NCBI GenBank assembly: GCA_034440115.1
Contig: JAWXBM010000107.1
Span: 947 to 64,946 of the forward strand
Source: Lysobacterales bacterium
GTDB lineage: Bacteria > Pseudomonadota > Gammaproteobacteria > Xanthomonadales > SZUA-36
Reading direction: 5' to 3'
Length of the DNA: 64,000 nucleotides
How positions within the stretch are numbered: position 1 is the first letter of the stretch; each line of letters begins with the position of its first letter. Positions 1-64,000 of this stretch are shown piece by piece. Under the pieces are notes generated by a model that had not been told where the DNA came from, made no database searches, and worked only from the letters and a program-made list of their open reading frames with translations. The translations under genes and the position numbers were made by a program.

Positions 1-197
1 GGGATGCACTGGAACGGGGTGAGAACGTAAAGCTCTCAGGCTTCGGCAATTTTCAGTTGCGTGAAAAAAATCAACGTCCTGGTCGAAATCCAAAAACCGG
101 CGAAGAGATTCCAATCTCTGCCCGCCGTGTTGTTACGTTTCGTCCAGGGCAAAAACTTCGTGCAAGGGTAGAAGCCTATGTTGGATCCGGGGATTGA
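1..197 (+). CDS. ihfA: Integration host factor subunit alpha, C-terminal part (5' end outside window)
   Basis: Frame 3 translates to '...[59 protein letters not shown]', stop TGA at 195-197. This is the classic IHF/HU arm motif. The ihfA-merR-tRNA-Pro order matches pseudomonads. Confidence 0.9.
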
Positions 198-534
198 CCG
201 TGATCTTCCGCCGATTCCGGCGAAACGTTATTTCACGATAGGCGAAGTCAGTGATTTGTGTGGTGTAAAGCCGCACGTACTGCGCTATTGGGAACAGGAA
301 TTTGAACAGTTAAAACCAGTCAAGAGACGCGGCAATAGACGCTATTACCAGCGTGGTGACGTGATGATGATACGGCAGATTCGCAGTTTGCTTTACGAAC
401 AGGGGTATACGATAGGCGGTGCACGACAAATGCTGGAGGGTGATGAAGCCCGGGATGACGTGAGCCGCAGCCAGCAAATCATCCGCCAGGTAAGGATGGA
501 ACTGGAACAAGTGCTGCACGTACTCAAAAGGTAG
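178..534 (+). CDS. MerR family transcriptional regulator (small, ihfA-linked)
   Basis: 118-aa ORF. The N-terminal HTH '[25 protein letters not shown]...RRGNRRYY' is typical of MerR. It overlaps the ihfA 3' end. Confidence 0.85.
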
Positions 535-670
535 TCTGACGATAGTGCGGCGGCAATCTGCTGCTACCCACCTGGAATCTTTCCTTTCCTGTAAGTCATT
601 GTTTTGTTACCATGCCGCCTCCCTGACCGGGCTGTTGTGCCTGGGTCAGGTTGAGTTTTGGGTCAATCGT

Positions 671-747
<77 letters not shown>

Positions 748-982
748 TCGATCTTTAGTTCCTTCAAAATCGGCTCGTAGCAAACTTTTTGCCGGGCCGT
801 TTTTTTTGCCAGCGGTTTCGTGCTGAACAGGTCTGAAGGTAATTAACTTGGCCTGTGACAGGCTTTGACGGATAATTCACGCAGAGCCATATATAAATGC
901 TGCAGGTGGGTGCAATCTGCAGCCATTTGAGCACAAGGAAGCTCACTCGTTGCACGAGTTTCCCGGGCAATCGGAGAATGTT

Positions 983-1966
983 ATGTGTCCTGTTGAAAGC
1001 GTCCTGCGCGATATGCCAGACATCGCCAACGAAGCCAAGGCTCAAGTGGCCGGTGAATTGGCTTGGGTAGGCATGAATGAAATCGAAATGCCTGTGCGCA
1101 TCGAAGATGATAAGGGTGGCCTGATTCAATCGACTGCTATGGTTACGGCCTACGTCAATCTCAGCGATCCGCAGGTGCGTGGCATACACATGTCGCGGCT
1201 GTACCTGCACCTGGATCAGGCATTTGAACAGCGTCCTTTGAATCCCTGCACTCTGCGCCAGTTGTTGCGCTCTTTCCTGGACTCACACATCGGCCTCAGT
1301 GACCGGGCGCTAATTCGAGTAGATTTCGATTACATCACCCGCAGGCCAGCGCTGGAGAGCGATAACGAAGGTTGGCGTCGTTACCCCGTGTCCATGATCG
1401 GTATTCTGGAAGGCAATGAGTTCAGCCTGGAGATGGGCCTGGAAGTCCTTTATTCCAGTACCTGTCCCTGTTCTGCGGCTTTGGCCCGGCAGTTGATTCA
1501 GGATCAATTCCGCAATGACTTTACCGACGGGAAAGAATTGAATCGTGAAGAAGTCCTGAGCTGGTTGGGCAGTGAGCAAGGCATTGTGGCCACGCCACAC
1601 AGCCAACGCAGCGCTGCGGAGATTCGCGTGAGGCTGACACCCAGTTTCGAAATGTTCCCCATCGTCGAGCTTATCGACGAGATCGAAGGCGCTTTGAAGA
1701 CACCCGTTCAGGCAACTGTAAAGCGAGAAGATGAGCAGGCCTTTGCCTTGTTGAATGGCAGTAACCTGATGTTCTGCGAAGATGCTGGTCGGCGCGTTCA
1801 AACGGCACTGAACAACGATGAGCGAATACTCGATTTCTGGGCACGCTGCACACACTATGAAAGTCTGCATCCCCACAATGCGGTGGCCGTGGTTACCAAA
1901 AGTGTTGCTGGTGGTTACGTGGCAGGTGCCGGTGCACCGGTGCGCCTGAGCGTCGCGCGAAAATAA
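983..1966 (+). CDS. folE2: GTP cyclohydrolase FolE2 (type IB)
   Basis: The ORF is 950..1966 with a TTG at 950. I prefer the ATG at 983, which is preceded by GGAG. Motifs 'LAWVGMNEIEMPV' and 'YSSTCPCSAALARQL' are characteristic of FolE2. Confidence 0.8.
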   Translation: MCPVESVLRDMPDIANEAKAQVAGELAWVGMNEIEMPVRIEDDKGGLIQSTAMVTAYVNLSDPQVRGIHMSRLYLHLDQAFEQRPLNPCTLRQLLRSFLDSHIGLSDRALIRVDFDYITRRPALESDNEGWRRYPVSMIGILEGNEFSLEMGLEVLYSSTCPCSAALARQLIQDQFRNDFTDGKELNREEVLSWLGSEQGIVATPHSQRSAAEIRVRLTPSFEMFPIVELIDEIEGALKTPVQATVKREDEQAFALLNGSNLMFCEDAGRRVQTALNNDERILDFWARCTHYESLHPHNAVAVVTKSVAGGYVAGAGAPVRLSVARK

Positions 1967-2010
1967 ATTCTGAGTATCGCGCGCAACTAACTCCTAAGGC
2001 GAATGCTGGC

Positions 2011-2865
2011 TTATTGGCTGGCAGATTCCAGTGCGGCAGGCTCGCCCTTAACCAGTAATTGCGGATCGACCCGACGGTTCAGCCAGTTCATGCGCCAATC
2101 CAGGTGCGGGCCGGATGCTCGTCCGGTCGCACCAATACGCGCAATGAGGTCGCCCTGGCTTACGGTGCTGCCGGTTTCCACCAGAATTTCACTCAGGTGC
2201 AAGAAGGTGGAAGACAGGCCCTGTCCGTGATCAACGATGAGCGTGCCGCCTGAGAAATACATGTCATCGTAGGCCAGCGTAACAATCCCGCCTGCCGGTG
2301 CATAAACCGGGTCTCCAGTGGGGGCAGCGATATCCAGCCCATAGTGTGGTCGGCCCGGCTCGCCATTCAGAACTCGTTGACTGCCATAGACGCCACTGAT
2401 GCGCCCGGCAGCCGGCCACTCAAATCCATATAGATAATCAATGCGTTGATCGCGCAGCCTGCGCGCAGACGCCACCATGGCGGCTTCCTGCTTGATGCGC
2501 TCAGCAGCTTCGGGGTCAGGTGTAACTGTGCGCGGCGGCAGGCCATCCACCCGCTCGACATCGTATTGGCGTGCTTGTACCGTCAATGCCATGGTTTCCG
2601 GCATTTGTGCCGGGCTGCTGATAACCAATTCGCGGGTACCGCTTTCATCCCGGTCAAAGCCGATCACAAAATGCCCGTCAGCCGAGGTCAAAACGCTTTC
2701 ACCATCCAGGGTAACCGTGCTGCCGGGTTGGGACTGGCCAAATATCAGGCCCCCCTGAATCACTTCACCGCTGATTTGGGTTTGGGCCTGCAGCGCAATG
2801 GGGAAAAACACGACACCAGCTATTACGGCAGTATGTAACTTTACCAGCAACGCCTTACGAATCAT
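2011..2865 (-). CDS. M23 family metallopeptidase (peptidoglycan DD-endopeptidase-like), secreted
   Basis: Has an N-terminal signal-like segment. M23 motifs present: 'HYGLDIAAPTGDPVYAPAGGIV' and 'GATGRASGPHLDWRMNW'. Confidence 0.85.
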   Translation of the reverse strand: MIRKALLVKLHTAVIAGVVFFPIALQAQTQISGEVIQGGLIFGQSQPGSTVTLDGESVLTSADGHFVIGFDRDESGTRELVISSPAQMPETMALTVQARQYDVERVDGLPPRTVTPDPEAAERIKQEAAMVASARRLRDQRIDYLYGFEWPAAGRISGVYGSQRVLNGEPGRPHYGLDIAAPTGDPVYAPAGGIVTLAYDDMYFSGGTLIVDHGQGLSSTFLHLSEILVETGSTVSQGDLIARIGATGRASGPHLDWRMNWLNRRVDPQLLVKGEPAALESASQ

Positions 2866-2889
2866 CAGTTCAGATTATTGGTTCAGGCG

Positions 2890-4458
2890 TTAAAGCTGGA
2901 TACGCAGTTTCTGACCGGGTTGCAGCACCACGCTTTTGTCCAGGCTGTTCCAACTGCGCAGGTCATTAACTCGAACCTTGTATCTACGCGCAATGCTCCA
3001 CAGCGAATCGCCGCGCGTGACGACATAACGTACTTCGCTGCTGTTGCCATTGGCTGAACGACTTTGTGTGGGCGTGTGGAACACCACCAATTCCTTGCCT
3101 ATGCGCAGCCGGCGCGGATCAGTGATGTTATTCCACTGCTGCAGTTCGGTGATTGAAACACGGTAGCGCTTGGCAATCACCGACAGGTTTTCACCTGCGC
3201 GTATCCTGTGAGTGATCCGATCAGCCGAAATCAGACCGGACTGCAACTCTTGTAATTCGGCGGCAGCTGCGGCGTATTGCGGGTCTACCAATAATTGCTC
3301 GTCACGCGGTAACAACAACTTTTGCCCGGGTTGAATGGTGTTGTTACTCAGTTGATTACTCGATTTGAGTACATCCAGCGGAACTTGATGACGGCTGGCC
3401 AGAGAGGACAGGGTATCGCCACGCTCCACCACCACCTGGTCCCAGCGCATCAACGAGGCTGGGTCTATGGTTTTCAGAGCGGCTTCCAGTAATGTAGCAT
3501 TTTCCAACGGCAGCACCACTCTGAAGGGCCCTTCGGGCGAAGTAGCCCAGCGGTTGTAACCAGGATTCAACGTGAACAACACATCGATCGGCGTCTTGCT
3601 CATTTGTGACAGCAGCACCAGGTCAGCCTGTAGGCCAATATCCACCGCAGCAATGACGGGTTCATCCGCTGTCTCGGCCATTTTGAAGGCATAGCGTTCG
3701 GGGTATTTGAACAAACAGGTCAACCCCATCAGCTTGGGCACATAACCACGGGTTTCACGGGGCAGGCTGAGATTCCAGTAATCAGTTGGTTTGCCGGCGG
3801 CCCGATTGCGCTTGACCTGGCGCGACACACGGCCTTCGCCGGTGTTGTATCCAGCCAGGGCCAGCAGCCAATCGCCTTCGAACATTTCGTTCATGTAGGA
3901 CAGATATTCCAGCGCTGCCTGGGTGGAAGACCAGACATCGCGCCTGCCTTCATACCACCAATTCTGCTTCAGCCCATAGCGGCGACCTGTTTCCGCGATG
4001 AATTGCCAGGTTCCCAGGGCGCGACCGCTGGAGAAAGCGAAAGGGTCATAAGCCGATTCAACGATGGGCAGCAAAGCCAGTTCGCCCGGCATATTGCGCC
4101 GTTCCAGTTCCTCGGCAATATAGTGGATCCAGGGCTCAGCACGTTTAAAGATACGCGCCATGTATTCCGGCCGGTCAGCGTACCAACGGGCCCACTGCAG
4201 GTTGACTTCGCGGTCGGAACACTCCGGCAGGGAAAAACGATCAACCACGCGCTCCCAGACGTTGACATAGGCTTGACCTTTTTCAATCGGGGGCAGTTCA
4301 AACAGGTGTTCATCGACAACCGCGGCATCGATGGGGGGTGGGTTTTCCACCAGAGGACTAGTTAACTCCGGAACTTCGCCAGTATTCTTATTTGTGCCCG
4401 TCGCGGCACAACCGGCAAGTAACAGAAAGACCAACGCTGCCAAAATTTTTACCGGCAC
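2890..4458 (-). CDS. mltD: Membrane-bound lytic murein transglycosylase D, lipoprotein with C-terminal LysM repeats
   Basis: Lipobox 'LLLAGCA', an SLT domain ('ESAYDPFAFSSGRALGTWQF', 'AGYNTGEG'), and three LysM-like repeats at the C-terminus. The mltD-gloB synteny matches E. coli. Confidence 0.9.
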   Translation of the reverse strand: MPVKILAALVFLLLAGCAATGTNKNTGEVPELTSPLVENPPPIDAAVVDEHLFELPPIEKGQAYVNVWERVVDRFSLPECSDREVNLQWARWYADRPEYMARIFKRAEPWIHYIAEELERRNMPGELALLPIVESAYDPFAFSSGRALGTWQFIAETGRRYGLKQNWWYEGRRDVWSSTQAALEYLSYMNEMFEGDWLLALAGYNTGEGRVSRQVKRNRAAGKPTDYWNLSLPRETRGYVPKLMGLTCLFKYPERYAFKMAETADEPVIAAVDIGLQADLVLLSQMSKTPIDVLFTLNPGYNRWATSPEGPFRVVLPLENATLLEAALKTIDPASLMRWDQVVVERGDTLSSLASRHQVPLDVLKSSNQLSNNTIQPGQKLLLPRDEQLLVDPQYAAAAAELQELQSGLISADRITHRIRAGENLSVIAKRYRVSITELQQWNNITDPRRLRIGKELVVFHTPTQSRSANGNSSEVRYVVTRGDSLWSIARRYKVRVNDLRSWNSLDKSVVLQPGQKLRIQL

Positions 4459-4538
4459 CAGGAATCCTCAGTTTCTTGTTTTCGCAGGCTATTATGCGCG
4501 CGCAGGTGTTCGGGTCAAGTTTTTTTGCCTGAAGCGGG

Positions 4539-5309
4539 TCAGTAGCCGTCTTTCCATTGCCGAATGACCTGCAACGTACTGGCGCCTGCACTTGCCGTCG
4601 GGTTACGTTGCTGCGCAGCGTGGATGACAGCGGATTCCCGGCTGCGCAAGAATGGATTTACCGCCAATTCCTCATCCAGACGACTGGGCAAGGTGATTTT
4701 TCCAGCGGCTCTGGCAGCCCGTACCCGTTGTGTTTTTGCCAACAATGCCGGGTTTTTCGGTTCAACCTCAAGCGCAAAGCGGCAATTGGCCTCGGTGTAT
4801 TCGTGCGCGCAATACACCAGGGTGTCACTGGGGAGAGCTGCCATTTTGTCCAGCGATTGCTGCATTTGTGCTGCAGTGCCTTCAAACAGTCGTCCGCAAC
4901 CGACGCTGAACAGGGTATCGCCGCAGAACAAGCTGCCGTGCCCGTAAAAGGCAATGTGGCTGCGGGTATGACCGGGCACTTCCAAAACTTTGAATTCCAG
5001 GCCCAACTCTGGAACTTGAACGATATCGCCCTGGCCAACCACGGAGTGCAAAGCGGGAATGCGCGCATCAGCGGGCCCAACCAATTTTGCATGCCACTCT
5101 TCAGCCAGGCTGGAAACCCCCCCAATATGGTCGGCATGGTGGTGAGTTAGCAAAATCGTACTTAATCGCAGGCCAGTCTGCTGCAGCACCCGGCGTACCG
5201 GTTCTGCGTCCCCCGGGTCCACTACCGCGCATTCCTTGCCACCGGTATGCAGCAGCCAGATATAATTGTCCTGGAATGCCGGAATGGCGCTGATATTGAT
5301 TGCGGGCAT
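4539..5309 (-). CDS. gloB: Hydroxyacylglutathione hydrolase (glyoxalase II)
   Basis: The ORF extends to 5405. I chose the internal ATG at 5309 ('MPAINISAIPAFQDNYIWLL'), the canonical GloB N-terminus. The metallo-beta-lactamase motif 'THHHADHIGG' is present. Confidence 0.9.
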   Translation of the reverse strand: MPAINISAIPAFQDNYIWLLHTGGKECAVVDPGDAEPVRRVLQQTGLRLSTILLTHHHADHIGGVSSLAEEWHAKLVGPADARIPALHSVVGQGDIVQVPELGLEFKVLEVPGHTRSHIAFYGHGSLFCGDTLFSVGCGRLFEGTAAQMQQSLDKMAALPSDTLVYCAHEYTEANCRFALEVEPKNPALLAKTQRVRAARAAGKITLPSRLDEELAVNPFLRSRESAVIHAAQQRNPTASAGASTLQVIRQWKDGY

Positions 5310-5407
5310 GTTTAATCTCTTATGGTCGATCAGTCTCACAGGATATAGCTGATGTTGGCAGATTCCAACAGCATGCGCACTGCTTCTTGCGTGGTTTCGG
5401 CACACGG

Positions 5408-6085
5408 GTGAATCCTGTGTCCGGTTCTTTGTCTGGTGCTGCCAAATCGCTGGCGCTGGATTCTGCAGCCTTGTTACAGAAGGCGTGCCGAGCCGGACGA
5501 CAGGGCAGTGTATTGCTCATCAAGCACCCGGCTTTACCCTGGCCGGAACTGAGTTGCATCGAACGCAACCAACGGTCTTTTGGCCTTGCTGTTCACCTCG
5601 AACAAGGTAAGAGTGCCGAACGCTATTCTGGTTTGCAAAGTCGCAGCGATGAATTGCCTTTTCTGGAATCTTCCTTCAAACAGGTTGCCCTGTGGCATGT
5701 GATTGCTACCGGGCAGGAAGCAGAACTGGCAGAGGCCTGCCGGGTATTGGCGCCGGATGGCGAGTTACTCTTGCTTGGGCTTAACAGTGCAGGTCTGCGT
5801 GCCCGCAGGTACCAGCAAGCGAAGAATCTGCCACGACTGAAACGCCAAGCACTAAGCCGCCGGTTGTCGGAACTGGGTATGGAAGTAACCGGTGTATTGG
5901 GAACAGGTTTATTAGGCGCAGGTTTGTTTGGTTTGGCCGACAGGGTTTTTCAACAGAACGGCTTCGGTGCCTTGCTATTGCCGGTAGTTGACTTGTTGGT
6001 GATACGCGCACAGGCGGTCAACCCGGCAAGTGCCAGCCAGGTTCGGCTGGAGCGTTTTCGGGCGGAAGTGGCACCGACTGCATGA
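5408..6085 (+). CDS. SAM-dependent methyltransferase-like protein (YafS-like)
   Basis: Lies between gloB and rnhA, exactly like E. coli yafS. Contains 'LPFLESSFKQVALWHVI...EACRVLAPDGELLLLGLN'. The ORF opens at 5300 (TTG) but that would overlap the divergent gloB start, so a GTG at 5408 is a guess. Confidence 0.55.
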   Translation: MNPVSGSLSGAAKSLALDSAALLQKACRAGRQGSVLLIKHPALPWPELSCIERNQRSFGLAVHLEQGKSAERYSGLQSRSDELPFLESSFKQVALWHVIATGQEAELAEACRVLAPDGELLLLGLNSAGLRARRYQQAKNLPRLKRQALSRRLSELGMEVTGVLGTGLLGAGLFGLADRVFQQNGFGALLLPVVDLLVIRAQAVNPASASQVRLERFRAEVAPTA

Positions 6086-6152
6086 TGGATAATAAAGAAG
6101 CTCTGAATAAATCCATTCATGGATTTCTCAGAGCACGGAGTTGGCTGTATTT

Positions 6153-6593
6153 ATGATGAGTTCAAAAAGCCTGGATATTTATACGGATGGCGCCTGCAGT
6201 GGCAACCCGGGGCCGGGTGGTTGGGGCAGTGTGCTGCTGTGGGGGGACCACCGGCGGGAGCTTTCCGGTGGGGAAAAAGATACCACCAACAACCGCATGG
6301 AAATGCTGGCGGTAATTCGCGCTTTGGAGGCGCTGAAAAAACCTAGTGTCATAAATCTTTTTACCGACTCCATTTACGTGCTGAAAGGCATTACCGAATG
6401 GCTGCCACAGTGGAAAAAACGTAATTGGCGCACCGCGTCCCGGCAGCCGGTCAAAAATGTTGATTTGTGGCAACAACTGGAAGCGGCTGTGCAACCACAT
6501 CAGGTAAAGTGGAATTGGGTTAAAGGTCATAGTGGTGTACCCGAAAATGAACGTGCCGATGAGTTGGCGCGTTTGGCTATTGCACGAGCTTAA
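6153..6593 (+). CDS. rnhA: Ribonuclease HI
   Basis: '[19 protein letters not shown]...NNRMEMLA...[18 protein letters not shown]'. ATG at 6153 with GGAG upstream. The ORF opens at a TTG at 6141. Confidence 0.9.
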
Positions 6594-6631
6594 AAGGAAT
6601 GCAAAAAACTAATGAGCAGAGGGATTGAGGC

Positions 6632-7363
6632 ATGGCTTTGAGACAAATCGTTCTGGACACTGAAACCACCGGCCTGGAAGTCAGTGATGGCAATCGGCTG
6701 ATTGAAATTGGCGCGGTGGAATTGCTGGAACGAAGAATTACCGGCAAGCAATTTCATTATTACCTCAATCCGCAGCGCTCAATAGAGGAAGGTGCTTTGG
6801 AAGTGCATGGAATTACCGAAGACTTTCTGCAGGATAAGCCCCTGTTTGCTGAAGTGTCAGCGGAGTTTCTTGAGTTTATTCAGGATGCAGAACTGGTCAT
6901 CCACAATGCGGCCTTCGATCTGGGCTTTCTGGACGCCGAACTGGCCATGTTGGCCGATCCAGCCGGGCGAGTCAGTGATTTTGCATCGGTGCTCGATACT
7001 CTGGAGTTGGCGCGGGAGATGCATCCAGGGCAAAGAAACAGTCTGGATGCTTTATGTAAACGCTATGAAATAGACAACAGCAGCCGCAATCTGCATGGCG
7101 CTCTGCTGGATGCGCAAATCCTCGCTGAAGTTTACCTGGCCATGACCGGCGGTCAGACCGACCTGGGGCTCAGTTTCGGAGTCAGCCAGAGCCGCACAGA
7201 GATCAGCACAGACATTGACGCCGGTAACAGGCCGCCGCTGCGAGTGCTGTATCCCAGGCTGGATGAATTGGAACTGCATCAGAACCGGTTGCAGGCTATC
7301 CGCAAGGCTTCTGGCAGTTGTTTGTGGTTGGAGATGAATGAGAACGGGATTAGCCAGCTCTAA
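6632..7363 (+). CDS. dnaQ: DNA polymerase III subunit epsilon (3'-5' proofreading exonuclease)
   Basis: Exo motifs 'IVLDTETTGL', 'LVIHNAAFDLGFL' and 'HGALLDAQILAEVY'. The rnhA/dnaQ neighbourhood is conserved. Confidence 0.92.
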   Translation: MALRQIVLDTETTGLEVSDGNRLIEIGAVELLERRITGKQFHYYLNPQRSIEEGALEVHGITEDFLQDKPLFAEVSAEFLEFIQDAELVIHNAAFDLGFLDAELAMLADPAGRVSDFASVLDTLELAREMHPGQRNSLDALCKRYEIDNSSRNLHGALLDAQILAEVYLAMTGGQTDLGLSFGVSQSRTEISTDIDAGNRPPLRVLYPRLDELELHQNRLQAIRKASGSCLWLEMNENGISQL

Positions 7364-7392
7364 TCATGGCGTAAGAACCACGTACGCAAAGG

Positions 7393-8772
7393 TCAAAGCT
7401 GAGTAACCAGCAAAGGATGATCGCGGGTATCCATCCAGGTCAGGATTTCATAATAGCGCTGGATACTGTCTACAAAGGCGCGCGCCTCGTTGCCACGGGC
7501 ATAGCCGTGACGTGTCTGGCTGAAGTATTTTTCCTGGGTCAGCAAGCTCAGGCTTTGACGCACATCGGCCCAGCTATCGGGGTTAAGGCCTTGCGCCTGC
7601 GTGAGTTTGCGCACATCGCGTAAATGCCCCAGGCCGAGGTTGTAGCCGGCCAGCGCCATCCAGGTTCTGTCGGGCTCAGGAATGCGCTCGGGCAAACGAT
7701 CACGCAAGCGCGCCAGGTAACGACCACCACCATCAATGCTCTGGTATGGGTCCAAACGATTGGTCACACCCAGCTGTCGCGCCGTTTGTTCGGTCAACAT
7801 CATGATGCCGCGAACACCCGTAATCGACTTGGCCTCCGCATCCCAGTTCGATTCCTGGTAACCGATGGCTGCCAACAGGCGCCAATCCATGTCATAGATT
7901 TCACCCGCTTGCTGGAAAGCACCGATCAGCGTCGGCAGGCGTTCCCGCAGGCGCTGCAGAAAATTCGCCATGTCGATGGGTTCATGGCTGGCAATTCCGT
8001 CGTAAAACTGCCGCATGATATTGGCCAGCAGACCATTTTTTCTGGCCTGGAGCATAAACACATTGGCCGCTTCCACCAGGCTGGTATCCGGGCCCGGCGG
8101 AAACGCCCAGGCGTGCGGCACCGTGCCAGGCAGGCTGAGGGCCGCTTCCAGGCGAGGATAAAAGGATCGGTGCAAATCAAAAATGCTGGAGTCGATCAAG
8201 GTGGCATCAATGGCTTTGTCGGATAAGGCCAGTAACAGGCTTTCAATGCCGACATCTTCGCGGGTTTCCCATTCCAGGGCAGGGTGGTCCAACTGCGCTT
8301 GCTCAAGGACTTCAACGTAACTGGAGCCAGCGACGACCATGATTTTGCGACCTGCCAAGTCAGCCAGGTTCTTTAGCTGTTTTTTGCTGCGCCTGGTGAT
8401 GACCAGAATCGAGGTTTCCAGGTAATCAGGCCCGAAATTGAAGTATTGTTCACGAGTTTTGGTCCGGCTCAGGTTGGCTGCGATCATGTCGCCTTGCCCT
8501 TGCTGCAACATGCCTTCAAGCTGGCCAAAAGCATCCGCCAGTTTCACTTGCATCTCTACACCGAGGAATTCGGCAAAGGCTTTGGCCAGCTCAAATTCCG
8601 GCCCCGTGGGGCCTGATGCGTCTTCATAATAACTGCTGGCACCATTGCGGCTGAGCAAAGTGATGCTGCCGCGTTGTTGCACTTGCTCCAGCAGGTTGGG
8701 CTGATCATCACCAGAATAAATCAGTGGCAACAGCAGTAACCAGGCCAATAGTTTTTGCAGAGCCAGCTTCAC
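7393..8772 (-). CDS. mltF: Membrane-bound lytic murein transglycosylase F
   Basis: Signal peptide, an N-terminal solute-binding-like domain, and a C-terminal SLT domain ('IGYQESNWDAEAKSITGVRGIMMLT', 'AGYNLGLGH'). Confidence 0.88.
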   Translation of the reverse strand: MKLALQKLLAWLLLLPLIYSGDDQPNLLEQVQQRGSITLLSRNGASSYYEDASGPTGPEFELAKAFAEFLGVEMQVKLADAFGQLEGMLQQGQGDMIAANLSRTKTREQYFNFGPDYLETSILVITRRSKKQLKNLADLAGRKIMVVAGSSYVEVLEQAQLDHPALEWETREDVGIESLLLALSDKAIDATLIDSSIFDLHRSFYPRLEAALSLPGTVPHAWAFPPGPDTSLVEAANVFMLQARKNGLLANIMRQFYDGIASHEPIDMANFLQRLRERLPTLIGAFQQAGEIYDMDWRLLAAIGYQESNWDAEAKSITGVRGIMMLTEQTARQLGVTNRLDPYQSIDGGGRYLARLRDRLPERIPEPDRTWMALAGYNLGLGHLRDVRKLTQAQGLNPDSWADVRQSLSLLTQEKYFSQTRHGYARGNEARAFVDSIQRYYEILTWMDTRDHPLLVTQL

Positions 8773-9102
8773 TGTTGGTCAGAAAGCCCTGTGGGGAATG
8801 ATCAAGGATTGGTCCATTACTATCTGCAGCCTGTTTCCACAAGCTGAAGACTGATTGACCATAACGGACTGTGGGCCTGTATACCGCATCAAGTGTGTTC
8901 CAGGTAGGGAAAAACGTAGCGCTTGCCTGACATCCGGCTGGACATAATAATCGGGCCCGCCGCTGCATGCCATTGTTGTGCATTGATGATCTGAACACAC
9001 TTTTCGGGCAGAGTTCTTCGACCAAGCCATTTAGCCCAGTTCGTCAGCCAGATTCTTCTGTTAAAATGCCGCCTCTTTTGTGGTGCAGTATTTGGAGTTT
9101 TC

Positions 9103-10527
9103 TTGAGCGTCAGAACCCGTTTTGCCCCCAGCCCAACTGGCTTCCTGCATGTGGGCGGTGCCCGCACCGCCTTGTTCTGCTATTTGCAGGCAAGGGCCAA
9201 AGGCGGCCAGTTCATTTTGCGTATCGAAGATACCGATCTTGAGCGTTCCACCGAGGAGTCGGTGCAAGCCATTCTGAATGGCATGCACTGGCTGGGGCTG
9301 GATTATGACGAAGGTCCGATTTTCCAGACGCATCGCTTTGCGCGTTACGCCGAAGTGACCCGAACTTTGCTGGCTGAGAACAAGGCTTATCACTGCTACT
9401 GCCCCAAAGATCGCCTGGAAATATTGCGCGAACAGCAGATGCAGCAAGGTCTTAAGCCCCGTTATGATGGCCTGTGTCGTGATCGTAAAGATATCCCCCA
9501 AGATATTTCCCGGAGCATCAAGCCGGTGGTGCGTTTCCGCAATCCCGACGAGGGCGATGTAAGCTGGGACGATGCCGTTCGTGGGCTGATCAGTATTTCC
9601 AATACCGAACTGGATGACCTGGTGATTGCCCGGCCAGATGGCTCACCCACTTACAATTTCACCGTGGTGGTTGACGACATCGATATGGCAGTTTCGCTGG
9701 TGATTCGCGGGGATGACCACATCAACAACACACCTCGTCAGATTAATATTTATCGCGCCCTGGGCGCTGAATTACCCCGCTTTGCCCATGTGCCGATGAT
9801 TCTGGGTGCGGATGGTGCGCGGTTATCCAAACGCCACGGTGCAGTGGGTGTGATGCAGTATCGTGATGACGGTTATCTGCCGCAGGCACTGCTGAATTAT
9901 CTGGTGCGGCTGGGTTGGTCGCATGGTGACCAGGAAGTGTTCAGCATGGCGGAAATGATCGAATACTTCGATATAGTTGATGTTAATCGCAAGGCGGCAG
10001 CCTTTGATTACAACAAGCTGGATTGGTTGAATCAACACTATATGCGGGAGCTGCCTGCATCTGAAGTGGCTGCTCATCTGCGCTGGCATATGGATCATGT
10101 TGGCTTGAATGTGCAGAGTGGACCGGCTCTTGCCGATCTGGTAACTGTGCAGTCCGAGCGGGTTAAAACCCTGAAGGAAATGGCCGCAGTCAGTACCGTG
10201 TACTATCAGGACTATGATGATTTTGAGCCCACTGCCGCCAAAAAACATTTGCGCCTAGTGGCAGCGGAACCTTTGCAGGCCATTCGTGCCAGTCTGGCAG
10301 CAGTGGTAGATTGGCAACCCGAAGCACTGGATCAAGCGGTGCACCAGACCGCTGAAGGGCTGGGCGTTAATATGGGCAAGGTAGCGCAACCTTTGCGCGT
10401 GGCGCTGACCGGCACTTCAGTTTCTCCGGCGATCGATAAAACCCTGTGGCTGGTTGGTAAAGATCGCAGCCTGGAGCGCATCGATCGGGCATTGCAGTTT
10501 ATCGAGCAGCGTGGTGCTGCAGAGTAA
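9103..10527 (+). CDS. gltX: Glutamate--tRNA ligase
   Basis: TTG start with GGAG upstream. 'RTRFAPSPTGFLHVGGARTALF' (HIGH region) and 'LSKRHG' (KMSKS). Confidence 0.95.
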   Translation: MSVRTRFAPSPTGFLHVGGARTALFCYLQARAKGGQFILRIEDTDLERSTEESVQAILNGMHWLGLDYDEGPIFQTHRFARYAEVTRTLLAENKAYHCYCPKDRLEILREQQMQQGLKPRYDGLCRDRKDIPQDISRSIKPVVRFRNPDEGDVSWDDAVRGLISISNTELDDLVIARPDGSPTYNFTVVVDDIDMAVSLVIRGDDHINNTPRQINIYRALGAELPRFAHVPMILGADGARLSKRHGAVGVMQYRDDGYLPQALLNYLVRLGWSHGDQEVFSMAEMIEYFDIVDVNRKAAAFDYNKLDWLNQHYMRELPASEVAAHLRWHMDHVGLNVQSGPALADLVTVQSERVKTLKEMAAVSTVYYQDYDDFEPTAAKKHLRLVAAEPLQAIRASLAAVVDWQPEALDQAVHQTAEGLGVNMGKVAQPLRVALTGTSVSPAIDKTLWLVGKDRSLERIDRALQFIEQRGAAE

Positions 10528-10558
10528 GCTGCACATTCGAAAGTATTGAGGGGCGTGA

Positions 10559-11530
10559 ATGTCGAAAGTTGAGCGGCTATACCACCTGCATAACATCCTG
10601 AATCAGCGGCGTACACCGATTTCGCGGCAGGATCTGATGGAGCGGCTGGAATGTTCACAGGCGACTCTGTACCGTCTGGTCGGTGAGTTGCGGGATTTTC
10701 TCGGCGCGCCGATTGAGCAGGATGCCGACAACCGGGGTTTTTATTACGATCGCGGCTTGGATCAGCCCTTCGACTTGCCGGGTATCTGGATCAGTCCTGC
10801 CGAACTGCAAGCTCTGCTGACTGCCCGCCAGGTGCTGGGCAATGTGCAACCGGGTTTGCTGGAAGGTGAGCTGGAATCCCTGCAGGGGCGCATTACTGCT
10901 TTGCTGCGGCAGAAGGGCATCGAGGCCGAGGGCGGAGATTCGCGTATCCATATCCAGAGTGCTGCATCTCGAGCAGTTCCCGCTCGTATGTTCCAGGACA
11001 TACTGGCTGCACTGATCAAACGTCAGCGTCTGCAGATCAGTTATCACGGGCGGCGCAAAGATGAAGTCAGCGAGCGCAGCATCTCACCGCAACGCTTGAC
11101 CCAATATCGTAATTCCTGGTATCTGGATGCCTGGTGCCATGATGCCAATGGTTTGAGAAGCTTTGCATTAGAACGGGTCCGTGAGCAAAAGCTGCTGGAT
11201 GAGATGGCTAAAGAGGTTAGTGACAAGGACCTGGCTGCTCACTTTGATCGTTCTTACGGCATTTTTTCCGGGCCGGCAGAGCATATTGCGGAGCTGCGTT
11301 TCAGCCAGGAAATGTCGCGCTGGGTGGCCGATGAATCATGGCATCCGGATCAGCAAGGTTCATGTGATACAGAAGGACGTTGGCTACTGAAATTACCCTT
11401 CAGCAGTGCCCGCGAACTGGTCATGGACATCCTGCGCTATGGCAGCGATGTGGAAGTGCTGGCACCTGACTTTCTGCGGGATATCGTCGTCGAAGTTGCT
11501 CAGCGTACAGTGGAACAATACAAGACTTAG
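10559..11530 (+). CDS. HTH + WYL domain transcriptional regulator (YafY family)
   Basis: N-terminal HTH 'ISRQDLMERLECSQATLYRLVGELR' and a central WYL domain 'ISYHGRRKDEVSERSISPQRLTQYRNSWYLDAWCHDANGLRSFALERV'. Confidence 0.8.
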   Translation: MSKVERLYHLHNILNQRRTPISRQDLMERLECSQATLYRLVGELRDFLGAPIEQDADNRGFYYDRGLDQPFDLPGIWISPAELQALLTARQVLGNVQPGLLEGELESLQGRITALLRQKGIEAEGGDSRIHIQSAASRAVPARMFQDILAALIKRQRLQISYHGRRKDEVSERSISPQRLTQYRNSWYLDAWCHDANGLRSFALERVREQKLLDEMAKEVSDKDLAAHFDRSYGIFSGPAEHIAELRFSQEMSRWVADESWHPDQQGSCDTEGRWLLKLPFSSARELVMDILRYGSDVEVLAPDFLRDIVVEVAQRTVEQYKT

Positions 11531-11536
11531 GTTCAC

Positions 11537-11700
11537 CAATGCGTCATCCCGGGCTCTCACTGCGTCATCCCGGCCTCTCACTGCGTCATCCCGGGCTCTC
11601 ACTGCGTCATCCCGGCCTCTCACTGCGTCATCCCGGGCTCTCACTGCGTCATCCCGGGCTCTCACTGCGTCATCCCGGACCTGATCCGGGATCCAACACC
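11537..11700. repeat. 21-bp tandem minisatellite (6 full units) ending in a REP-like half-palindrome
   Basis: Units 'CACTGCGTCATCCCGG[G/C]CTCT' begin at 11537, 11558, 11579, 11600, 11621 and 11642. The final unit, from 11663, continues as 'CACTGCGTCATCCCGGACCTGATCCGGGATCCAACACC'. The array starts 7 nt after the stop of the WYL gene. Confidence 0.9.
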
Positions 11701-11901
11701 CGCTGAATAGTGCCCGTTGCTGTTCCCCCGGCTCGTTTCACGGCCCTGTATCTCCGCGTAAACTGCTTGCGGCTGCCATCACAAAGATTGGGCTGTCAAG
11801 TCTTTGATCGAGATTCCATAATGTTTCAGGAATATATAACCTGAGTAGTATCGAGCCCGAGTGCTGACAATATATGATCAGGGCTGAAAAGGAGAACTAC
11901 C

Positions 11902-13149
11902 ATGAGTACAATGCACCCGGAACTGTTCAACCTCACGATGTCCGCCGAGGCTCAGCCACTGCTCGACGCAGTCAAGCGCCATATCGCAGACCATGTCGAC
12001 CCCATTACCGAAGAGTTTTTTTCGCTTAATGTGGGCAAGGAAAACCGCTGGAGTTATACACCACGGCAATTGGAGTTGCTTGAGGGTGCCAAGAGCAAAG
12101 CGAAGGAAGCTGGTTTGTGGAATTTTTTCCTGCCTGATGCCGGATCCGGCGAGGGGCTGAATAATCTGGACTATGCCTACATCGCGGTTGAACTGGGCAA
12201 GAGTCCGCTGGCCTCGGAAAGTCTCAACTGCAGTGCTCCTGACACCGGCAATATGGAAGTGCTGGAACGTGTGGGAACGGCGGAGCAAAAGCAACGTTGG
12301 TTGAAACCGCTGCTGGCGGGTGAAATCCGTTCCGCTTATGCCATGACTGAACCAGCAGTGGCTTCGTCCGATGCGACCAACATCTGTACTTCGGCGGTGC
12401 TGGAGGGTGGCGAGTGGGTAATAAACGGTGAGAAGTATTACATCTCCGGCGCCGGTGACCCACGTTGCAGGATCATGATCACCATGGTCAAGACCAGTCC
12501 GGATGCCAAGCCGTTTTACCAACAGTCGCAGATCCTGGTGCCCATGGACACGCCCGGGGTCGAAATCGTCGGGCCGATGCATGCCTTTGGCGAAGATTCC
12601 GCGCCTCACGGACATATGCACATCCGTTTCAAGAATGTTCGAGTACCTGAGGAAAACATACTGCTTGGCGAAGGCCGTGGCTTCGAGATCTCGCAGTTGC
12701 GTTTGGGCCCGGGCCGTATCCACCATTGCATGCGTTCTATCGGCCAGGCGGAAAAAGCGCTGGAGTTGATGGTCAAACGCGCCAGTACCCGTATCGCGTT
12801 CGGTAAACCGATTGTCAAGTTGGGCAAAAACCTCGAGGTGGTAGCCCGTGCGCGCATCGAAATCGATGCCTGCCGCTTGATGGTGCTACAGGCAGCCAAA
12901 GCCATGGACGTGTTGGGTAACAAGGAAGCGCGCATCTATGTGAGCGCGATCAAAGCGATGGTTCCGGAAAAAGTTTGCAAGATCATCGACCAAGCCATCC
13001 AGATGCACGGGGCAACCGGGCTTTCAGAATGGACGCCGCTGGCCAGCATGTACACCTCTCAGCGCACTCTGCGTTTTGCCGACGGGCCGGATGAAGTGCA
13101 TCACATGGTGGTCGGGCGTAATGAGGTTCGAAAATACGGGTTGTGGTAG
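11902..13149 (+). CDS. Acyl-CoA dehydrogenase family protein
   Basis: 415 aa with a strong SD (AAAGGAGAA). ACAD features include 'YAMTEPAVASSDATNI', 'WVINGEKYYISGAGD' and a C-terminal 'ADGPDEVH'. Confidence 0.88.
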   Translation: MSTMHPELFNLTMSAEAQPLLDAVKRHIADHVDPITEEFFSLNVGKENRWSYTPRQLELLEGAKSKAKEAGLWNFFLPDAGSGEGLNNLDYAYIAVELGKSPLASESLNCSAPDTGNMEVLERVGTAEQKQRWLKPLLAGEIRSAYAMTEPAVASSDATNICTSAVLEGGEWVINGEKYYISGAGDPRCRIMITMVKTSPDAKPFYQQSQILVPMDTPGVEIVGPMHAFGEDSAPHGHMHIRFKNVRVPEENILLGEGRGFEISQLRLGPGRIHHCMRSIGQAEKALELMVKRASTRIAFGKPIVKLGKNLEVVARARIEIDACRLMVLQAAKAMDVLGNKEARIYVSAIKAMVPEKVCKIIDQAIQMHGATGLSEWTPLASMYTSQRTLRFADGPDEVHHMVVGRNEVRKYGLW

Positions 13150-13257
13150 TTCAATAAACGCAAGCTGCGCCGCGTTACCTTCAGCGGTGATCGTCCGCTA
13201 TACCAGCTTGAATAAAATATGCCAGGGAATTTTTGGACCTTTTTTGTTTTGCCATTC

Positions 13258-13403
13258 CGAATTCTTTATTTCGTCCTCCCGAATTATTTTTATTTCGTCC
13301 TCCCGGGCCTGACCCGGCAACCACACCACTCCGTCATCCCGGGCCTGACCCGGGATCCAATACCACGTCAATTATGGATCCCGGCTCGGAGGCCGGGATG
13401 ACG
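13258..13403. repeat. Composite REP-like element: tandem short repeats plus a ~72-bp imperfect palindrome
   Basis: Tandem 'CCGAATT(C/A)TTT..ATTTCGTCCTC' x2 comes first. Then 'CGTCCTCCCGGGCCTGACCCGGCAACCACACC', then 'CGTCATCCCGGGCCTGACCCGGGATCCAATACC...TTATGGATCCCGGCTCGGAGGCCGGGATGACG' with inverted arms. The motif is the same as at 11663-11700. Confidence 0.85.
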
Positions 13404-13485
13404 CCCTAGAGGACACACTGGCAACTTTCTCATGCTTTGAGAAGAGCAGGTGCTTTGATGTACCCACGCACTAAGGAGTACATCC

Positions 13486-13821
13486 ATGAACCTGTCACTT
13501 TATTTATTGCTGGCGCCTTCTGCCGATACTGAACAGCCTTCGGGAGTTGACCAGCAGCCCAGGCAAAAGGCCAAGCAAATAGTTGGGCCGAAAGCTAGAC
13601 AAGATTTTGTTCCGGTATACAACCCGCTCCAAACCAGCAGAGCCGGAAGCAGACGTCTGGTTCAGGCCACTCGCAAACCCATTCTTGCTCCAGCGAGCAA
13701 GGCAACCACCTTCCAGTCCATTGGGTTTGGCATGTCAGTTGTCGCCCATGCCCTGGGCTTTCTCACCATAACGGCTGCAGCCCTGTTGCTACTGCGAGTG
13801 GCCGAAATGAGTTTGATCTGA
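13486..13821 (+). CDS. Hypothetical small protein with a C-terminal hydrophobic helix (doubtful)
   Basis: 111-aa ORF with a good SD (AAGGAG 7 nt upstream of the ATG) and the C-terminal segment 'VVAHALGFLTITAAALLLLRV'. I recognise no family. It sits in a repeat-rich convergent intergenic gap. Confidence 0.3.
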   Translation: MNLSLYLLLAPSADTEQPSGVDQQPRQKAKQIVGPKARQDFVPVYNPLQTSRAGSRRLVQATRKPILAPASKATTFQSIGFGMSVVAHALGFLTITAAALLLLRVAEMSLI

Positions 13822-13860
13822 ATCTTTTCTATCCGGTTTGTCCTTGTGCGGAAGCAGAAG

Positions 13861-15387
13861 CTATGCAGCAGCAGACTCTTGAGCGACTGCCAGCATGGGG
13901 CCTTTCAAAAGGGCCTGCCGGGTAGCGGCTATGATCAGGTCGACCTCGGCAGAGGTGATGCGGAAATGGGGTGTATAGCGCAAAGCGTTGTGGCCACCGT
14001 GGATCACGTTGCAACCCTGGATGCGCATGTATTCCTCGGTGGAATCGGCGCCATAACATTTGTACAGCTTGCTGTTGAGCTCCAGGCTGAACAACAGGCC
14101 CGTACCCTGCACACGCGTGATGCGATCACCGAGTTCTTTCTGCAAAGCGGTGAGTTTTTCCACAAACTCCCGACCGCGCTCAACAATGTTTTTGCGTATT
14201 TCCGGGGTCAATGCTTGCAACACCGCACAGCCCACGTCCATGGCGCGTGGATTGGTGGTCATGGTGTTGCCATAAATGCCCTTGCGATACAGCCCCGCAG
14301 CAGGTTGGCTTAAGGCCAGCACCGACAAGGGGTACTGGCCGGCATTGAGCGACTTGGAGTAGGTTTCCATATCCGGCGGAATGGCATCCTGGAAACCGGG
14401 GTAGTCAATAATGGACAACACACCATGCGCCCGCAGGCCGGCCTGGATGGAATCTACCATCATCAAGCAGCCATGCTCGGTAGTGAGTTCACGGACGGCA
14501 TCGTAGAATTCACGACTGATGGCCTGGCCCGGGTTTCCCTCACCCATGACCGGTTCCATGAAGAAGGACTCGATGAACACATTACTGGTTTTAGCCCAAT
14601 CAAAAATCTGCCGAAGTTGTTCGACGTTGTTGGGCTCAACCGTCAGCAATCGATCCTGGTCACGGAAGCTGGCCAGGTGGCGCACATAGGTTTGCCGGCT
14701 GGAGTCAGAGAATTGTGCAGGCCGGTCCGTGCGGCCATGGAAACCGCCACAAAGACTGGCCATGCGAATGGTCTTATTGGCGTGTCGGCCACCTGGGTCG
14801 GTCATGAGTTTGGCGTTTACGTCGGAAATTCGGGCAGCCAGGCCGACGGCCTCAGAGCCACTGTTGAGGCACAGGAATTGATTCAAGGGGCAACCATCAC
14901 TGCGGGTATGGCCGATTTCTTTGACCAGGGCATCGTGCAAACGCTTCTGACTGATGTTCGGTGTCATGACGTTGGCCATAACCTGTTGCTGATTCATGGC
15001 CTGCAGGATTTCTGCAGGCGCATGGCCCAGACCCAACATGCCGTAACCGCCCGAGTCATGGATGACCGCACCTTTCATGGTGATGATCCACGGGCCTCGA
15101 CCAGCCAGTGCGGAGTAGGGCTTCACTGCATCTTCGGGGTAAAAATTGATAAATCCCTGTTGGATGGAAGCAATCTGGCTGTCTTCATCCAAAGCCATAA
15201 AATCAGGATCTTCGTTGCACAACTGGTGGAAGCGGGTTACGGCTGCATCAACCGCTTCCTCCAGCCGGTGGTCCAAGGCAGCAAAGCGCACAATGATGGC
15301 ATCAGCCAAACCACTGGTTTGTGCCTCACCGCCAAATTCACGTAATTCCCGCAATTTCTCAACAATGGGCAGGTTTTGAGTACCCAT
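13861..15387 (-). CDS. Class III (omega-type) PLP-dependent aminotransferase with an N-terminal extension
   Basis: 508 aa. Contains 'LNSGSEAVGLAARI', 'GGFHGRT', 'MMVDSIQAGLRAHG' and 'YSKSLNAGQYPLS' (putative PLP lysine). Confidence 0.82.
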   Translation of the reverse strand: MGTQNLPIVEKLRELREFGGEAQTSGLADAIIVRFAALDHRLEEAVDAAVTRFHQLCNEDPDFMALDEDSQIASIQQGFINFYPEDAVKPYSALAGRGPWIITMKGAVIHDSGGYGMLGLGHAPAEILQAMNQQQVMANVMTPNISQKRLHDALVKEIGHTRSDGCPLNQFLCLNSGSEAVGLAARISDVNAKLMTDPGGRHANKTIRMASLCGGFHGRTDRPAQFSDSSRQTYVRHLASFRDQDRLLTVEPNNVEQLRQIFDWAKTSNVFIESFFMEPVMGEGNPGQAISREFYDAVRELTTEHGCLMMVDSIQAGLRAHGVLSIIDYPGFQDAIPPDMETYSKSLNAGQYPLSVLALSQPAAGLYRKGIYGNTMTTNPRAMDVGCAVLQALTPEIRKNIVERGREFVEKLTALQKELGDRITRVQGTGLLFSLELNSKLYKCYGADSTEEYMRIQGCNVIHGGHNALRYTPHFRITSAEVDLIIAATRQALLKGPMLAVAQESAAA

Positions 15388-15502
15388 AAAACAGACTCCT
15401 GTGTAAACAACAACACGGACCGGTAAACAGCAATGGGGCCCGCGCGCTTAATAGATTCAAGCTGTGCAGAATACCATAGGGCCTATGGTTTACAGAAACT
15501 GC

Positions 15503-16642
15503 TCAAGCTTTACGCTTATGTTCAGCCAGGGCCCACTGCACATGTTCCAGCACCATTTCCAGCGGATGATCCAGGCGCGCCTTCAGGCCGTTAATGATGT
15601 TTGGAGTCGATGGAGCATTGCCCAGGGCCACAGCAATATTGCGCAGCCAGCAGGCGTGCCCAATGCGGCGGATGGCACTGCCTTCGGTGCGTTGTAAAAA
15701 TTCTTCCTCGCTCCAACTGAACAACTCCAGCAATTGCGCCGCATCCAGCCCGGGTCGGGGTGCAAAATCATCTTCCCGGCTGAATTCAGCATAACGATTC
15801 CACGGACAGACAAACTGGCAATCATCACAGCCAAAGATACGATTGCCCATCAAAGGTCGCAATTCAACTGGAATGGATTCACGTAATTCTATGGTCAGGT
15901 AAGAAATGCAGCGTCTGGCATCAACGCGATAGGGAGAAATGATGGCCTGGGTCGGGCATATGTCCAGGCAGCGCGTGCAACTGCCACAGTGATTGTTCAC
16001 CGGCTGGTCGATGGGTAAGGGCAGATTGGTGTAAATCTCACCGAGAAAAAACCAGCTACCTGCGTCCTTGTTCAGCAGATTGCTGTGTTTGCCTATCCAG
16101 CCCAGTCCGGCCTTGGCCGCCAGGGCTTTTTCCAGCACTGGCGCGGAATCGACCAACACGCGATAGCCGAAAGTCCCGATCGATTGTTCGATGCGGCTGG
16201 CCAGTTTTTGCAAACGCTGACGCATCAGCTTGTGGTAGTCGCGGCCCAGCGCATAGCGGGATATCAGTGCCTGCTCTGGTTGCTGCAGCAAGTGCTCTGC
16301 AGATTCTGCCTGCTCCGACAAATAGTCCATCCGCACACTGATCACGCGCAGAGTGCCCGGCAGCAGTTCAGCCGGGCGGCTGCGGCGTGTGCTGTGGCGC
16401 TGCATATATGACATCTGCCCATGCAGCCCTTGTTGCAGCCAATCCAGCAAATACTGCTCGTGCTCCTGCAGGTCGATGTCAGCAACGCCCAGTTGCTGAA
16501 AACCCAGTTCTGAGCCCCAGCGTTGAATGTCTGACTTTAATTCCTGCAGCTTTTCCTCAGGCCAGCCAGCTACCTTTCCGGCGCCTGGCAGAACGGTAGT
16601 CGTTGCAGAGTTGTTTTGTCGATGGGGTTTTGTGCGATTCAT
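15503..16642 (-). CDS. queG: tRNA epoxyqueuosine(34) reductase
   Basis: 'IQRWGSELGFQQLGVADIDL', Fe-S motifs 'CGSCTRCLDICPT' and 'CDDCQFVCPWN'. Divergent from nnr as in E. coli (yjeS/yjeF). The start is ATG at 16642 or 16660. Confidence 0.9.
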   Translation of the reverse strand: MNRTKPHRQNNSATTTVLPGAGKVAGWPEEKLQELKSDIQRWGSELGFQQLGVADIDLQEHEQYLLDWLQQGLHGQMSYMQRHSTRRSRPAELLPGTLRVISVRMDYLSEQAESAEHLLQQPEQALISRYALGRDYHKLMRQRLQKLASRIEQSIGTFGYRVLVDSAPVLEKALAAKAGLGWIGKHSNLLNKDAGSWFFLGEIYTNLPLPIDQPVNNHCGSCTRCLDICPTQAIISPYRVDARRCISYLTIELRESIPVELRPLMGNRIFGCDDCQFVCPWNRYAEFSREDDFAPRPGLDAAQLLELFSWSEEEFLQRTEGSAIRRIGHACWLRNIAVALGNAPSTPNIINGLKARLDHPLEMVLEHVQWALAEHKRKA

Positions 16643-16658
16643 CGCTATAATTTTAACC

Positions 16659-18164
16659 ATGAGAAGCCAAGCTGACCGATTGTATACCGCCCAGCAAGTG
16701 CAGTTGCTGGATCAGAGCGCCATCGAAGCGCACGGTATTCCGGGAATTGTGTTGATGGAGCGAGCAGGCCAATCGGTTTTCACCGCTGCTTGCGAACATT
16801 TTCCAAAAAGTACCCATTGGCTGGTGTTTTGTGGTGCAGGCAATAATGGTGGTGATGGCTATGTGCTGGCGAGGCTGGCGCAGCAGGCAGGAATCAAGGT
16901 AACCATCTGTGCGCTCAAACCCGCCAAAGCATTGCAGGGTGATGCAGCAACCGCCGCACAAAGTTGGCTGGAAACGGGTGGTCAAATACATCCCTGGCCA
17001 CCGGCGGCTGAATCCGCACCCGACCTGATCTTTGATGCATTGCTGGGTACCGGTCTGGACCGCAAACCCGAAGGTGACTTCGCCAGCGCCATCAGTTGGA
17101 TGAATCAGAATCCTGCGCCGGTTATCGCGCTGGATATTCCTTCCGGTCTGAATGCCGATAGCGGTGTCCCTATGGGCGACGCAGTGAAGGCGGTTTTGAC
17201 CGTCACGTTTATCGGTAATAAACGGGGTTTGTACACGGCGGACGGTCCGGACCACTGCGGCCAAGTTCAGTACAGCGCACTGCAAACGCCCGCTTCAGTG
17301 CAGGAATCCATCAAGGATTCCGGCATCCTGATTCGCCAAAACATCGTCGGGTATCTGTTACCGCGCCGGCCCAGGAACAGCCATAAAGGCTCGTTTGGCT
17401 GGGTGCTGGGCATCGGCGGCAACAGCCATATGAGTGGCGCAGTGCGGCTTTGCGGCGAAGCGGCTTTGCGCAGTGGTGCCGGCAAGGTCACTCTGGCTAC
17501 CATTCCAGAGCATGCGGCCATGGTCAATTTGACCTGCCCGGAGTTGATGGTGCGCGGTGTGAAAAAGGGCAAGGAACTGAGCAGCTTGTTGGAGCAGGTG
17601 AATGCCTGTGTGGTGGGTACCGGCCTGGGGCAAACCTCCTGGTCGGAAGATTTGTTCCACACCTGCTTGAAGTCCACGGCACCCATGGTGCTGGATGCAG
17701 ACGGTCTGAACATACTGGCCCGGCACCATCCGGTGGGTATACGCCATAACCGATTGCCGCGAGGCAATTGGATACTGACACCCCATCCTGCGGAAGCCGG
17801 CAGATTGCTGGATTGCACTGCAAGAGAAATCCAACAGGATCGCGTATCAGCAGCGCAACGCATTGCTGAAGCCTATGACGCGATTGTGGTGCTCAAAGGT
17901 TGTGGCACGGTTATTTCGCGACCCGATGGGTTTTACGCCATTTGCCCGTTGGGAAACCCGGGTATGGCTACGGCGGGTACCGGTGATGTGTTGGCCGGTG
18001 TTATTGGTGCCATGCTGGCGCAGGGGTTGTCAGCCTGGGAGGGTGCCATGCTGGGCGTGGTGGCACATGCCCATGCTGGTGATCTGGCGGCAGCTCAAAT
18101 CGGCGAACGTGGCATGATTGCATCAGACATAATCGCCCGCTTGCCTGCTGTACTGAATCCTTGA
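16659..18164 (+). CDS. nnr: Bifunctional NAD(P)H-hydrate repair enzyme (epimerase/ADP-dependent dehydratase)
   Basis: The ORF opens at 16527. I chose the ATG at 16659 ('MRSQADRLYTAQQVQLLDQ'). Contains YjeF-N 'CGAGNNGGDGYVLAR' and a C-terminal 'GMATAGTGDVLAGVIGA'. Confidence 0.9.
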   Translation: MRSQADRLYTAQQVQLLDQSAIEAHGIPGIVLMERAGQSVFTAACEHFPKSTHWLVFCGAGNNGGDGYVLARLAQQAGIKVTICALKPAKALQGDAATAAQSWLETGGQIHPWPPAAESAPDLIFDALLGTGLDRKPEGDFASAISWMNQNPAPVIALDIPSGLNADSGVPMGDAVKAVLTVTFIGNKRGLYTADGPDHCGQVQYSALQTPASVQESIKDSGILIRQNIVGYLLPRRPRNSHKGSFGWVLGIGGNSHMSGAVRLCGEAALRSGAGKVTLATIPEHAAMVNLTCPELMVRGVKKGKELSSLLEQVNACVVGTGLGQTSWSEDLFHTCLKSTAPMVLDADGLNILARHHPVGIRHNRLPRGNWILTPHPAEAGRLLDCTAREIQQDRVSAAQRIAEAYDAIVVLKGCGTVISRPDGFYAICPLGNPGMATAGTGDVLAGVIGAMLAQGLSAWEGAMLGVVAHAHAGDLAAAQIGERGMIASDIIARLPAVLNP

Positions 18165-18646
18165 GTAATCCCAACAGGTGGGAAGCCGGCCGGGTGTGGC
18201 AATTGCCCGACGAAGCAGCCTTAAGGCAATTGGCCCTGGCCTTTGGTCGTTGCCTGCGCGCACCTCTGGTGATTTACCTGCAAGGCGATCTGGGGTCGGG
18301 CAAAACCACTTTTGCCCGGGCGCTGATACAAGGTCTGGGTTATTCGGGCCGGGTCAAAAGCCCGACCTATGGCTTGCTGGAAAGTTACCAGGTTGGTGGT
18401 TTTGATTTTTTGCATCTGGACCTTTATCGCATTGAAAACCCTGCAGAATTGGAATATTTGGCTATTTCCGAGCAGTTTACCGAAAACGGTGTTCTGCTGA
18501 TTGAATGGCCAGAGAAAGCCTTGGAAACCTTGCCTGCCGCGGACATTCGCATGATTTTCAAAGAATCAGGGGAAATCCGCAGTATAGAGTTCGAAGTCAA
18601 CAGCGAAATGGGCCTGAAAGTGATTGGCTCGTTGAAATCAGCTTGA
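18161..18646 (+). CDS. tsaE: tRNA threonylcarbamoyladenosine biosynthesis protein TsaE
   Basis: P-loop 'GDLGSGKTTFARALIQGLG' and 'SPTYGLLESY'. The TTG start overlaps the nnr stop. Confidence 0.9.
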   Translation: MSNPNRWEAGRVWQLPDEAALRQLALAFGRCLRAPLVIYLQGDLGSGKTTFARALIQGLGYSGRVKSPTYGLLESYQVGGFDFLHLDLYRIENPAELEYLAISEQFTENGVLLIEWPEKALETLPAADIRMIFKESGEIRSIEFEVNSEMGLKVIGSLKSA

Positions 18647-18778
18647 TTTTCACAATTTCTGGCAAATCTCCTTTCTAGTTTAGTTATCTATCTAGCGGTT
18701 TTTTAAGTGAAAGTATTGCATTTTCATGATTAAAACTTCATGATTGGACAAACGGAGAGGAAGCTTCACGGAGCAAGT

Positions 18779-20101
18779 ATGCGGAGCTTGAAAATTAGAA
18801 TGAAGAATCGCCTGGTAATTGCACTGCTGCTGATTCTGTTTGCAGCCCCGGCCTTTGCCGCCGAGGTTAGCGGTTTCCGCGTCTGGACGGACCCGGAAAA
18901 AACCCGTGCTGTGATCGATCTCACAGAACGTGCTGAATATCGTGTGTTTACCTTGCAAGATCCCGACCGGGTGGTCATTGACATCGACAACGCGGGGGTT
19001 AAACGGGCTCTTGATTTTGAACAGGACCATGCTGGCGTTATCACCAACGTTCGTCATGGCGAGCCGGAACATAAAACACTGCGGGTCGTTTTTGACCTGA
19101 GCGCCAACAGCAAGATCAAAAGCTTTATGCTCGATCCAACCGGCCAGTACGGCCACCGGCTGGTGATCGACTTATATCCAGAGGGCAACGCAGCCAAGGC
19201 AGCGCCGGTCAAACAGGTTGCCAACCAGGGCGCTACCGATCGCAAAGTCATTGTTGCCATCGATGCCGGTCACGGCGGTGAAGACCCAGGCGCCATGGGC
19301 CCCAACCGTACGCGCGAAAAAGACGTGGTGCTGGCTATTTCGCGTGAACTGAAAAAATCCATTGATGCAAAACCCGGCATGCTGGCCGTACTGGTGCGCG
19401 ATGGCGACTACTACATTCCACTTCGGGACCGCTATGAGAAAGCCCGCAAGAACCGGGCCGACCTGTTTGTTTCCGTGCATGCGGATGCCTTCACCAAGTC
19501 TTCAGTAACGGGTTCCTCGGTATTTGTTTTATCCAGCCGTGCTGCTTCCAGTGAATTCGCCCGACGCATGGCGGATAGCGAAAACAGCTCCGACCTGGTG
19601 GGTGGCGTAACACTGGGCGACAAAGATGAAATGTTGGCTTCAGTGCTGCTGGACCTGTCTCAAAGCGCCACCATGGAAGCCAGCAACCTGGTTGCCAGCA
19701 ACGTTTTCAGCAACATGCGCTCAGTCGGGAAAACGCACAAGAACACCGTCGAACATGCTAATTTTATGGTGCTGAAATCACCTGATGTGCCTTCGATACT
19801 GGTGGAAACCGCATTTATCAGCAACCCATCAGAAGAGCAACGACTGCGCGATCCAGGCTGGCAGAAAAGGATTGCCAGTGCCATTGCCAACGGCGTGCAA
19901 GATTACTTCTATCTCAGTCCACCGCCTGGCACCTGGATTGCTGCCAACCGCCAAGCCATCCGTCATCGTGTCGTCAGTGGCGATACGCTGGGCGATATAG
20001 CCAGTCGTTACCAGGTAACCGTTTATCGTTTGCGCAACGCCAATGATCTTAAAAGCGATGTCATTCGGGTCGGTAGCGAGTTGTTGATCCCCACCACCTG
20101 A
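18779..20101 (+). CDS. amiB: N-acetylmuramoyl-L-alanine amidase (AMIN domain + amidase_3 + C-terminal LysM)
   Basis: Signal peptide, AMIN-like 'RVVIDL', the catalytic region 'VAIDAGHGGEDPGA...SVHADA...ETAFISN', and a terminal LysM 'HRVVSGDTLGDIASRY'. The ORF opens at 18740; the ATG at 18779 is chosen. Confidence 0.9.
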   Translation: MRSLKIRMKNRLVIALLLILFAAPAFAAEVSGFRVWTDPEKTRAVIDLTERAEYRVFTLQDPDRVVIDIDNAGVKRALDFEQDHAGVITNVRHGEPEHKTLRVVFDLSANSKIKSFMLDPTGQYGHRLVIDLYPEGNAAKAAPVKQVANQGATDRKVIVAIDAGHGGEDPGAMGPNRTREKDVVLAISRELKKSIDAKPGMLAVLVRDGDYYIPLRDRYEKARKNRADLFVSVHADAFTKSSVTGSSVFVLSSRAASSEFARRMADSENSSDLVGGVTLGDKDEMLASVLLDLSQSATMEASNLVASNVFSNMRSVGKTHKNTVEHANFMVLKSPDVPSILVETAFISNPSEEQRLRDPGWQKRIASAIANGVQDYFYLSPPPGTWIAANRQAIRHRVVSGDTLGDIASRYQVTVYRLRNANDLKSDVIRVGSELLIPTT

Positions 20102-20197
20102 AGCGGGCCAATTTTCCACAAAGCCTTGCAATCTGCCCGGCGCCTGTTAGCGTGCTCGAATGAACTTTTTTGAAGCCTCGTTTGCCAGCGTGATTGC

Positions 20198-22042
20198 ATG
20201 ACTATCCAGGTCTTACCAGACCATCTGATTAACCAGATTGCCGCCGGCGAAGTGGTTGAACGACCTGCATCGGTGGTCAAGGAATTGGTTGAAAACAGCC
20301 TGGATGCAGGTGCCAGTCACATCACCGTCGTGCTGGAGCAGGGTGGCAAAAACCTGTTGCGGGTTAGCGACAATGGTTCCGGTATTGCCCGGGAAGAGTT
20401 GGCGCTCGCCTTGCAGCGCCACGCCACCAGCAAGATCGCTTCTCTGGATGATCTTGAGCATGTGGCCAGCATGGGCTTTCGCGGTGAAGCCCTGCCCAGC
20501 ATAGCTTCTGTATCCCGTATGGAAATTGCCTCGCGCCACGGCGGAGAAGAACATGGCTGGGTGGTGAATTGCCGCAATGGCGTGATTTCCAAACCCCAGC
20601 CTCACGCGCTAGCTGAAGGAACCCGTGTTGAAGTTGCCGATCTATTTTTCAATACACCCGCGCGGCGAAAATTCCTGCGTGCTGACCGGACTGAGTTCAA
20701 TCACAGCGATGCCTTAGTGCGAAAATTCGCTCTTGCTCGCTTTGATGTCGCATTCCAGTTGGAGCACAACGGCCGCCGGGTAGCCTATTACCCTCTGGCG
20801 AATACCGAGGCGCTGCAAAAGAAGCGTTTGCGTGCTGCCATGGGTGATGAGTTCATCGACCACGTGGTGGAGATATCGGAGCAGCGAGGTGATCTGTCTT
20901 TGCGGGGCTGGGTAGCTGAACCCCGGTTCAATCGGGCTCAGGCCGACCGGCAGTTTTTTTTCGTCAATGGCCGTGCCGTGCATGATCGGCTGATCGCCCA
21001 CGCAGTGCGCCAGGCTTTCCAGGATGTGCTGTTTCACGGCAGGCATCCAGCCTTTGTTTTGTACCTGGATTTGCCACCCACATTGGTCGATGTAAACGTG
21101 CATCCGCAAAAGCATGAGGTGCGCTTTCGCGATGGACGCTCCGTCCATGATTTCCTGTACTCGACCCTGCACCATGTGCTGGCAGATGCAGGCGCTGGAT
21201 CAGGACAATTGCGTCCTGGCAGTGGTTTACCGCAGGTTGATTCTGTGCAGCAAAATTCTGGCTGGTCCAATAGCCCATCGGCGAACAATTCTTCGTTTGC
21301 GCCAGCTTATTCCCAGGCTTATTCCCAGGCTTATTCCCAGGCTTATTCCCAGGGTGCCATTGGCCTGCCGGTTGCCGATCAGATCGCCGCCTACCAGCAG
21401 GTGCTGGCGAGTGCACCTTTACAAACACAGCCCTTTGCGACCGGGCAGGATTCGGAACTGCCGCCATTGGGGTTCGCCCTGGCACAACTGCATGGCGTCT
21501 ACATCCTTTCGCAAAACCGCTCCGGCCTGGTATTGACCGATATGCATGCAGCCCATGAACGCATCACGTACGAGCGCATGAAAACCCGGCTGGAAGGCGA
21601 GGGCATCCGCACACAGCGTTTGCTGGTACCGGCCAGCGTGGTTCTGAGCGAAGCGGAAGCCGACGTGGCAGAGGATCACCGTGAGCAACTGGCCAGCCTG
21701 GGCCTGGTGTTTGATCGCACTGGCCCGGAAACCCTGCTGCTACGCGAGTTGCCGGCCTTGCTCGCCGATGCCGATGGCGCCGGCCTGATGCGCGATGTGG
21801 TGGCAGACCTGGCCCGTGACGGACAGAGCCAGCGCATTGAAAATGAAACCAACGAGTTATTGTCAACCATGGCTTGCCATGGCTCGGTCCGCGCCAATCG
21901 CATTCTGGGGTTGGCAGAAATGAACGCTCTGTTGCGCGATATGGAGCAGACCGAACGTTCCGGGCAGTGCAATCATGGCCGCCCGACCTGGGTACAGCTC
22001 GACATGGGCATGCTGGACCGCCTGTTCCTGCGCGGCCGATAG
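20198..22042 (+). CDS. mutL: DNA mismatch repair endonuclease MutL
   Basis: '[37 protein letters not shown]', 'DNGSGI', and the C-terminal dimerisation domain. Confidence 0.95.
21305..21352 (+). repeat. Perfect 12-bp tandem repeat x4 inside the mutL linker (encodes AYSQ x4)
   Basis: 'GCTTATTCCCAG' repeated four times head-to-tail, in frame with mutL. Confidence 0.95.
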
Positions 22043-22044
22043 CC

Positions 22045-23001
22045 GTGGCCGCGGTCGCTCAATTACCCCCCGCGATATTCCTCATGGGCCCGACCGCTTC
22101 AGGCAAAACCAGCCTGGCAGTTGAGCTGGTCGAGCGCTACCCGGTGGACATCATCAGTGTGGATTCGGCCATGGTGTACCGCGACATGAATATCGGTACG
22201 GCCAAGCCGAATGTCGACACGCTGCGCCGCGCGCCACACCGATTGATCGATATCCGTGACCCGGCAGAGAGCTATTCGGCGGCCGAGTTTCGTGCTGATG
22301 CACTGCAACATATGGCACAAATAACCCGGCAGGGGAGAATACCGTTGTTGGTGGGTGGCACTATGTTGTATTTCCGTGCGCTGGTGGGTGGATTAGCCGA
22401 TCTGCCAGCGGCTGATGCGGACTTAAGGGCACGGTTGGAGCAGGACGCAGCAGAATGGGGCTGGCCAGCCTTGCATGCGCGGCTGGCGGAACTGGACCCG
22501 GTTATAGCCAAGCGTATCCACCCGAATGACTCGCAGCGCATCCAAAGGGCGCTGGAAGTCATCAGCCTTAGCGGTCGCCCGATGAGCGAGCTACAAACTG
22601 AACAAAGCCAGCAGCAGGCTGAAAACTGTAGCTACCGAATTCTGCGGTTGGTGGTCTGCCCCGACGATCGGGCGGTTCTGCACCGGCGCATTGAGCAACG
22701 CTTTGAACAGATGCTGCAACAGGGCTTTGTTGAAGAAGTAAGAGCCTTGATGGCGCGTGGTGATCTTGACCCAGCTATGCCAGCCATCCGTTGCGTGGGT
22801 TATCGCCAGGCCTGGGGCTACTTACAGGGTGAAGTTGACCAGTCAGAAATGCTTCGCAAGGCCCAGGCTGCCACCCGCCAGCTCGCCAAACGGCAATTAA
22901 CCTGGTTGCGGCAGGAAACCGAAGCCCTGTGGTATGATCTGCAGCGGGAAAGCGCGCGAAAAACGGTGCTGCTGGACTTCGATCGATTCCTTGAATCATG
23001 A
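22045..23001 (+). CDS. miaA: tRNA dimethylallyltransferase
   Basis: P-loop '[19 protein letters not shown]'. A GTG at 22045, 3 nt after the mutL stop, gives the canonical N-terminus. The longer ORF from 21874 would overlap mutL. Confidence 0.9.
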
Positions 23002-23084
23002 GTCGGTAGCACCAACATAAGTCGTATCTCGCGTCGTAGGGTCGAGCGGCGGAGAATGAAACCAAAAAAAAGGAGAGAACGGCC

Positions 23085-23324
23085 ATGACAAAGGGTCAAT
23101 CATTACAAGAACCATTTTTGAATGCGTTGCGTCGTGAACGTGTTCCAGTTTCCATCTACCTTGTTAACGGCATCAAACTGCAGGGACAGGTCGAATCTTT
23201 TGACCAGTTCGTGGTATTGCTGAAGAACTCTGTCAGTCAGATGATCTACAAGCACGCCATTTCAACCGTTGTTCCGGCTCGTAATGTGCGCGTATTTGAC
23301 GAGGACGATGAGCAGCAGGATTAA
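23085..23324 (+). CDS. hfq: RNA chaperone Hfq
   Basis: '[62 protein letters not shown]'. Confidence 0.97.
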
Positions 23325-23326
23325 TT

Positions 23327-24646
23327 TTGTTTGACCGGGCGGAGCGAGGCGATCGTGCGATCGTGCTCCACCCGGTTTTCCGTTCTACCGGGCCGGAATA
23401 CTTAGACGAATATCAGGAACTGGCGCGCTCCGCCGGGGCCGAGGTTGTAGGTGTTCTGACTGCTCCCAGGGATAGACCGGACGCCCGCTATTACGTGGGT
23501 AAAGGCAAGATTGAGCAACTGGTTGCGCTGGTGAAGGAATCTGAAGCTGACCTGGTCTTGGTCAGCCAGGCACTCAGTGCAGTGCAGGAACGCAATATCG
23601 AAAAAGCCTGTGGTTGCCGTGTGCTGGATCGCAATTCGCTGATACTCGACATTTTCGCCCAACGCGCCCAATCCTATGAAGGCAAACTGCAGGTTGAGCT
23701 GGCGCAATTGCGTCATCTTTCCACTCGGCTGATTCGGGGCTGGACCCATCTGGAGCGGCAAAAAGGCGGTATGGGCTTGCGCCGCCCGGGTGAAACCCAG
23801 TTCGAAACCGACCGCAGATTGATCGCAACGCGCATTAGCCAGTTGAATGAACGGCTGGATAAAGTTGCCAGTCAGCGCGAACAGAGTCGACGTCAGCGGG
23901 TGAAATCCCGCCATCCTTTGGTCGCATTGGTGGGTTATACCAATGCGGGCAAGTCTACCTTGTTCAATTTGCTTACCGGCGCTGAGGTCATTGCCGTGGA
24001 CCAGTTGTTCGCTACCCTGGACCCTACCGTGCGTCGCCTGGAAGGCCTTTCCTGCGGCGAAATCCTGTTGGCCGACACGGTTGGTTTTGTCAGCGATCTA
24101 CCCCACGAACTGATTGCTGCTTTTCGCGCCACTTTGCAGGAAGCCCGTGAGGCGGATCTGCTGCTGCATGTGATCGACGCCTCTGATCCCTACCATTCCG
24201 AACGCCAGGCCGATGTCGAGGAAGTTCTGGAATCCATCGGTGCGGCGGACATTCCGGTGATACGGGTGTTGAACAAGATAGATCGCAGTGGCCAGCCAGC
24301 GCAAAGCCATGCTCACGAAAACGGCCAGGTGCATACCGTTGCTGTGTCGGCATTGAGTGGCGAAGGCATCGAACTGCTTAAACAGGCCATGAGTGATCAT
24401 TTGTCTGGCAGCAGGTTCGTTCACTGGCTAGAACTGCAGGGCAAGGATGCACGATTACGGGCAGCTTTGTTCGAACTGGGTGCTGTCAGCGAAGAGCGGA
24501 TTACCGACAATGGCGCCTGGTTGTTGCATGTTGATTTACCTTTGGAAACCGCCCAGCGACTGGCGCGCATGCCAGGTAATGGTGGCGCGGCCATAGAGCA
24601 GCAACTTTTGAATAATAATTTGCCCAAGAATTTGACGGCGGCATAA
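23327..24646 (+). CDS. hflX: Ribosome rescue GTPase HflX
   Basis: 'GETQFETDRR', G1 'GYTNAGKSTLFN', G3 'DTVGF', G4 'NKID'. Alternative start codon immediately after hfq. Confidence 0.93.
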   Translation: MFDRAERGDRAIVLHPVFRSTGPEYLDEYQELARSAGAEVVGVLTAPRDRPDARYYVGKGKIEQLVALVKESEADLVLVSQALSAVQERNIEKACGCRVLDRNSLILDIFAQRAQSYEGKLQVELAQLRHLSTRLIRGWTHLERQKGGMGLRRPGETQFETDRRLIATRISQLNERLDKVASQREQSRRQRVKSRHPLVALVGYTNAGKSTLFNLLTGAEVIAVDQLFATLDPTVRRLEGLSCGEILLADTVGFVSDLPHELIAAFRATLQEAREADLLLHVIDASDPYHSERQADVEEVLESIGAADIPVIRVLNKIDRSGQPAQSHAHENGQVHTVAVSALSGEGIELLKQAMSDHLSGSRFVHWLELQGKDARLRAALFELGAVSEERITDNGAWLLHVDLPLETAQRLARMPGNGGAAIEQQLLNNNLPKNLTAA

Positions 24647-24767
24647 GCTGCCAACTGAACGTACAATAGATTGCCTTGAAACATGGCCCCTTGAACCCAA
24701 GCTATGCTGGGCGTCTTATTTTTAACCCTACATACCAAATTGAGCTGATGCAATACTGGAGAAGTTG

Positions 24768-25907
24768 ATGCCCTGGAAAGAACCTGGCAAAGGTAATAAA
24801 GATCCGTGGAATTCCGGTGATCAACCACCTGACCTGGATGAAGTTTTTCGTAACGTGAATCGCAAGTTGAAGTCGATATTCGGCGGTGGCGGTGGTCGGA
24901 ATTCGGAATCCAGCAGCGGTGGTAGCGGTGCCGGTGGCATCCTGTCCATCATCGTGATCGCGGCGTTATTGTGGGTAGGTTGGAATTCAGTCCACATTAT
25001 TGATCAGGCAGAACGTGGCGTTGTGTTGCGTTTCGGTAAATACAATCGAACGCTGGATCCTGGCATCAATGTGACTTTGCCCAGCCCGATCGAGAGCCTC
25101 ATGACGGTCAACATCAGCAATGTACGTTCAGTCGAAGACCGGGGCCAGATGCTGACCGAAGACGAAAATCTCGTCGAGCTCGATTTCACCATCCAGTACC
25201 GTGTGCTGGAAGCCCAGGATTTCCTGTTCCGCGTGCGCGACCCGGAGCTGACCCTGCAATCTGCAGCCGAAAGCGCCTTGCGGGAGTCGGTGGGAACCAA
25301 TCGCATGGATACCATTCTGGCGGGTGCCGGTCGAGAGAAAGTAGCGCAAGACACCGAGCGGGCACTGCAGGAGACTCTGGACCTGTACGAAGCCGGTATC
25401 CAGGTGACCGAATTCACCCTCAGGGATGTCAATGTGCCACTGCAGGTACGTGATGCCTTCTCGGATGTGAATAAAGCCCGTGAAGATCGCCAGCGCTTTA
25501 TCGAAGAATCGCGGGTACACGCCAACAGCGTGGTGCCAGAGGCCAGAGGTCAGGCGGCACGGATTCTGCAGGAAGCTGAAGGCTACAAGCAGTCCACCAT
25601 TGCGCTGGCCGAAGGTCAAGCCATGCGTTTCGACCTGGTTTTGGCTGAATATCTCAAAGCGCCGCAAATTACCCGCAAACGCTTGTATTTGCAGACCATG
25701 GAAAGTGTTTTGGGCAGTTCTTCCAAAGTGTTCCTGGATGCGCAATCCAATGGCAATGTGCTGTATCTGCCGCTGGATAAAATGGTGGGTGCGCCGGATT
25801 CATCGGGCGGCTCAAACATGCCACCGCTGGTCACGCCGCAATCCGGCCAGGACAGTAATGGCAGCTCATCATCCAGTCGGACACCACGCAAGGAGGGTCG
25901 GCAATGA
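24768..25907 (+). CDS. hflK: FtsH protease modulator HflK
   Basis: 'MPWKEPGKGNKDPW', one TM segment, and a band-7/SPFH domain. ATG at 24768 with GGAGAAG upstream. Confidence 0.92.
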   Translation: MPWKEPGKGNKDPWNSGDQPPDLDEVFRNVNRKLKSIFGGGGGRNSESSSGGSGAGGILSIIVIAALLWVGWNSVHIIDQAERGVVLRFGKYNRTLDPGINVTLPSPIESLMTVNISNVRSVEDRGQMLTEDENLVELDFTIQYRVLEAQDFLFRVRDPELTLQSAAESALRESVGTNRMDTILAGAGREKVAQDTERALQETLDLYEAGIQVTEFTLRDVNVPLQVRDAFSDVNKAREDRQRFIEESRVHANSVVPEARGQAARILQEAEGYKQSTIALAEGQAMRFDLVLAEYLKAPQITRKRLYLQTMESVLGSSSKVFLDAQSNGNVLYLPLDKMVGAPDSSGGSNMPPLVTPQSGQDSNGSSSSSRTPRKEGRQ

Positions 25908-26770
25908 ACAAGACAATAATTTTGATAGCGGTGGTGATACTTGGGATTCTGGGTCTGTCCAGCATGTTCGTTGTGTCTGAAACTGAGTATGCGATAAAAT
26001 TTCAATTGGGCCGCATAGTGAAAGCAGACTATCAGCCTGGCCTGCATTTCAAGTTGCCGTTTGTGAACAATGTGCGCAAGTTTGACCGGCGCATACTGAC
26101 CCTGGATACGCCCTCTGAATTGATGCTGACTTCCGAACAGAAATTCGTCAACGTGGATTCTTTCGTCAAGTGGCAGATCAAAGACGTATCCAAGTTCTAC
26201 ATCTCGACTGAAGGTATGGAGTTACGTGCGCTCAATCGCCTGGAACAGATCATCAAGGACAGGATGCGGGCACAGATTGCCAGCAAAACCCTGGTTGAAG
26301 TGGTGTCGCAGGAACGTGTGAACATCATGCGCGGTATCCAGGAAGCCGCCAGCATCGCCACCGGCGATGAGTTCGGCATCGAAGTTCTGGATGTGCGTAT
26401 CAAGTCGATTGAACTACCTGAAGACGTGCGTGAATCGGTATTCCGCCGCATGGCCACTGATCGGCAGAAAGAGGCCAATCTGTTGCGCTCCCAGGGTCGC
26501 GAAGAGGCTCAGGCCATAACCGCCAATGCAGATCGGGAAGTGCAGGTCTTGCTGGCTGAAGCCGAGCGGGATGGCCAAACCATGCGCGGTGAAGGCGATG
26601 CGCGTGCGACCGAGCTTTATTCCAAGTCCTATGGAGCAGATGAAGAATTCTATGCCTTCTATCGCAGCCTGGAGGCTTACACCAAGGCCTTTGGTGGCAA
26701 CCAGGATGTGATGGTGCTGGACAAATCGTCGGAGTTTTTCAATTATTTTGGCAACGAGTCGATTCAGTAA
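25904..26770 (+). CDS. hflC: FtsH protease modulator HflC
   Basis: ATGA overlap with the hflK stop. N-terminal TM segment plus an SPFH domain. Confidence 0.92.
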   Translation: MNKTIILIAVVILGILGLSSMFVVSETEYAIKFQLGRIVKADYQPGLHFKLPFVNNVRKFDRRILTLDTPSELMLTSEQKFVNVDSFVKWQIKDVSKFYISTEGMELRALNRLEQIIKDRMRAQIASKTLVEVVSQERVNIMRGIQEAASIATGDEFGIEVLDVRIKSIELPEDVRESVFRRMATDRQKEANLLRSQGREEAQAITANADREVQVLLAEAERDGQTMRGEGDARATELYSKSYGADEEFYAFYRSLEAYTKAFGGNQDVMVLDKSSEFFNYFGNESIQ

Positions 26771-26805
26771 GCTGATTCAGTAAGCACAGATAGGGGCTGA
26801 AGTCC

Positions 26806-26991
26806 ATGATGCAGGACCTGCTGAGCGCGTTTGCCTTGTTGCTGATCATTGAAGGTTTGATGCCAGGCATTGCACCAGCAGCCTGGCAGAAATACCTGGC
26901 AGAAATCATTCGCATGAATCCGAAAACGGTACGGGTTGCTGGTATCGTCAGCATGCTGGCGGGAGCCCTGCTGCTGCAATTTCTGCACTGA
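26806..26991 (+). CDS. DUF2065-like small membrane protein (YjeT-like)
   Basis: 61 aa with two hydrophobic helices ('LLIIEGLMPGIAP', 'VAGIVSMLAGALLL'). Same position as E. coli yjeT after hflC. Confidence 0.75.
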   Translation: MMQDLLSAFALLLIIEGLMPGIAPAAWQKYLAEIIRMNPKTVRVAGIVSMLAGALLLQFLH

Positions 26992-27045
26992 TCCAATTCA
27001 TAGAAAACTAACCCTCCTGCCGCATGGCTCGAGAAGAAATCATGA

Positions 27046-28353
<1,308 letters not shown>

Positions 28354-28424
28354 TAAAGTGACTTGCCTTGCTTGCACAGAGGTATAGAATTCAGTTATTC
28401 GAGTTCGTTTAAAGGAGGATGTAT

Positions 28425-28532
28425 ATGAGCAACAAGGAAATGAAGGTCAAGAAGGAAGCCAAGAAAAAGCCGGCTTTGACCATGAAAGAAAAGAAAGCGG
28501 TCAAGAATGCCAAGAAGGCTTCAAAAAAATAG
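28425..28532 (+). CDS. Putative 35-aa lysine-rich small protein
   Basis: Not in the ORF track because it is under 60 aa. AAAGGAGG lies 7 nt upstream of the ATG. Translation is 'MSNKEMKVKKEAKKKPALTMKEKKAVKNAKKASKK', followed directly by a strong hairpin terminator. Confidence 0.45.
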   Translation: MSNKEMKVKKEAKKKPALTMKEKKAVKNAKKASKK

Positions 28533-28594
28533 TAAAAAAAATGCCCCGCATGCGGGGCATTTTCACTTTTTCTTCTTCTGTGCTCTGTTCTTAC
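28530..28594. repeat. Left copy of a ~65-bp direct repeat (stop codon + terminator hairpin + T/C-rich tail)
   Basis: 'TAGTAAAAAAAATGCCCCGCATGCGGGGCATTTTCACTTTTTCTTCTTCTGTGCTCTGTTCTTAC' recurs at 29996-30061. The first 39 nt differ at one position. Confidence 0.9.
28534..28564. terminator. Bidirectional rho-independent terminator
   Basis: Perfect 20-nt palindrome 'ATGCCCCGCATGCGGGGCAT' at 28541-28560, flanked by an A-run upstream and a T-run downstream. Confidence 0.75.
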
Positions 28595-28639
28595 TGGTCA
28601 CTGTCTGGTTCCCGGAACCTATCTTTACGTAACCATCAA

Positions 28640-28653
28640 TTCTGTCGACAGAA
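28640..28653. promoter_or_regulatory. Perfect 14-bp palindrome upstream of the cassette (candidate operator)
   Basis: 'TTCTGTCGACAGAA' lies 63 nt upstream of the wHTH gene start. Further TGTC/GACA-containing imperfect inverted repeats occur at about 28675-28695 ('GTGTCCCTAGTCCTAGGACAG'). Confidence 0.35.
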
Positions 28654-28715
28654 AACGGTGAAACATGATCTAGTGTCCCTAGTCCTAGGACAGAGGACGC
28701 GACGGTGAGGAGACC

Positions 28716-29294
28716 ATGAAAAGTCAGGATATATTTATATTGCTCAAGCTTGTGAGCTTGTCTCGGCGGGAGGAATCCGGCGCGATGCCGGCGGCAGTTG
28801 GCTCCGCTAATATAAACGCAGTCAGTGATTGCTATTCTGCCAGGGGGTTAGCGGCGACCTTGGGTATTAGTAAAACGGAAGTGAACGCTTCGATCAATCG
28901 TAGCATCGCCGTTGGTATGGCAAAACATGACCGAATAACGGGCCATCCCAAAGCGAATAGTCGCGCTCTTCTTGAATTCATTTGTCATGGCTTGAAGTAT
29001 GTTTTTCCTGCCAAACCAGCAGAGATAGCCAGAGGTATCCCGACGGCCTTTGAAGCACCCGCATTAAAGGGCGCGCTTATGAGCGCCGGGGAATACATTT
29101 ATGTCTGGCCCGATGCTAAAGGTAACGAGAAAGGTCAATCTGTTAGCCCTCTGTTTAAAAGCGTACCGGAGGCTGTAAAAAAGGACTCGCTGCTTTATGA
29201 GTATTTGGTATTAGTCGATGCCATACGTTTGGGGAACCCTCGTGAGTCGAAGCTTGCTATTAGCATGCTTGAAGATAGACTCAACTCCCCATGA
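28716..29294 (+). CDS. Winged-HTH protein, putative antitoxin/regulator partner of the downstream nucleotidyltransferase
   Basis: 192 aa with GAGGAG 5 nt upstream of the ATG. The N-terminal region 'DIFILLKLVSL...YSARGLAATLGISKTEVNASINRSIAVGMA' reads as a MarR/AbiEi-like wHTH. I cannot assign the C-terminal domain. The stop overlaps the next gene's ATG (ATGA). Confidence 0.65.
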   Translation: MKSQDIFILLKLVSLSRREESGAMPAAVGSANINAVSDCYSARGLAATLGISKTEVNASINRSIAVGMAKHDRITGHPKANSRALLEFICHGLKYVFPAKPAEIARGIPTAFEAPALKGALMSAGEYIYVWPDAKGNEKGQSVSPLFKSVPEAVKKDSLLYEYLVLVDAIRLGNPRESKLAISMLEDRLNSP

Positions 29295-29998
29295 GCAGCG
29301 CCTGTGACCAGCTAGCAGGCATGATAGAAACGGTTGCCAGGGCTTTGGGTGATGATCTTCTCAGAGAGGGGGCTTTTGTCGGTGGCTGTAAAACAGGCTT
29401 GCTGATTACCGATGAATTCATTAAGGAAGAGGTGCGTTACACCGATGATGTTGATCTGATTATCAATGTTGTTGGTCATGCCCAGTGGGTCGTGTTTCAA
29501 GACCGGTTACGCGATAAAGGATTTCGGGAGTCCATGGAAGATGATGTTATCTGCCGCATGCGCCTTGGGGAGCTAAAAGTTGATTTCATGCCTGATGATG
29601 AAAAAATTTTGGGATTTAGCAACCGGTGGTATGAAGCCGCCCTGGAGTGTGCTCAAAATTATCAATTGAAGGATGATCTGACAATCAGGTTGCTGACACG
29701 GCCGTTTTTTGTAGCAACCAAGCTTGAAGCCTACCTTGGACGTGGCAATGACGATCCTCTGGCCAGTCATGATCTTGAGGATATTCTCAATCTCGTCGAT
29801 GGCCGGGAAGCGCTTGTCGCGGAGATTGCGGATGCTCATGCAGATGTCCGCGACTACATAGCCGAACAAGTCAGTTTTCTGCTGGACCATAGAGACTTTG
29901 AATATGCCGTGCAGGGCATCGTGCGCGGCAGTCCGGGCCGGGAAGATTTGATCTTAGAGCGTCTTGAGGCGCTAAAGGCCATGAAAGGAAGCAATTAG
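29291..29998 (+). CDS. Pol-beta-superfamily nucleotidyltransferase, AbiEii-like (putative toxin/effector)
   Basis: 235 aa. NTase signature 'FVGGCKTGLLITDEFIKEEVRYTDDVDLII' (GG ... R-Y-T-D-D-V-D-L), a downstream acidic strand 'KVDFMPDD', and the helix motif 'ATKLEAYLGRGNDDPLASHDLEDILNLV'. It is translationally coupled to the upstream gene. Confidence 0.65.
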   Translation: MSSACDQLAGMIETVARALGDDLLREGAFVGGCKTGLLITDEFIKEEVRYTDDVDLIINVVGHAQWVVFQDRLRDKGFRESMEDDVICRMRLGELKVDFMPDDEKILGFSNRWYEAALECAQNYQLKDDLTIRLLTRPFFVATKLEAYLGRGNDDPLASHDLEDILNLVDGREALVAEIADAHADVRDYIAEQVSFLLDHRDFEYAVQGIVRGSPGREDLILERLEALKAMKGSN

Positions 29999-30061
29999 TT
30001 AAAAAAATGCCCCGCATGCGGGGCATTTTCACTTATTTTTCTTCTGTGCGTTCGTTCTTGT
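29996..30061. repeat. Right copy of the ~65-bp direct repeat
   Basis: 'TAGTTAAAAAAATGCCCCGCATGCGGGGCATTTTCACTTATTTTTCTTCTGTGCGTTCGTTCTTGT'. Compare 28530-28594. Confidence 0.9.
30001..30030. terminator. Bidirectional rho-independent terminator (serves tRNA-Leu on the minus strand and the cassette on the plus strand)
   Basis: The same 20-nt palindrome at 30007-30026, flanked by A7 and T-runs. Confidence 0.75.
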
Positions 30062-30099
30062 TATTAATCCTGCAACGGACCGCATTTCCCGCTTGAAAC

Positions 30100-30186
30100 T
30101 GGTGCCCAGAAGAGGACTTGAACCTCCACTACCTTGCGATAACTAGCACCTGAAGCTAGCGCGTCTACCAATTCCGCCATCTGGGC
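30100..30186 (-). tRNA. tRNA-Leu (anticodon CAG)
   Basis: The reverse complement is 'GCCCAGATGGCGGAATTGGTAGACGCGCTAGCTTCAGGTGCTAGTTATCGCAAGGTAGTGGAGGTTCAAGTCCTCTTCTGGGCACCA' (87 nt). Acceptor stem is GCCCAGA/TCTGGGC, the anticodon loop is UUCAGGU, there is a long variable arm, and CCA is encoded. Confidence 0.95.
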
Positions 30187-30262
30187 TTTAGAGGGCAGAG
30201 GCTTAGGGGAAACCTCTGCCCGGGGTGGTTCGAGGAAAGGGGGAACCTGCGAACCGGTGCGT

Positions 30263-30291
30263 ACTTTAGTGATTCGCACCCTGACTGTCAA
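30263..30291 (-). promoter_or_regulatory. Sigma70-type promoter for tRNA-Leu
   Basis: On the minus strand: 'TTGACA' (30291-30286), a 17-nt spacer, then 'TAAAGT' (30268-30263). It lies about 75 nt upstream of the tRNA 5' end. Confidence 0.55.
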
Positions 30292-30417
30292 CCAATAAAT
30301 AGGCTTATTACTATCTGATTTTCTGCTATTTTTTGAATACTTAAAGCAACCCGGAGTGCGTTGAGGCCTGATGAATCAGGCTACAATGCGCTTCCCTGCA
30401 CGAATTAGACCTGTTTC

Positions 30418-32583
30418 ATGAGTAAAGACCAGAAAAATACCCAAGATCAACATTCCGGCGGCCACATTGATGCCGAGGCGCCAGAGCGCCAGGACATACT
30501 GGATTTGCTCACCGATCAGGGGCGCCCATTAAAGCGCAAAGAGATCACTTCGCGCCTTGAAGTCGAGTCGCCGGATAGCCGGGAAATCCTTCGCCGCCGG
30601 CTAAAAGCCATGTTGCGTGATGGCCAGTTGGTGAAAAGCCGCAACAACAGCTATGGCCTGCCGGAAAAAATGGACCTGGTGCGTGGTCGCATCAGCGCCC
30701 ACAAGGATGGCTTTGGTTTCCTCATACTCGAGAGTGGTGATACCGATTTATACCTCTCGCCCCGGCAGATGAAGCAGGTACAGCATGGCGACCAGGTACT
30801 GGCCTGTGTTACCGGCGTGGATGATCGCGGCCGTCGTGAAGGTGCCATCACCGAAGTATTGCAACGCGCCCACCAGAAAATCGTCGGCCGTTTTGTGCGC
30901 GAAAGTGGCGTTTGCCTGGTGGTGCCGGATGATCCGCGCCTGACCCAGGACGTGTTGATTCCGCTGGATGATACCGCTGGAGCCAAGCCGGGGCAGGTGG
31001 TGGTGGCGTGGATCGTCGATCCTCCGTCAGAACACAAACCGCCGGTGGGCAAGGTGGTAGAAATACTGGGTGAAACCGGTGCTCCGGGTATGGCCACGGA
31101 AATCGCCATCCGTAATTTCAGTTTGCCGCATGAGTGGCCAGAAGGCGTTGAAGCGCAGGCCGAAGCGTATGGCTCCAGTGTGCCGGAAGAAATGAAAGAC
31201 GGTCGGCGTGATCTGCGCGAACTGGCCTTGGTGACCATTGATGGCGAGGATGCGCGTGATTTTGACGACGCGGTCTTCGCCCAGCGGCGCAACAACGGCT
31301 GGCGCTTGGTCGTGGCCATTGCCGATGTCTCCAGCTATGTGCAAACCGACACCGCGCTGGATGAATCGGCGCTGGAGCGCGCTACTTCTGTGTATTTCCC
31401 TGGTCGGGTTATTCCCATGCTACCCGAAGCGCTGTCCAACGGTCTGTGTTCGCTGAATTCGGAAGTCGACCGGCTGTGCCTGGTTTGCGATATGTCTATC
31501 AATGAAGATGGCAAAGTCACGCGCTCCCGGTTTGATTCCGCCGTAATCAATTCCAAAGCCCGTCTCACCTACAACCAGGTGTGGAACTGGATTACCAGCG
31601 GCAAGGAAGAAATCCGGCCTGGGGCCAAAGAGGTTTCGCAATCCCTGCGAGACCTGTATAGCCTGTACAAGGCCATGCGCAAAGCACGCACCAAGCGCGG
31701 CGCGATTGATTTTGACAGTACCGAAGTGCGCTTTGTGTTCGATGAATCAGGCTCGGTGGCCGATATCCTGCCATATGAGCGCAACGATGCGCATATGCTG
31801 ATCGAAGAATGCATGATCGCGGCCAATGTCGAGGCTGCCAACTTTTTGCAACAGAACGCCATTCCCGCGCCGTATCGCACGCATGAGCCGCCGCAGGAAG
31901 CCAAGATCGAAAACCTCGAGCAGTTCCTTAAAGGTTTGGGGATACGCAAAACCTGGAAGGAGCAACCCGAGCCACGCGATTTTGAAGCCATTGTGCAAAG
32001 CATCAAGGGCCGCGACGACGAAGCCCTGATCATGGCCATGTTGTTGCGCTCGCAAAGCATGGCGGTTTATCAAGCCAGCAACGGCGGGCATTTTGGTCTG
32101 GCCCTGGCGGCCTATGCGCACTTTACCTCGCCCATTCGGCGTTACCCGGATTTGCTGGTGCATAGAGCTATCCACCATGTGCTGCAACACCGCAGCGCCA
32201 AGGGTTATCGCTATAGCGAAAAAGATATGGTCAAGCTCAGTGAGCATTGTTCGTTTTGCTCGCGGCGCTCTGAGGAAGCCGAGCGTGATGTCAGTGAGCG
32301 TCTCAAGTGCGTTTTCATGGAGCGTCATATTGGTGATGAATTCCGCGGCCAGGTGACCGGCGTTACCTCGTTCGGCCTGTTCGTGGAGTTGTTGCAGAAT
32401 CGTACCTCGGGGCTCATACACATCACCTCCTTGCCCAATGACTATTATCACTTTGATCCCATCTCGCATCGCCTCACCGGCGAGCGGGCGGGACGCGTTT
32501 TTCAATTGGCGCAACGTGTGAAGGTGAAGGTTGCCGGAGTCAATATCGATGATCGTAAAGTAGACTTCACCCTGGTCGAATAA
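30418..32583 (+). CDS. rnr: Ribonuclease R
   Basis: 721 aa. RNB domain ('DGEDARDFDDAVFA', 'HFGLALAAYAHFTSPIRRYPDLLVHR') and a C-terminal S1 domain. Confidence 0.95.
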   Translation: MSKDQKNTQDQHSGGHIDAEAPERQDILDLLTDQGRPLKRKEITSRLEVESPDSREILRRRLKAMLRDGQLVKSRNNSYGLPEKMDLVRGRISAHKDGFGFLILESGDTDLYLSPRQMKQVQHGDQVLACVTGVDDRGRREGAITEVLQRAHQKIVGRFVRESGVCLVVPDDPRLTQDVLIPLDDTAGAKPGQVVVAWIVDPPSEHKPPVGKVVEILGETGAPGMATEIAIRNFSLPHEWPEGVEAQAEAYGSSVPEEMKDGRRDLRELALVTIDGEDARDFDDAVFAQRRNNGWRLVVAIADVSSYVQTDTALDESALERATSVYFPGRVIPMLPEALSNGLCSLNSEVDRLCLVCDMSINEDGKVTRSRFDSAVINSKARLTYNQVWNWITSGKEEIRPGAKEVSQSLRDLYSLYKAMRKARTKRGAIDFDSTEVRFVFDESGSVADILPYERNDAHMLIEECMIAANVEAANFLQQNAIPAPYRTHEPPQEAKIENLEQFLKGLGIRKTWKEQPEPRDFEAIVQSIKGRDDEALIMAMLLRSQSMAVYQASNGGHFGLALAAYAHFTSPIRRYPDLLVHRAIHHVLQHRSAKGYRYSEKDMVKLSEHCSFCSRRSEEAERDVSERLKCVFMERHIGDEFRGQVTGVTSFGLFVELLQNRTSGLIHITSLPNDYYHFDPISHRLTGERAGRVFQLAQRVKVKVAGVNIDDRKVDFTLVE

Positions 32584-32595
32584 GGTTTTTGACGT

Positions 32596-33345
32596 ATGGC
32601 TGAAAAAAAACTGCAATGGCTGATCGGCATTCATCCCGTTTCTTCCGCGTTGGCATCAGGCAAGCAGGGCATCAGCCGCTTGGTACTGGCCAAGGAAGCA
32701 CACAATCCACGCGTGCTGGAACTGGAAGAGCTGGCACGCAAGCAAGGTATCAAAGTAGAGCGTAGCTCGCGCCGCGAGCTCGACCGCATCTCCGAGGGCG
32801 AACGGCATCAGGATGTGTTGGCAGAAGTTGCTGCCACCAATACCTGGGCCGAGTCGGATTTGCCGGCACTGCTCAATCGTATCGAAGGCACGCCGCTGAT
32901 CCTGGTGCTGGACGGTGTACAGGACCCGCACAACCTCGGTGCCTGTTTGCGCACCGCAGAGGCTGCTGGAGTGCATCTGGTCATCGTACCCAAGGACAAG
33001 TCAGCCAGTCTAACCCCTGTCGCGCGCCGGGCTGCAGCCGGGGCTGCAGAAGTGCTGGATATCGTGGTGATCACCAACCTGGCACGGGTGCTGCGATTAT
33101 TGAAGGACAGCGGCATCTGGCTGGCCGGAGCAGCCGATGAGGCCGATCAGGAAATTTACCAGGCTGATCTGAAAGGCCCCTTGGCTTTGGTGATGGGCAG
33201 CGAAGGCAAAGGTCTGCGCCGGCTTACCGTGGAGCTGTGTGATTTTCAGCTACGCATACCCATGGCAGGTTCGGTCAGCAGTCTGAATGTATCGGTAGCC
33301 ACCGGGGTGTGCTTGTTTGAAATCATCCGTCAAAGAAGCGCTTGA
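32596..33345 (+). CDS. rlmB: 23S rRNA (guanosine2251-2'-O)-methyltransferase
   Basis: SpoU/TrmH motifs 'LDGVQDPHNLGACLRTAEAAG', 'ALVMGSEGKGLRR' and 'SLNVSVATGVCLFE'. Follows rnr as in E. coli. Confidence 0.93.
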   Translation: MAEKKLQWLIGIHPVSSALASGKQGISRLVLAKEAHNPRVLELEELARKQGIKVERSSRRELDRISEGERHQDVLAEVAATNTWAESDLPALLNRIEGTPLILVLDGVQDPHNLGACLRTAEAAGVHLVIVPKDKSASLTPVARRAAAGAAEVLDIVVITNLARVLRLLKDSGIWLAGAADEADQEIYQADLKGPLALVMGSEGKGLRRLTVELCDFQLRIPMAGSVSSLNVSVATGVCLFEIIRQRSA

Positions 33346-33380
33346 TCAGGCGACTTTGTAGGCGGCTTGGGAGACGACTT

Positions 33381-33977
33381 ATGAGTTTGCATCACCATTT
33401 CGAAGTCCGTTTGCCGGCCTGGGTGGAGCCATTCATCGGCCATTGGCTGAACGGTGGAGGTCCCCCGCTGGATACGCTTGAGCATCGCATGTTGCTGGCC
33501 ATTGCGCTGTCAGCAGAAAACGTCAAACAAAGCACCGGTGGACCTTTTGGTGCCATTGTGGTGAGCCAAGAGACTGGCCATCTGGCTGGAATAGGCGTGA
33601 ACCTGGTAACGGGCAGCGGCTTATCAGCCGCACACGCCGAGGTGGTGGCGCTTAGCCTGGCGCAACGTTCGGCAAAAAGCTGGGACCTGGGATCGACTGC
33701 ACCCATGCAATTAATCAGTTCCTGTGAGCCCTGTGCCATGTGCCTGGGCGCTGTGCCCTGGTCGGGAGTAGCCAGTCTGGTTTGCGGAGCCGATTGCATC
33801 GATGCGGAATCAGCGGGCTTTGATGAAGGCGACAAACCACTCAACTGGACACAAAACCTTGCGGCTCGTGGCCTGGATGTCAAAGTCCATGTGCTGCGGC
33901 AGGAAGCCGCTCGAGTGTTGCAGGAGTATGCTGAGATGGCCGGTGAAATCTACAACCCGACTCGTGGCCAGGAATAA
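33381..33977 (+). CDS. CMP/dCMP-type zinc deaminase superfamily protein (nucleoside/nucleobase deaminase)
   Basis: 'HAEVVALS' (H-A-E) and 'CEPCAMCLGA' (C-x-x-C) zinc/catalytic motifs. The ATG at 33381 is chosen; the ORF opens at 33342. Confidence 0.8.
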   Translation: MSLHHHFEVRLPAWVEPFIGHWLNGGGPPLDTLEHRMLLAIALSAENVKQSTGGPFGAIVVSQETGHLAGIGVNLVTGSGLSAAHAEVVALSLAQRSAKSWDLGSTAPMQLISSCEPCAMCLGAVPWSGVASLVCGADCIDAESAGFDEGDKPLNWTQNLAARGLDVKVHVLRQEAARVLQEYAEMAGEIYNPTRGQE

Positions 33978-33980
33978 TTC

Positions 33981-34925
33981 ATGAGTTTGAAAATCGCTTT
34001 GGCACAAATCGCTCCGGTTTGGTTGAACCGTGAAGCCACTTTGACCGAGGTCAGGAAGAATATTGCAACCGCGGGCGCGGCCGACGCGCAGTTGGTGGTG
34101 TTTGGTGAAGGGCTGGTACCGGGCTATCCGTTTTGGCCGAAACTCACGGGTGGTGCTGTATTTGAATCACCCAAACAGAAAGAGCTGTTTGCTCACTACG
34201 CTGATAACGCCGCAGACATTGCCAAAGGTGACCTGGATTCCTTATGTGAAGCTGCACGGCATCAGCAGATCGCGGTGTATTGTGGAGTGATTGAAAAGTC
34301 TTCCAGCCGCGGCGGCTTTAGCCTGTTTGCCAGTCTGGTATACATCAATGCACAAGGCGAAATAGGTTCCGTTCATCGCAAACTGATGCCCACCTATGAA
34401 GAAAGACTGGTTTGGTCGCCGGGTGACGGCAATGGCCTGCGGGTGCACGAATTGGGCGAATTCCGTGTCGGCGGCCTCAATTGCTGGGAAAACTGGATGC
34501 CTTTGCCGCGCGCTGCGTTGTACGGTCAAGGTGAAAATCTGCACATTGCTGTATGGCCGGGCAGTGAGCGTAATACGCACGACATCACCCGCTTTATTGC
34601 CAAAGAATCACGCTCTTTCGTGGTGTCGGTCAGTGGTCTGATGCACCGGGATTGGGTATCTGATGACGTCCCCTTCGCGGCCGAAATCAGAGCCAAGGCT
34701 GAGCCATGGCTGAGCGATGGTGGATCCTGCGTGGCGGGCCCGGATGGACAGTGGGTGCTGGAGCCGCAGGTAGGGGAAGAGGGCATCTACTATGCCGAAG
34801 TTGCCATCGAAGATGTGGCCCGTGAGCGGCAGAACTTTGATCCGGCCGGGCATTACTCGCGCCCGGATGTCACGCGCCTGAAAGTGAACCGTAAACGGCA
34901 ATCGACGGTTCGATTTAGTGACTAA
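33981..34925 (+). CDS. Nitrilase (carbon-nitrogen hydrolase superfamily, true-nitrilase branch)
   Basis: E-K-C triad contexts 'VVFGEGLVPGYPFW', 'HRKLMPT' and 'GGLNCWENWMP'. Confidence 0.85.
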   Translation: MSLKIALAQIAPVWLNREATLTEVRKNIATAGAADAQLVVFGEGLVPGYPFWPKLTGGAVFESPKQKELFAHYADNAADIAKGDLDSLCEAARHQQIAVYCGVIEKSSSRGGFSLFASLVYINAQGEIGSVHRKLMPTYEERLVWSPGDGNGLRVHELGEFRVGGLNCWENWMPLPRAALYGQGENLHIAVWPGSERNTHDITRFIAKESRSFVVSVSGLMHRDWVSDDVPFAAEIRAKAEPWLSDGGSCVAGPDGQWVLEPQVGEEGIYYAEVAIEDVARERQNFDPAGHYSRPDVTRLKVNRKRQSTVRFSD

Positions 34926-35395
34926 ATGAGAATTTGAATAGATGCATGGCAATTTTTAATTGGCTGCATTTAGTATTTATGAAGATCCGGTAGTGTCCCA
35001 ACGCCCAAATGATGAGCCTGCTTAACCTGCTGGTAGCAAGTGCAAAAGAGATGAATATTTCTTGCTTCGATTTGAACTGGACGCGCCCGCTCTGGGACCT
35101 TGCGAAGAATCACTTCTCGGGGACGGTTACCCGCTATTCGGCGCGCTCTACAGCGGCGTGATGGCGGTTGCCGTTTTCCGGGCTGCGCTGCCAGCCACGT
35201 TCCCGCGGGAACGCCGACGAGCTGTTCAAGCTGAATCAGAATCGGGCCATTCGAATCACGCCGAAATCACCACAAAGCCACTGGATGGGGGAAAAAATGG
35301 ATGATCAACTGGCGGTTGAGGGGCTTCTGTTCAGGGAGTAGCAGCCGCTTGGGCCACTTTGTTTGATTAATTTTGGGATGCTAATGAAAGTAAGA

Positions 35396-35429
35396 AAACA
35401 TTTGAAAAAGAAGATATTTTCAAATGTTT
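35396..35429. repeat. AT-rich perfect 13-bp inverted repeat (stem-loop)
   Basis: 'AAACATTTGAAAA' (35396-35408), an 8-nt loop, then 'TTTTCAAATGTTT' (35417-35429). Confidence 0.8.
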
Positions 35430-35561
35430 GCATTAGTTCATGATCTGGAATTCCCAGTTTTAAAAATTACAGCTTGCTTTTCAAAGTAAGTCAGATTCAA
35501 TACAGAGGGACATCAATTCGTGACTAACCAACTAGAGATTGAACTGCGTAAGGGGGATACG

Positions 35562-35943
35562 ATGAAAATAGGAATAATTTTTACAGTTTTATTTGCAATT
35601 TCTGCTTGCACTAGTTCGCACGTTCTCACAGGAAAACACGTGCACCAATTGATCCAGAAGGAGTAAAAATTTACTCGGCTGCGCCGGCGGGTTCAGAGCA
35701 GATCGCAATTCTTAGCGCTTCTAGCCAGGGTTCCTGGGCGCTTAAAGGTCAGCAAAAAATGAATGAAGTTGTGGATGATTTGAAAAAGGAAGCAGCTAAA
35801 CTTGGAGCAAACAGTGTTGTTTTTTCAGGTGTGGGAGATAACTCACACCTGTCATGACATACGATGCATCAGGCAGAACTTCATGGGCAGGTAACGCTCA
35901 GCACAAGACAGGGCAAGCTAGGGCAATCTATGTCGCAGAATGA
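35562..35943 (+). pseudogene. Small lipoprotein gene disrupted by two frameshifts
   Basis: ATG at 35562 after AAGGGGGA. 'MKIGIIFTVLFAISAC' (lipobox) runs into a stop after 34 codons. The reading continues in a second frame ('APIDPEGVKIYSAAPAGSEQIAILSASSQGSWALKGQQKMNEVVDDLKKEAAKLGANSVVFSGVGDN') and then a third ('YDASGRTSWAGNAQHKTGQARAIYVAE', stop at 35941-35943). Confidence 0.6.
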
Positions 35944-36015
35944 TCAGGTTGTCTGTGACCACGGAGTTTAATCCAACGTGTTCTTTCGATTTTTTGAAAT
36001 TAACAGAAAAAATCT

Positions 36016-36654
36016 TCAGGCGCGGGTAATTTCCGCACGTAATTCGTCCAGGTAATCGCGCATGATGGCTACACGACGCTGCGCTTCGGCCTTGCCGCCT
36101 TTCGTTTGCATCATGGCGGGCAGTTTGAACAGCTTGGTGTAGAAATGATCGATGGTGTACTGGCCATCATCTGGCTCGCGCGTTTCGCAAAAAGGATCGT
36201 CAGCAGCACACAGTGATCGGTTCAGTTTGCCGCCCACCAACAAGCAGCGGGCAATTCCAATCGCGCCTAAAGAATCCAGCCGGTCACCATCCTGCACCAC
36301 CTGTGCTTCCAGGCTGCGTGTGGGAATAGCGGCAGAAAAGCTGTGCGCTTCTATGGCGTGCCGCACTGCATCCAGCTTTTCTTGCGGATAACCGATGCCC
36401 TGCAGGAATTTGGCGGCAGCCTCAGCGGCCAGTTGTGAGCCCTTTGAGCGTAGCGGACTGTCCTTGGCAATGGCCACGCAGTCGTGCAACCAGGCCGCGG
36501 GCAAGGTGATCCAGGCATCGGCAGATTCCTCAACCGTCAGCCGGTCTACGTTGCGCACCACGCGACACACATGGCCCAGGTCATGACCGGAGTCGGCCGG
36601 TACTACGCCGGCAATAAACTCCGCGCACAATCGTTCCAGTTCGGACAGATTCAT
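36016..36654 (-). CDS. HD domain-containing phosphohydrolase
   Basis: 'GHDLGHVCRV' and 'AAWLHDC' give the H...HD...D metal-binding pattern. Confidence 0.8.
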   Translation of the reverse strand: MNLSELERLCAEFIAGVVPADSGHDLGHVCRVVRNVDRLTVEESADAWITLPAAWLHDCVAIAKDSPLRSKGSQLAAEAAAKFLQGIGYPQEKLDAVRHAIEAHSFSAAIPTRSLEAQVVQDGDRLDSLGAIGIARCLLVGGKLNRSLCAADDPFCETREPDDGQYTIDHFYTKLFKLPAMMQTKGGKAEAQRRVAIMRDYLDELRAEITRA

Positions 36655-36674
36655 GAAATGATTGTTGACCTGTT

Positions 36675-38069
36675 TCAGCGTTTGTTGTCACGGGGCTTGG
36701 CGACAGTTCGACGGCCTGCGCCTGCAGGTGACCCAGGTTTGGAGACTCGTTTCTTGCTCGGCTTCTCGATGTCAGAACTGCGAATGGTTTGTTTGCCCCG
36801 ACCAGACCTTCTGCCGCCAGCGTTGGCCCAGGGATTTCCTGACTCGCGTTTCTCATTGGAGGCGCGCGGGTCGTTAGCCCGATGGCGGGAGCGATCTCCC
36901 GGCGCACCTCCCACATATTCAGGTCTTGCGGCCTGAAGGCTCAGCTCCGGTGTGACGTGCACCAGACCCACGTCTTCCCGCAGCACCGTGTGCTCGTTTT
37001 CGCCGATCTCATGATAATGACCTACTTTCAAGCCTTTCGGCAGTTTTGCGGCTCCGTAGCGCACCCGTTTGAGCCGACTGACCATATGGTTCATGGCTTC
37101 CCACAGGCGCCTGACTTCGCGGTTGCGACCTTCCAGCAGGGTAACCTGGTACCACTGGTTGGCTGACGCGGCCGTGGACGGCCCACCCATGCGCTGCACG
37201 TCATTGAAGTGCGCCGGGCCATCATCCAACTCAACTCCCTGCTTTAACTGCTCAACCTGTTCATCACTCACCAGGCCTCGAACCCGGCAAACGTATTCCC
37301 GATCGACCTGGTTGGAAGGATGCATCATGGCGTTAGCCAGTTCGCCATCAGTGGTCAGCAGCAACAAACCGGTGGTATTGATATCCAGTCGGCCGACCGC
37401 AACCCAGCGCGCATCCTTGAGAAAGGGCAGGCGATCAAACACCGTGGGCCGGCCTTCCGGGTCTGAACGGCTGGTGATTTCACCTTCGGGTTTGTTGTAG
37501 ATCAGGCTGCGGTGTTGTGACTGTTCATCGACTACCTTCCATTCCTTCTCGCCCCATTGCAGGCGATCGCCCAGCTTGATGGATTGGCCAAGAGTGGCGG
37601 TGGTGCCATTGAGCTGGATTTCACCTTGCCGAATGTGTTGCTCCAAAGCGCGGCGTGAACCCAGCCCGGTGGCGGCCATGATCTTGTGCAAACGGGCCGG
37701 CTGCGCCTGCAGTTCTTCAGTAGTGGGTTCTGCTGTATGAGGCTTTTGACTGTGCCGTTGATCAGGGCGTTTGCGACGATCAGGCTTGTAAGGGTTGCTG
37801 CGCTCTCCCAGTTTCTTGGGCGCGTTCGCTCCGGCCGACTTATTGCGGTCAGGCTTGTAAGGGCTGCTACGTTCCCCAGTTTTCTTTGGCCCGCTCGCTG
37901 CAGCCGGTTCGCGTCGGTCAGGCTTGTGGGCCTTGTTGCGCTCCGCCGGTTTCTTGGGCGCGTTCGCTCCGGCCGACTTATTGCGGTCAGGCTTGTAAGG
38001 GTTGCTGCGCTCCCCAGACTTTTTCTGGCCAGCCGGCTTGCGGCCGCCTGAATCAGACCTGTTTTTCAT
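36675..38069 (-). CDS. rluB: 23S rRNA pseudouridine(2605) synthase RluB with a repeat-rich basic N-terminal extension and a basic C-terminal tail
   Basis: S4 domain 'RLHKIMAATGLGSRRALEQHIRQGEIQLNG' and the catalytic 'VGRLDINTTGLLLLTTDGELA'. The scpA-scpB-rluB operon order is conserved. The start overlaps the scpB stop by 17 nt. Confidence 0.88.
   Translation of the reverse strand: MKNRSDSGGRKPAGQKKSGERSNPYKPDRNKSAGANAPKKPAERNKAHKPDRREPAAASGPKKTGERSSPYKPDRNKSAGANAPKKLGERSNPYKPDRRKRPDQRHSQKPHTAEPTTEELQAQPARLHKIMAATGLGSRRALEQHIRQGEIQLNGTTATLGQSIKLGDRLQWGEKEWKVVDEQSQHRSLIYNKPEGEITSRSDPEGRPTVFDRLPFLKDARWVAVGRLDINTTGLLLLTTDGELANAMMHPSNQVDREYVCRVRGLVSDEQVEQLKQGVELDDGPAHFNDVQRMGGPSTAASANQWYQVTLLEGRNREVRRLWEAMNHMVSRLKRVRYGAAKLPKGLKVGHYHEIGENEHTVLREDVGLVHVTPELSLQAARPEYVGGAPGDRSRHRANDPRASNEKRESGNPWANAGGRRSGRGKQTIRSSDIEKPSKKRVSKPGSPAGAGRRTVAKPRDNKR
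37743..38018 (-). repeat. Four tandem 69-bp (23-aa) coding repeats in the rluB 5' region
   Basis: Peptide units 'SGERSNPYKPDRNKSAGANAPKK / PAERNKAHKPDRREPAAASGPKK / TGERSSPYKPDRNKSAGANAPKK / LGERSNPYKPDRRKRPDQRHSQK'. A perfect 52-nt direct repeat occurs at 37812-37863 and 37950-38001 (138-bp offset). Confidence 0.9.
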
Positions 38070-38913
38070 GGTCGTCTTCGTGTTCTATGTTGTCATCGTC
38101 GTCATCATCGTCTTTGTCATCGTCGTCGTCATCGTCATCGTCGTCGTCATCTAAGTCTTCGATGTCGTCGATCTCATCCAAATTGATTTCGCTGCTTTCG
38201 CCAGCAGCAGGTTCATTTTCGTCTGTCTTTGCTACACCATCATCTGCTGGGCCAGTGCTCTCGGCTGATTCAGTGGTCTCCTCGTGGTCGCCATCCTCAC
38301 TGGCGTTGGCACTATTGGCAGCTTGGCGGGTATCGAAATCAAACTCAGGTTCGAGATTGGCCATATCGCGGATTTCAGCCAGGGTAGGCAGATCATCCAG
38401 ACTGGTTAAATCGAAATAATCCAGAAAGGCCCGGGTGGTGCCGAACAGCGCCGGTTTGCCGGGTACGTCGCGATGGCCCACTACCCGTATCCACTCGCGT
38501 TCCTGCAACGTGCGAACAATATTGGAGCTGACCGATACGCCGCGCACTTGTTCAATTTCACCGCGGGTAATGGGTTGGCGATAAGCAATCAGCGACAGGG
38601 TTTCCAGCAAGGCGCGTGAATAGCGTTGCGGCCGTTCTTCTGTCAGGCGCGAAATCCACGGCATCATTTCCGCACGGGTTTTCAACCGATAGCCGGAAGC
38701 GACTTCTTTCAGTTCAATCCCGCGGTTTTGCAGATCATGCGATAACTCTTCAAGAGCCTGGTTGATCTCGGCTGGTGTGGGCACATCCTTGCCTTCAAAT
38801 AAGCCAACCATTCGCGCCACGCTCAGCGGCTCGCCTGCGGCCAGCAGTGCGGCTTCCAGTATATGCTTCAGTTCTGGCTGGGATGCTGTGGCGGTTTGCG
38901 GCATGAAAGACAT
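38053..38913 (-). CDS. scpB: Segregation and condensation protein B with a poly-Asp C-terminal tail
   Basis: 'ILEAALLAAGEPLS', 'AYRQPITRGEIEQVRGVSV', 'GRRDVPGKPALFGTT'. The tail reads 'DLDDDDDDDDDDDDKDDDDDDDN' (38092-38151). Confidence 0.9.
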   Translation of the reverse strand: MSFMPQTATASQPELKHILEAALLAAGEPLSVARMVGLFEGKDVPTPAEINQALEELSHDLQNRGIELKEVASGYRLKTRAEMMPWISRLTEERPQRYSRALLETLSLIAYRQPITRGEIEQVRGVSVSSNIVRTLQEREWIRVVGHRDVPGKPALFGTTRAFLDYFDLTSLDDLPTLAEIRDMANLEPEFDFDTRQAANSANASEDGDHEETTESAESTGPADDGVAKTDENEPAAGESSEINLDEIDDIEDLDDDDDDDDDDDDKDDDDDDDNIEHEDDHEKQV

Positions 38914-38950
38914 TACTCCTGCAATAATCCCTGATAATTCGTTTCTGAGT

Positions 38951-39817
38951 TCAATTTATCACCGGCGCTTCGGCACCTGGACGCTTGATATAGATCTGGC
39001 CGAATGGCTTGTGTTGCAATAAATCCACCAGCTTCTCGCGCAGCAATTCCATCAGCGCCAGAAAGGTAACCACTACCCCCATGCGTCCTTCTTGGATAGT
39101 AAACAGATTGGGGAACTCGATATAGGATTCCTCCCGCAACCGATCAATGATGCGTGTCATGCGTTCCCGTACCGACAGGGTCTCCGACTGGATATGGTGG
39201 TGGGTAAACAGCTCGGCGCGGCTGAGTACATCACGCAAGGCCCGAAGCATTTCCTGCAAATCGATCTCGGGCGGCACGCGGATTACCTCGCGGTCTTCCA
39301 CCAAGGCTTCCAGCACCACGAAATCGCGTTCCTCGCGGGGCAGTTCGTCCATGTCTTCGGCAGCCTGTTTGAAGCGCTCATATTCCTGCAGACGTCGTAC
39401 CAGTTCGGCCCGCGGGTCGTCTTCTTCGCCTTCTTCGGTTCTCGGCCGTGGCAGTAGCAGGCGTGACTTGATCTCGGCCAGGATCGCAGCCATCACCAGG
39501 TATTCAGCAGCCAGTTCGAACTGCAGCTCTTTCAGCAGATCAATATAGCTGATGTATTGCCGGGTAATTTCCGCAATCGGAATATCCAGAATGTCCAGGT
39601 TCTGTCGGCGAATCAGGTAGAGCAGCAGGTCCAGAGGCCCTTCAAAGGCATCCAGTATGACTTCCAGCGCATCCGGTGGAATGTACAGGTCCTGCGGCAT
39701 TTGAGTGAAAGGCTGACCTTGCACTATGGCAAAGGGCATTTCCTCTTGCTTGACGGATTCTGGCGATTCCGGCGTGATTTCGGGGCTGATGGCTTCCAAT
39801 TGGGTACCTGACGACAT
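38951..39817 (-). CDS. scpA: Segregation and condensation protein A (kleisin)
   Basis: 'FEGPLDLLLYLIRRQNLDILDIPIAEIT' and a C-terminal winged-helix region. Confidence 0.9.
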   Translation of the reverse strand: MSSGTQLEAISPEITPESPESVKQEEMPFAIVQGQPFTQMPQDLYIPPDALEVILDAFEGPLDLLLYLIRRQNLDILDIPIAEITRQYISYIDLLKELQFELAAEYLVMAAILAEIKSRLLLPRPRTEEGEEDDPRAELVRRLQEYERFKQAAEDMDELPREERDFVVLEALVEDREVIRVPPEIDLQEMLRALRDVLSRAELFTHHHIQSETLSVRERMTRIIDRLREESYIEFPNLFTIQEGRMGVVVTFLALMELLREKLVDLLQHKPFGQIYIKRPGAEAPVIN

Positions 39818-39852
39818 TTTCTGACGAAATTTCCTGGCGACTGGGCTGGCGC

Positions 39853-40467
39853 TCAGAAGTCTAACACGCCCCGACCCTGGCGCAGGATCACCGGCGATGA
39901 GTCGGTCATGTCGACGATGGTAGAAGGTTCCAGCGGGCAGTAGCCGGCATCGACGAATAGGTCCAGCAGGCCATGTACGGCGTCGAACAAGTCTTCGGTG
40001 TCGAGAATTTCTTCATCCTGCTCGGGCAAAATCAACGATGAGCTGAGCAGCGGCTCATCCAGGGTTTGCAGCAAGGCCTGGGCCACGCTGTGCTTGGGTA
40101 TACGAATGCCTATGGTGCGGCGTTTCTTCTGCTGTGCCCAACGCGGTACCTGATTGGTAGCAGGCAAAATAAAGGTAAAAGGCCCGGGTGTGAGCTGGCG
40201 GATGTAACGGTAAGCCCAGTTGTCAACTTGGGCTAACTGGCCCACATCAGACAGATCGCGACAGCAGTAAGTGAAGTTATGGTTCTGGTTGAGCTGGCGC
40301 AGCCGAATGACGCGCTCTTGCGCACGGCGATTGCTGGCCCGCCAACCCAGCGTGTAGCCGGAATCGGTAGGGTAGGCAATCAAACCGCCACGTACCAGCA
40401 CGGCCACCATGTGGTCGATATGTCGCGGATTAGGGCCTTCGGCCCGGATTTCCAGTCGTTCACTCAT
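39853..40467 (-). CDS. yciO: YciO-type Sua5/YciO/YrdC family protein (L-threonylcarbamoyladenylate synthase-like)
   Basis: Close to E. coli YciO by eye: 'GGLIAYPTDSGYTLG', 'RIRQLNQNHNFTYCCRDLS', 'TPGPFTFIL', 'KRRTIGIRIP'. Confidence 0.88.
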   Translation of the reverse strand: MSERLEIRAEGPNPRHIDHMVAVLVRGGLIAYPTDSGYTLGWRASNRRAQERVIRLRQLNQNHNFTYCCRDLSDVGQLAQVDNWAYRYIRQLTPGPFTFILPATNQVPRWAQQKKRRTIGIRIPKHSVAQALLQTLDEPLLSSSLILPEQDEEILDTEDLFDAVHGLLDLFVDAGYCPLEPSTIVDMTDSSPVILRQGRGVLDF

Positions 40468-40574
40468 GATGTTTTATTTTTTGGTGTCTGTTATTCGTTG
40501 TGTTCATGCCACAATCGATAGGTGTCTTTAAGGCGGCATTCTAATGCAGGTGGGGCGTGCGTGACAGCGGGTTT

Positions 40575-40765
40575 TAGCTGATCGGCCTCCTACAATGACA
40601 TTGCCTCTTGCAGGAGCGCGCTCTGCGCGCGAATGATTGGCTGATCGGCGATGGCTCTCGCACATCCATGGATAGCTCTCGGGCATCCTCGGCAACTGCT
40701 CCTGCGTTGCTCTACCTCCTGCATCCATGCAGTCGTGCACAAAAGAGCGGCCTCCTACAAAAAAT
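40575..40765. repeat. Second REP-like repeat cluster (Pseudomonas-REP-like GC palindromes)
   Basis: 'GGCCTCCTACAA' appears at 40584 and 40748. The palindromic core 'CCTCTTGCAGGAGCGCGCTCTGCGCGCGAA' resembles the pseudomonad '...GCTCGCTCCTACA' REP class. Confidence 0.6.
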
Positions 40766-40838
40766 AAGGCAAACTTGTGTCTGACTGCTCAGGCTTCTAA
40801 GCTGCCGGTCTGTTTCGTTACGTGAGGATTTTCAGATC

Positions 40839-41141
40839 ATGTGGTATGTCATCTACTCGCACGATAAGTCCGGTAGCCTGCCAAAGCGCTTGCAGGCCCG
40901 CCCGGAGCATCTGGCACGCTTGCAGGACTTGTTATCTCAAGGCCGTTTATTGCTCGCTGGTCCTCGGCCCGCCATCGATTCAGCGGATCCAGGCCCGGCT
41001 GGTTTCCAGGGCTCATTGGTGGTTGCCCGCTTTGATTCATTAAAAGATGCCCAGGCCTGGGCGGATGCCGACCCCTATATCGCTGCCGGAGTTTATGAAA
41101 AGGTAGAAGTCAGCCCCTTCAACCGGGTATTGCCGCTATGA
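40839..41141 (+). CDS. YciI family protein
   Basis: 100 aa, '[10 protein letters not shown]...[11 protein letters not shown]...GRLLLAGP...[17 protein letters not shown]'. Confidence 0.85.
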
Positions 41142-41422
41142 GCCCAGCACCGGAGTTGACCGCGTCTCGAATAGAGATCATGCGTGACAAGCTGCAGCAA
41201 GCCCTGCAGCCCACTGTGCTCGAGATAGAAGACGAAAGTCACCACCATGTTGGTCACGCCGGTGCCCGTGATGGGCGCGGGCATTTCAAGCTGCACATCG
41301 TTAGTGCTGAATTTGCAGGCTTATCGCCGCTGCAACGGCACCGTCTGGTTTACGCCGCTTTGGGCGACCTGATGCAAACGGATATCCATGCTTTAGCTAT
41401 TGAAGCTGAGCTGCCCATTTGA
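41138..41422 (+). CDS. BolA family protein
   Basis: '[10 protein letters not shown]...[28 protein letters not shown]...IHALAI'. ATGA overlap with the yciI-like stop. Confidence 0.88.
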
Positions 41423-41630
41423 AAAGCTAAACAAATTTACTGATTTCCAGATCACGAGAAATTGCCCTACAACAATTCGGGTAATTTTCTGATGATGGTG
41501 AATTTTGGCTATGCGATCCTGCTCTTGTGTCAATACTTCATAACAACTTATTTGCGACTAGCAACTCTCAATGCAGAGTTGACGTTATGTGGTTCATTGA
41601 ACTACAGTTGACTTCGACGGCTGCGAGTTA

Positions 41631-41816
41631 ATGCAAACTCTGGTCCCTGTAGGCACTTTTGAACATACAGCTCTTCGATTGCTGGGTAAGCTTGGCTTTG
41701 ATGAGATGCTGAAGCTTTTGGCGAGGAGACCAAAAGCGGGCAGAATTATCCAACCGACGGGCGGGCTGCGAAAAGTACGAATTGCGCAGCCAAACAAAGG
41801 TAAAAGCGATGGATGA
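41631..41816 (+). pseudogene. Truncated HigB-2 (RelE-fold, PF06296-type) toxin remnant
   Basis: A 61-aa ORF contains the family signature 'GRIIQPTGGLRKVRIAQPNKGKSDG'. It stops where full-length members continue ('KGKRGG-RIIYY...', about 110 aa in V. cholerae HigB-2). Confidence 0.6.
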
Positions 41817-42102
41817 CAAACTGTTCAAGGAACTTGACGCTAATCTTCAAGAAGCCGTTAAGGTTGTAAGTGGAAGCGCGGTTGTGAAATCAGTCTATGT
41901 GGTTTTAAGCCCGTCTGAAATCAAATCCATTCGAACCGGTGTTGACATGTCCCAGGCCGATTTCGCGCAATCCTTCCAACTGTGTCTCGACACGCTGAAG
42001 GGTTGGGAACAAGGCAAACGCAAACCTGATTCCGCGGCGGCCAATTATCTACGAATGATTCAAGCTGACCCGCAACATGTTCGACGCGTACTTGCCGCCT
42101 GA
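41809..42102 (+). CDS. HigA-2-type antitoxin (XRE-like HTH, NadS-like)
   Basis: 'MDDKLFKELDANLQEAV...IKSIRTGVDMSQADFAQSFQLCLDTLKGWEQGKRKPDSAAANYLRMIQADP'. The ATG at 41809 overlaps the remnant's stop. Confidence 0.8.
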   Translation: MDDKLFKELDANLQEAVKVVSGSAVVKSVYVVLSPSEIKSIRTGVDMSQADFAQSFQLCLDTLKGWEQGKRKPDSAAANYLRMIQADPQHVRRVLAA

Positions 42103-42480
42103 TCAGGGTTTTTGGCCGTTCCAGCCTTTCGCGGTATGTTCTACAACGACAGTGGTGTAAACCCCACCGCGTACGTTGAACTCAGCGGTCAGGCGCACAA
42201 AGCGCGGATCGGTTGCGGTTACCAGGTCATCCAGGATTCGGTTAGTCAGATCTTCGTGAAATCCGCCCTGATCGCGGTAGCTCCACAGGTATAATTTCCA
42301 GGATTTCAGCTCGACACAGCGCTGATCCGGAATATACTCCAGCAGCAGGGTGGCGAAGTCGGGTTGGCCGGTCTTGGGGCAGAGACAAGTAAATTCTGGA
42401 GTTTCAATCTGGATGGTATAATCCCGCGACGGTTTGGGATTGGGAAATACCTCTAATTCAGTGCTGGGTTGGGTACTCAC
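42103..42480 (-). CDS. queF: NADPH-dependent 7-cyano-7-deazaguanine (preQ0) reductase, type I
   Basis: '[23 protein letters not shown]...[20 protein letters not shown]'. GTG start with AAGGAG upstream. Confidence 0.9.
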
Positions 42481-42678
42481 GGTAACTCCTTAAAATTAAA
42501 TAAAAATTCCAAAAACATAATAGTTAACGACGCAGTTTAGCGAGTTCATGAAACAACATTCAATGCGGCAGCAGCCCGGAACGCGGCTGACAGGCCAGAT
42601 ACTGACCATGGCAGACACGAAAAATCAACCGCATCTCAGCCACTTAAGCTGTGTAGCAAAGGCTGGAGTAGCCGTCGA

Positions 42679-45600
42679 ATGAGGCTGACAGCAGTCAAGT
42701 TGGCGGGCTTCAAATCCTTTGTCGACCCGACGACTTTCTACGCGCCGACTAACCTGACCGGCATTGTCGGGCCCAATGGTTGTGGCAAATCCAACATCAT
42801 CGATGCGGTGCGCTGGGTGATGGGCGAAGCCTCGGCCAAGATGCTGCGTGGCGAATCCATGGCTGACGTGATTTTCTCCGGCTCATCTACCCGCAAACCG
42901 GTGGGTACCGCCACAGTGGAACTGATGTTCGATAATTCCGATGGTCGTGTCGGCGGTGCCTATGCCGGTTACAACGAAATTTCGGTCAAACGGCAGGTAA
43001 CACGCGACGGAATCTCGTTGTATTTCCTCAACGGCAGTCGGGTGCGTCGCAAGGATGTGAAAGATCTGTTCCTCGGCACCGGCCTGGGTTCTCGCAGCTA
43101 CTCGATTATCGAACAGGGCATGATTTCTGAGGTGGTTGATGCCCGCCCGGAAGAAATCCGGGCTCATCTTGAAGAGGCGGCCGGAATTTCCCGATACAAG
43201 GAACGCCGCCGCGAAACTGAAAACCGCATCCAACATACCCGTGACAATTTGGCGCGTTTGGCGGATCTGCGCGACGAGGTAGGCAAACATTTGAATCGTC
43301 TGCAGCGCCAGGCAGCCGCCGCCAATCGCTATCGCAAGCTGAAGCAGCAAAAACGTGAATTGGATTCGCGTCTGCTGACACTGCGCTGGCGTGATCTGAA
43401 AGCCGCAGCCGAAAATGGCTTGCAAGGTCTGGCCAAGTTGGAAACCAGCTTGCAGCAAAGCGTGGCGGCGCAACGTGCAGCCGAAGCAGTGCTGGAAGAA
43501 ATCCACCAGCAGCAGACTCTGTCCAACGAGCAATTCAGTGAAATCCAGGGCGAGTTGTACACCGTAGGTGGCGAAATTGCCCGGCTGGAACAGGCCATAC
43601 GGCATGCCCGCGAATTGCACGCGCGGCAAAAATCAGAATTTGAAGAAACTTCGAGTGCACTGAACGATATTGAAAAGCACATCGGGCTGGACCGCGCCCA
43701 GGTGGAAGACCTGACCCGCTCGCTGGCGGAAGCCGAGCCGGCCTTGAAACAGGCTCAAGGCGTGGAAGAAGCCGCCAATGAGACCTTGCAGACGGTGGAA
43801 ACCGAAGTGCAGGCCTGGCAGGAAAGCTTTGAACAGCATCATCAGAAGAGTGCGGATGCACAGCGCCAGGCAGATTTGCAAAGAGCTCAGATCAGCAGTC
43901 TGGAGCAGCGCATGTTGCAAAACGTGCGGCGCATGGAAACGCTGCAACAGGAAACCGTCGGTGCCGATACCGCTGATATGTTGCAAGCCGTTGAGTCACT
44001 GGACCGGGAAGCCAAGCAACTGGCTGAACAGGACAGCCAGCAGCAAGCTGCGTTGGATGCCATTCGCCGCGAACTCAGCCATCGCCAGTCAGCTTTGCGT
44101 GAGGCGGAAAAAGCCGCGCAGCAGCAGCAGCGCGATCTGCATACTGGTGAAGGCAAGCTGGAATCGTTGCTTTCATTGCAGGCCGCCGCACTGGCCGCTG
44201 GCGACAATCAGGATTGGTTAGCCGCGCATGGGCTGAACAAGGCACCACGGCTGGCCAAGCTGATTAAGGTTAAACACGGCTGGGAAGCGGCCACCGAAGT
44301 GGTTCTGGGTCATTGGCTGCAGTCGGTAGTGGCCGATGAAGATGACGACCGGGTGCGGGCGCTGGCCCAGTTGGACGATTCTGTTATCGACTTGGTCGAT
44401 GGAGCTTGCGGCAAGGTAGCAGCCAAACCCGGCAGCCTGGCCGCTCAGGTCAGTGGTCCAGATGTGGTGGTGAGGTGGTTGAATCAGGTGCGTTGCGCCA
44501 ATTCTCTGGAGCAGGCCTGGAATGACCGGGCACAACTGCAAGAAGGCGAGTCGTTCCTGACCCAGACCGGCGAATGGTTGGGCCAGGGCTGGATCCGAGT
44601 GGCCCATGGCAAGCCGGGTGAAGAAGGTATGTTGGCCCGGGAAAAAGCCATTGCTAACCTGCGGCAGGAATTGGATGAACTGGGTCCGCAAGTGGCCGCA
44701 GCACAACAGCAGATGGAAACCGAGCGTGAAGCGCTATCGCAACTGGAACAGAAAATCCGCGATGACCAGGTAGAAGCCAATAACCTGCATCGCCGCCGGA
44801 ATGAGATTGAGGGCCAGGCGCAAAGCCGCCGGGCCAATATCCAGTTGCTGGACAAGCGCCAGTTAACCATTGCCACCGAAAATACCGAGTTGCGGCAGCA
44901 ATTTGAGCAGGACGAAGCCGCTGTCAAAGAGGCGCGTGGCGCGGTAGAACAATCAGTTGAAGTCATGAACACCCTGCAGCAGCAGCGGCAACGGCTGGAC
45001 AGCCAGCGTGCAGATCTGTTGCAACGCCGCGAAACGGCCCGGTCTGAGGCCAGGACGGCCCGCGAAAATCGCCACGAATTTGCCCTTAAAGTTGAATCGC
45101 GCCGGGCCAGTCTGGATTCCCTGACTCAATCCCTGCAACGCATGGACACCCAGCTCAGCCAATTGCAGCAGCGCTATGTTAACCTCAGCGAAGAAATCGC
45201 CAAGGTGCAAGATCCGCAACAGGCGCACAGAACAGAAATGGACGCTTTGTTGCAACGCCGGGTGGAAACCGAAAAGCGCCTGGCCAATGCCCGCGCTGGT
45301 TTGCACGAGCTGGAAGAGAAATACCGGCAGAAAGATGGCGAACGCCAATCCTCGGTGCAGCAATCGGATGAAATTCGCGAACAACTGGAACGCTATCGCC
45401 TTGCGCAGCAAGAACTGGAGCTGAACACTCGCACACTGCAGCGGCAGGTGGAAGAACTCGGTGGCAATACCACAGAAATAGCTGAACAGATGCCCGAAGA
45501 AGCGGACGCTGACGAATGGGCCAGAGAGCTGGAAGATTTACAGGAAAAGATCATTCGGCTGGAACCGGTGAACCTCGCAGCGATTGAGGAATACGAAGAA

Positions 45601-46176
45601 GAGAAGAAGCGTAAGGACTACCTCGACGCCCAGGATGCGGATCTGTGTCTGGCACTTTCTACTTTGGAAGAAGCCATTGCCAAAATCGACCGCAAAACCC
45701 GGACCCGTTTCAAGGAAACCTTTGAGAAGGTGAACAAAGGAGTGCAGGAAATTTTCCCGCGCTTGTTTGGCGGAGGACACGCTTATCTGGAACTGACCGG
45801 CGATGACATGCTCACTACCGGTGTCAGTATTATGGCCCGGCCACCCGGCAAGCGGGTCAGTAGTATTCACCTGCTATCCGGTGGTGAAAAGGCCCTGACG
45901 GCTGTGTCTTTCGTGTTTTCCATATTCCAGTTGAACCCGGCACCTTTCTGCCTGCTGGACGAAGTGGATGCACCTTTGGATGATTCCAACGTGGTGCGTT
46001 TCTCCAGTATGGTTAAGGAAATGTCCGAGACAGTGCAGTTCATCTACGTGACGCATAATAAAATCACCATGGAAATGGCGCATCAACTGAGCGGTGTCAC
46101 CATGCGTGAACCGGGCGTATCACGCCTGGTGCAAGTGGACATTGATGAAGCTGCCAAACTCGCTGGGCAGGCGTGA
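42679..46176 (+). CDS. smc: Chromosome segregation protein SMC
   Basis: 1165 aa. Walker A 'GPNGCGKSNIIDA', long coiled coils, the signature 'LSGGEKALTA' and Walker B 'FCLLDEVDAPLD'. Confidence 0.95.
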   Translation: MRLTAVKLAGFKSFVDPTTFYAPTNLTGIVGPNGCGKSNIIDAVRWVMGEASAKMLRGESMADVIFSGSSTRKPVGTATVELMFDNSDGRVGGAYAGYNEISVKRQVTRDGISLYFLNGSRVRRKDVKDLFLGTGLGSRSYSIIEQGMISEVVDARPEEIRAHLEEAAGISRYKERRRETENRIQHTRDNLARLADLRDEVGKHLNRLQRQAAAANRYRKLKQQKRELDSRLLTLRWRDLKAAAENGLQGLAKLETSLQQSVAAQRAAEAVLEEIHQQQTLSNEQFSEIQGELYTVGGEIARLEQAIRHARELHARQKSEFEETSSALNDIEKHIGLDRAQVEDLTRSLAEAEPALKQAQGVEEAANETLQTVETEVQAWQESFEQHHQKSADAQRQADLQRAQISSLEQRMLQNVRRMETLQQETVGADTADMLQAVESLDREAKQLAEQDSQQQAALDAIRRELSHRQSALREAEKAAQQQQRDLHTGEGKLESLLSLQAAALAAGDNQDWLAAHGLNKAPRLAKLIKVKHGWEAATEVVLGHWLQSVVADEDDDRVRALAQLDDSVIDLVDGACGKVAAKPGSLAAQVSGPDVVVRWLNQVRCANSLEQAWNDRAQLQEGESFLTQTGEWLGQGWIRVAHGKPGEEGMLAREKAIANLRQELDELGPQVAAAQQQMETEREALSQLEQKIRDDQVEANNLHRRRNEIEGQAQSRRANIQLLDKRQLTIATENTELRQQFEQDEAAVKEARGAVEQSVEVMNTLQQQRQRLDSQRADLLQRRETARSEARTARENRHEFALKVESRRASLDSLTQSLQRMDTQLSQLQQRYVNLSEEIAKVQDPQQAHRTEMDALLQRRVETEKRLANARAGLHELEEKYRQKDGERQSSVQQSDEIREQLERYRLAQQELELNTRTLQRQVEELGGNTTEIAEQMPEEADADEWARELEDLQEKIIRLEPVNLAAIEEYEEEKKRKDYLDAQDADLCLALSTLEEAIAKIDRKTRTRFKETFEKVNKGVQEIFPRLFGGGHAYLELTGDDMLTTGVSIMARPPGKRVSSIHLLSGGEKALTAVSFVFSIFQLNPAPFCLLDEVDAPLDDSNVVRFSSMVKEMSETVQFIYVTHNKITMEMAHQLSGVTMREPGVSRLVQVDIDEAAKLAGQA

Positions 46177-46204
46177 TTAGCTAAGACGGTTAAGAGATTT
46201 GCAG

Positions 46205-46954
46205 ATGGATACAGCAACTTTAAGATGGATCATTATTGCTATCGGGATCATTATCCTGGGTACAATTTTCCTGTTTGGCAATCCTGAAAAGAAGCAGAAG
46301 CCACGGGCGTCGCGACGCAAGCCGACAACGGATGGGGCCGGCCGGCTTGAGCCCACTCTGGACGAATCAGAGATTGAGCATGAGGCTGAAACCGCTGAGC
46401 TACTGGAGTTGCAGGGGCAGGGTGAATTGCCCATGGACAAACCCCCGGGCCGGATCGAGCCTGAATTGAAAGCTGTGCCGGAGCCGCGCAAACCTCCAAA
46501 GTCGCAAAAGCCCGCGGGTCCGCCACCAGAAAAAATTGTCACTCTGTTCATTCTCGCAACGGATAAACAGGTAATAAACGGCACCGATCTGCTGCAGGTC
46601 GCTTTGAAAACCGGTCTGGAACTGGGTGATATGGATATCTTTCATCGCCAGGCAGATGGCAGTGATACGCCAGTATTCAGCCTGGCCAATGCGCACAAGC
46701 CCGGCTATTTCGACAAAGATGCCTGGAACAGCTTTGAAACCAAGGCCCTGGTGGTATTTCTTACCTTGCCCGGGCCAATGTTGGCACTGGATGCCTGGGA
46801 TACCATGCTGGCTTCCGTCAAGCGCATTGCCAGTGTGTTGAATGCAGAATTACACGACGAAGAGCACCAGCCACTGACTCGTCAGAAGGAAGGCAAAATC
46901 CGTGAGGAAATGCGCCATTTTGACCGTGAACGTGCCCGCAAGGCTTTGCTCTGA
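46205..46954 (+). CDS. zipA: Cell division protein ZipA
   Basis: N-terminal TM 'LRWIIIAIGIIILGTIFLF', a P/Q-rich linker, and the C-terminal FtsZ-binding domain. smc-zipA-ligA synteny. The ORF opens at a TTG at 46199. Confidence 0.88.
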   Translation: MDTATLRWIIIAIGIIILGTIFLFGNPEKKQKPRASRRKPTTDGAGRLEPTLDESEIEHEAETAELLELQGQGELPMDKPPGRIEPELKAVPEPRKPPKSQKPAGPPPEKIVTLFILATDKQVINGTDLLQVALKTGLELGDMDIFHRQADGSDTPVFSLANAHKPGYFDKDAWNSFETKALVVFLTLPGPMLALDAWDTMLASVKRIASVLNAELHDEEHQPLTRQKEGKIREEMRHFDRERARKALL

Positions 46955-49006
<2,052 letters not shown>

Positions 49007-49020
49007 ACGCATCTACTGAC

Positions 49021-49914
49021 TTGAAAAACATTTTACTGGTCATGAATCCACAGGCCGGCGGTGGACGCGCTGCAAAGTTACTGCCTGCCATTGAACACGA
49101 GCTGGGCCAGCATGTCAGCCAGCAGCAGGTTTTCTGCAGCAGTGCTTCGGCCAGCATTCGCAACTGGCTGGGGCAGAAAAACCTGAATGGTATTGATGCC
49201 GTAGTGGCTGCTGGTGGCGATGGTACTTTGTTCGAAGCCGTGAATGGTCTGATGTGTCACTCACTGCAGTCACGCCCACCGCTGGGCGTATTGCCCATCG
49301 GCACGGGTAACGCCTTCAGCCGTGATCTTGGCCTGCAGGCTGGTGATTGGCAATCCGCATTGGAGCTGATTTTCAAAGGCGAAACCCGCCAAATCGACCT
49401 CGGGCAAATTGATTGTGCTGCCGGGCGAATTTATTTTCTGAATATTGCCGGCATGGGCTTTGTGGTTGACGCGGGCCTCACGGCGCGCAGACTGAAACAC
49501 ATTGGTCACAGCGCTTACACGCTCTCAGCTTTGTGGCAAACGCTGAAAATGCGCGGTCACCGCCTGCGCATCGAAGTGGATGGCAGGCTGATTGAACAGG
49601 ACAATCTGTTTGTAGAATTATCCAATTCGCGCTACACCGGCACCTCGTTTTTGATGGCGCCAGGTGCGAGGCTGGATGATGGGCTACTGGACCTGACCTT
49701 GCTGCGCAGATTGCCCAGAATCAGGCTGTTGCGGCTGTTTCCAACCATCTACTCCGGCAAGCATGTTGATTATCCGGAAGTGATGGTGGTGCAGGGCCGT
49801 GAATTCAGCATCATTGAGCCCACTGACTATCCCTTGATGATCGATGGGGAGTTTGTCGGCACCACTCCAGCCAGAATACGTTGCCTGCCCGGAGAGCTCA
49901 GAATTTTTGCCTGA
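49021..49914 (+). CDS. Diacylglycerol kinase-family lipid kinase (YegS/BmrU-like)
   Basis: 'ILLVMNPQAGGG' and 'VVAAGGDGTLFEAVNG...LGVLPIGTGNAF'. TTG start. Confidence 0.85.
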   Translation: MKNILLVMNPQAGGGRAAKLLPAIEHELGQHVSQQQVFCSSASASIRNWLGQKNLNGIDAVVAAGGDGTLFEAVNGLMCHSLQSRPPLGVLPIGTGNAFSRDLGLQAGDWQSALELIFKGETRQIDLGQIDCAAGRIYFLNIAGMGFVVDAGLTARRLKHIGHSAYTLSALWQTLKMRGHRLRIEVDGRLIEQDNLFVELSNSRYTGTSFLMAPGARLDDGLLDLTLLRRLPRIRLLRLFPTIYSGKHVDYPEVMVVQGREFSIIEPTDYPLMIDGEFVGTTPARIRCLPGELRIFA

Positions 49915-49955
49915 TCAGTTTCGCTTGATTGGGCCGAGGCGATATTACGGGCAAA

Positions 49956-49986
49956 GAAAAGCCGGGCATAACCCGGCTTTCCAAAA
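49956..49986. terminator. Hairpin terminator between convergent genes
   Basis: 'AAAGCCGGGCATAACCCGGCTTT' is flanked by A/T runs. It works best for the minus-strand SYLF gene (a T-rich tract follows on that strand). Confidence 0.6.
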
Positions 49987-49998
49987 AAGATCAGGAAC

Positions 49999-50535
49999 TT
50001 ATTTTGCTTCGTATTTGAATTTCTGACCACCTACCGAAGCTTCATACATCAGGCCGCCGCCCACGTTGGTGAAAATCGCTACACCTTTGTTGTAAGAAGC
50101 ATCAGCCGACGCGCCGGCGGTGGCAGCTACAGCAGATACCTGTGCGCCTACCTCGAAATTGCCGCGCTGGAAATCATCAAGGGCGGTCTGGTCGTAAAAG
50201 AAAATGAATTCCGAGTAGACCTGGCCACCCAGTTGCAAACCGATGCTGAGCTGGCTCAGCGACGTATTGCCTATGACCTGGTTGCCTGAAATAACCAGGC
50301 CTTTACCATATGCTCCACCGATACCTATTCCGCCTTTTCCCACCTTGGGAAAGACAGCATAACCGGCTGAGTTATCAAACCAGTCCTTCATACCGGGATC
50401 TTTTTCAAGCAAGCCGAGAATTGCGGTATGCACTTCCAATTCAGATTTGTTGGACAGATCGGGTTCCCATGCCTGCACTGTTGAAAACCATGCAGTAATC
50501 ATGAGGCCTGTCAATAACAGACGGGACTTGCGCAT
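49999..50535 (-). CDS. SYLF (DUF500/Ysc84-like) lipid-binding domain protein, secreted
   Basis: ATG at 50535 after GAGGAGA. Signal peptide 'MRKSRLLLTGLMITAWFSTVQA'. Contains 'GIGGAYGKGLVI...SIGLQLGGQ...FEVGAQVSAVA'. Confidence 0.8.
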   Translation of the reverse strand: MRKSRLLLTGLMITAWFSTVQAWEPDLSNKSELEVHTAILGLLEKDPGMKDWFDNSAGYAVFPKVGKGGIGIGGAYGKGLVISGNQVIGNTSLSQLSIGLQLGGQVYSEFIFFYDQTALDDFQRGNFEVGAQVSAVAATAGASADASYNKGVAIFTNVGGGLMYEASVGGQKFKYEAK

Positions 50536-50717
50536 ATAAATCTCTCCTCGGGGTTTGTTGTGCACACCTGAGACAGGGTTTCCCTGACTTGGTTCCGGTG
50601 CTGCTGTCTTAATCGTGGCGCGACATCAAACGGCAACGGTGCTCGCAAGATGTTCCATTGACCGGTAACATCATCACGCTAAAGGCCAGGCTTGCTGGCC
50701 ATGGTAATCGCAATCCA

Positions 50718-51647
50718 ATGCCCAGAAAAGTGATCATTACCTGCGCTGTAACCGGCTCCATTCACACTCCGACCATGAGCCCGCATTTACCGCTGACTCC
50801 AACCCAAATAGCAGACGCTTCCATTGCAGCCGCTCATGCAGGTGCTGCCATTATTCACCTGCATGCCCGTCAACCCGATACAGGCGCACCCAGTGCAGAC
50901 CCTGAACACTTCATGCAGTTTCTGCCACGCATACGCGCCGCGTGTGATGCGGTGGTGAATATTTCCACCGGCGGCAGCTCCCTGATGAGTCTGGATGAAC
51001 GGTTGGCACCAGCGCGACGAGCGGAGCCGGAAATGTGCTCATTGAACATGGGCAGCATGAATTTCGGTATTTTCCCCCTGGCCGAACGCTATTCCGATTG
51101 GCAGCACGACTGGGAACCCAAGCTACTGGGTGCCACCCGCCGTGTTCCTTTCCGCAATACCTTTGAAGATATTGAAATGATTCTGGATGACCTCGGGGGC
51201 AACCGCGGAGCGAAGTTTGAATTTGAATGTTATGACATCGGCCAGATTGAAACGCTGGCTTATTATTTGAAGAAAGGCAGGGTGAAAGCACCCTTGTACG
51301 TGCAGTTTGTAATGGGCGTTCTCGGTGGCATGGGCGCCAGCCCGGAGAATTTAATGACCATGAAGGCGGCGGCCGATCGCTTGCTGGGCGATGCCTATGA
51401 ATTTTCCGTGCTGGCTGCCGGCGGGATGCAGATGAAGTTGGCCACCATGGGTGCCGTGTTGGGCGGCAATGTGCGGGTTGGGTTGGAAGATAGCCTGACC
51501 ATTGCGGCCGGCCAGTTGGCTAGAAGTAACGCAGAACAGGTCAGCAAGATACGGCGAATTCTGGCAGAACTGGGGTTTGAATCGGCCAGCGCAGTTGAAG
51601 CACGCGAACGATTACAAACCAAGGGGCGGGAATCGCAGGCCTTTTGA
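50718..51647 (+). CDS. BKACE family enzyme (3-keto-5-aminohexanoate cleavage enzyme-like, DUF849)
   Basis: 'KVIITCAVTGSIHTP...IHLHAR...NISTGG'. The ATG at 50718 is chosen; the ORF opens at 50658. Confidence 0.82.
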   Translation: MPRKVIITCAVTGSIHTPTMSPHLPLTPTQIADASIAAAHAGAAIIHLHARQPDTGAPSADPEHFMQFLPRIRAACDAVVNISTGGSSLMSLDERLAPARRAEPEMCSLNMGSMNFGIFPLAERYSDWQHDWEPKLLGATRRVPFRNTFEDIEMILDDLGGNRGAKFEFECYDIGQIETLAYYLKKGRVKAPLYVQFVMGVLGGMGASPENLMTMKAAADRLLGDAYEFSVLAAGGMQMKLATMGAVLGGNVRVGLEDSLTIAAGQLARSNAEQVSKIRRILAELGFESASAVEARERLQTKGRESQAF

Positions 51648-51699
51648 GAGTGGCATAAATCCACTGTCCAATTTCTGTTCAGCACTAAGGAGACAAACA

Positions 51700-54258
51700 A
51701 TGAAACTTGGCATCGGCATCATGCTGCTAGCGCTGTTGGCGTCACTTAACACGGCACATGCTGCCCGTGAGCCGGTGCTGAAGCAGATCGACGTACCGCA
51801 CGATTACTACTTCCGTGAAATGTATTTGCCCCAACTGACCAGCGGGCCTTCGTCGCTGGCGTGGTCACCGGATGGTCAACATCTGGTGTATTCGATGGCG
51901 GGTAGTCTTTGGAAACAAGGCATCAATGACACAGTAGCTGAGCAGTTGACCAACGGCCCCGGTTACGACTATCTGCCGGACTGGTCCAGTACCGGAAAAA
52001 TTGTGTTCTCCCGCTACCATGCCGATGCGCTGGAGTTGCACCTGTTGGATCTGGCCACCGGCAAAGTGCGGCGGTTGACCAGCAACCAGGGTGTTAACCT
52101 GGATGCGCGCTGGTCTTCTGATGGGCAGCAGCTCGCCTGGATATCCACCGCAGCTACGGGTCGTTTCAAATTGTTCACCGGTGATTTTCAAGGCAAACCT
52201 GGCAAGGAAACCCTGGATGGCAGAATGTTGCTGGCTGATCGTCTCGAGCCACGCGATCGTTATTACTACAGTGCATACGATCATGAGCTCAGCCCAAGCT
52301 GGTCGCCTGATGGCAAAGAACTGATCTACGTTTCGAATCCGAATGAGATCTACGGCAGTGGTGCTATCTGGCGACGCTCGGCAGACGGTCAGGGTGAGGC
52401 TACCCTGGTGCGTGATGAAGAGACCAGCTGGCGCACCCATCCAGACTGGTCGCCGGATGGCAAGCGCGTGGCTTATTCCTCTTACCTAGGACGACAGTGG
52501 CATCAGCTGTGGCTGACCACAGCTGCCGGTGGTGGCGATCCTTTGCCACTGAGTTATGGTGAGTTTGATATCACTGCCATTCGCTGGTCACCTGATACCA
52601 GCCAACTTGCGTACGTTTCCAACGAGGCGTTCAACACCAGTATCTGGATACAGGATGTAATCGGCGGCAAAAAACGAGCTTTGAAAGTCGACTCGCGTAT
52701 TTATCTGCGCGAACAGGGTCAACTGGTACTGCAGGTGACCGATGCCAATGGCGATCCCGTGTCAGCCCGTGTATCGGTGACCGGCAGCGACGGCCGCAGT
52801 TATGCGCCTGACACAGCACGAATGCATGCCGATGATGGCTTCGATCGGAGCCAGCTAAACGAAGAAGTCCACTATTTTCATGTGACTGACGAACCCATAT
52901 CGCTGACCATTCCTGAAGGGAATACTCAGGTCAAAGTCTGGCGCGGACTGGAAAATTCCATCGTCAGCCAGACCATCAAGTTGAAGGGTGGCGACACCGA
53001 CTATCGAAACATCGTTATTCAGCCACTGGATTTGCCGGCGGGTTGGTCGCAATGGCACAGCGGTGATTTGCATGTGCATATGAACTATGGCGGAACCTAC
53101 CGCAATCAGCCTGCCGATTTGGTGGCGCAGGCCGAAGCGGAAGACCTGGACCTGATGTACAACCTGATCGTCAACAAGGAACAACGCATTCCCGATATCG
53201 CTTTCTTCTCACCTGAGCCGGATCCGGCTTCCAGCCAGGCTTCCCTGTTGCTGCATGGCCAGGAGTATCACACCAGCTACTGGGGTCATATGGGCCTGCT
53301 GGATTTGCAGGAACATTATTTGATTCCGGATTATGTGGCTTATCCGAATACCGCGGCAGCCAGTATTTTTCCCGACAATCCGACGGTGGCGAATTTGGCT
53401 AAAGAACAATCAGCATTAGTAGGATATGTGCATCCTTTTAATAAGCCGCCGGACCCTGCTACCGACGAGCACCTGACACATGCTTTGCCGGTTAGCGCGG
53501 CCCTGGGTTCGCTCGATTACCTTGAAGTCCTGGGCTTCAGTTGGCACCGGGAAACTGCTTCCGTTTGGTATCGCTTACTGAATTGCGGCATGCGTCCGGC
53601 CGCGGCGGCGGGCACCGATGCCATGGCCAATTACGCATCCTTGCGCGGGCCAGTCGGGCTCACTCGTGTTTACGTCGATACCGGTAACGAATTGGACTTC
53701 TCCAGTGCCACAGCCGAAGAACGTAAAGTTGCCTGGCTGAATGGGCTGCGTGCCGGCCGGACTATGGCCACCAATGCGCCTTTGCTGGGATTTGAGTTGG
53801 ACGGGCAGGGCCCCGGCAGCGAGATCACATTGGCCGCAGGCCAGAAGCTCGATTACAGCGGCTTTTTGCGCTCCATGGTGGCTGTGGATCATCTGGAAAT
53901 TGTGGTCAACGGAGCGGTCGTACGCAAGCTGGATTTAAGTAAAGGTGGCCGCAGTTCTGATCTCAGAGGCAGCCTGGAGATTCGGCAGAGTTCCTGGGTG
54001 CTGCTGCGTGCCTGGAGTGATGGCCCGTCTGTCGATGTGCTGGATATCTACCCTTATGCCACGACCAATCCGGTGTTCGTGCAGGTAGCCGATCAGCCCA
54101 TGCAATCAAGTAAAGATGCCGATTACTTTATGGCCTGGATTGACCGCATTGCCGAGTCAGCCGAAGCACACCCTGACTACAACAGCACAGCGGAAAAACA
54201 GCAAGTGATGAATCATTTATCACAAGCCAAAGCACGGTTTGAGCAGTGTCGTGAATAG
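51700..54258 (+). CDS. Secreted TolB-like beta-propeller (PD40 repeats) fused to a CehA/McbA-type PHP metallohydrolase domain
   Basis: ATG at 51700 after AAGGAGA, with a signal peptide 'MKLGIGIMLLALLASLNTAHA'. Repeated 'WSPDG..LAY/VY' propeller blades. The C-terminal half has 'HSGDLHVHMNYGG' and 'HGQEYHTSYWGHMG'. Confidence 0.78.
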   Translation: MKLGIGIMLLALLASLNTAHAAREPVLKQIDVPHDYYFREMYLPQLTSGPSSLAWSPDGQHLVYSMAGSLWKQGINDTVAEQLTNGPGYDYLPDWSSTGKIVFSRYHADALELHLLDLATGKVRRLTSNQGVNLDARWSSDGQQLAWISTAATGRFKLFTGDFQGKPGKETLDGRMLLADRLEPRDRYYYSAYDHELSPSWSPDGKELIYVSNPNEIYGSGAIWRRSADGQGEATLVRDEETSWRTHPDWSPDGKRVAYSSYLGRQWHQLWLTTAAGGGDPLPLSYGEFDITAIRWSPDTSQLAYVSNEAFNTSIWIQDVIGGKKRALKVDSRIYLREQGQLVLQVTDANGDPVSARVSVTGSDGRSYAPDTARMHADDGFDRSQLNEEVHYFHVTDEPISLTIPEGNTQVKVWRGLENSIVSQTIKLKGGDTDYRNIVIQPLDLPAGWSQWHSGDLHVHMNYGGTYRNQPADLVAQAEAEDLDLMYNLIVNKEQRIPDIAFFSPEPDPASSQASLLLHGQEYHTSYWGHMGLLDLQEHYLIPDYVAYPNTAAASIFPDNPTVANLAKEQSALVGYVHPFNKPPDPATDEHLTHALPVSAALGSLDYLEVLGFSWHRETASVWYRLLNCGMRPAAAAGTDAMANYASLRGPVGLTRVYVDTGNELDFSSATAEERKVAWLNGLRAGRTMATNAPLLGFELDGQGPGSEITLAAGQKLDYSGFLRSMVAVDHLEIVVNGAVVRKLDLSKGGRSSDLRGSLEIRQSSWVLLRAWSDGPSVDVLDIYPYATTNPVFVQVADQPMQSSKDADYFMAWIDRIAESAEAHPDYNSTAEKQQVMNHLSQAKARFEQCRE

Positions 54259-54276
54259 GCAGATGGGCTAGCGCTT

Positions 54277-54809
54277 TCAGGCCGCATAAAACAGGTCTGG
54301 TTGCTCTTCTGCGCTGTGTTGAGTCAGTAAAGAGATAATCACCAAAGTCGGCAGAGAAACCAGCCAGCCCATCCAGGAAGCGCTGAAACCATAAGGCTCG
54401 CCTGCCAGAGTCCAGACCACAGCGCTGCTGCCGCCCAGCAACATGCTCCAGAAAGCTCCTCTGGCCGTGGTGCGGCGCCAGAACAGCAAACCCAGCATAG
54501 GGAAAAACAGGCCCGGCAGCGTGCTGCCAGTAGCGAACAGAGGCCATTCAAAGGGTATGCCGGTTAGCAGGAAGGCCCGCCGTGGGGTTTTTTATCACGC
54601 GCGGTAATGCTGCGTTGCAGGGCGGCGATGGAAATAAACCAGATCGGTAGGCGACGCAAATATCCTGCCCAGCGTTTTACTTCAGGCACCAGCAGGAAAG
54701 AGGCAAGAATCACGCTCAACGCTGAGGTGGCAGTCAGCCAGGAACCGGATATGCCGATGGTAAAACCCAGACCCACCAGGGCGATGCTGAATCCCCATAC
54801 TACCAGCAC
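54277..54809 (-). pseudogene. Remnant of a sodium:solute symporter-type membrane transporter (internal deletion)
   Basis: Two short hydrophobic ORFs lie on the minus strand. 54564-54809 has an N-terminal-like TM segment ('FSIALVGLGFTIGISGSWLTATSALSVILASFLL'). 54277-54498 has a C-terminal-like segment ('LGLLFWRRTTARGAFWSMLLGGSSAVVWTL...'). The span is about 0.5 kb where I would expect roughly 1.5 kb. Confidence 0.45.
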
Positions 54810-54893
54810 TCAGTCAACAGGAAGTCAGCCGCCTGCTTGACCCGCGAGTGTTGCTGCTTTCATGATGTGCAACTTGAAAGTTAAGGTAACGAC

Positions 54894-56723
54894 ATGAAAA
54901 AAGGAATCAGCCGGCGTGATTTTCTCAATGGAACCCAGGTTGCCCTGGGCGCATCCTTGCTGACGCCATGGTCGGAGTTGTTTGGTAACGATATCGGTGT
55001 TTTTCATTCCGACACGAACTATTACCCACCCGGCCTGAGTGGCATGCGTGGCAGCCATGATGGCAGCTGGGAAACCATGCATGCCCGCGTGGCAGGTGGC
55101 AGCTGGGACGCCGGTGAGCCCGATGAGCAATACGACCTGGTGGTCGTTGGTGGTGGAATTTCTGGCCTTTCTGCTGCCTGGTTTTATCGGCAAAGGCAGC
55201 CGCAGGCGAAAATTCTGATTGTGGAAAATCACGATGACTTTGGTGGCCATGCCAAGCGCAACGAATTTATCGTCAATGGTCAGACCCGCATTGGCTATGG
55301 TGGCACTGAGGCTATAGATACGCCCTCATCCTTTGGCCCGCCTGCCATGGATTTGCTGCAGAAAATTGGTATTCGACTGGACGCGTTTTATGAAGCCTAT
55401 GACGCTTCCATATATTCACAACTCAATCTGTCCCGTGGCATTCTGTTTGATCAGCAAACCTTTGGCCAACAAAAGCTGGCGGTGGGCTATGCGCTATTGC
55501 CCTGGAATGAATTCGTTCTTCGAACACCCCTGAGTGAGCAGGCCCGCAAAGACCTTATACGTTTGCAAACCAGTACTGAGGATTATTTGCCCGGCCTTAG
55601 CCTTGAAGAAAAGCAGGCCCTGATGCAACGCATCAGCTATGAAACGTTTTTGCGCGATTATGCCAAGGTCGACCCGCAGATTATTGAAATGTATCGCAAG
55701 TGGGGCACCAGTTTCTGGTGCGTCGGGATAGATGAGATTCCGGCCAGCCAGGTGCAGGAATACGAAGGGATGCCGGGTACGGAACATTCTTTGCCACGGC
55801 ATGGCAGTCGTGGTGATGACCCCTACATTTTTCACTTTCCCGATGGCAATGCAACGATTGCCCGATTGCTGGTGCGCTCGCTGATCCCCGCAGCATTGCC
55901 AGGAAAGACCCAGGAAGATTCGGTACTGGCGCGGCTGGATTATTCACAACTGGATAAGGCAGGTCAGGCCATTCGTATACGCCTGAACAGCACCGCCGTG
56001 CAGGTGCAACACACAGCCGATGAAAGTGCGGTAGACATTACCTACGTGAATGAGGGGAATGCCTTCAAGGCCCGGGCAAAAAATGTGGTTATGGCTTGCT
56101 ACAACTTGTCCATTCCATACCTTTGTCCAGAAATGCCCCAACGGCAAAAGGAAGGCTTGGCTTACGGTGTTAAAGTTCCTTTGAGCTACGTTAAGGTTGC
56201 CGTGCCCAACTGGCGTGCCATGGCCGACCTGGGTTTGGATTTTGTCAATTACACCAATGATTTTTACAAACAAGTGGAACTGGACTTCCCGGTTTCAATT
56301 GGCGGCTACGAGTGTGCCAAAACACCGAATGATCCGATGATCCTGCATATGTGCCACGTGCCGTTTCTGCCCGATGTCAAAGGGCCGGAACAATGGCGTC
56401 AGGGTCGACGTATGTTATTGCAAACGCCATTCAGCACCTTCGAGTATCACGTTCGAGATCAACTGGACCAGGCCCTGGCCGGTGGAGGTTTTGATGCCGA
56501 TCGTGATATTGTCGGCATCACCGTCAATCGCTGGCCGCACGGCTATGCCTACGAAAGCAACCTGATCTGGGAACCCAAGTACGCCGCTGAAGCCGATAAA
56601 CCCTGGGTGATTGGCCGCCAGCCTTTCGGGCGTATTCACATCGCCAACTCGGATGCCGATTCATCAGCCATGACGCAAGCGGCCATCATGCAGGCGTGGC
56701 GGGCGGTTGGGGAAATCGAATGA
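54894..56723 (+). CDS. Tat-exported FAD/NAD(P)-binding amine oxidoreductase (spermidine dehydrogenase SpdH-like)
   Basis: Twin-arginine signal 'ISRRDFLNG' and the dinucleotide fold 'YDLVVVGGGISGLSAAWFY...VENHDDFGGHA'. The size and layout resemble SpdH-type enzymes; this assignment is from memory. Confidence 0.65.
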   Translation: MKKGISRRDFLNGTQVALGASLLTPWSELFGNDIGVFHSDTNYYPPGLSGMRGSHDGSWETMHARVAGGSWDAGEPDEQYDLVVVGGGISGLSAAWFYRQRQPQAKILIVENHDDFGGHAKRNEFIVNGQTRIGYGGTEAIDTPSSFGPPAMDLLQKIGIRLDAFYEAYDASIYSQLNLSRGILFDQQTFGQQKLAVGYALLPWNEFVLRTPLSEQARKDLIRLQTSTEDYLPGLSLEEKQALMQRISYETFLRDYAKVDPQIIEMYRKWGTSFWCVGIDEIPASQVQEYEGMPGTEHSLPRHGSRGDDPYIFHFPDGNATIARLLVRSLIPAALPGKTQEDSVLARLDYSQLDKAGQAIRIRLNSTAVQVQHTADESAVDITYVNEGNAFKARAKNVVMACYNLSIPYLCPEMPQRQKEGLAYGVKVPLSYVKVAVPNWRAMADLGLDFVNYTNDFYKQVELDFPVSIGGYECAKTPNDPMILHMCHVPFLPDVKGPEQWRQGRRMLLQTPFSTFEYHVRDQLDQALAGGGFDADRDIVGITVNRWPHGYAYESNLIWEPKYAAEADKPWVIGRQPFGRIHIANSDADSSAMTQAAIMQAWRAVGEIE

Positions 56724-56882
56724 CCCGGTGGCTGCAATTCCAGTTGTTGATGCCGATGGAAAAGGAAGTTGCTAAAACATCAGTGCAAATCGTTTTGACG
56801 GTGATGTCCACAATTTCTTTTTTTATGCTTAAAATGCAGTGCTCAAGACTGCGGTAGGCAACAATTGAGGTCGAGTACCACG

Positions 56883-59600
56883 ATGACAACCGAACAACAA
56901 CAGCAGCCCTTCCATGCACTCTCCGCGGTTGACGCACTGGCGGCCGTAGATGCGTCCACTGAAGGTCTGAACCATGATGAAGTAACGCGCCGACAGGAGG
57001 TTTACGGTCTCAATCTGCTGCCTGAGGCGCCGCGTCGAAATGCGTTCCTCCGGTTTCTGTCCCACTTCCACAATCTGCTTATCTACGTCCTGCTCGCCTC
57101 GGCAGCGGTGACCGCCGCACTGGGTCATGGAATCGATACCGGCGTCATCCTGGCGGTGGTTCTGGTCAATGCCCTGATCGGCTTCATCCAGGAAGGGCGC
57201 GCCGAACAGGCGATGTTGGCGATTCGCGGGATGTTGGCCCCGCGCTCTGCGGTGCTGCGCGACGGGCGGCGGACCAGCGTGGACGCGGCAGATTTGGTGC
57301 CCGGCGACATCGTGCTGGTCGAGCCTGGCGACCGGGTGCCAGCGGACCTGCGTTTACTCGAAGCGCGGGGGCTGTCCGCTGAAGAGGCGATCCTGACGGG
57401 TGAGTCGGTGCCCGTGTACAAAGGCACCGTGCCTGTCGACGCCGGGGTCGCGCTGGGCGATAGAAGCTCGTTGATGTTCAGCGGCACGCTCGTCGCCGCA
57501 GGCACAGGGCGCGGCGTGGTGGTGGCGACGGGGGCGAAGACGCAGATAGGCCGGATCAGCGGGATGCTCGCCAGCGTTGAAACACTAAGCACCCCTTTGG
57601 TGCAACAGATGGACATCTTTGCCCGCTGGCTGACGGTGTTCATTTTGTTGCTTGCAGCCAGCCTGCTTGTGTACGGTTATTTCGTCGATCACCTGCCATT
57701 TTCCGAGCTCTTCATGGCGGTGGTCGGACTCTCCGTGGCGGCCATTCCCGAAGGTCTGCCGGCGGTGCTTACGATCACGCTGGCGGTTGGCGTCCAGGCG
57801 ATGGCGCGGCGAAATGCCATCGTCCGCCGTTTGCCCGCGATCGAGACGCTGGGCTCGGTCTCTGTAATCTGCTCGGACAAGACCGGCACGCTCACGCGCA
57901 ACGAGATGATTGTCGCGACGCTTGCCGCGCACGAGCATGTCTATTCAGTTGACGGGAACGGCTACGCGCCTGCGGGGACCGTGCGACTCCACCAGGACCA
58001 TGCGGATCCAGCCATACATGAAGTGCTCATGGAGTTCGCCCATGCTGCAGGCCTCTGCAATGACGCGGTGCTGCACGGACACGCCAATGACTGGCGAGTC
58101 GAGGGCGATCCCATGGAGGGTGCGCTGATGGCGCTCGCGGGTAAGATCAGCGGTGAGGGACCGGAGCCGTTCCAGGAGTGGGCCCGCACGGACGCAATTC
58201 CCTTCGACGCGGTGCATCGCTATATGGCGGTGCTGCATCACGACCATGACGGGCATGGGTGCATCCACGTCAAGGGCGCTCCCGAGGCGGTGCTGGCTAT
58301 GAGCAGCAGCCAACGTATGGCAGATGGCGGCACGGAACCACTGGACCCGGACCATTGGCACAAACTGGTCGAACGCTTGGCTGCAGAGGGCCAGCGCGTC
58401 ATCGCCGTCGCATCGCGCAATGTGCCGCAGGACCACACCGTATTAAATACCTCTGATATTGAGGGGCATGTGACGCTGGTCGGATTGATCGGACTCATAG
58501 ACCCGCCGCGCCCGGAGGCGATCGACGCGGTCGCTGAGTGTCACGCGGCGGGTATCCGGGTAAAGATGATCACGGGTGATCATGCCGCGACCGCCCGTGC
58601 AATTGCTGGCCGGATCGGTCTGAAGAACACCCAGCGCGTTCTGACCGGCGATGATATCGAGGCGATGGACGACGCTGCACTTGCCGATGTGGTGGTCGGG
58701 ACAGACGTTTTCGCCCGAACCTCGCCCCGGCACAAGCTGCGCCTGGTAACAGCACTGCAGTCGCGTGGCCTGACGGTGGCCATGACTGGTGACGGCGTGA
58801 ACGACGCGCCGGCGCTCAAACGTGCCGACGCCGGGATAGCGATGGGCCTCAAGGGCAGTGAGGCGGCTAAGGAGGCGGCCGACTTGGTTTTGGCCGATGA
58901 CAATTTTTCCTCGATTGCGGCGGCGGTGCGCGAGGGACGCACGGTCTATGACAATATCAAGAAGGTCATCAGCTGGACCCTGCCGACCAATGCTGGGGAG
59001 GCACTGACCATTGTGGTGGCGCTCTTCCTTGGCCTGGCGTTGCCGATCACAGCGGTGCAGATTTTGTGGGTCAACCTCATCACCGGGATAACTCTGGGGC
59101 TGGCACTCGCCTTTGAGCCCAGCGAGCCCGGCAGCATGCTCAGGCAACCCCGCCCGCGTAACGAACCCTTGCTCAAGGGCGATTTAATCTGGCATATCGT
59201 TCTCGTTTCAGGCCTGTTCCTCGGTGCGGTTTTCGGCATGTTCACGTATGCGATCGACCGCGGCTACGATTTGGCGCTGGCTCAGACGCTGTCGCTCAAT
59301 ACCCTGGTAGTACTGGAAATTTTCCACCTCTTCTTTATCCGTAACATCTATAGCACCTCGCTGACTTGGAAAGCAGCCCGCGCCACGCCAGTGGTCTGGG
59401 CCTGCGTGATTGCGGTAACCGTGGCGCAGTTCGCCATCACCTACGCACCGCCGCTGCAGACGGTGTTCGGTACGCAGGCGGTACCTTTCCGCGACGGCCT
59501 GCTCGTCGTCGCTGTTGGCGCGGTGTTCTTCGCAATCATCGAGACAGAGAAGCAGATGCGCTTGGCGTTCCGGCGTTCGTCGATGACCGAAGAAGGTTAG
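56883..59600 (+). CDS. Cation-transporting P-type ATPase (P2-type, Ca2+/Mg2+-like)
   Basis: 'TGES' actuator motif, the phosphorylation site 'CSDKTGTLT', 'MITGD', and the hinge 'TGDGVNDAPALKRADAGIAMG'. The ATG at 56883 is chosen. Codon third positions look markedly G/C-richer than in neighbouring genes. Confidence 0.9.
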   Translation: MTTEQQQQPFHALSAVDALAAVDASTEGLNHDEVTRRQEVYGLNLLPEAPRRNAFLRFLSHFHNLLIYVLLASAAVTAALGHGIDTGVILAVVLVNALIGFIQEGRAEQAMLAIRGMLAPRSAVLRDGRRTSVDAADLVPGDIVLVEPGDRVPADLRLLEARGLSAEEAILTGESVPVYKGTVPVDAGVALGDRSSLMFSGTLVAAGTGRGVVVATGAKTQIGRISGMLASVETLSTPLVQQMDIFARWLTVFILLLAASLLVYGYFVDHLPFSELFMAVVGLSVAAIPEGLPAVLTITLAVGVQAMARRNAIVRRLPAIETLGSVSVICSDKTGTLTRNEMIVATLAAHEHVYSVDGNGYAPAGTVRLHQDHADPAIHEVLMEFAHAAGLCNDAVLHGHANDWRVEGDPMEGALMALAGKISGEGPEPFQEWARTDAIPFDAVHRYMAVLHHDHDGHGCIHVKGAPEAVLAMSSSQRMADGGTEPLDPDHWHKLVERLAAEGQRVIAVASRNVPQDHTVLNTSDIEGHVTLVGLIGLIDPPRPEAIDAVAECHAAGIRVKMITGDHAATARAIAGRIGLKNTQRVLTGDDIEAMDDAALADVVVGTDVFARTSPRHKLRLVTALQSRGLTVAMTGDGVNDAPALKRADAGIAMGLKGSEAAKEAADLVLADDNFSSIAAAVREGRTVYDNIKKVISWTLPTNAGEALTIVVALFLGLALPITAVQILWVNLITGITLGLALAFEPSEPGSMLRQPRPRNEPLLKGDLIWHIVLVSGLFLGAVFGMFTYAIDRGYDLALAQTLSLNTLVVLEIFHLFFIRNIYSTSLTWKAARATPVVWACVIAVTVAQFAITYAPPLQTVFGTQAVPFRDGLLVVAVGAVFFAIIETEKQMRLAFRRSSMTEEG

Positions 59601-59750
59601 GCAGGATGGCTTGAAGGCAGGCTGGTAATATGGCTGGTCTGAGAGAGTTGAAATCAGCCGGCACACGATACTATTGCTTTAATATTCTGTGCGACTATAA
59701 GAATCCAGCTATTCAGTAGCAGACCAATCACAAAAAATACGGGCCGTTTT

Positions 59751-62522
59751 ATGAATCGAATACCAAAGCTGGAATGGATCGCCATTCTCGTCCTCGCTGC
59801 CAACACTGCGCTTGCTGCAGAAGTAGACCCGTCTCCGGATCAGGCTGAAGCCGGATCCATCGCAGCCATCGCGGAATTCACCAGCGAAGCCCGTTTTGTC
59901 AGTCCCTGGGTTGCCTATGTTCCCGCCTCCACGACGGTACCGTCACCCACTTCAGTTTTAGGGCATGTGATTGGGGCACCGGGTGAACTGACGCATTCTG
60001 CGAAAATTGTCGACTACGTACGAAAAGTCGCGGCCAGTTCTCCACGTGTGCATGTAGAGACCATTGGGTTATCAGAAGAAGGTCGGGATATCGTCCTGGT
60101 CGTTATCGCTGATGAAGACGGTATCCGTAATCTGGACCAGCTGAAGGCAGCCAGTGCGGCACTGGCGGATCCACGCAACACCAGCCCGGAGCAGGCCAAG
60201 AAAATTATTGCCAGTGCACGCCCCGCTTACTATTTCAATTGCAATATCCATGCAGATGAAACCGGCAGCGGCGAAATGTGTATGGAGCTGATTTATCGCC
60301 TGGCTGTCTCTGAACAACCCATGATCAAAGCCATCCGCGAAAACCTTTTGGTATTGATCAACCCAGTGTCCGAACCTGATGGCCGCGACAAGGTGGTCGA
60401 CTGGTTTTATCAATACCTGAAAGGCAAAACGGATTTTGCTGCTCTGCCAAGGCAAAGCCCGCCTTATTGGGGTCGCTATGTTTTTGTCGACATCAATCGT
60501 GATGCACACCAAAAAGCCTTTGCGACCACACAGGCGGTAAGCAAAATGTATTTTGATTACCACCCGGTAGTGGTACATGACCTGCACGAGGCTATAGCGC
60601 TGCTGCTCTCCTGGAATGGAACCGGCCCGTACAACCCTCACATTGACCCCATTGTCACGACGCGCTGGCTGGAAATGAGCTTTCACGAAATGAGTGCCAT
60701 GAGTGGTATGGGGATGCCAGGGGTCTGGACCTGGAATTTCGGCGAAGGCTTTGGCCATCACTATCTGGACTCAATCGCCATCAATCACAACGGCATTGGC
60801 CGTGGTTATGAAACTTTTGGCAACGCAACCGCCGAAACGGTGACCCGGCAGCTTGAGCCCGAAGACCTGAGCCGCGAATGGTACCGCCCCTGGCCACCTG
60901 AACAAACTTTTTCCTGGTCCATGCGGGACAACGTGAATTATCAGCAAACAGGCGCCTTGGCCATACTCGACCGGTCGGCACGGCAAGCCAAAGAAATGTT
61001 GTGGGATTTTTATCAGACGGGCTACAACTCCTGGCAAAAAGGTATCACCGAAAAGCCCTACGCATTCATCATTCCAGCGCAGCAAGCGGATCGCTTGCGG
61101 GTTATGCAAATGATCAATCGTTTGCGCAAACAGCACATCGAAGTAGGCCAGCTGAAATCTGCAATCGCGCTGGAAGAAGGGCGCTTTGAAGCTGGCGATT
61201 ACATCGTGAAGCTCGACCAGCCATACCGGAATTTCGCAGTAGACGTATTACAGCCCCAGTATTTTCCGGAAGACTATGAGCAATTGCCGTATGACGATGT
61301 TAGCTGGGCTTATCCGGTGGGTTTTGATGTCACGACATTGCCAATCGAGGATGAGCGAGTAAAGCAACTTGAGATAAGGCTGCTGGAGAATGATGCCAGC
61401 GTGTCAGGGATAGTGCAGGGCAAAGGCCCCGTCTATCTGTTACGCGATCAAGGCCAAGAGTCTCTGCTTGCTGCCCGATTCCGATTGTCTGCCTTCAAAG
61501 TAGAAATAGCTGAACAGTCGTTTACTCAAGGCGAGATCGAATACCCACCTGGCTCCTGGATGATTTCAGCAGTGGCCGAATCGAATGCGAAGCAACTCAG
61601 CTCAACTTTAGAGTCTGTTAGCAAGGAGCTGGCCCTGGATTTTCACTCGACCGGTAAGTTGCCACAGGTACGGAGCCACGAAGCTGTATTGCCACGAATC
61701 GGCTTATGGGTGCCCTGGGCTGACACCGACATGATGGGTTGGATACGTTATGTTTGGGACCAACAGAAAATACCCTACACCTACCTGCGCGATGAGGATT
61801 TACGCGCCGGAGCATTGAAAGATCAGGTGGATGTTATCGTTTACGGGCCCTTTTCTCGTCTTGAACTAACAGGTCAAATTCATGGATTAGCCGCCACCAA
61901 CGGTCCCATCCCATTCAAGAGTACAACGCAATATCCCAGCCTGGGTGTTCCAGTGGCTTCGGACGATATAACCGGAGGTCCCGGCTACCTGGGATTGGCT
62001 CAACTTCAACAATTCGTCGAATCGGGCGGTGTGCTGCTGACGCTGGGGAAAGGCACCAGCCTGGCTTTGGAAGGTGGTTTGGTGCGGAATGTTGAAAGGC
62101 ACAACGACAGTAAAGTTTTTACACCCGGAGCAGAGCTGCGCGCGACTTTCCAACAAACAAACCACCCCATCGCTTACGGGTATGGGCCAGAAACCTCGAT
62201 ATTCCGGACCCAATTGCCGGTTTACAACACACCACGGCGCTGGATCACCATGGCCTATTGCACATCCTGCCTGACCGGACCAGAAGATACTCGGCACGTG
62301 GTCATGACCTGGGGCGGGCAAGCTGACATGCTGGTTAGCGGCGGCATGCATGGCAAAGCCGAACTGGCCGGTCATCCGGCTATTCTGGATATTCCTGCCG
62401 GTGCAGGCCACGTCATCACATACAATTTCAATGGCATCCATCGCGACATGAATCGCAGCGATTATCGCTTGGTGTGGAATGCCCTGATCAATTGGAACGC
62501 GCTGCCAAAAGATCGACCGTGA
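59751..62522 (+). CDS. Secreted M14-family zinc carboxypeptidase-like protein (large, multidomain)
   Basis: Signal peptide 'IAILVLAANTALAAE'. M14-like 'NIHADETGSGEMCMELIYRL' (H-x-x-E) and a downstream 'VVHDLHE'. Confidence 0.75.
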   Translation: MNRIPKLEWIAILVLAANTALAAEVDPSPDQAEAGSIAAIAEFTSEARFVSPWVAYVPASTTVPSPTSVLGHVIGAPGELTHSAKIVDYVRKVAASSPRVHVETIGLSEEGRDIVLVVIADEDGIRNLDQLKAASAALADPRNTSPEQAKKIIASARPAYYFNCNIHADETGSGEMCMELIYRLAVSEQPMIKAIRENLLVLINPVSEPDGRDKVVDWFYQYLKGKTDFAALPRQSPPYWGRYVFVDINRDAHQKAFATTQAVSKMYFDYHPVVVHDLHEAIALLLSWNGTGPYNPHIDPIVTTRWLEMSFHEMSAMSGMGMPGVWTWNFGEGFGHHYLDSIAINHNGIGRGYETFGNATAETVTRQLEPEDLSREWYRPWPPEQTFSWSMRDNVNYQQTGALAILDRSARQAKEMLWDFYQTGYNSWQKGITEKPYAFIIPAQQADRLRVMQMINRLRKQHIEVGQLKSAIALEEGRFEAGDYIVKLDQPYRNFAVDVLQPQYFPEDYEQLPYDDVSWAYPVGFDVTTLPIEDERVKQLEIRLLENDASVSGIVQGKGPVYLLRDQGQESLLAARFRLSAFKVEIAEQSFTQGEIEYPPGSWMISAVAESNAKQLSSTLESVSKELALDFHSTGKLPQVRSHEAVLPRIGLWVPWADTDMMGWIRYVWDQQKIPYTYLRDEDLRAGALKDQVDVIVYGPFSRLELTGQIHGLAATNGPIPFKSTTQYPSLGVPVASDDITGGPGYLGLAQLQQFVESGGVLLTLGKGTSLALEGGLVRNVERHNDSKVFTPGAELRATFQQTNHPIAYGYGPETSIFRTQLPVYNTPRRWITMAYCTSCLTGPEDTRHVVMTWGGQADMLVSGGMHGKAELAGHPAILDIPAGAGHVITYNFNGIHRDMNRSDYRLVWNALINWNALPKDRP

Positions 62523-62550
62523 TCTCTATCTGTGGAAATTGAAAACCAGC

Positions 62551-62587
62551 AAAAAAAGGCCCGCAATTGCTTGCGGGCCTTTTTTTA
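62551..62587. terminator. Bidirectional rho-independent terminator
   Basis: 'AAAAAAAGGCCCGCAATTGCTTGCGGGCCTTTTTTT': a 9-bp GC stem flanked by A7 and T7. Confidence 0.85.
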
Positions 62588-62589
62588 AA

Positions 62590-62639
62590 TGGCTCCCCGG
62601 CACGGATTTGAACCGCGGACCTAGTGATTAACAGTCACT
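62590..62639 (-). other. 3'-terminal 50 nt of a tRNA-Asn(GUU) gene (anticodon arm to CCA), lacking the 5' acceptor strand and D-arm; putative att site
   Basis: The reverse complement is 'AGTGACTGTTAATCACTAGGTCCGCGGTTCAAATCCGTGCCGGGGAGCCA'. It has anticodon loop CUGUUAA, a T-arm and an acceptor 3' strand. The sequence where the 5' half should be ('...GTTTTCGTGGTCACTCTTAA') cannot pair with 'CCGGGGA'. Confidence 0.7.
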
Positions 62640-62841
62640 TTAAGAGTGACCACGAAAACCAGTTTCAACCTTCTTCATGTCACATCAAATCAGTTCAATA
62701 ATTCTCAGATATATTCCTTTAAATGGCTATACAGAAAGCTTTATGGTTGTTTTGACTTGTTTCAGTCCGCTTCACGACGCATCATCTCAGTTGTCTGTAA
62801 GTCACTCGTTCAAGTAACCACCAGAGTGACCACAAGTAACC

Positions 62842-64000
62842 ATGAGGGTCAGCACAGAAATGCTTACTGATACAAAGTTGAAGAAGCTGAAGGGAAAGAA
62901 GTACGCCTACCGCATTTTCGATAAGACATTAGGTGATCCTGGATTTGGCGTGAGGGTTACACCTAACGGCCATGTCTCATTCTTTCAGATGTATCAAATG
63001 GACGGTAAGCGCCGATTCATGAATCTTGGAAGCTTTTCTGATTGGACCCTGGCAGAGGCCAGGGGCTCAGCTCGTGATGCTCGTAAGCAACTGGATAGAA
63101 GCGAAGATCCGCAAGACAATCGGGATGAAGCAAAGGTTGCCAAGGCTGAAGAGAAAGCACGGAAGAAGAGTAGAGGGACCGTTGATAGCCTGTTTGACAG
63201 CTACATCGAGTGGCTGGAACTTCAAGGCAAGCGGTCCGCCAGCCAAGTCCGACGGTTTAAGAAAGCCTATATCTCACCTGTCATTGGGGGATTCTATGTG
63301 GCTGACCTTGAACCTGACGATATAAGGGCTGTTCTTCGGCCAATAATTAGGCGTAATAAATTTGTGCTGGCAAATCGGGTTCGAGCTTACCTCGTCGCCG
63401 CATTGAATTTCGCTATCAGCTGGAAGGACAAACCCAATTACACCTCTAAGATACGTTTCGATGTTGTCATGAATCCTGCTCAGGTGGTAGACAAGCCGCT
63501 GAAGTCCGAGGCTCCTGGTGAACGGGTGCTGGAGGAGAAAGAGATCAAGGTTCTTTGGAAAAAATGGGAACTTGGGTTTCCGGGGGAGGTATTGCGCTTG
63601 ATTTTGGCAAGTGGTGGCCAGCGGGTGGAGGAAGCTCTACGTGCAGAGTGGAGCGAGTTCGATTTCCAGAAGTATTTGTGGACCCTCCCGGCAAACCGCA
63701 CTAAGTCCAATAGAGTTCATGTTGTGCCGATTACATCACTGATGGCGGAAGAGTTGAGCAAAATCAAAGCCCGACGTACACAGGAAGCCGAGGAGAGTGA
63801 AGCGAAAGACGGTATTAGCGCATTTCTATTCCCGGGGAAGGTTGAGTTAGGGCCATATCGGACCGACAGTCTGGGGCAGGCTCTACGGCGCTTCTGTGTT
63901 GATTATAAAGCTGAGTCATTTACGGCAACGGACCTCCGCCGCACGGTTAAGACTCAAATGGGCTTGCTGGGTGTGTCAAAAGAGATTCGAGACCGGTTAC
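62842..64000 (+). CDS. int: Tyrosine-type site-specific integrase (P4-like, DUF4102-type N-terminus), 3' end outside window
   Basis: Absent from the ORF track because it has no stop in the window. Manual translation: 'MRVSTEMLTDTKLKKLKGKKYAYRIFDKTLGDPGFGVRVTPNGHVSFFQMYQMDGKRRFMNLGSFSDWTLAEARGSARDARKQL...ILASGGQRVEEALRAEWSEFDF...WTLPANRTKSNRVHVVPI...TATDLRRTVKTQM'. The arm-binding N-domain, SAM-like core and catalytic Arg/Lys contexts are visible. Confidence 0.85.
   Translation, partial: MRVSTEMLTDTKLKKLKGKKYAYRIFDKTLGDPGFGVRVTPNGHVSFFQMYQMDGKRRFMNLGSFSDWTLAEARGSARDARKQLDRSEDPQDNRDEAKVAKAEEKARKKSRGTVDSLFDSYIEWLELQGKRSASQVRRFKKAYISPVIGGFYVADLEPDDIRAVLRPIIRRNKFVLANRVRAYLVAALNFAISWKDKPNYTSKIRFDVVMNPAQVVDKPLKSEAPGERVLEEKEIKVLWKKWELGFPGEVLRLILASGGQRVEEALRAEWSEFDFQKYLWTLPANRTKSNRVHVVPITSLMAEELSKIKARRTQEAEESEAKDGISAFLFPGKVELGPYRTDSLGQALRRFCVDYKAESFTATDLRRTVKTQMGLLGVSKEIRDRL

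Follow-up and report, generated by a model that had tools for sequence, protein, structure and literature searches.

A mobile two-gene cassette of the PDC-M21 family, encoding a winged-helix regulator and a MenT/AbiEii-like nucleotidyltransferase, is a candidate toxin-antitoxin module

The cassette described here, which is located in the window (the whole stretch of DNA that was analysed, 64,000 nucleotides in length), is a real two-gene mobile unit that encodes a DNA-binding regulator and a MenT/AbiEii-like nucleotidyltransferase. The pair is already listed in PADLOC-DB as PDC-M21, an unpublished "phage defence candidate", and both proteins were found to match it over their full length, gene 1 matching component A with an E-value of 8.1e-83 (residues 1-190 on profile positions 1-203 of 205) and gene 2 matching component B with an E-value of 1.6e-104 (residues 1-231 on profile positions 1-231 of 234). 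Thus, the suggestion in the original prediction that the module is undescribed does not hold in full. The PDC systems of PADLOC are an unpublished, candidate class (PMC11811056, PMC12409345), two other members of which gave no defence phenotype when assayed (PMC12409345), and a literature search on PDC-M21 retrieved no publication or experiment. We consider it probable, with a rough probability of 0.6, that the two genes were acquired horizontally and make up an autoregulated toxin-antitoxin module of the AbiE/MenAT type, which would probably serve in abortive-infection phage defence or in the stabilisation of mobile DNA.

The two open reading frames were confirmed to lie, both on the + strand, at the coordinates initially claimed (Table 1) and to overlap by ATGA at 29291-29294, and they form an insert of 1.47 kb between purA and tRNA-Leu/rnr. 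The insert is AT-richer, as had been proposed, with a GC content of 0.494 versus 0.546 in the window overall, 0.554 in purA and 0.563 in rnr. The proposed interruption of a conserved core neighbourhood was seen directly in two contigs (L089 and L090; ~77-78% DNA identity to the window) that were located via cluster members of purA and rnr, where the site is empty and the order hflK-hflC-DUF2065-purA-small ORF-terminator-tRNA-Leu-rnr-rlmB is uninterrupted. Scans of metagenome contigs with a 24-mer adjoining tRNA-Leu or with the 29-mer of the terminator did not find an empty site. A repeat search indicated, furthermore, that the insert is bracketed by a 57-nt direct repeat, the two copies of which are 93% identical and carry a bidirectional terminator hairpin, and that the same sequence is present as a single copy in both of the empty sites. 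A chance origin of the repeat was rejected on the basis of this identity and because it corresponds to the terminator that the empty sites contain once. The repeat had not been mentioned in the original prediction. When positions 26000-33000 were searched against Rfam at a relaxed threshold, only the tRNA was found, the OrzO-P and sau-6072 matches on the terminator being far below threshold.

Table 1. Positions of the cassette genes and of the associated sequence elements in the window
Feature	Position	Strand	Description	Basis
57-nt direct repeat, left copy	28527..28583	.	Contains the stop codon of a small Lys-rich ORF and the bidirectional terminator hairpin 28538-28563	Repeat search; terminator scan of both strands
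Promoter-like element	28645..28674	+	-35-like TCGACA (28645-28650), 18-nt spacer with TG, -10-like TCTAGT (28669-28674)	
24-bp palindrome (candidate operator)	28675..28698	.	GTCCCTAGTCCTAGGACAGAGGAC; GTCC-N3-GTCC-N2-GGAC-N3-GGAC; 17 nt before the start codon of gene 1	
Gene 1, PDC-M21A-like	28716..29294	+	192 aa; N-terminal MarR-like wHTH (~33-96), family-specific C-terminal domain (~97-192)	
Gene 2, PDC-M21B-like	29291..29998	+	235 aa; DUF1814-superfamily-like nucleotidyltransferase, predicted toxin	
57-nt direct repeat, right copy	29993..30049	.	Contains the gene 2 stop codon and the terminator hairpin 30004-30029; right-hand end of the insert	

A homologue of gene 1 (gene A) was found directly upstream of a homologue of gene 2 (gene B) in all of the 80 loci compared, each from a different species, and the pairing is therefore not a matter of chance, in agreement with the AbiE-like gene order, overlap and tight linkage that had been predicted. 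PDC-M21 has, in addition, a third gene (gene C), which encodes a PP2C Ser/Thr phosphatase with invariant metal-binding Asp motifs; 35 of 73 related loci have this gene directly downstream of gene B, and the other 38 lack it. In L001, from Kineobactrum sediminis, gene C is at 10708-11463. In the window, the stop codon of gene 2 is followed by the terminator and tRNA-Leu with no PDC-M21C match adjoining gene B, and a tblastn search of the whole window with six C proteins gave a best E-value of 0.25. Because the nearest relatives of gene 2 (L001, L087, L088 and L004; 68-82% identity) all carry gene C, its absence here is a derived state. The cassette had been described as an intact unit, and both open reading frames are indeed present, but the closest relatives have three genes and the phosphatase gene is missing here, which makes the word intact doubtful.

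That the nearest relatives all have gene C could mean that the three-gene A-B-C arrangement is the functional unit, of which the two-gene form is a relic in decay, and that the window copy is locked off or drifting, with no current function. Decay of gene C elsewhere is evident from the truncated copies at five loci (L018, L034, L045, L062 and L080), which is in line with such a history. We nevertheless regard a relic as unlikely, because both open reading frames of the window are uninterrupted and retain every catalytic residue, and because dN/dS, an estimate that rests on ~25-30 substitutions per gene, was ~0.2 for both genes in the comparison with L082 and L084, a sister lineage that also has the C-less layout. 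Moreover, gene C is missing from 38 of the 73 loci, and whole clades that have only two genes, such as those of Pseudomonas and of sphingomonads, keep gene A, gene B and the candidate operator conserved.

Gene 2, the product of which is named "hypothetical protein SH820_12390" by NCBI (MDZ4730731.1), has a nucleotidyltransferase fold of the AbiEii/MenT (DUF1814) kind, as judged from its AF2 model (pLDDT 91.5). The top five PDB matches of the model were all MenT1/MenAT1 chains (E-values of 3.8e-6 to 9.4e-5, probability 1.0), the best being 8an5_B of MenT1, although the structural agreement was moderate (TM 0.43-0.66, rmsd 6-10 A), gene 2 is ~40-60 residues longer than the matched MenT1 chains, and HMMER detects no sequence similarity between the two. 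The Pol-beta/AbiEii-like motifs initially recognised in gene 2 are all present (FVGGC at 29-33, RYTDDVDLII at 49-58, KVDFMPDD at 96-103, K144..R151 and HDLEDI at 160-165) and coincide with alignment columns that do not vary among 76 homologues from 39 two-gene and 37 three-gene loci, namely G31, G32, R49, T51, D53, D55, D98, K144, R151, D161 and D164, so that the catalytic carboxylates are kept. The DUF1814 motifs have been defined as motif I (G-G/S ... D-x-D), motif II (a third acidic residue), motif III (K...R) and motif IV (D-x-x-D) (PMC7450476). All four can be recognised in gene 2 as G31-G32...D53-x-D55, D98, K144...R151 and D161-x-x-D164, respectively, the residues being assigned by position and spacing and not by structure-based alignment.

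The gene 2 protein of the window had no match to PF08843 (AbiEii) at an E-value of 1 or below and none in NCBIfam, and the matches of the window proteins in Pfam and NCBIfam, apart from the weak HTH matches given below, were at chance level (Ints3_N, Pam3_Gp34). Among 41 family members, however, 30 matched PF08843 weakly (best E-value, 5.9e-5), and the PADLOC AbiEii model matched the motif III-IV region of gene 2 with an E-value of 0.0075. A profile of gene 2 searched against PDB sequences retrieved only 5uvd_A, a "nucleotidyltransferase-like protein" (E-value, 0.01), which was aligned on the GG...R-T-E-D-V-D-L motif. Neither protein matched the NTP_transf_2, HEPN or CD-NTase models of Pfam and PADLOC, and the module differs from HEPN-MNT systems, which pair a minimal NTase with a HEPN protein, and from CBASS, which pairs a CD-NTase with an effector, in that the partner of gene 2 is a wHTH protein. 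The earlier view that the pair represents a distinct branch and not a canonical member of AbiE was thus upheld, as gene 2 stays below threshold in both Pfam and NCBIfam and gene 1 does not belong to AbiEi.

Second among the fold matches of gene 2 came structures of ANT(2'')-Ia (E-values of 2.8e-3 to 4e-2, TM 0.45-0.58), an aminoglycoside nucleotidyltransferase that shares the overall nucleotidyltransferase fold but with which there was no sequence-family match. It might be considered, from this match, from the resemblance of gene 1 to ligand-responsive repressors of the MarR and DtxR types and from the occurrence of the mobile cassette on plasmids, that gene 2 is a non-toxic nucleotidylyltransferase of small molecules, for example an ANT(2'')-Ia-like enzyme, under the control of gene 1 as a substrate-responsive MarR-type repressor. 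This is improbable, because the MenT1 toxin is the better fold match and the sequence signal, although weak, points consistently to AbiEii and not to the ANT families. The invariant, DUF1814-specific motif IV (D161..D164) does not fit such an enzyme, nor do the genes that accompany gene 2 or the surroundings of the loci; a resistance enzyme would hardly be expected to have a dedicated PP2C and to be embedded in type I restriction-modification operons.

Gene 1, the product of which is named "transcriptional regulator" by NCBI (MDZ4730730.1), is a MarR-like winged-helix protein and not an AbiEi, and is a predicted autorepressor and antitoxin. The MarR-like wHTH that had been proposed for its N-terminal part was supported by weak matches to HTH families and by the fold search, whereas the AbiEi-like character proposed at the same time was not, since none of the 41 family members matched the AbiEi families of Pfam, only MarR_2 and other HTH families being matched weakly, and the AbiEi structure 6y8q was missing from the top 50 matches in the fold search with gene 1. 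For the window protein itself, nothing was above threshold in Pfam or NCBIfam, with weak Lrs14/Sta1 HTH matches; the best match of the gene 1 profile among PDB sequences was an archaeal wHTH protein at an E-value of 0.067; and the fold search gave no match with an E-value below 0.09, generic wHTH regulators being aligned on the N-terminal half and the C-terminal half being unmatched. The segment ~98-150 is highly conserved but poorly modelled, the low confidence applying to the middle of the C-terminal half (residues ~100-145), and the terminal helices score ~81-89.

A promoter is tentatively assigned upstream of gene 1 from the promoter-like element listed in Table 1, which a consensus promoter scan did not pick up; an alignment indicated that relatives carry TTGACA at its -35-like position. 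The 24-bp palindrome that adjoins this element closely precedes gene A in 78 of 79 loci (85 sites overall in 1.23 Mb), and it is kept in the alignment with relatives while the remaining intergenic DNA diverges. AbiEi reportedly binds inverted repeats of its own promoter, and an inverted-repeat operator would be expected here by analogy. Judged from its position and conservation, the palindrome is likely to be the operator of the gene 1 wHTH protein. A reading of the palindrome as an RNA hairpin was rejected in favour of a DNA operator, because its N3 spacers neither pair nor covary (CTA in the window versus AGA). That gene 1 is a transcription factor only, with gene 2 nucleotidylylating a protein or making a signalling nucleotide and the PP2C acting on some other phosphoprotein in a regulatory circuit that is not a toxin-antitoxin system, would accord with the lack of sequence or fold kinship of gene 1 to any known antitoxin (in the fold search and in Pfam on the 41 family members) and with the location of some loci among housekeeping genes, but it seems quite improbable in view of the strict adjacency of A and B and the ATGA overlap in the window, features to be expected of partners that have to be made in a constant ratio, the fit of the conserved, poorly modelled segment of gene 1 to a partner-binding region, the near restriction of the gene 1 C-terminal domain to this A-B architecture and the lack of CD-NTase model matches in PADLOC.

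As a candidate toxin-antitoxin module, the cassette can be compared with two characterised systems. In MenAT1 of M. tuberculosis (MenA1/MenT1, Rv0078B/Rv0078A), as here, the toxin gene is downstream of the partner gene, and R37, T39, D41 and D43 of MenT1 are spaced as R49-x-T51-x-D53-x-D55 of gene 2, with downstream Lys and Asp motifs in both proteins; MenA1, however, has 68 aa and lacks a DNA-binding domain (PMC7450476), unlike the 192-aa wHTH protein encoded by gene 1. AbiE of Streptococcus agalactiae (AbiEi/AbiEii) likewise has a wHTH partner upstream of a nucleotidyltransferase toxin. The type IV label attached to AbiE in the original prediction is dated, because AbiE is now proposed to belong to type VII, in which the antitoxin induces auto-phosphorylation of the toxin (preprint 10.64898/2026.01.19.700257). 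The acceptor is a Ser or Thr located 2 residues before the first catalytic Asp, namely T39 in MenT1 (PMC11375011), S78 in MenT3 and T65 in AbiEii (PMC11375011; preprint 10.64898/2026.01.19.700257), and the phosphate on AbiEii T65 is removed in vitro by the PP2C-type phosphatase SaSTP, with restoration of activity (preprint 10.64898/2026.01.19.700257). Judged from the spacing of the motif, the invariant Thr51 of gene 2 is located at the equivalent of this acceptor position. The phosphatase of AbiE is a housekeeping enzyme encoded elsewhere, whereas the relatives of the cassette encode their own.

By analogy with MenT1, MenT3 and AbiEii, the predicted toxin encoded by gene 2 may add nucleotides to the 3'-CCA ends of tRNA and thereby halt translation. 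Gene 1 would bind the palindrome over its own promoter via the wHTH domain and would neutralise gene 2 via the family-specific C-terminal domain, the likely route being that its binding induces the auto-phosphorylation of gene 2 at Thr51, next but one to the catalytic Asp53-x-Asp55. Such a phospho-switch is suggested by the fact that relatives encode a phosphatase in the operon, and in these relatives the PP2C would take the phosphate off the toxin and re-arm it. The window copy may have lost gene C or may never have received it, and toxin activity would then be regained here through a phosphatase of the host or through new synthesis of the toxin. Extended to the whole family, this leads to the tentative and rather speculative proposal that PDC-M21 is a three-component phospho-switch, in which A drives the auto-phosphorylation of B at Thr51 and C re-arms B, perhaps on sensing phage infection or the loss of A, and that the two-gene forms are natural phosphatase-minus variants that use host phosphatases or are only addiction modules.

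Recent work has shown that antitoxin-induced auto-phosphorylation turns off the DUF1814 toxins AbiEii and MenT1-4, and a PP2C gene behind the toxin gene in about half of the loci, together with an invariant Thr, is a genetic hint that dephosphorylation could be the activation step. A literature search that combined AbiEii with PP2C retrieved no paper. Because natural variants that have gene C can be matched within the family with others that lack it, the window copy being derived, without gene C, and nested among relatives that have all three genes, activation by the phosphatase is a hypothesis open to direct test. If it is true, PDC-M21 would be the first case of a DUF1814 toxin system that encodes its own activator, and it would answer the question raised in the 2026 AbiE preprint about phosphatases in the re-activation of the toxin in vivo. 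The family would also add a predicted new type of antitoxin, in which a MarR-like wHTH is combined with a family-specific C-terminal domain and with a sharply conserved 24-bp candidate operator.

The gene family, which has roughly 3,500 homologues in all, occurs in no fewer than 387 species-representative genomes, and a homologue of gene 2 is present in 118 plasmid records. Relatives in phages were not found: a scan of viral contigs with the profile of gene 2 produced 56 pattern matches, none of which was a relative, and a tblastn search of 50,697 phage records gave no match. Many of the loci are in ordinary, non-defence surroundings, some of them among housekeeping genes. The family is also often present within type I restriction-modification operons or integrase-bearing islands, and Pfam domains of type I restriction-modification, integrases, TIR, NERD and ArdC are found among 139 immediate neighbours. 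A PADLOC scan of the same 139 neighbours was dominated by redundant restriction-modification models and added little to the Pfam summary. Of two of the nearest relatives, one (L087) is accompanied by integrases and then by ABC, type I restriction-modification and GmrSD genes, and the other (L088) by ABC, nSTAND, restriction enzyme and methyltransferase genes. In the Pseudomonas loci, the pair is embedded in the restriction-modification operon itself, in the order hsdR-A-B-hsdM-hsdS.

The cassette between purA and the tRNA-Leu(CAG) gene carries two ORFs laid out as originally predicted, gene 1 (A) and gene 2 (B), with the ATGA at 29291-29294 common to the end of A and the start of B. It interrupts the order hflC, DUF2065, purA, 35-aa ORF, tRNA-Leu(CAG), rnr, and rlmB ahead of the tRNA gene, and the GC content of the insert was 0.494, below the 0.546 of the window and the 0.55-0.56 of purA and rnr. 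Neither protein attained the threshold of any Pfam or NCBIfam family. In PADLOC-DB v2, gene 1 matched PDC-M21A (E 8e-83) and gene 2 PDC-M21B (E 1.6e-104), both at full length, so that the pair, at first read as possibly undescribed, is already in the databases as the candidate system PDC-M21. The PDC entries are unpublished candidates of PADLOC, two others of which gave no defence when tested (PMC11811056, PMC12409345), and our literature search found no paper naming PDC-M21.

Coordinates of the gene pair and of the features around it in the window
Feature	Position	Strand	Description
purA	27061-28353		upstream of cassette
Direct repeat, left/right copy	28527-28583/29993-30049		57 nt, 93% identical, flanks cassette
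Terminator hairpins, one per repeat copy	28538-28563 and 30004-30029		perfect, bidirectional
Palindrome (candidate operator)	28675-28698		upstream of gene 1
Gene 1 (A)	28716-29294	+	192-aa ORF; NCBI name 'transcriptional regulator'
Gene 2 (B)	29291-29998	+	235-aa ORF; NCBI name 'hypothetical protein'
tRNA-Leu(CAG)	30100-30186	-	downstream of cassette
rnr	30418-32583		beyond tRNA-Leu(CAG), before rlmB

The nucleotidyltransferase (NTase) fold proposed for gene 2 was borne out by a confident AlphaFold2 model (pLDDT 91.5, pTM 0.90), of which the top five PDB matches were all chains of Mycobacterium tuberculosis MenT1 or of the MenAT1 complex (E 3.8e-6 to 9.4e-5, probability 1.0, TM 0.43-0.66). G31-G32, D53-x-D55, D98, K144...R151, and D161-x-x-D164, the positions expected for DUF1814 motifs I-IV as defined previously (PMC7450476), were the same in all of 39 two-gene and 37 three-gene loci compared. 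At the profile level, gene 2 matched AbiEii weakly across the motif III-IV region (E 0.0075, PADLOC-DB v2), and 30 of 41 family members matched PF08843 weakly (best E 5.9e-5). Furthermore, the spacing of R49-x-T51-x-D53-x-D55 equals that of R37, T39, D41, and D43 in MenT1, in which T39 is the auto-phosphorylation site and phosphorylation inactivates the toxin (PMC11375011). The two architectures were seen to differ clearly in sequence only at position 52, between the predicted phospho-acceptor Thr51 and Asp53: of 37 three-gene loci, 36 have Asp, and the two-gene loci have Asp (21), Glu (16), or Asn or Gln (one each).

A profile search with gene 2 returned 387 relatives in 185,579 species-representative genomes, and a gene 1 homologue lay directly upstream in all of the best 80 loci. 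Many loci have a third gene, C (~230-256 aa), directly 3' of B, which matches PDC-M21C (E down to 6e-82), Pfam PP2C_2, and, distantly, the NCBIfam Stp1/IreP PP2C phosphatase, with invariant PP2C aspartate motifs. Of the 73 loci with enough space for C, 35 have it, several copies being truncated, and 38 lack it; no C was found anywhere in the 64,000 nt of the window. We consider the cassette, with a probability of roughly 60%, to be an autoregulated AbiE/MenAT-type toxin-antitoxin module, for which we infer toxicity, tRNA modification, antitoxin action, and phosphorylation as the functional steps. B would be an NTase toxin modifying tRNA 3' ends, and A would be a repressor acting via the palindrome. 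By analogy with MenA1/MenT1, MenA3/MenT3, and AbiEi/AbiEii, A would also be the antitoxin, causing B to phosphorylate itself at Thr51. A 2026 preprint on AbiE has reported that a PP2C-type phosphatase of the cell reverses the phosphorylation of AbiEii and restores its activity in vitro; it does not settle the part that phosphatases play in vivo (10.64898/2026.01.19.700257). Together with this, the PP2C gene right behind B in half of the loci strongly hints that dephosphorylation is the arming step; no paper linking a DUF1814/AbiEii toxin to an operon-encoded PP2C was found in the literature search. Because C is missing from the window, this copy would rely on host phosphatases or freshly made toxin for re-activation. 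The phosphatase link and the operator make the control of DUF1814 toxins, a current question, testable, which is the main, if moderate, interest of the finding.

In the B-protein tree, the window copy was nested in a clade otherwise composed entirely of A-B-C loci (L001, L004, L087, and L088, of which L001, from Kineobactrum, shares 82% identity with the window's B). The unit has two genes here and three in every close relative. A relic left after the loss of C would fit this position; we regard it as unlikely, with entire two-gene clades elsewhere on the tree (Pseudomonas, sphingomonads) and a dN/dS of ~0.2 for both genes, an estimate with few substitutions behind it.

The gene 1 model was good at residues 1-21 and 40-96 (a winged helix-turn-helix with helices 42-49 and 53-65 and a wing at 69-80), poor at 100-145, and helical with fair confidence at 150-190 (block means ~81-89). 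Its fold matches were weak and generic (DtxR, IdeR, MarR, and NsrR; all E >= 0.09), and of the 41 family members, 15 weakly matched MarR_2 and none matched AbiEi families. In its structural aspects, the original prediction is largely right. Canonical AbiE membership does not hold, since the antitoxin family differs and the toxin is sub-threshold. With the C-terminal 97 residues as the query, 1,645 cluster representatives were obtained (641 at E<=1e-10), and nearly all were 160-270 aa with the domain C-terminal, which makes it a domain specific to this family. Residues 98-150 were the most conserved stretch and the one modelled poorly, a pattern that would fit a region becoming ordered when it meets its partner. 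An ANT-like resistance enzyme under a MarR-type repressor is improbable: ANT(2'')-Ia was the next PDB match group for gene 2, at E 2.8e-3 and weaker, behind MenT1. The 24-bp palindrome GTCC-N3-GTCC-N2-GGAC-N3-GGAC occurred upstream of A in 78 of 79 loci, usually 12-18 nt before the start, with only 85 sites in 1.23 Mb, and in the window it immediately follows a promoter-like TCGACA-18-TCTAGT. A regulatory circuit other than a toxin-antitoxin pair is as improbable as the ANT-like enzyme.

The cassette is an insertion, as two related contigs, L089 (GCA_964470455.1) and L090 (JGI metagenome), keep the whole synteny at ~77-78% DNA identity to the window but have the terminator only once, and the cassette is absent from their interval between small ORF and tRNA-Leu. 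The closer L082 and L084 (91-93% overall) carry it at the same site, their left hairpin spelled as in the empty sites (AGGCCCC...GGGGCCT) and their right copy differently; in the window, both copies are identical and have the second spelling. This pattern is suggestive of gene conversion of one copy by the other, or of differing donor and recipient sequences at insertion. A paired, compensatory substitution marks the right copy of L082 (ATACCCC...GGGGTAT). At synonymous sites, the window and L082 diverge by 0.57 in purA but by only 0.16 in gene 1 and 0.10 in gene 2, so that the cassette either postdates the host split or was exchanged between hosts. At 57 nt, the repeat exceeds the length of the target duplications that transposases ordinarily leave, and the vicinity showed no integrase. 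A metagenome contig 100% identical to window 24425-28564 (L081) ends within the left hairpin, and several further contigs end in or close to the right repeat; either short-read assembly seems to fail at the repeat, or the cassette may be present in only part of the population.

Just 3' of purA, at 28425-28532 (+), lies the very Lys-rich 35-aa ORF MSNKEMKVKKEAKKKPALTMKEKKAVKNAKKASKK, preceded by a good Shine-Dalgarno sequence; the ORF had no family match in NCBIfam and has a 34-aa counterpart at the same position in L089 and L090 (~77% DNA identity). On the other side, at 30187-30291 (-), a promoter-like TTGACA-17-TAAAGT lies ~75 nt upstream of tRNA-Leu(CAG), and the intervening leader, also kept in L089 and L090, forms a pair of hairpins, one of them having a stem of 12 bp (MFE -33.5 kcal/mol, z -6.2 vs shuffles), and gave no match in Rfam.

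Among 139 immediate neighbours in 35 loci, type I restriction-modification (R-M) domains and phage integrases were the commonest Pfam families, with TIR, NERD, and ArdC also present; housekeeping genes adjoin the pair in other loci. Of 72,556 plasmid records, 118 carry a homologue; the phage collections searched yielded none. L087 has two integrases followed by A-B-C-hsdM-hsdS-GmrSD-hsdR, and L088 has A-B-C, an nSTAND NTPase, an MvaI-type restriction enzyme, and a methyltransferase. The Pseudomonas loci have the order hsdR-A-B-hsdM-hsdS; in L056, L063, and L072 (~6900-14500), A-B lies in the same orientation inside the type I R-M operon, a placement reminiscent of the tRNA-cleaving PrrC within the prr type I locus. 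In a gammaproteobacterial MAG (L012, 10975-17082, +), a 2,035-aa ORF directly 3' of A-B, with a weak AAA_22 match as its sole Pfam match, may encode a large STAND-like defence protein.
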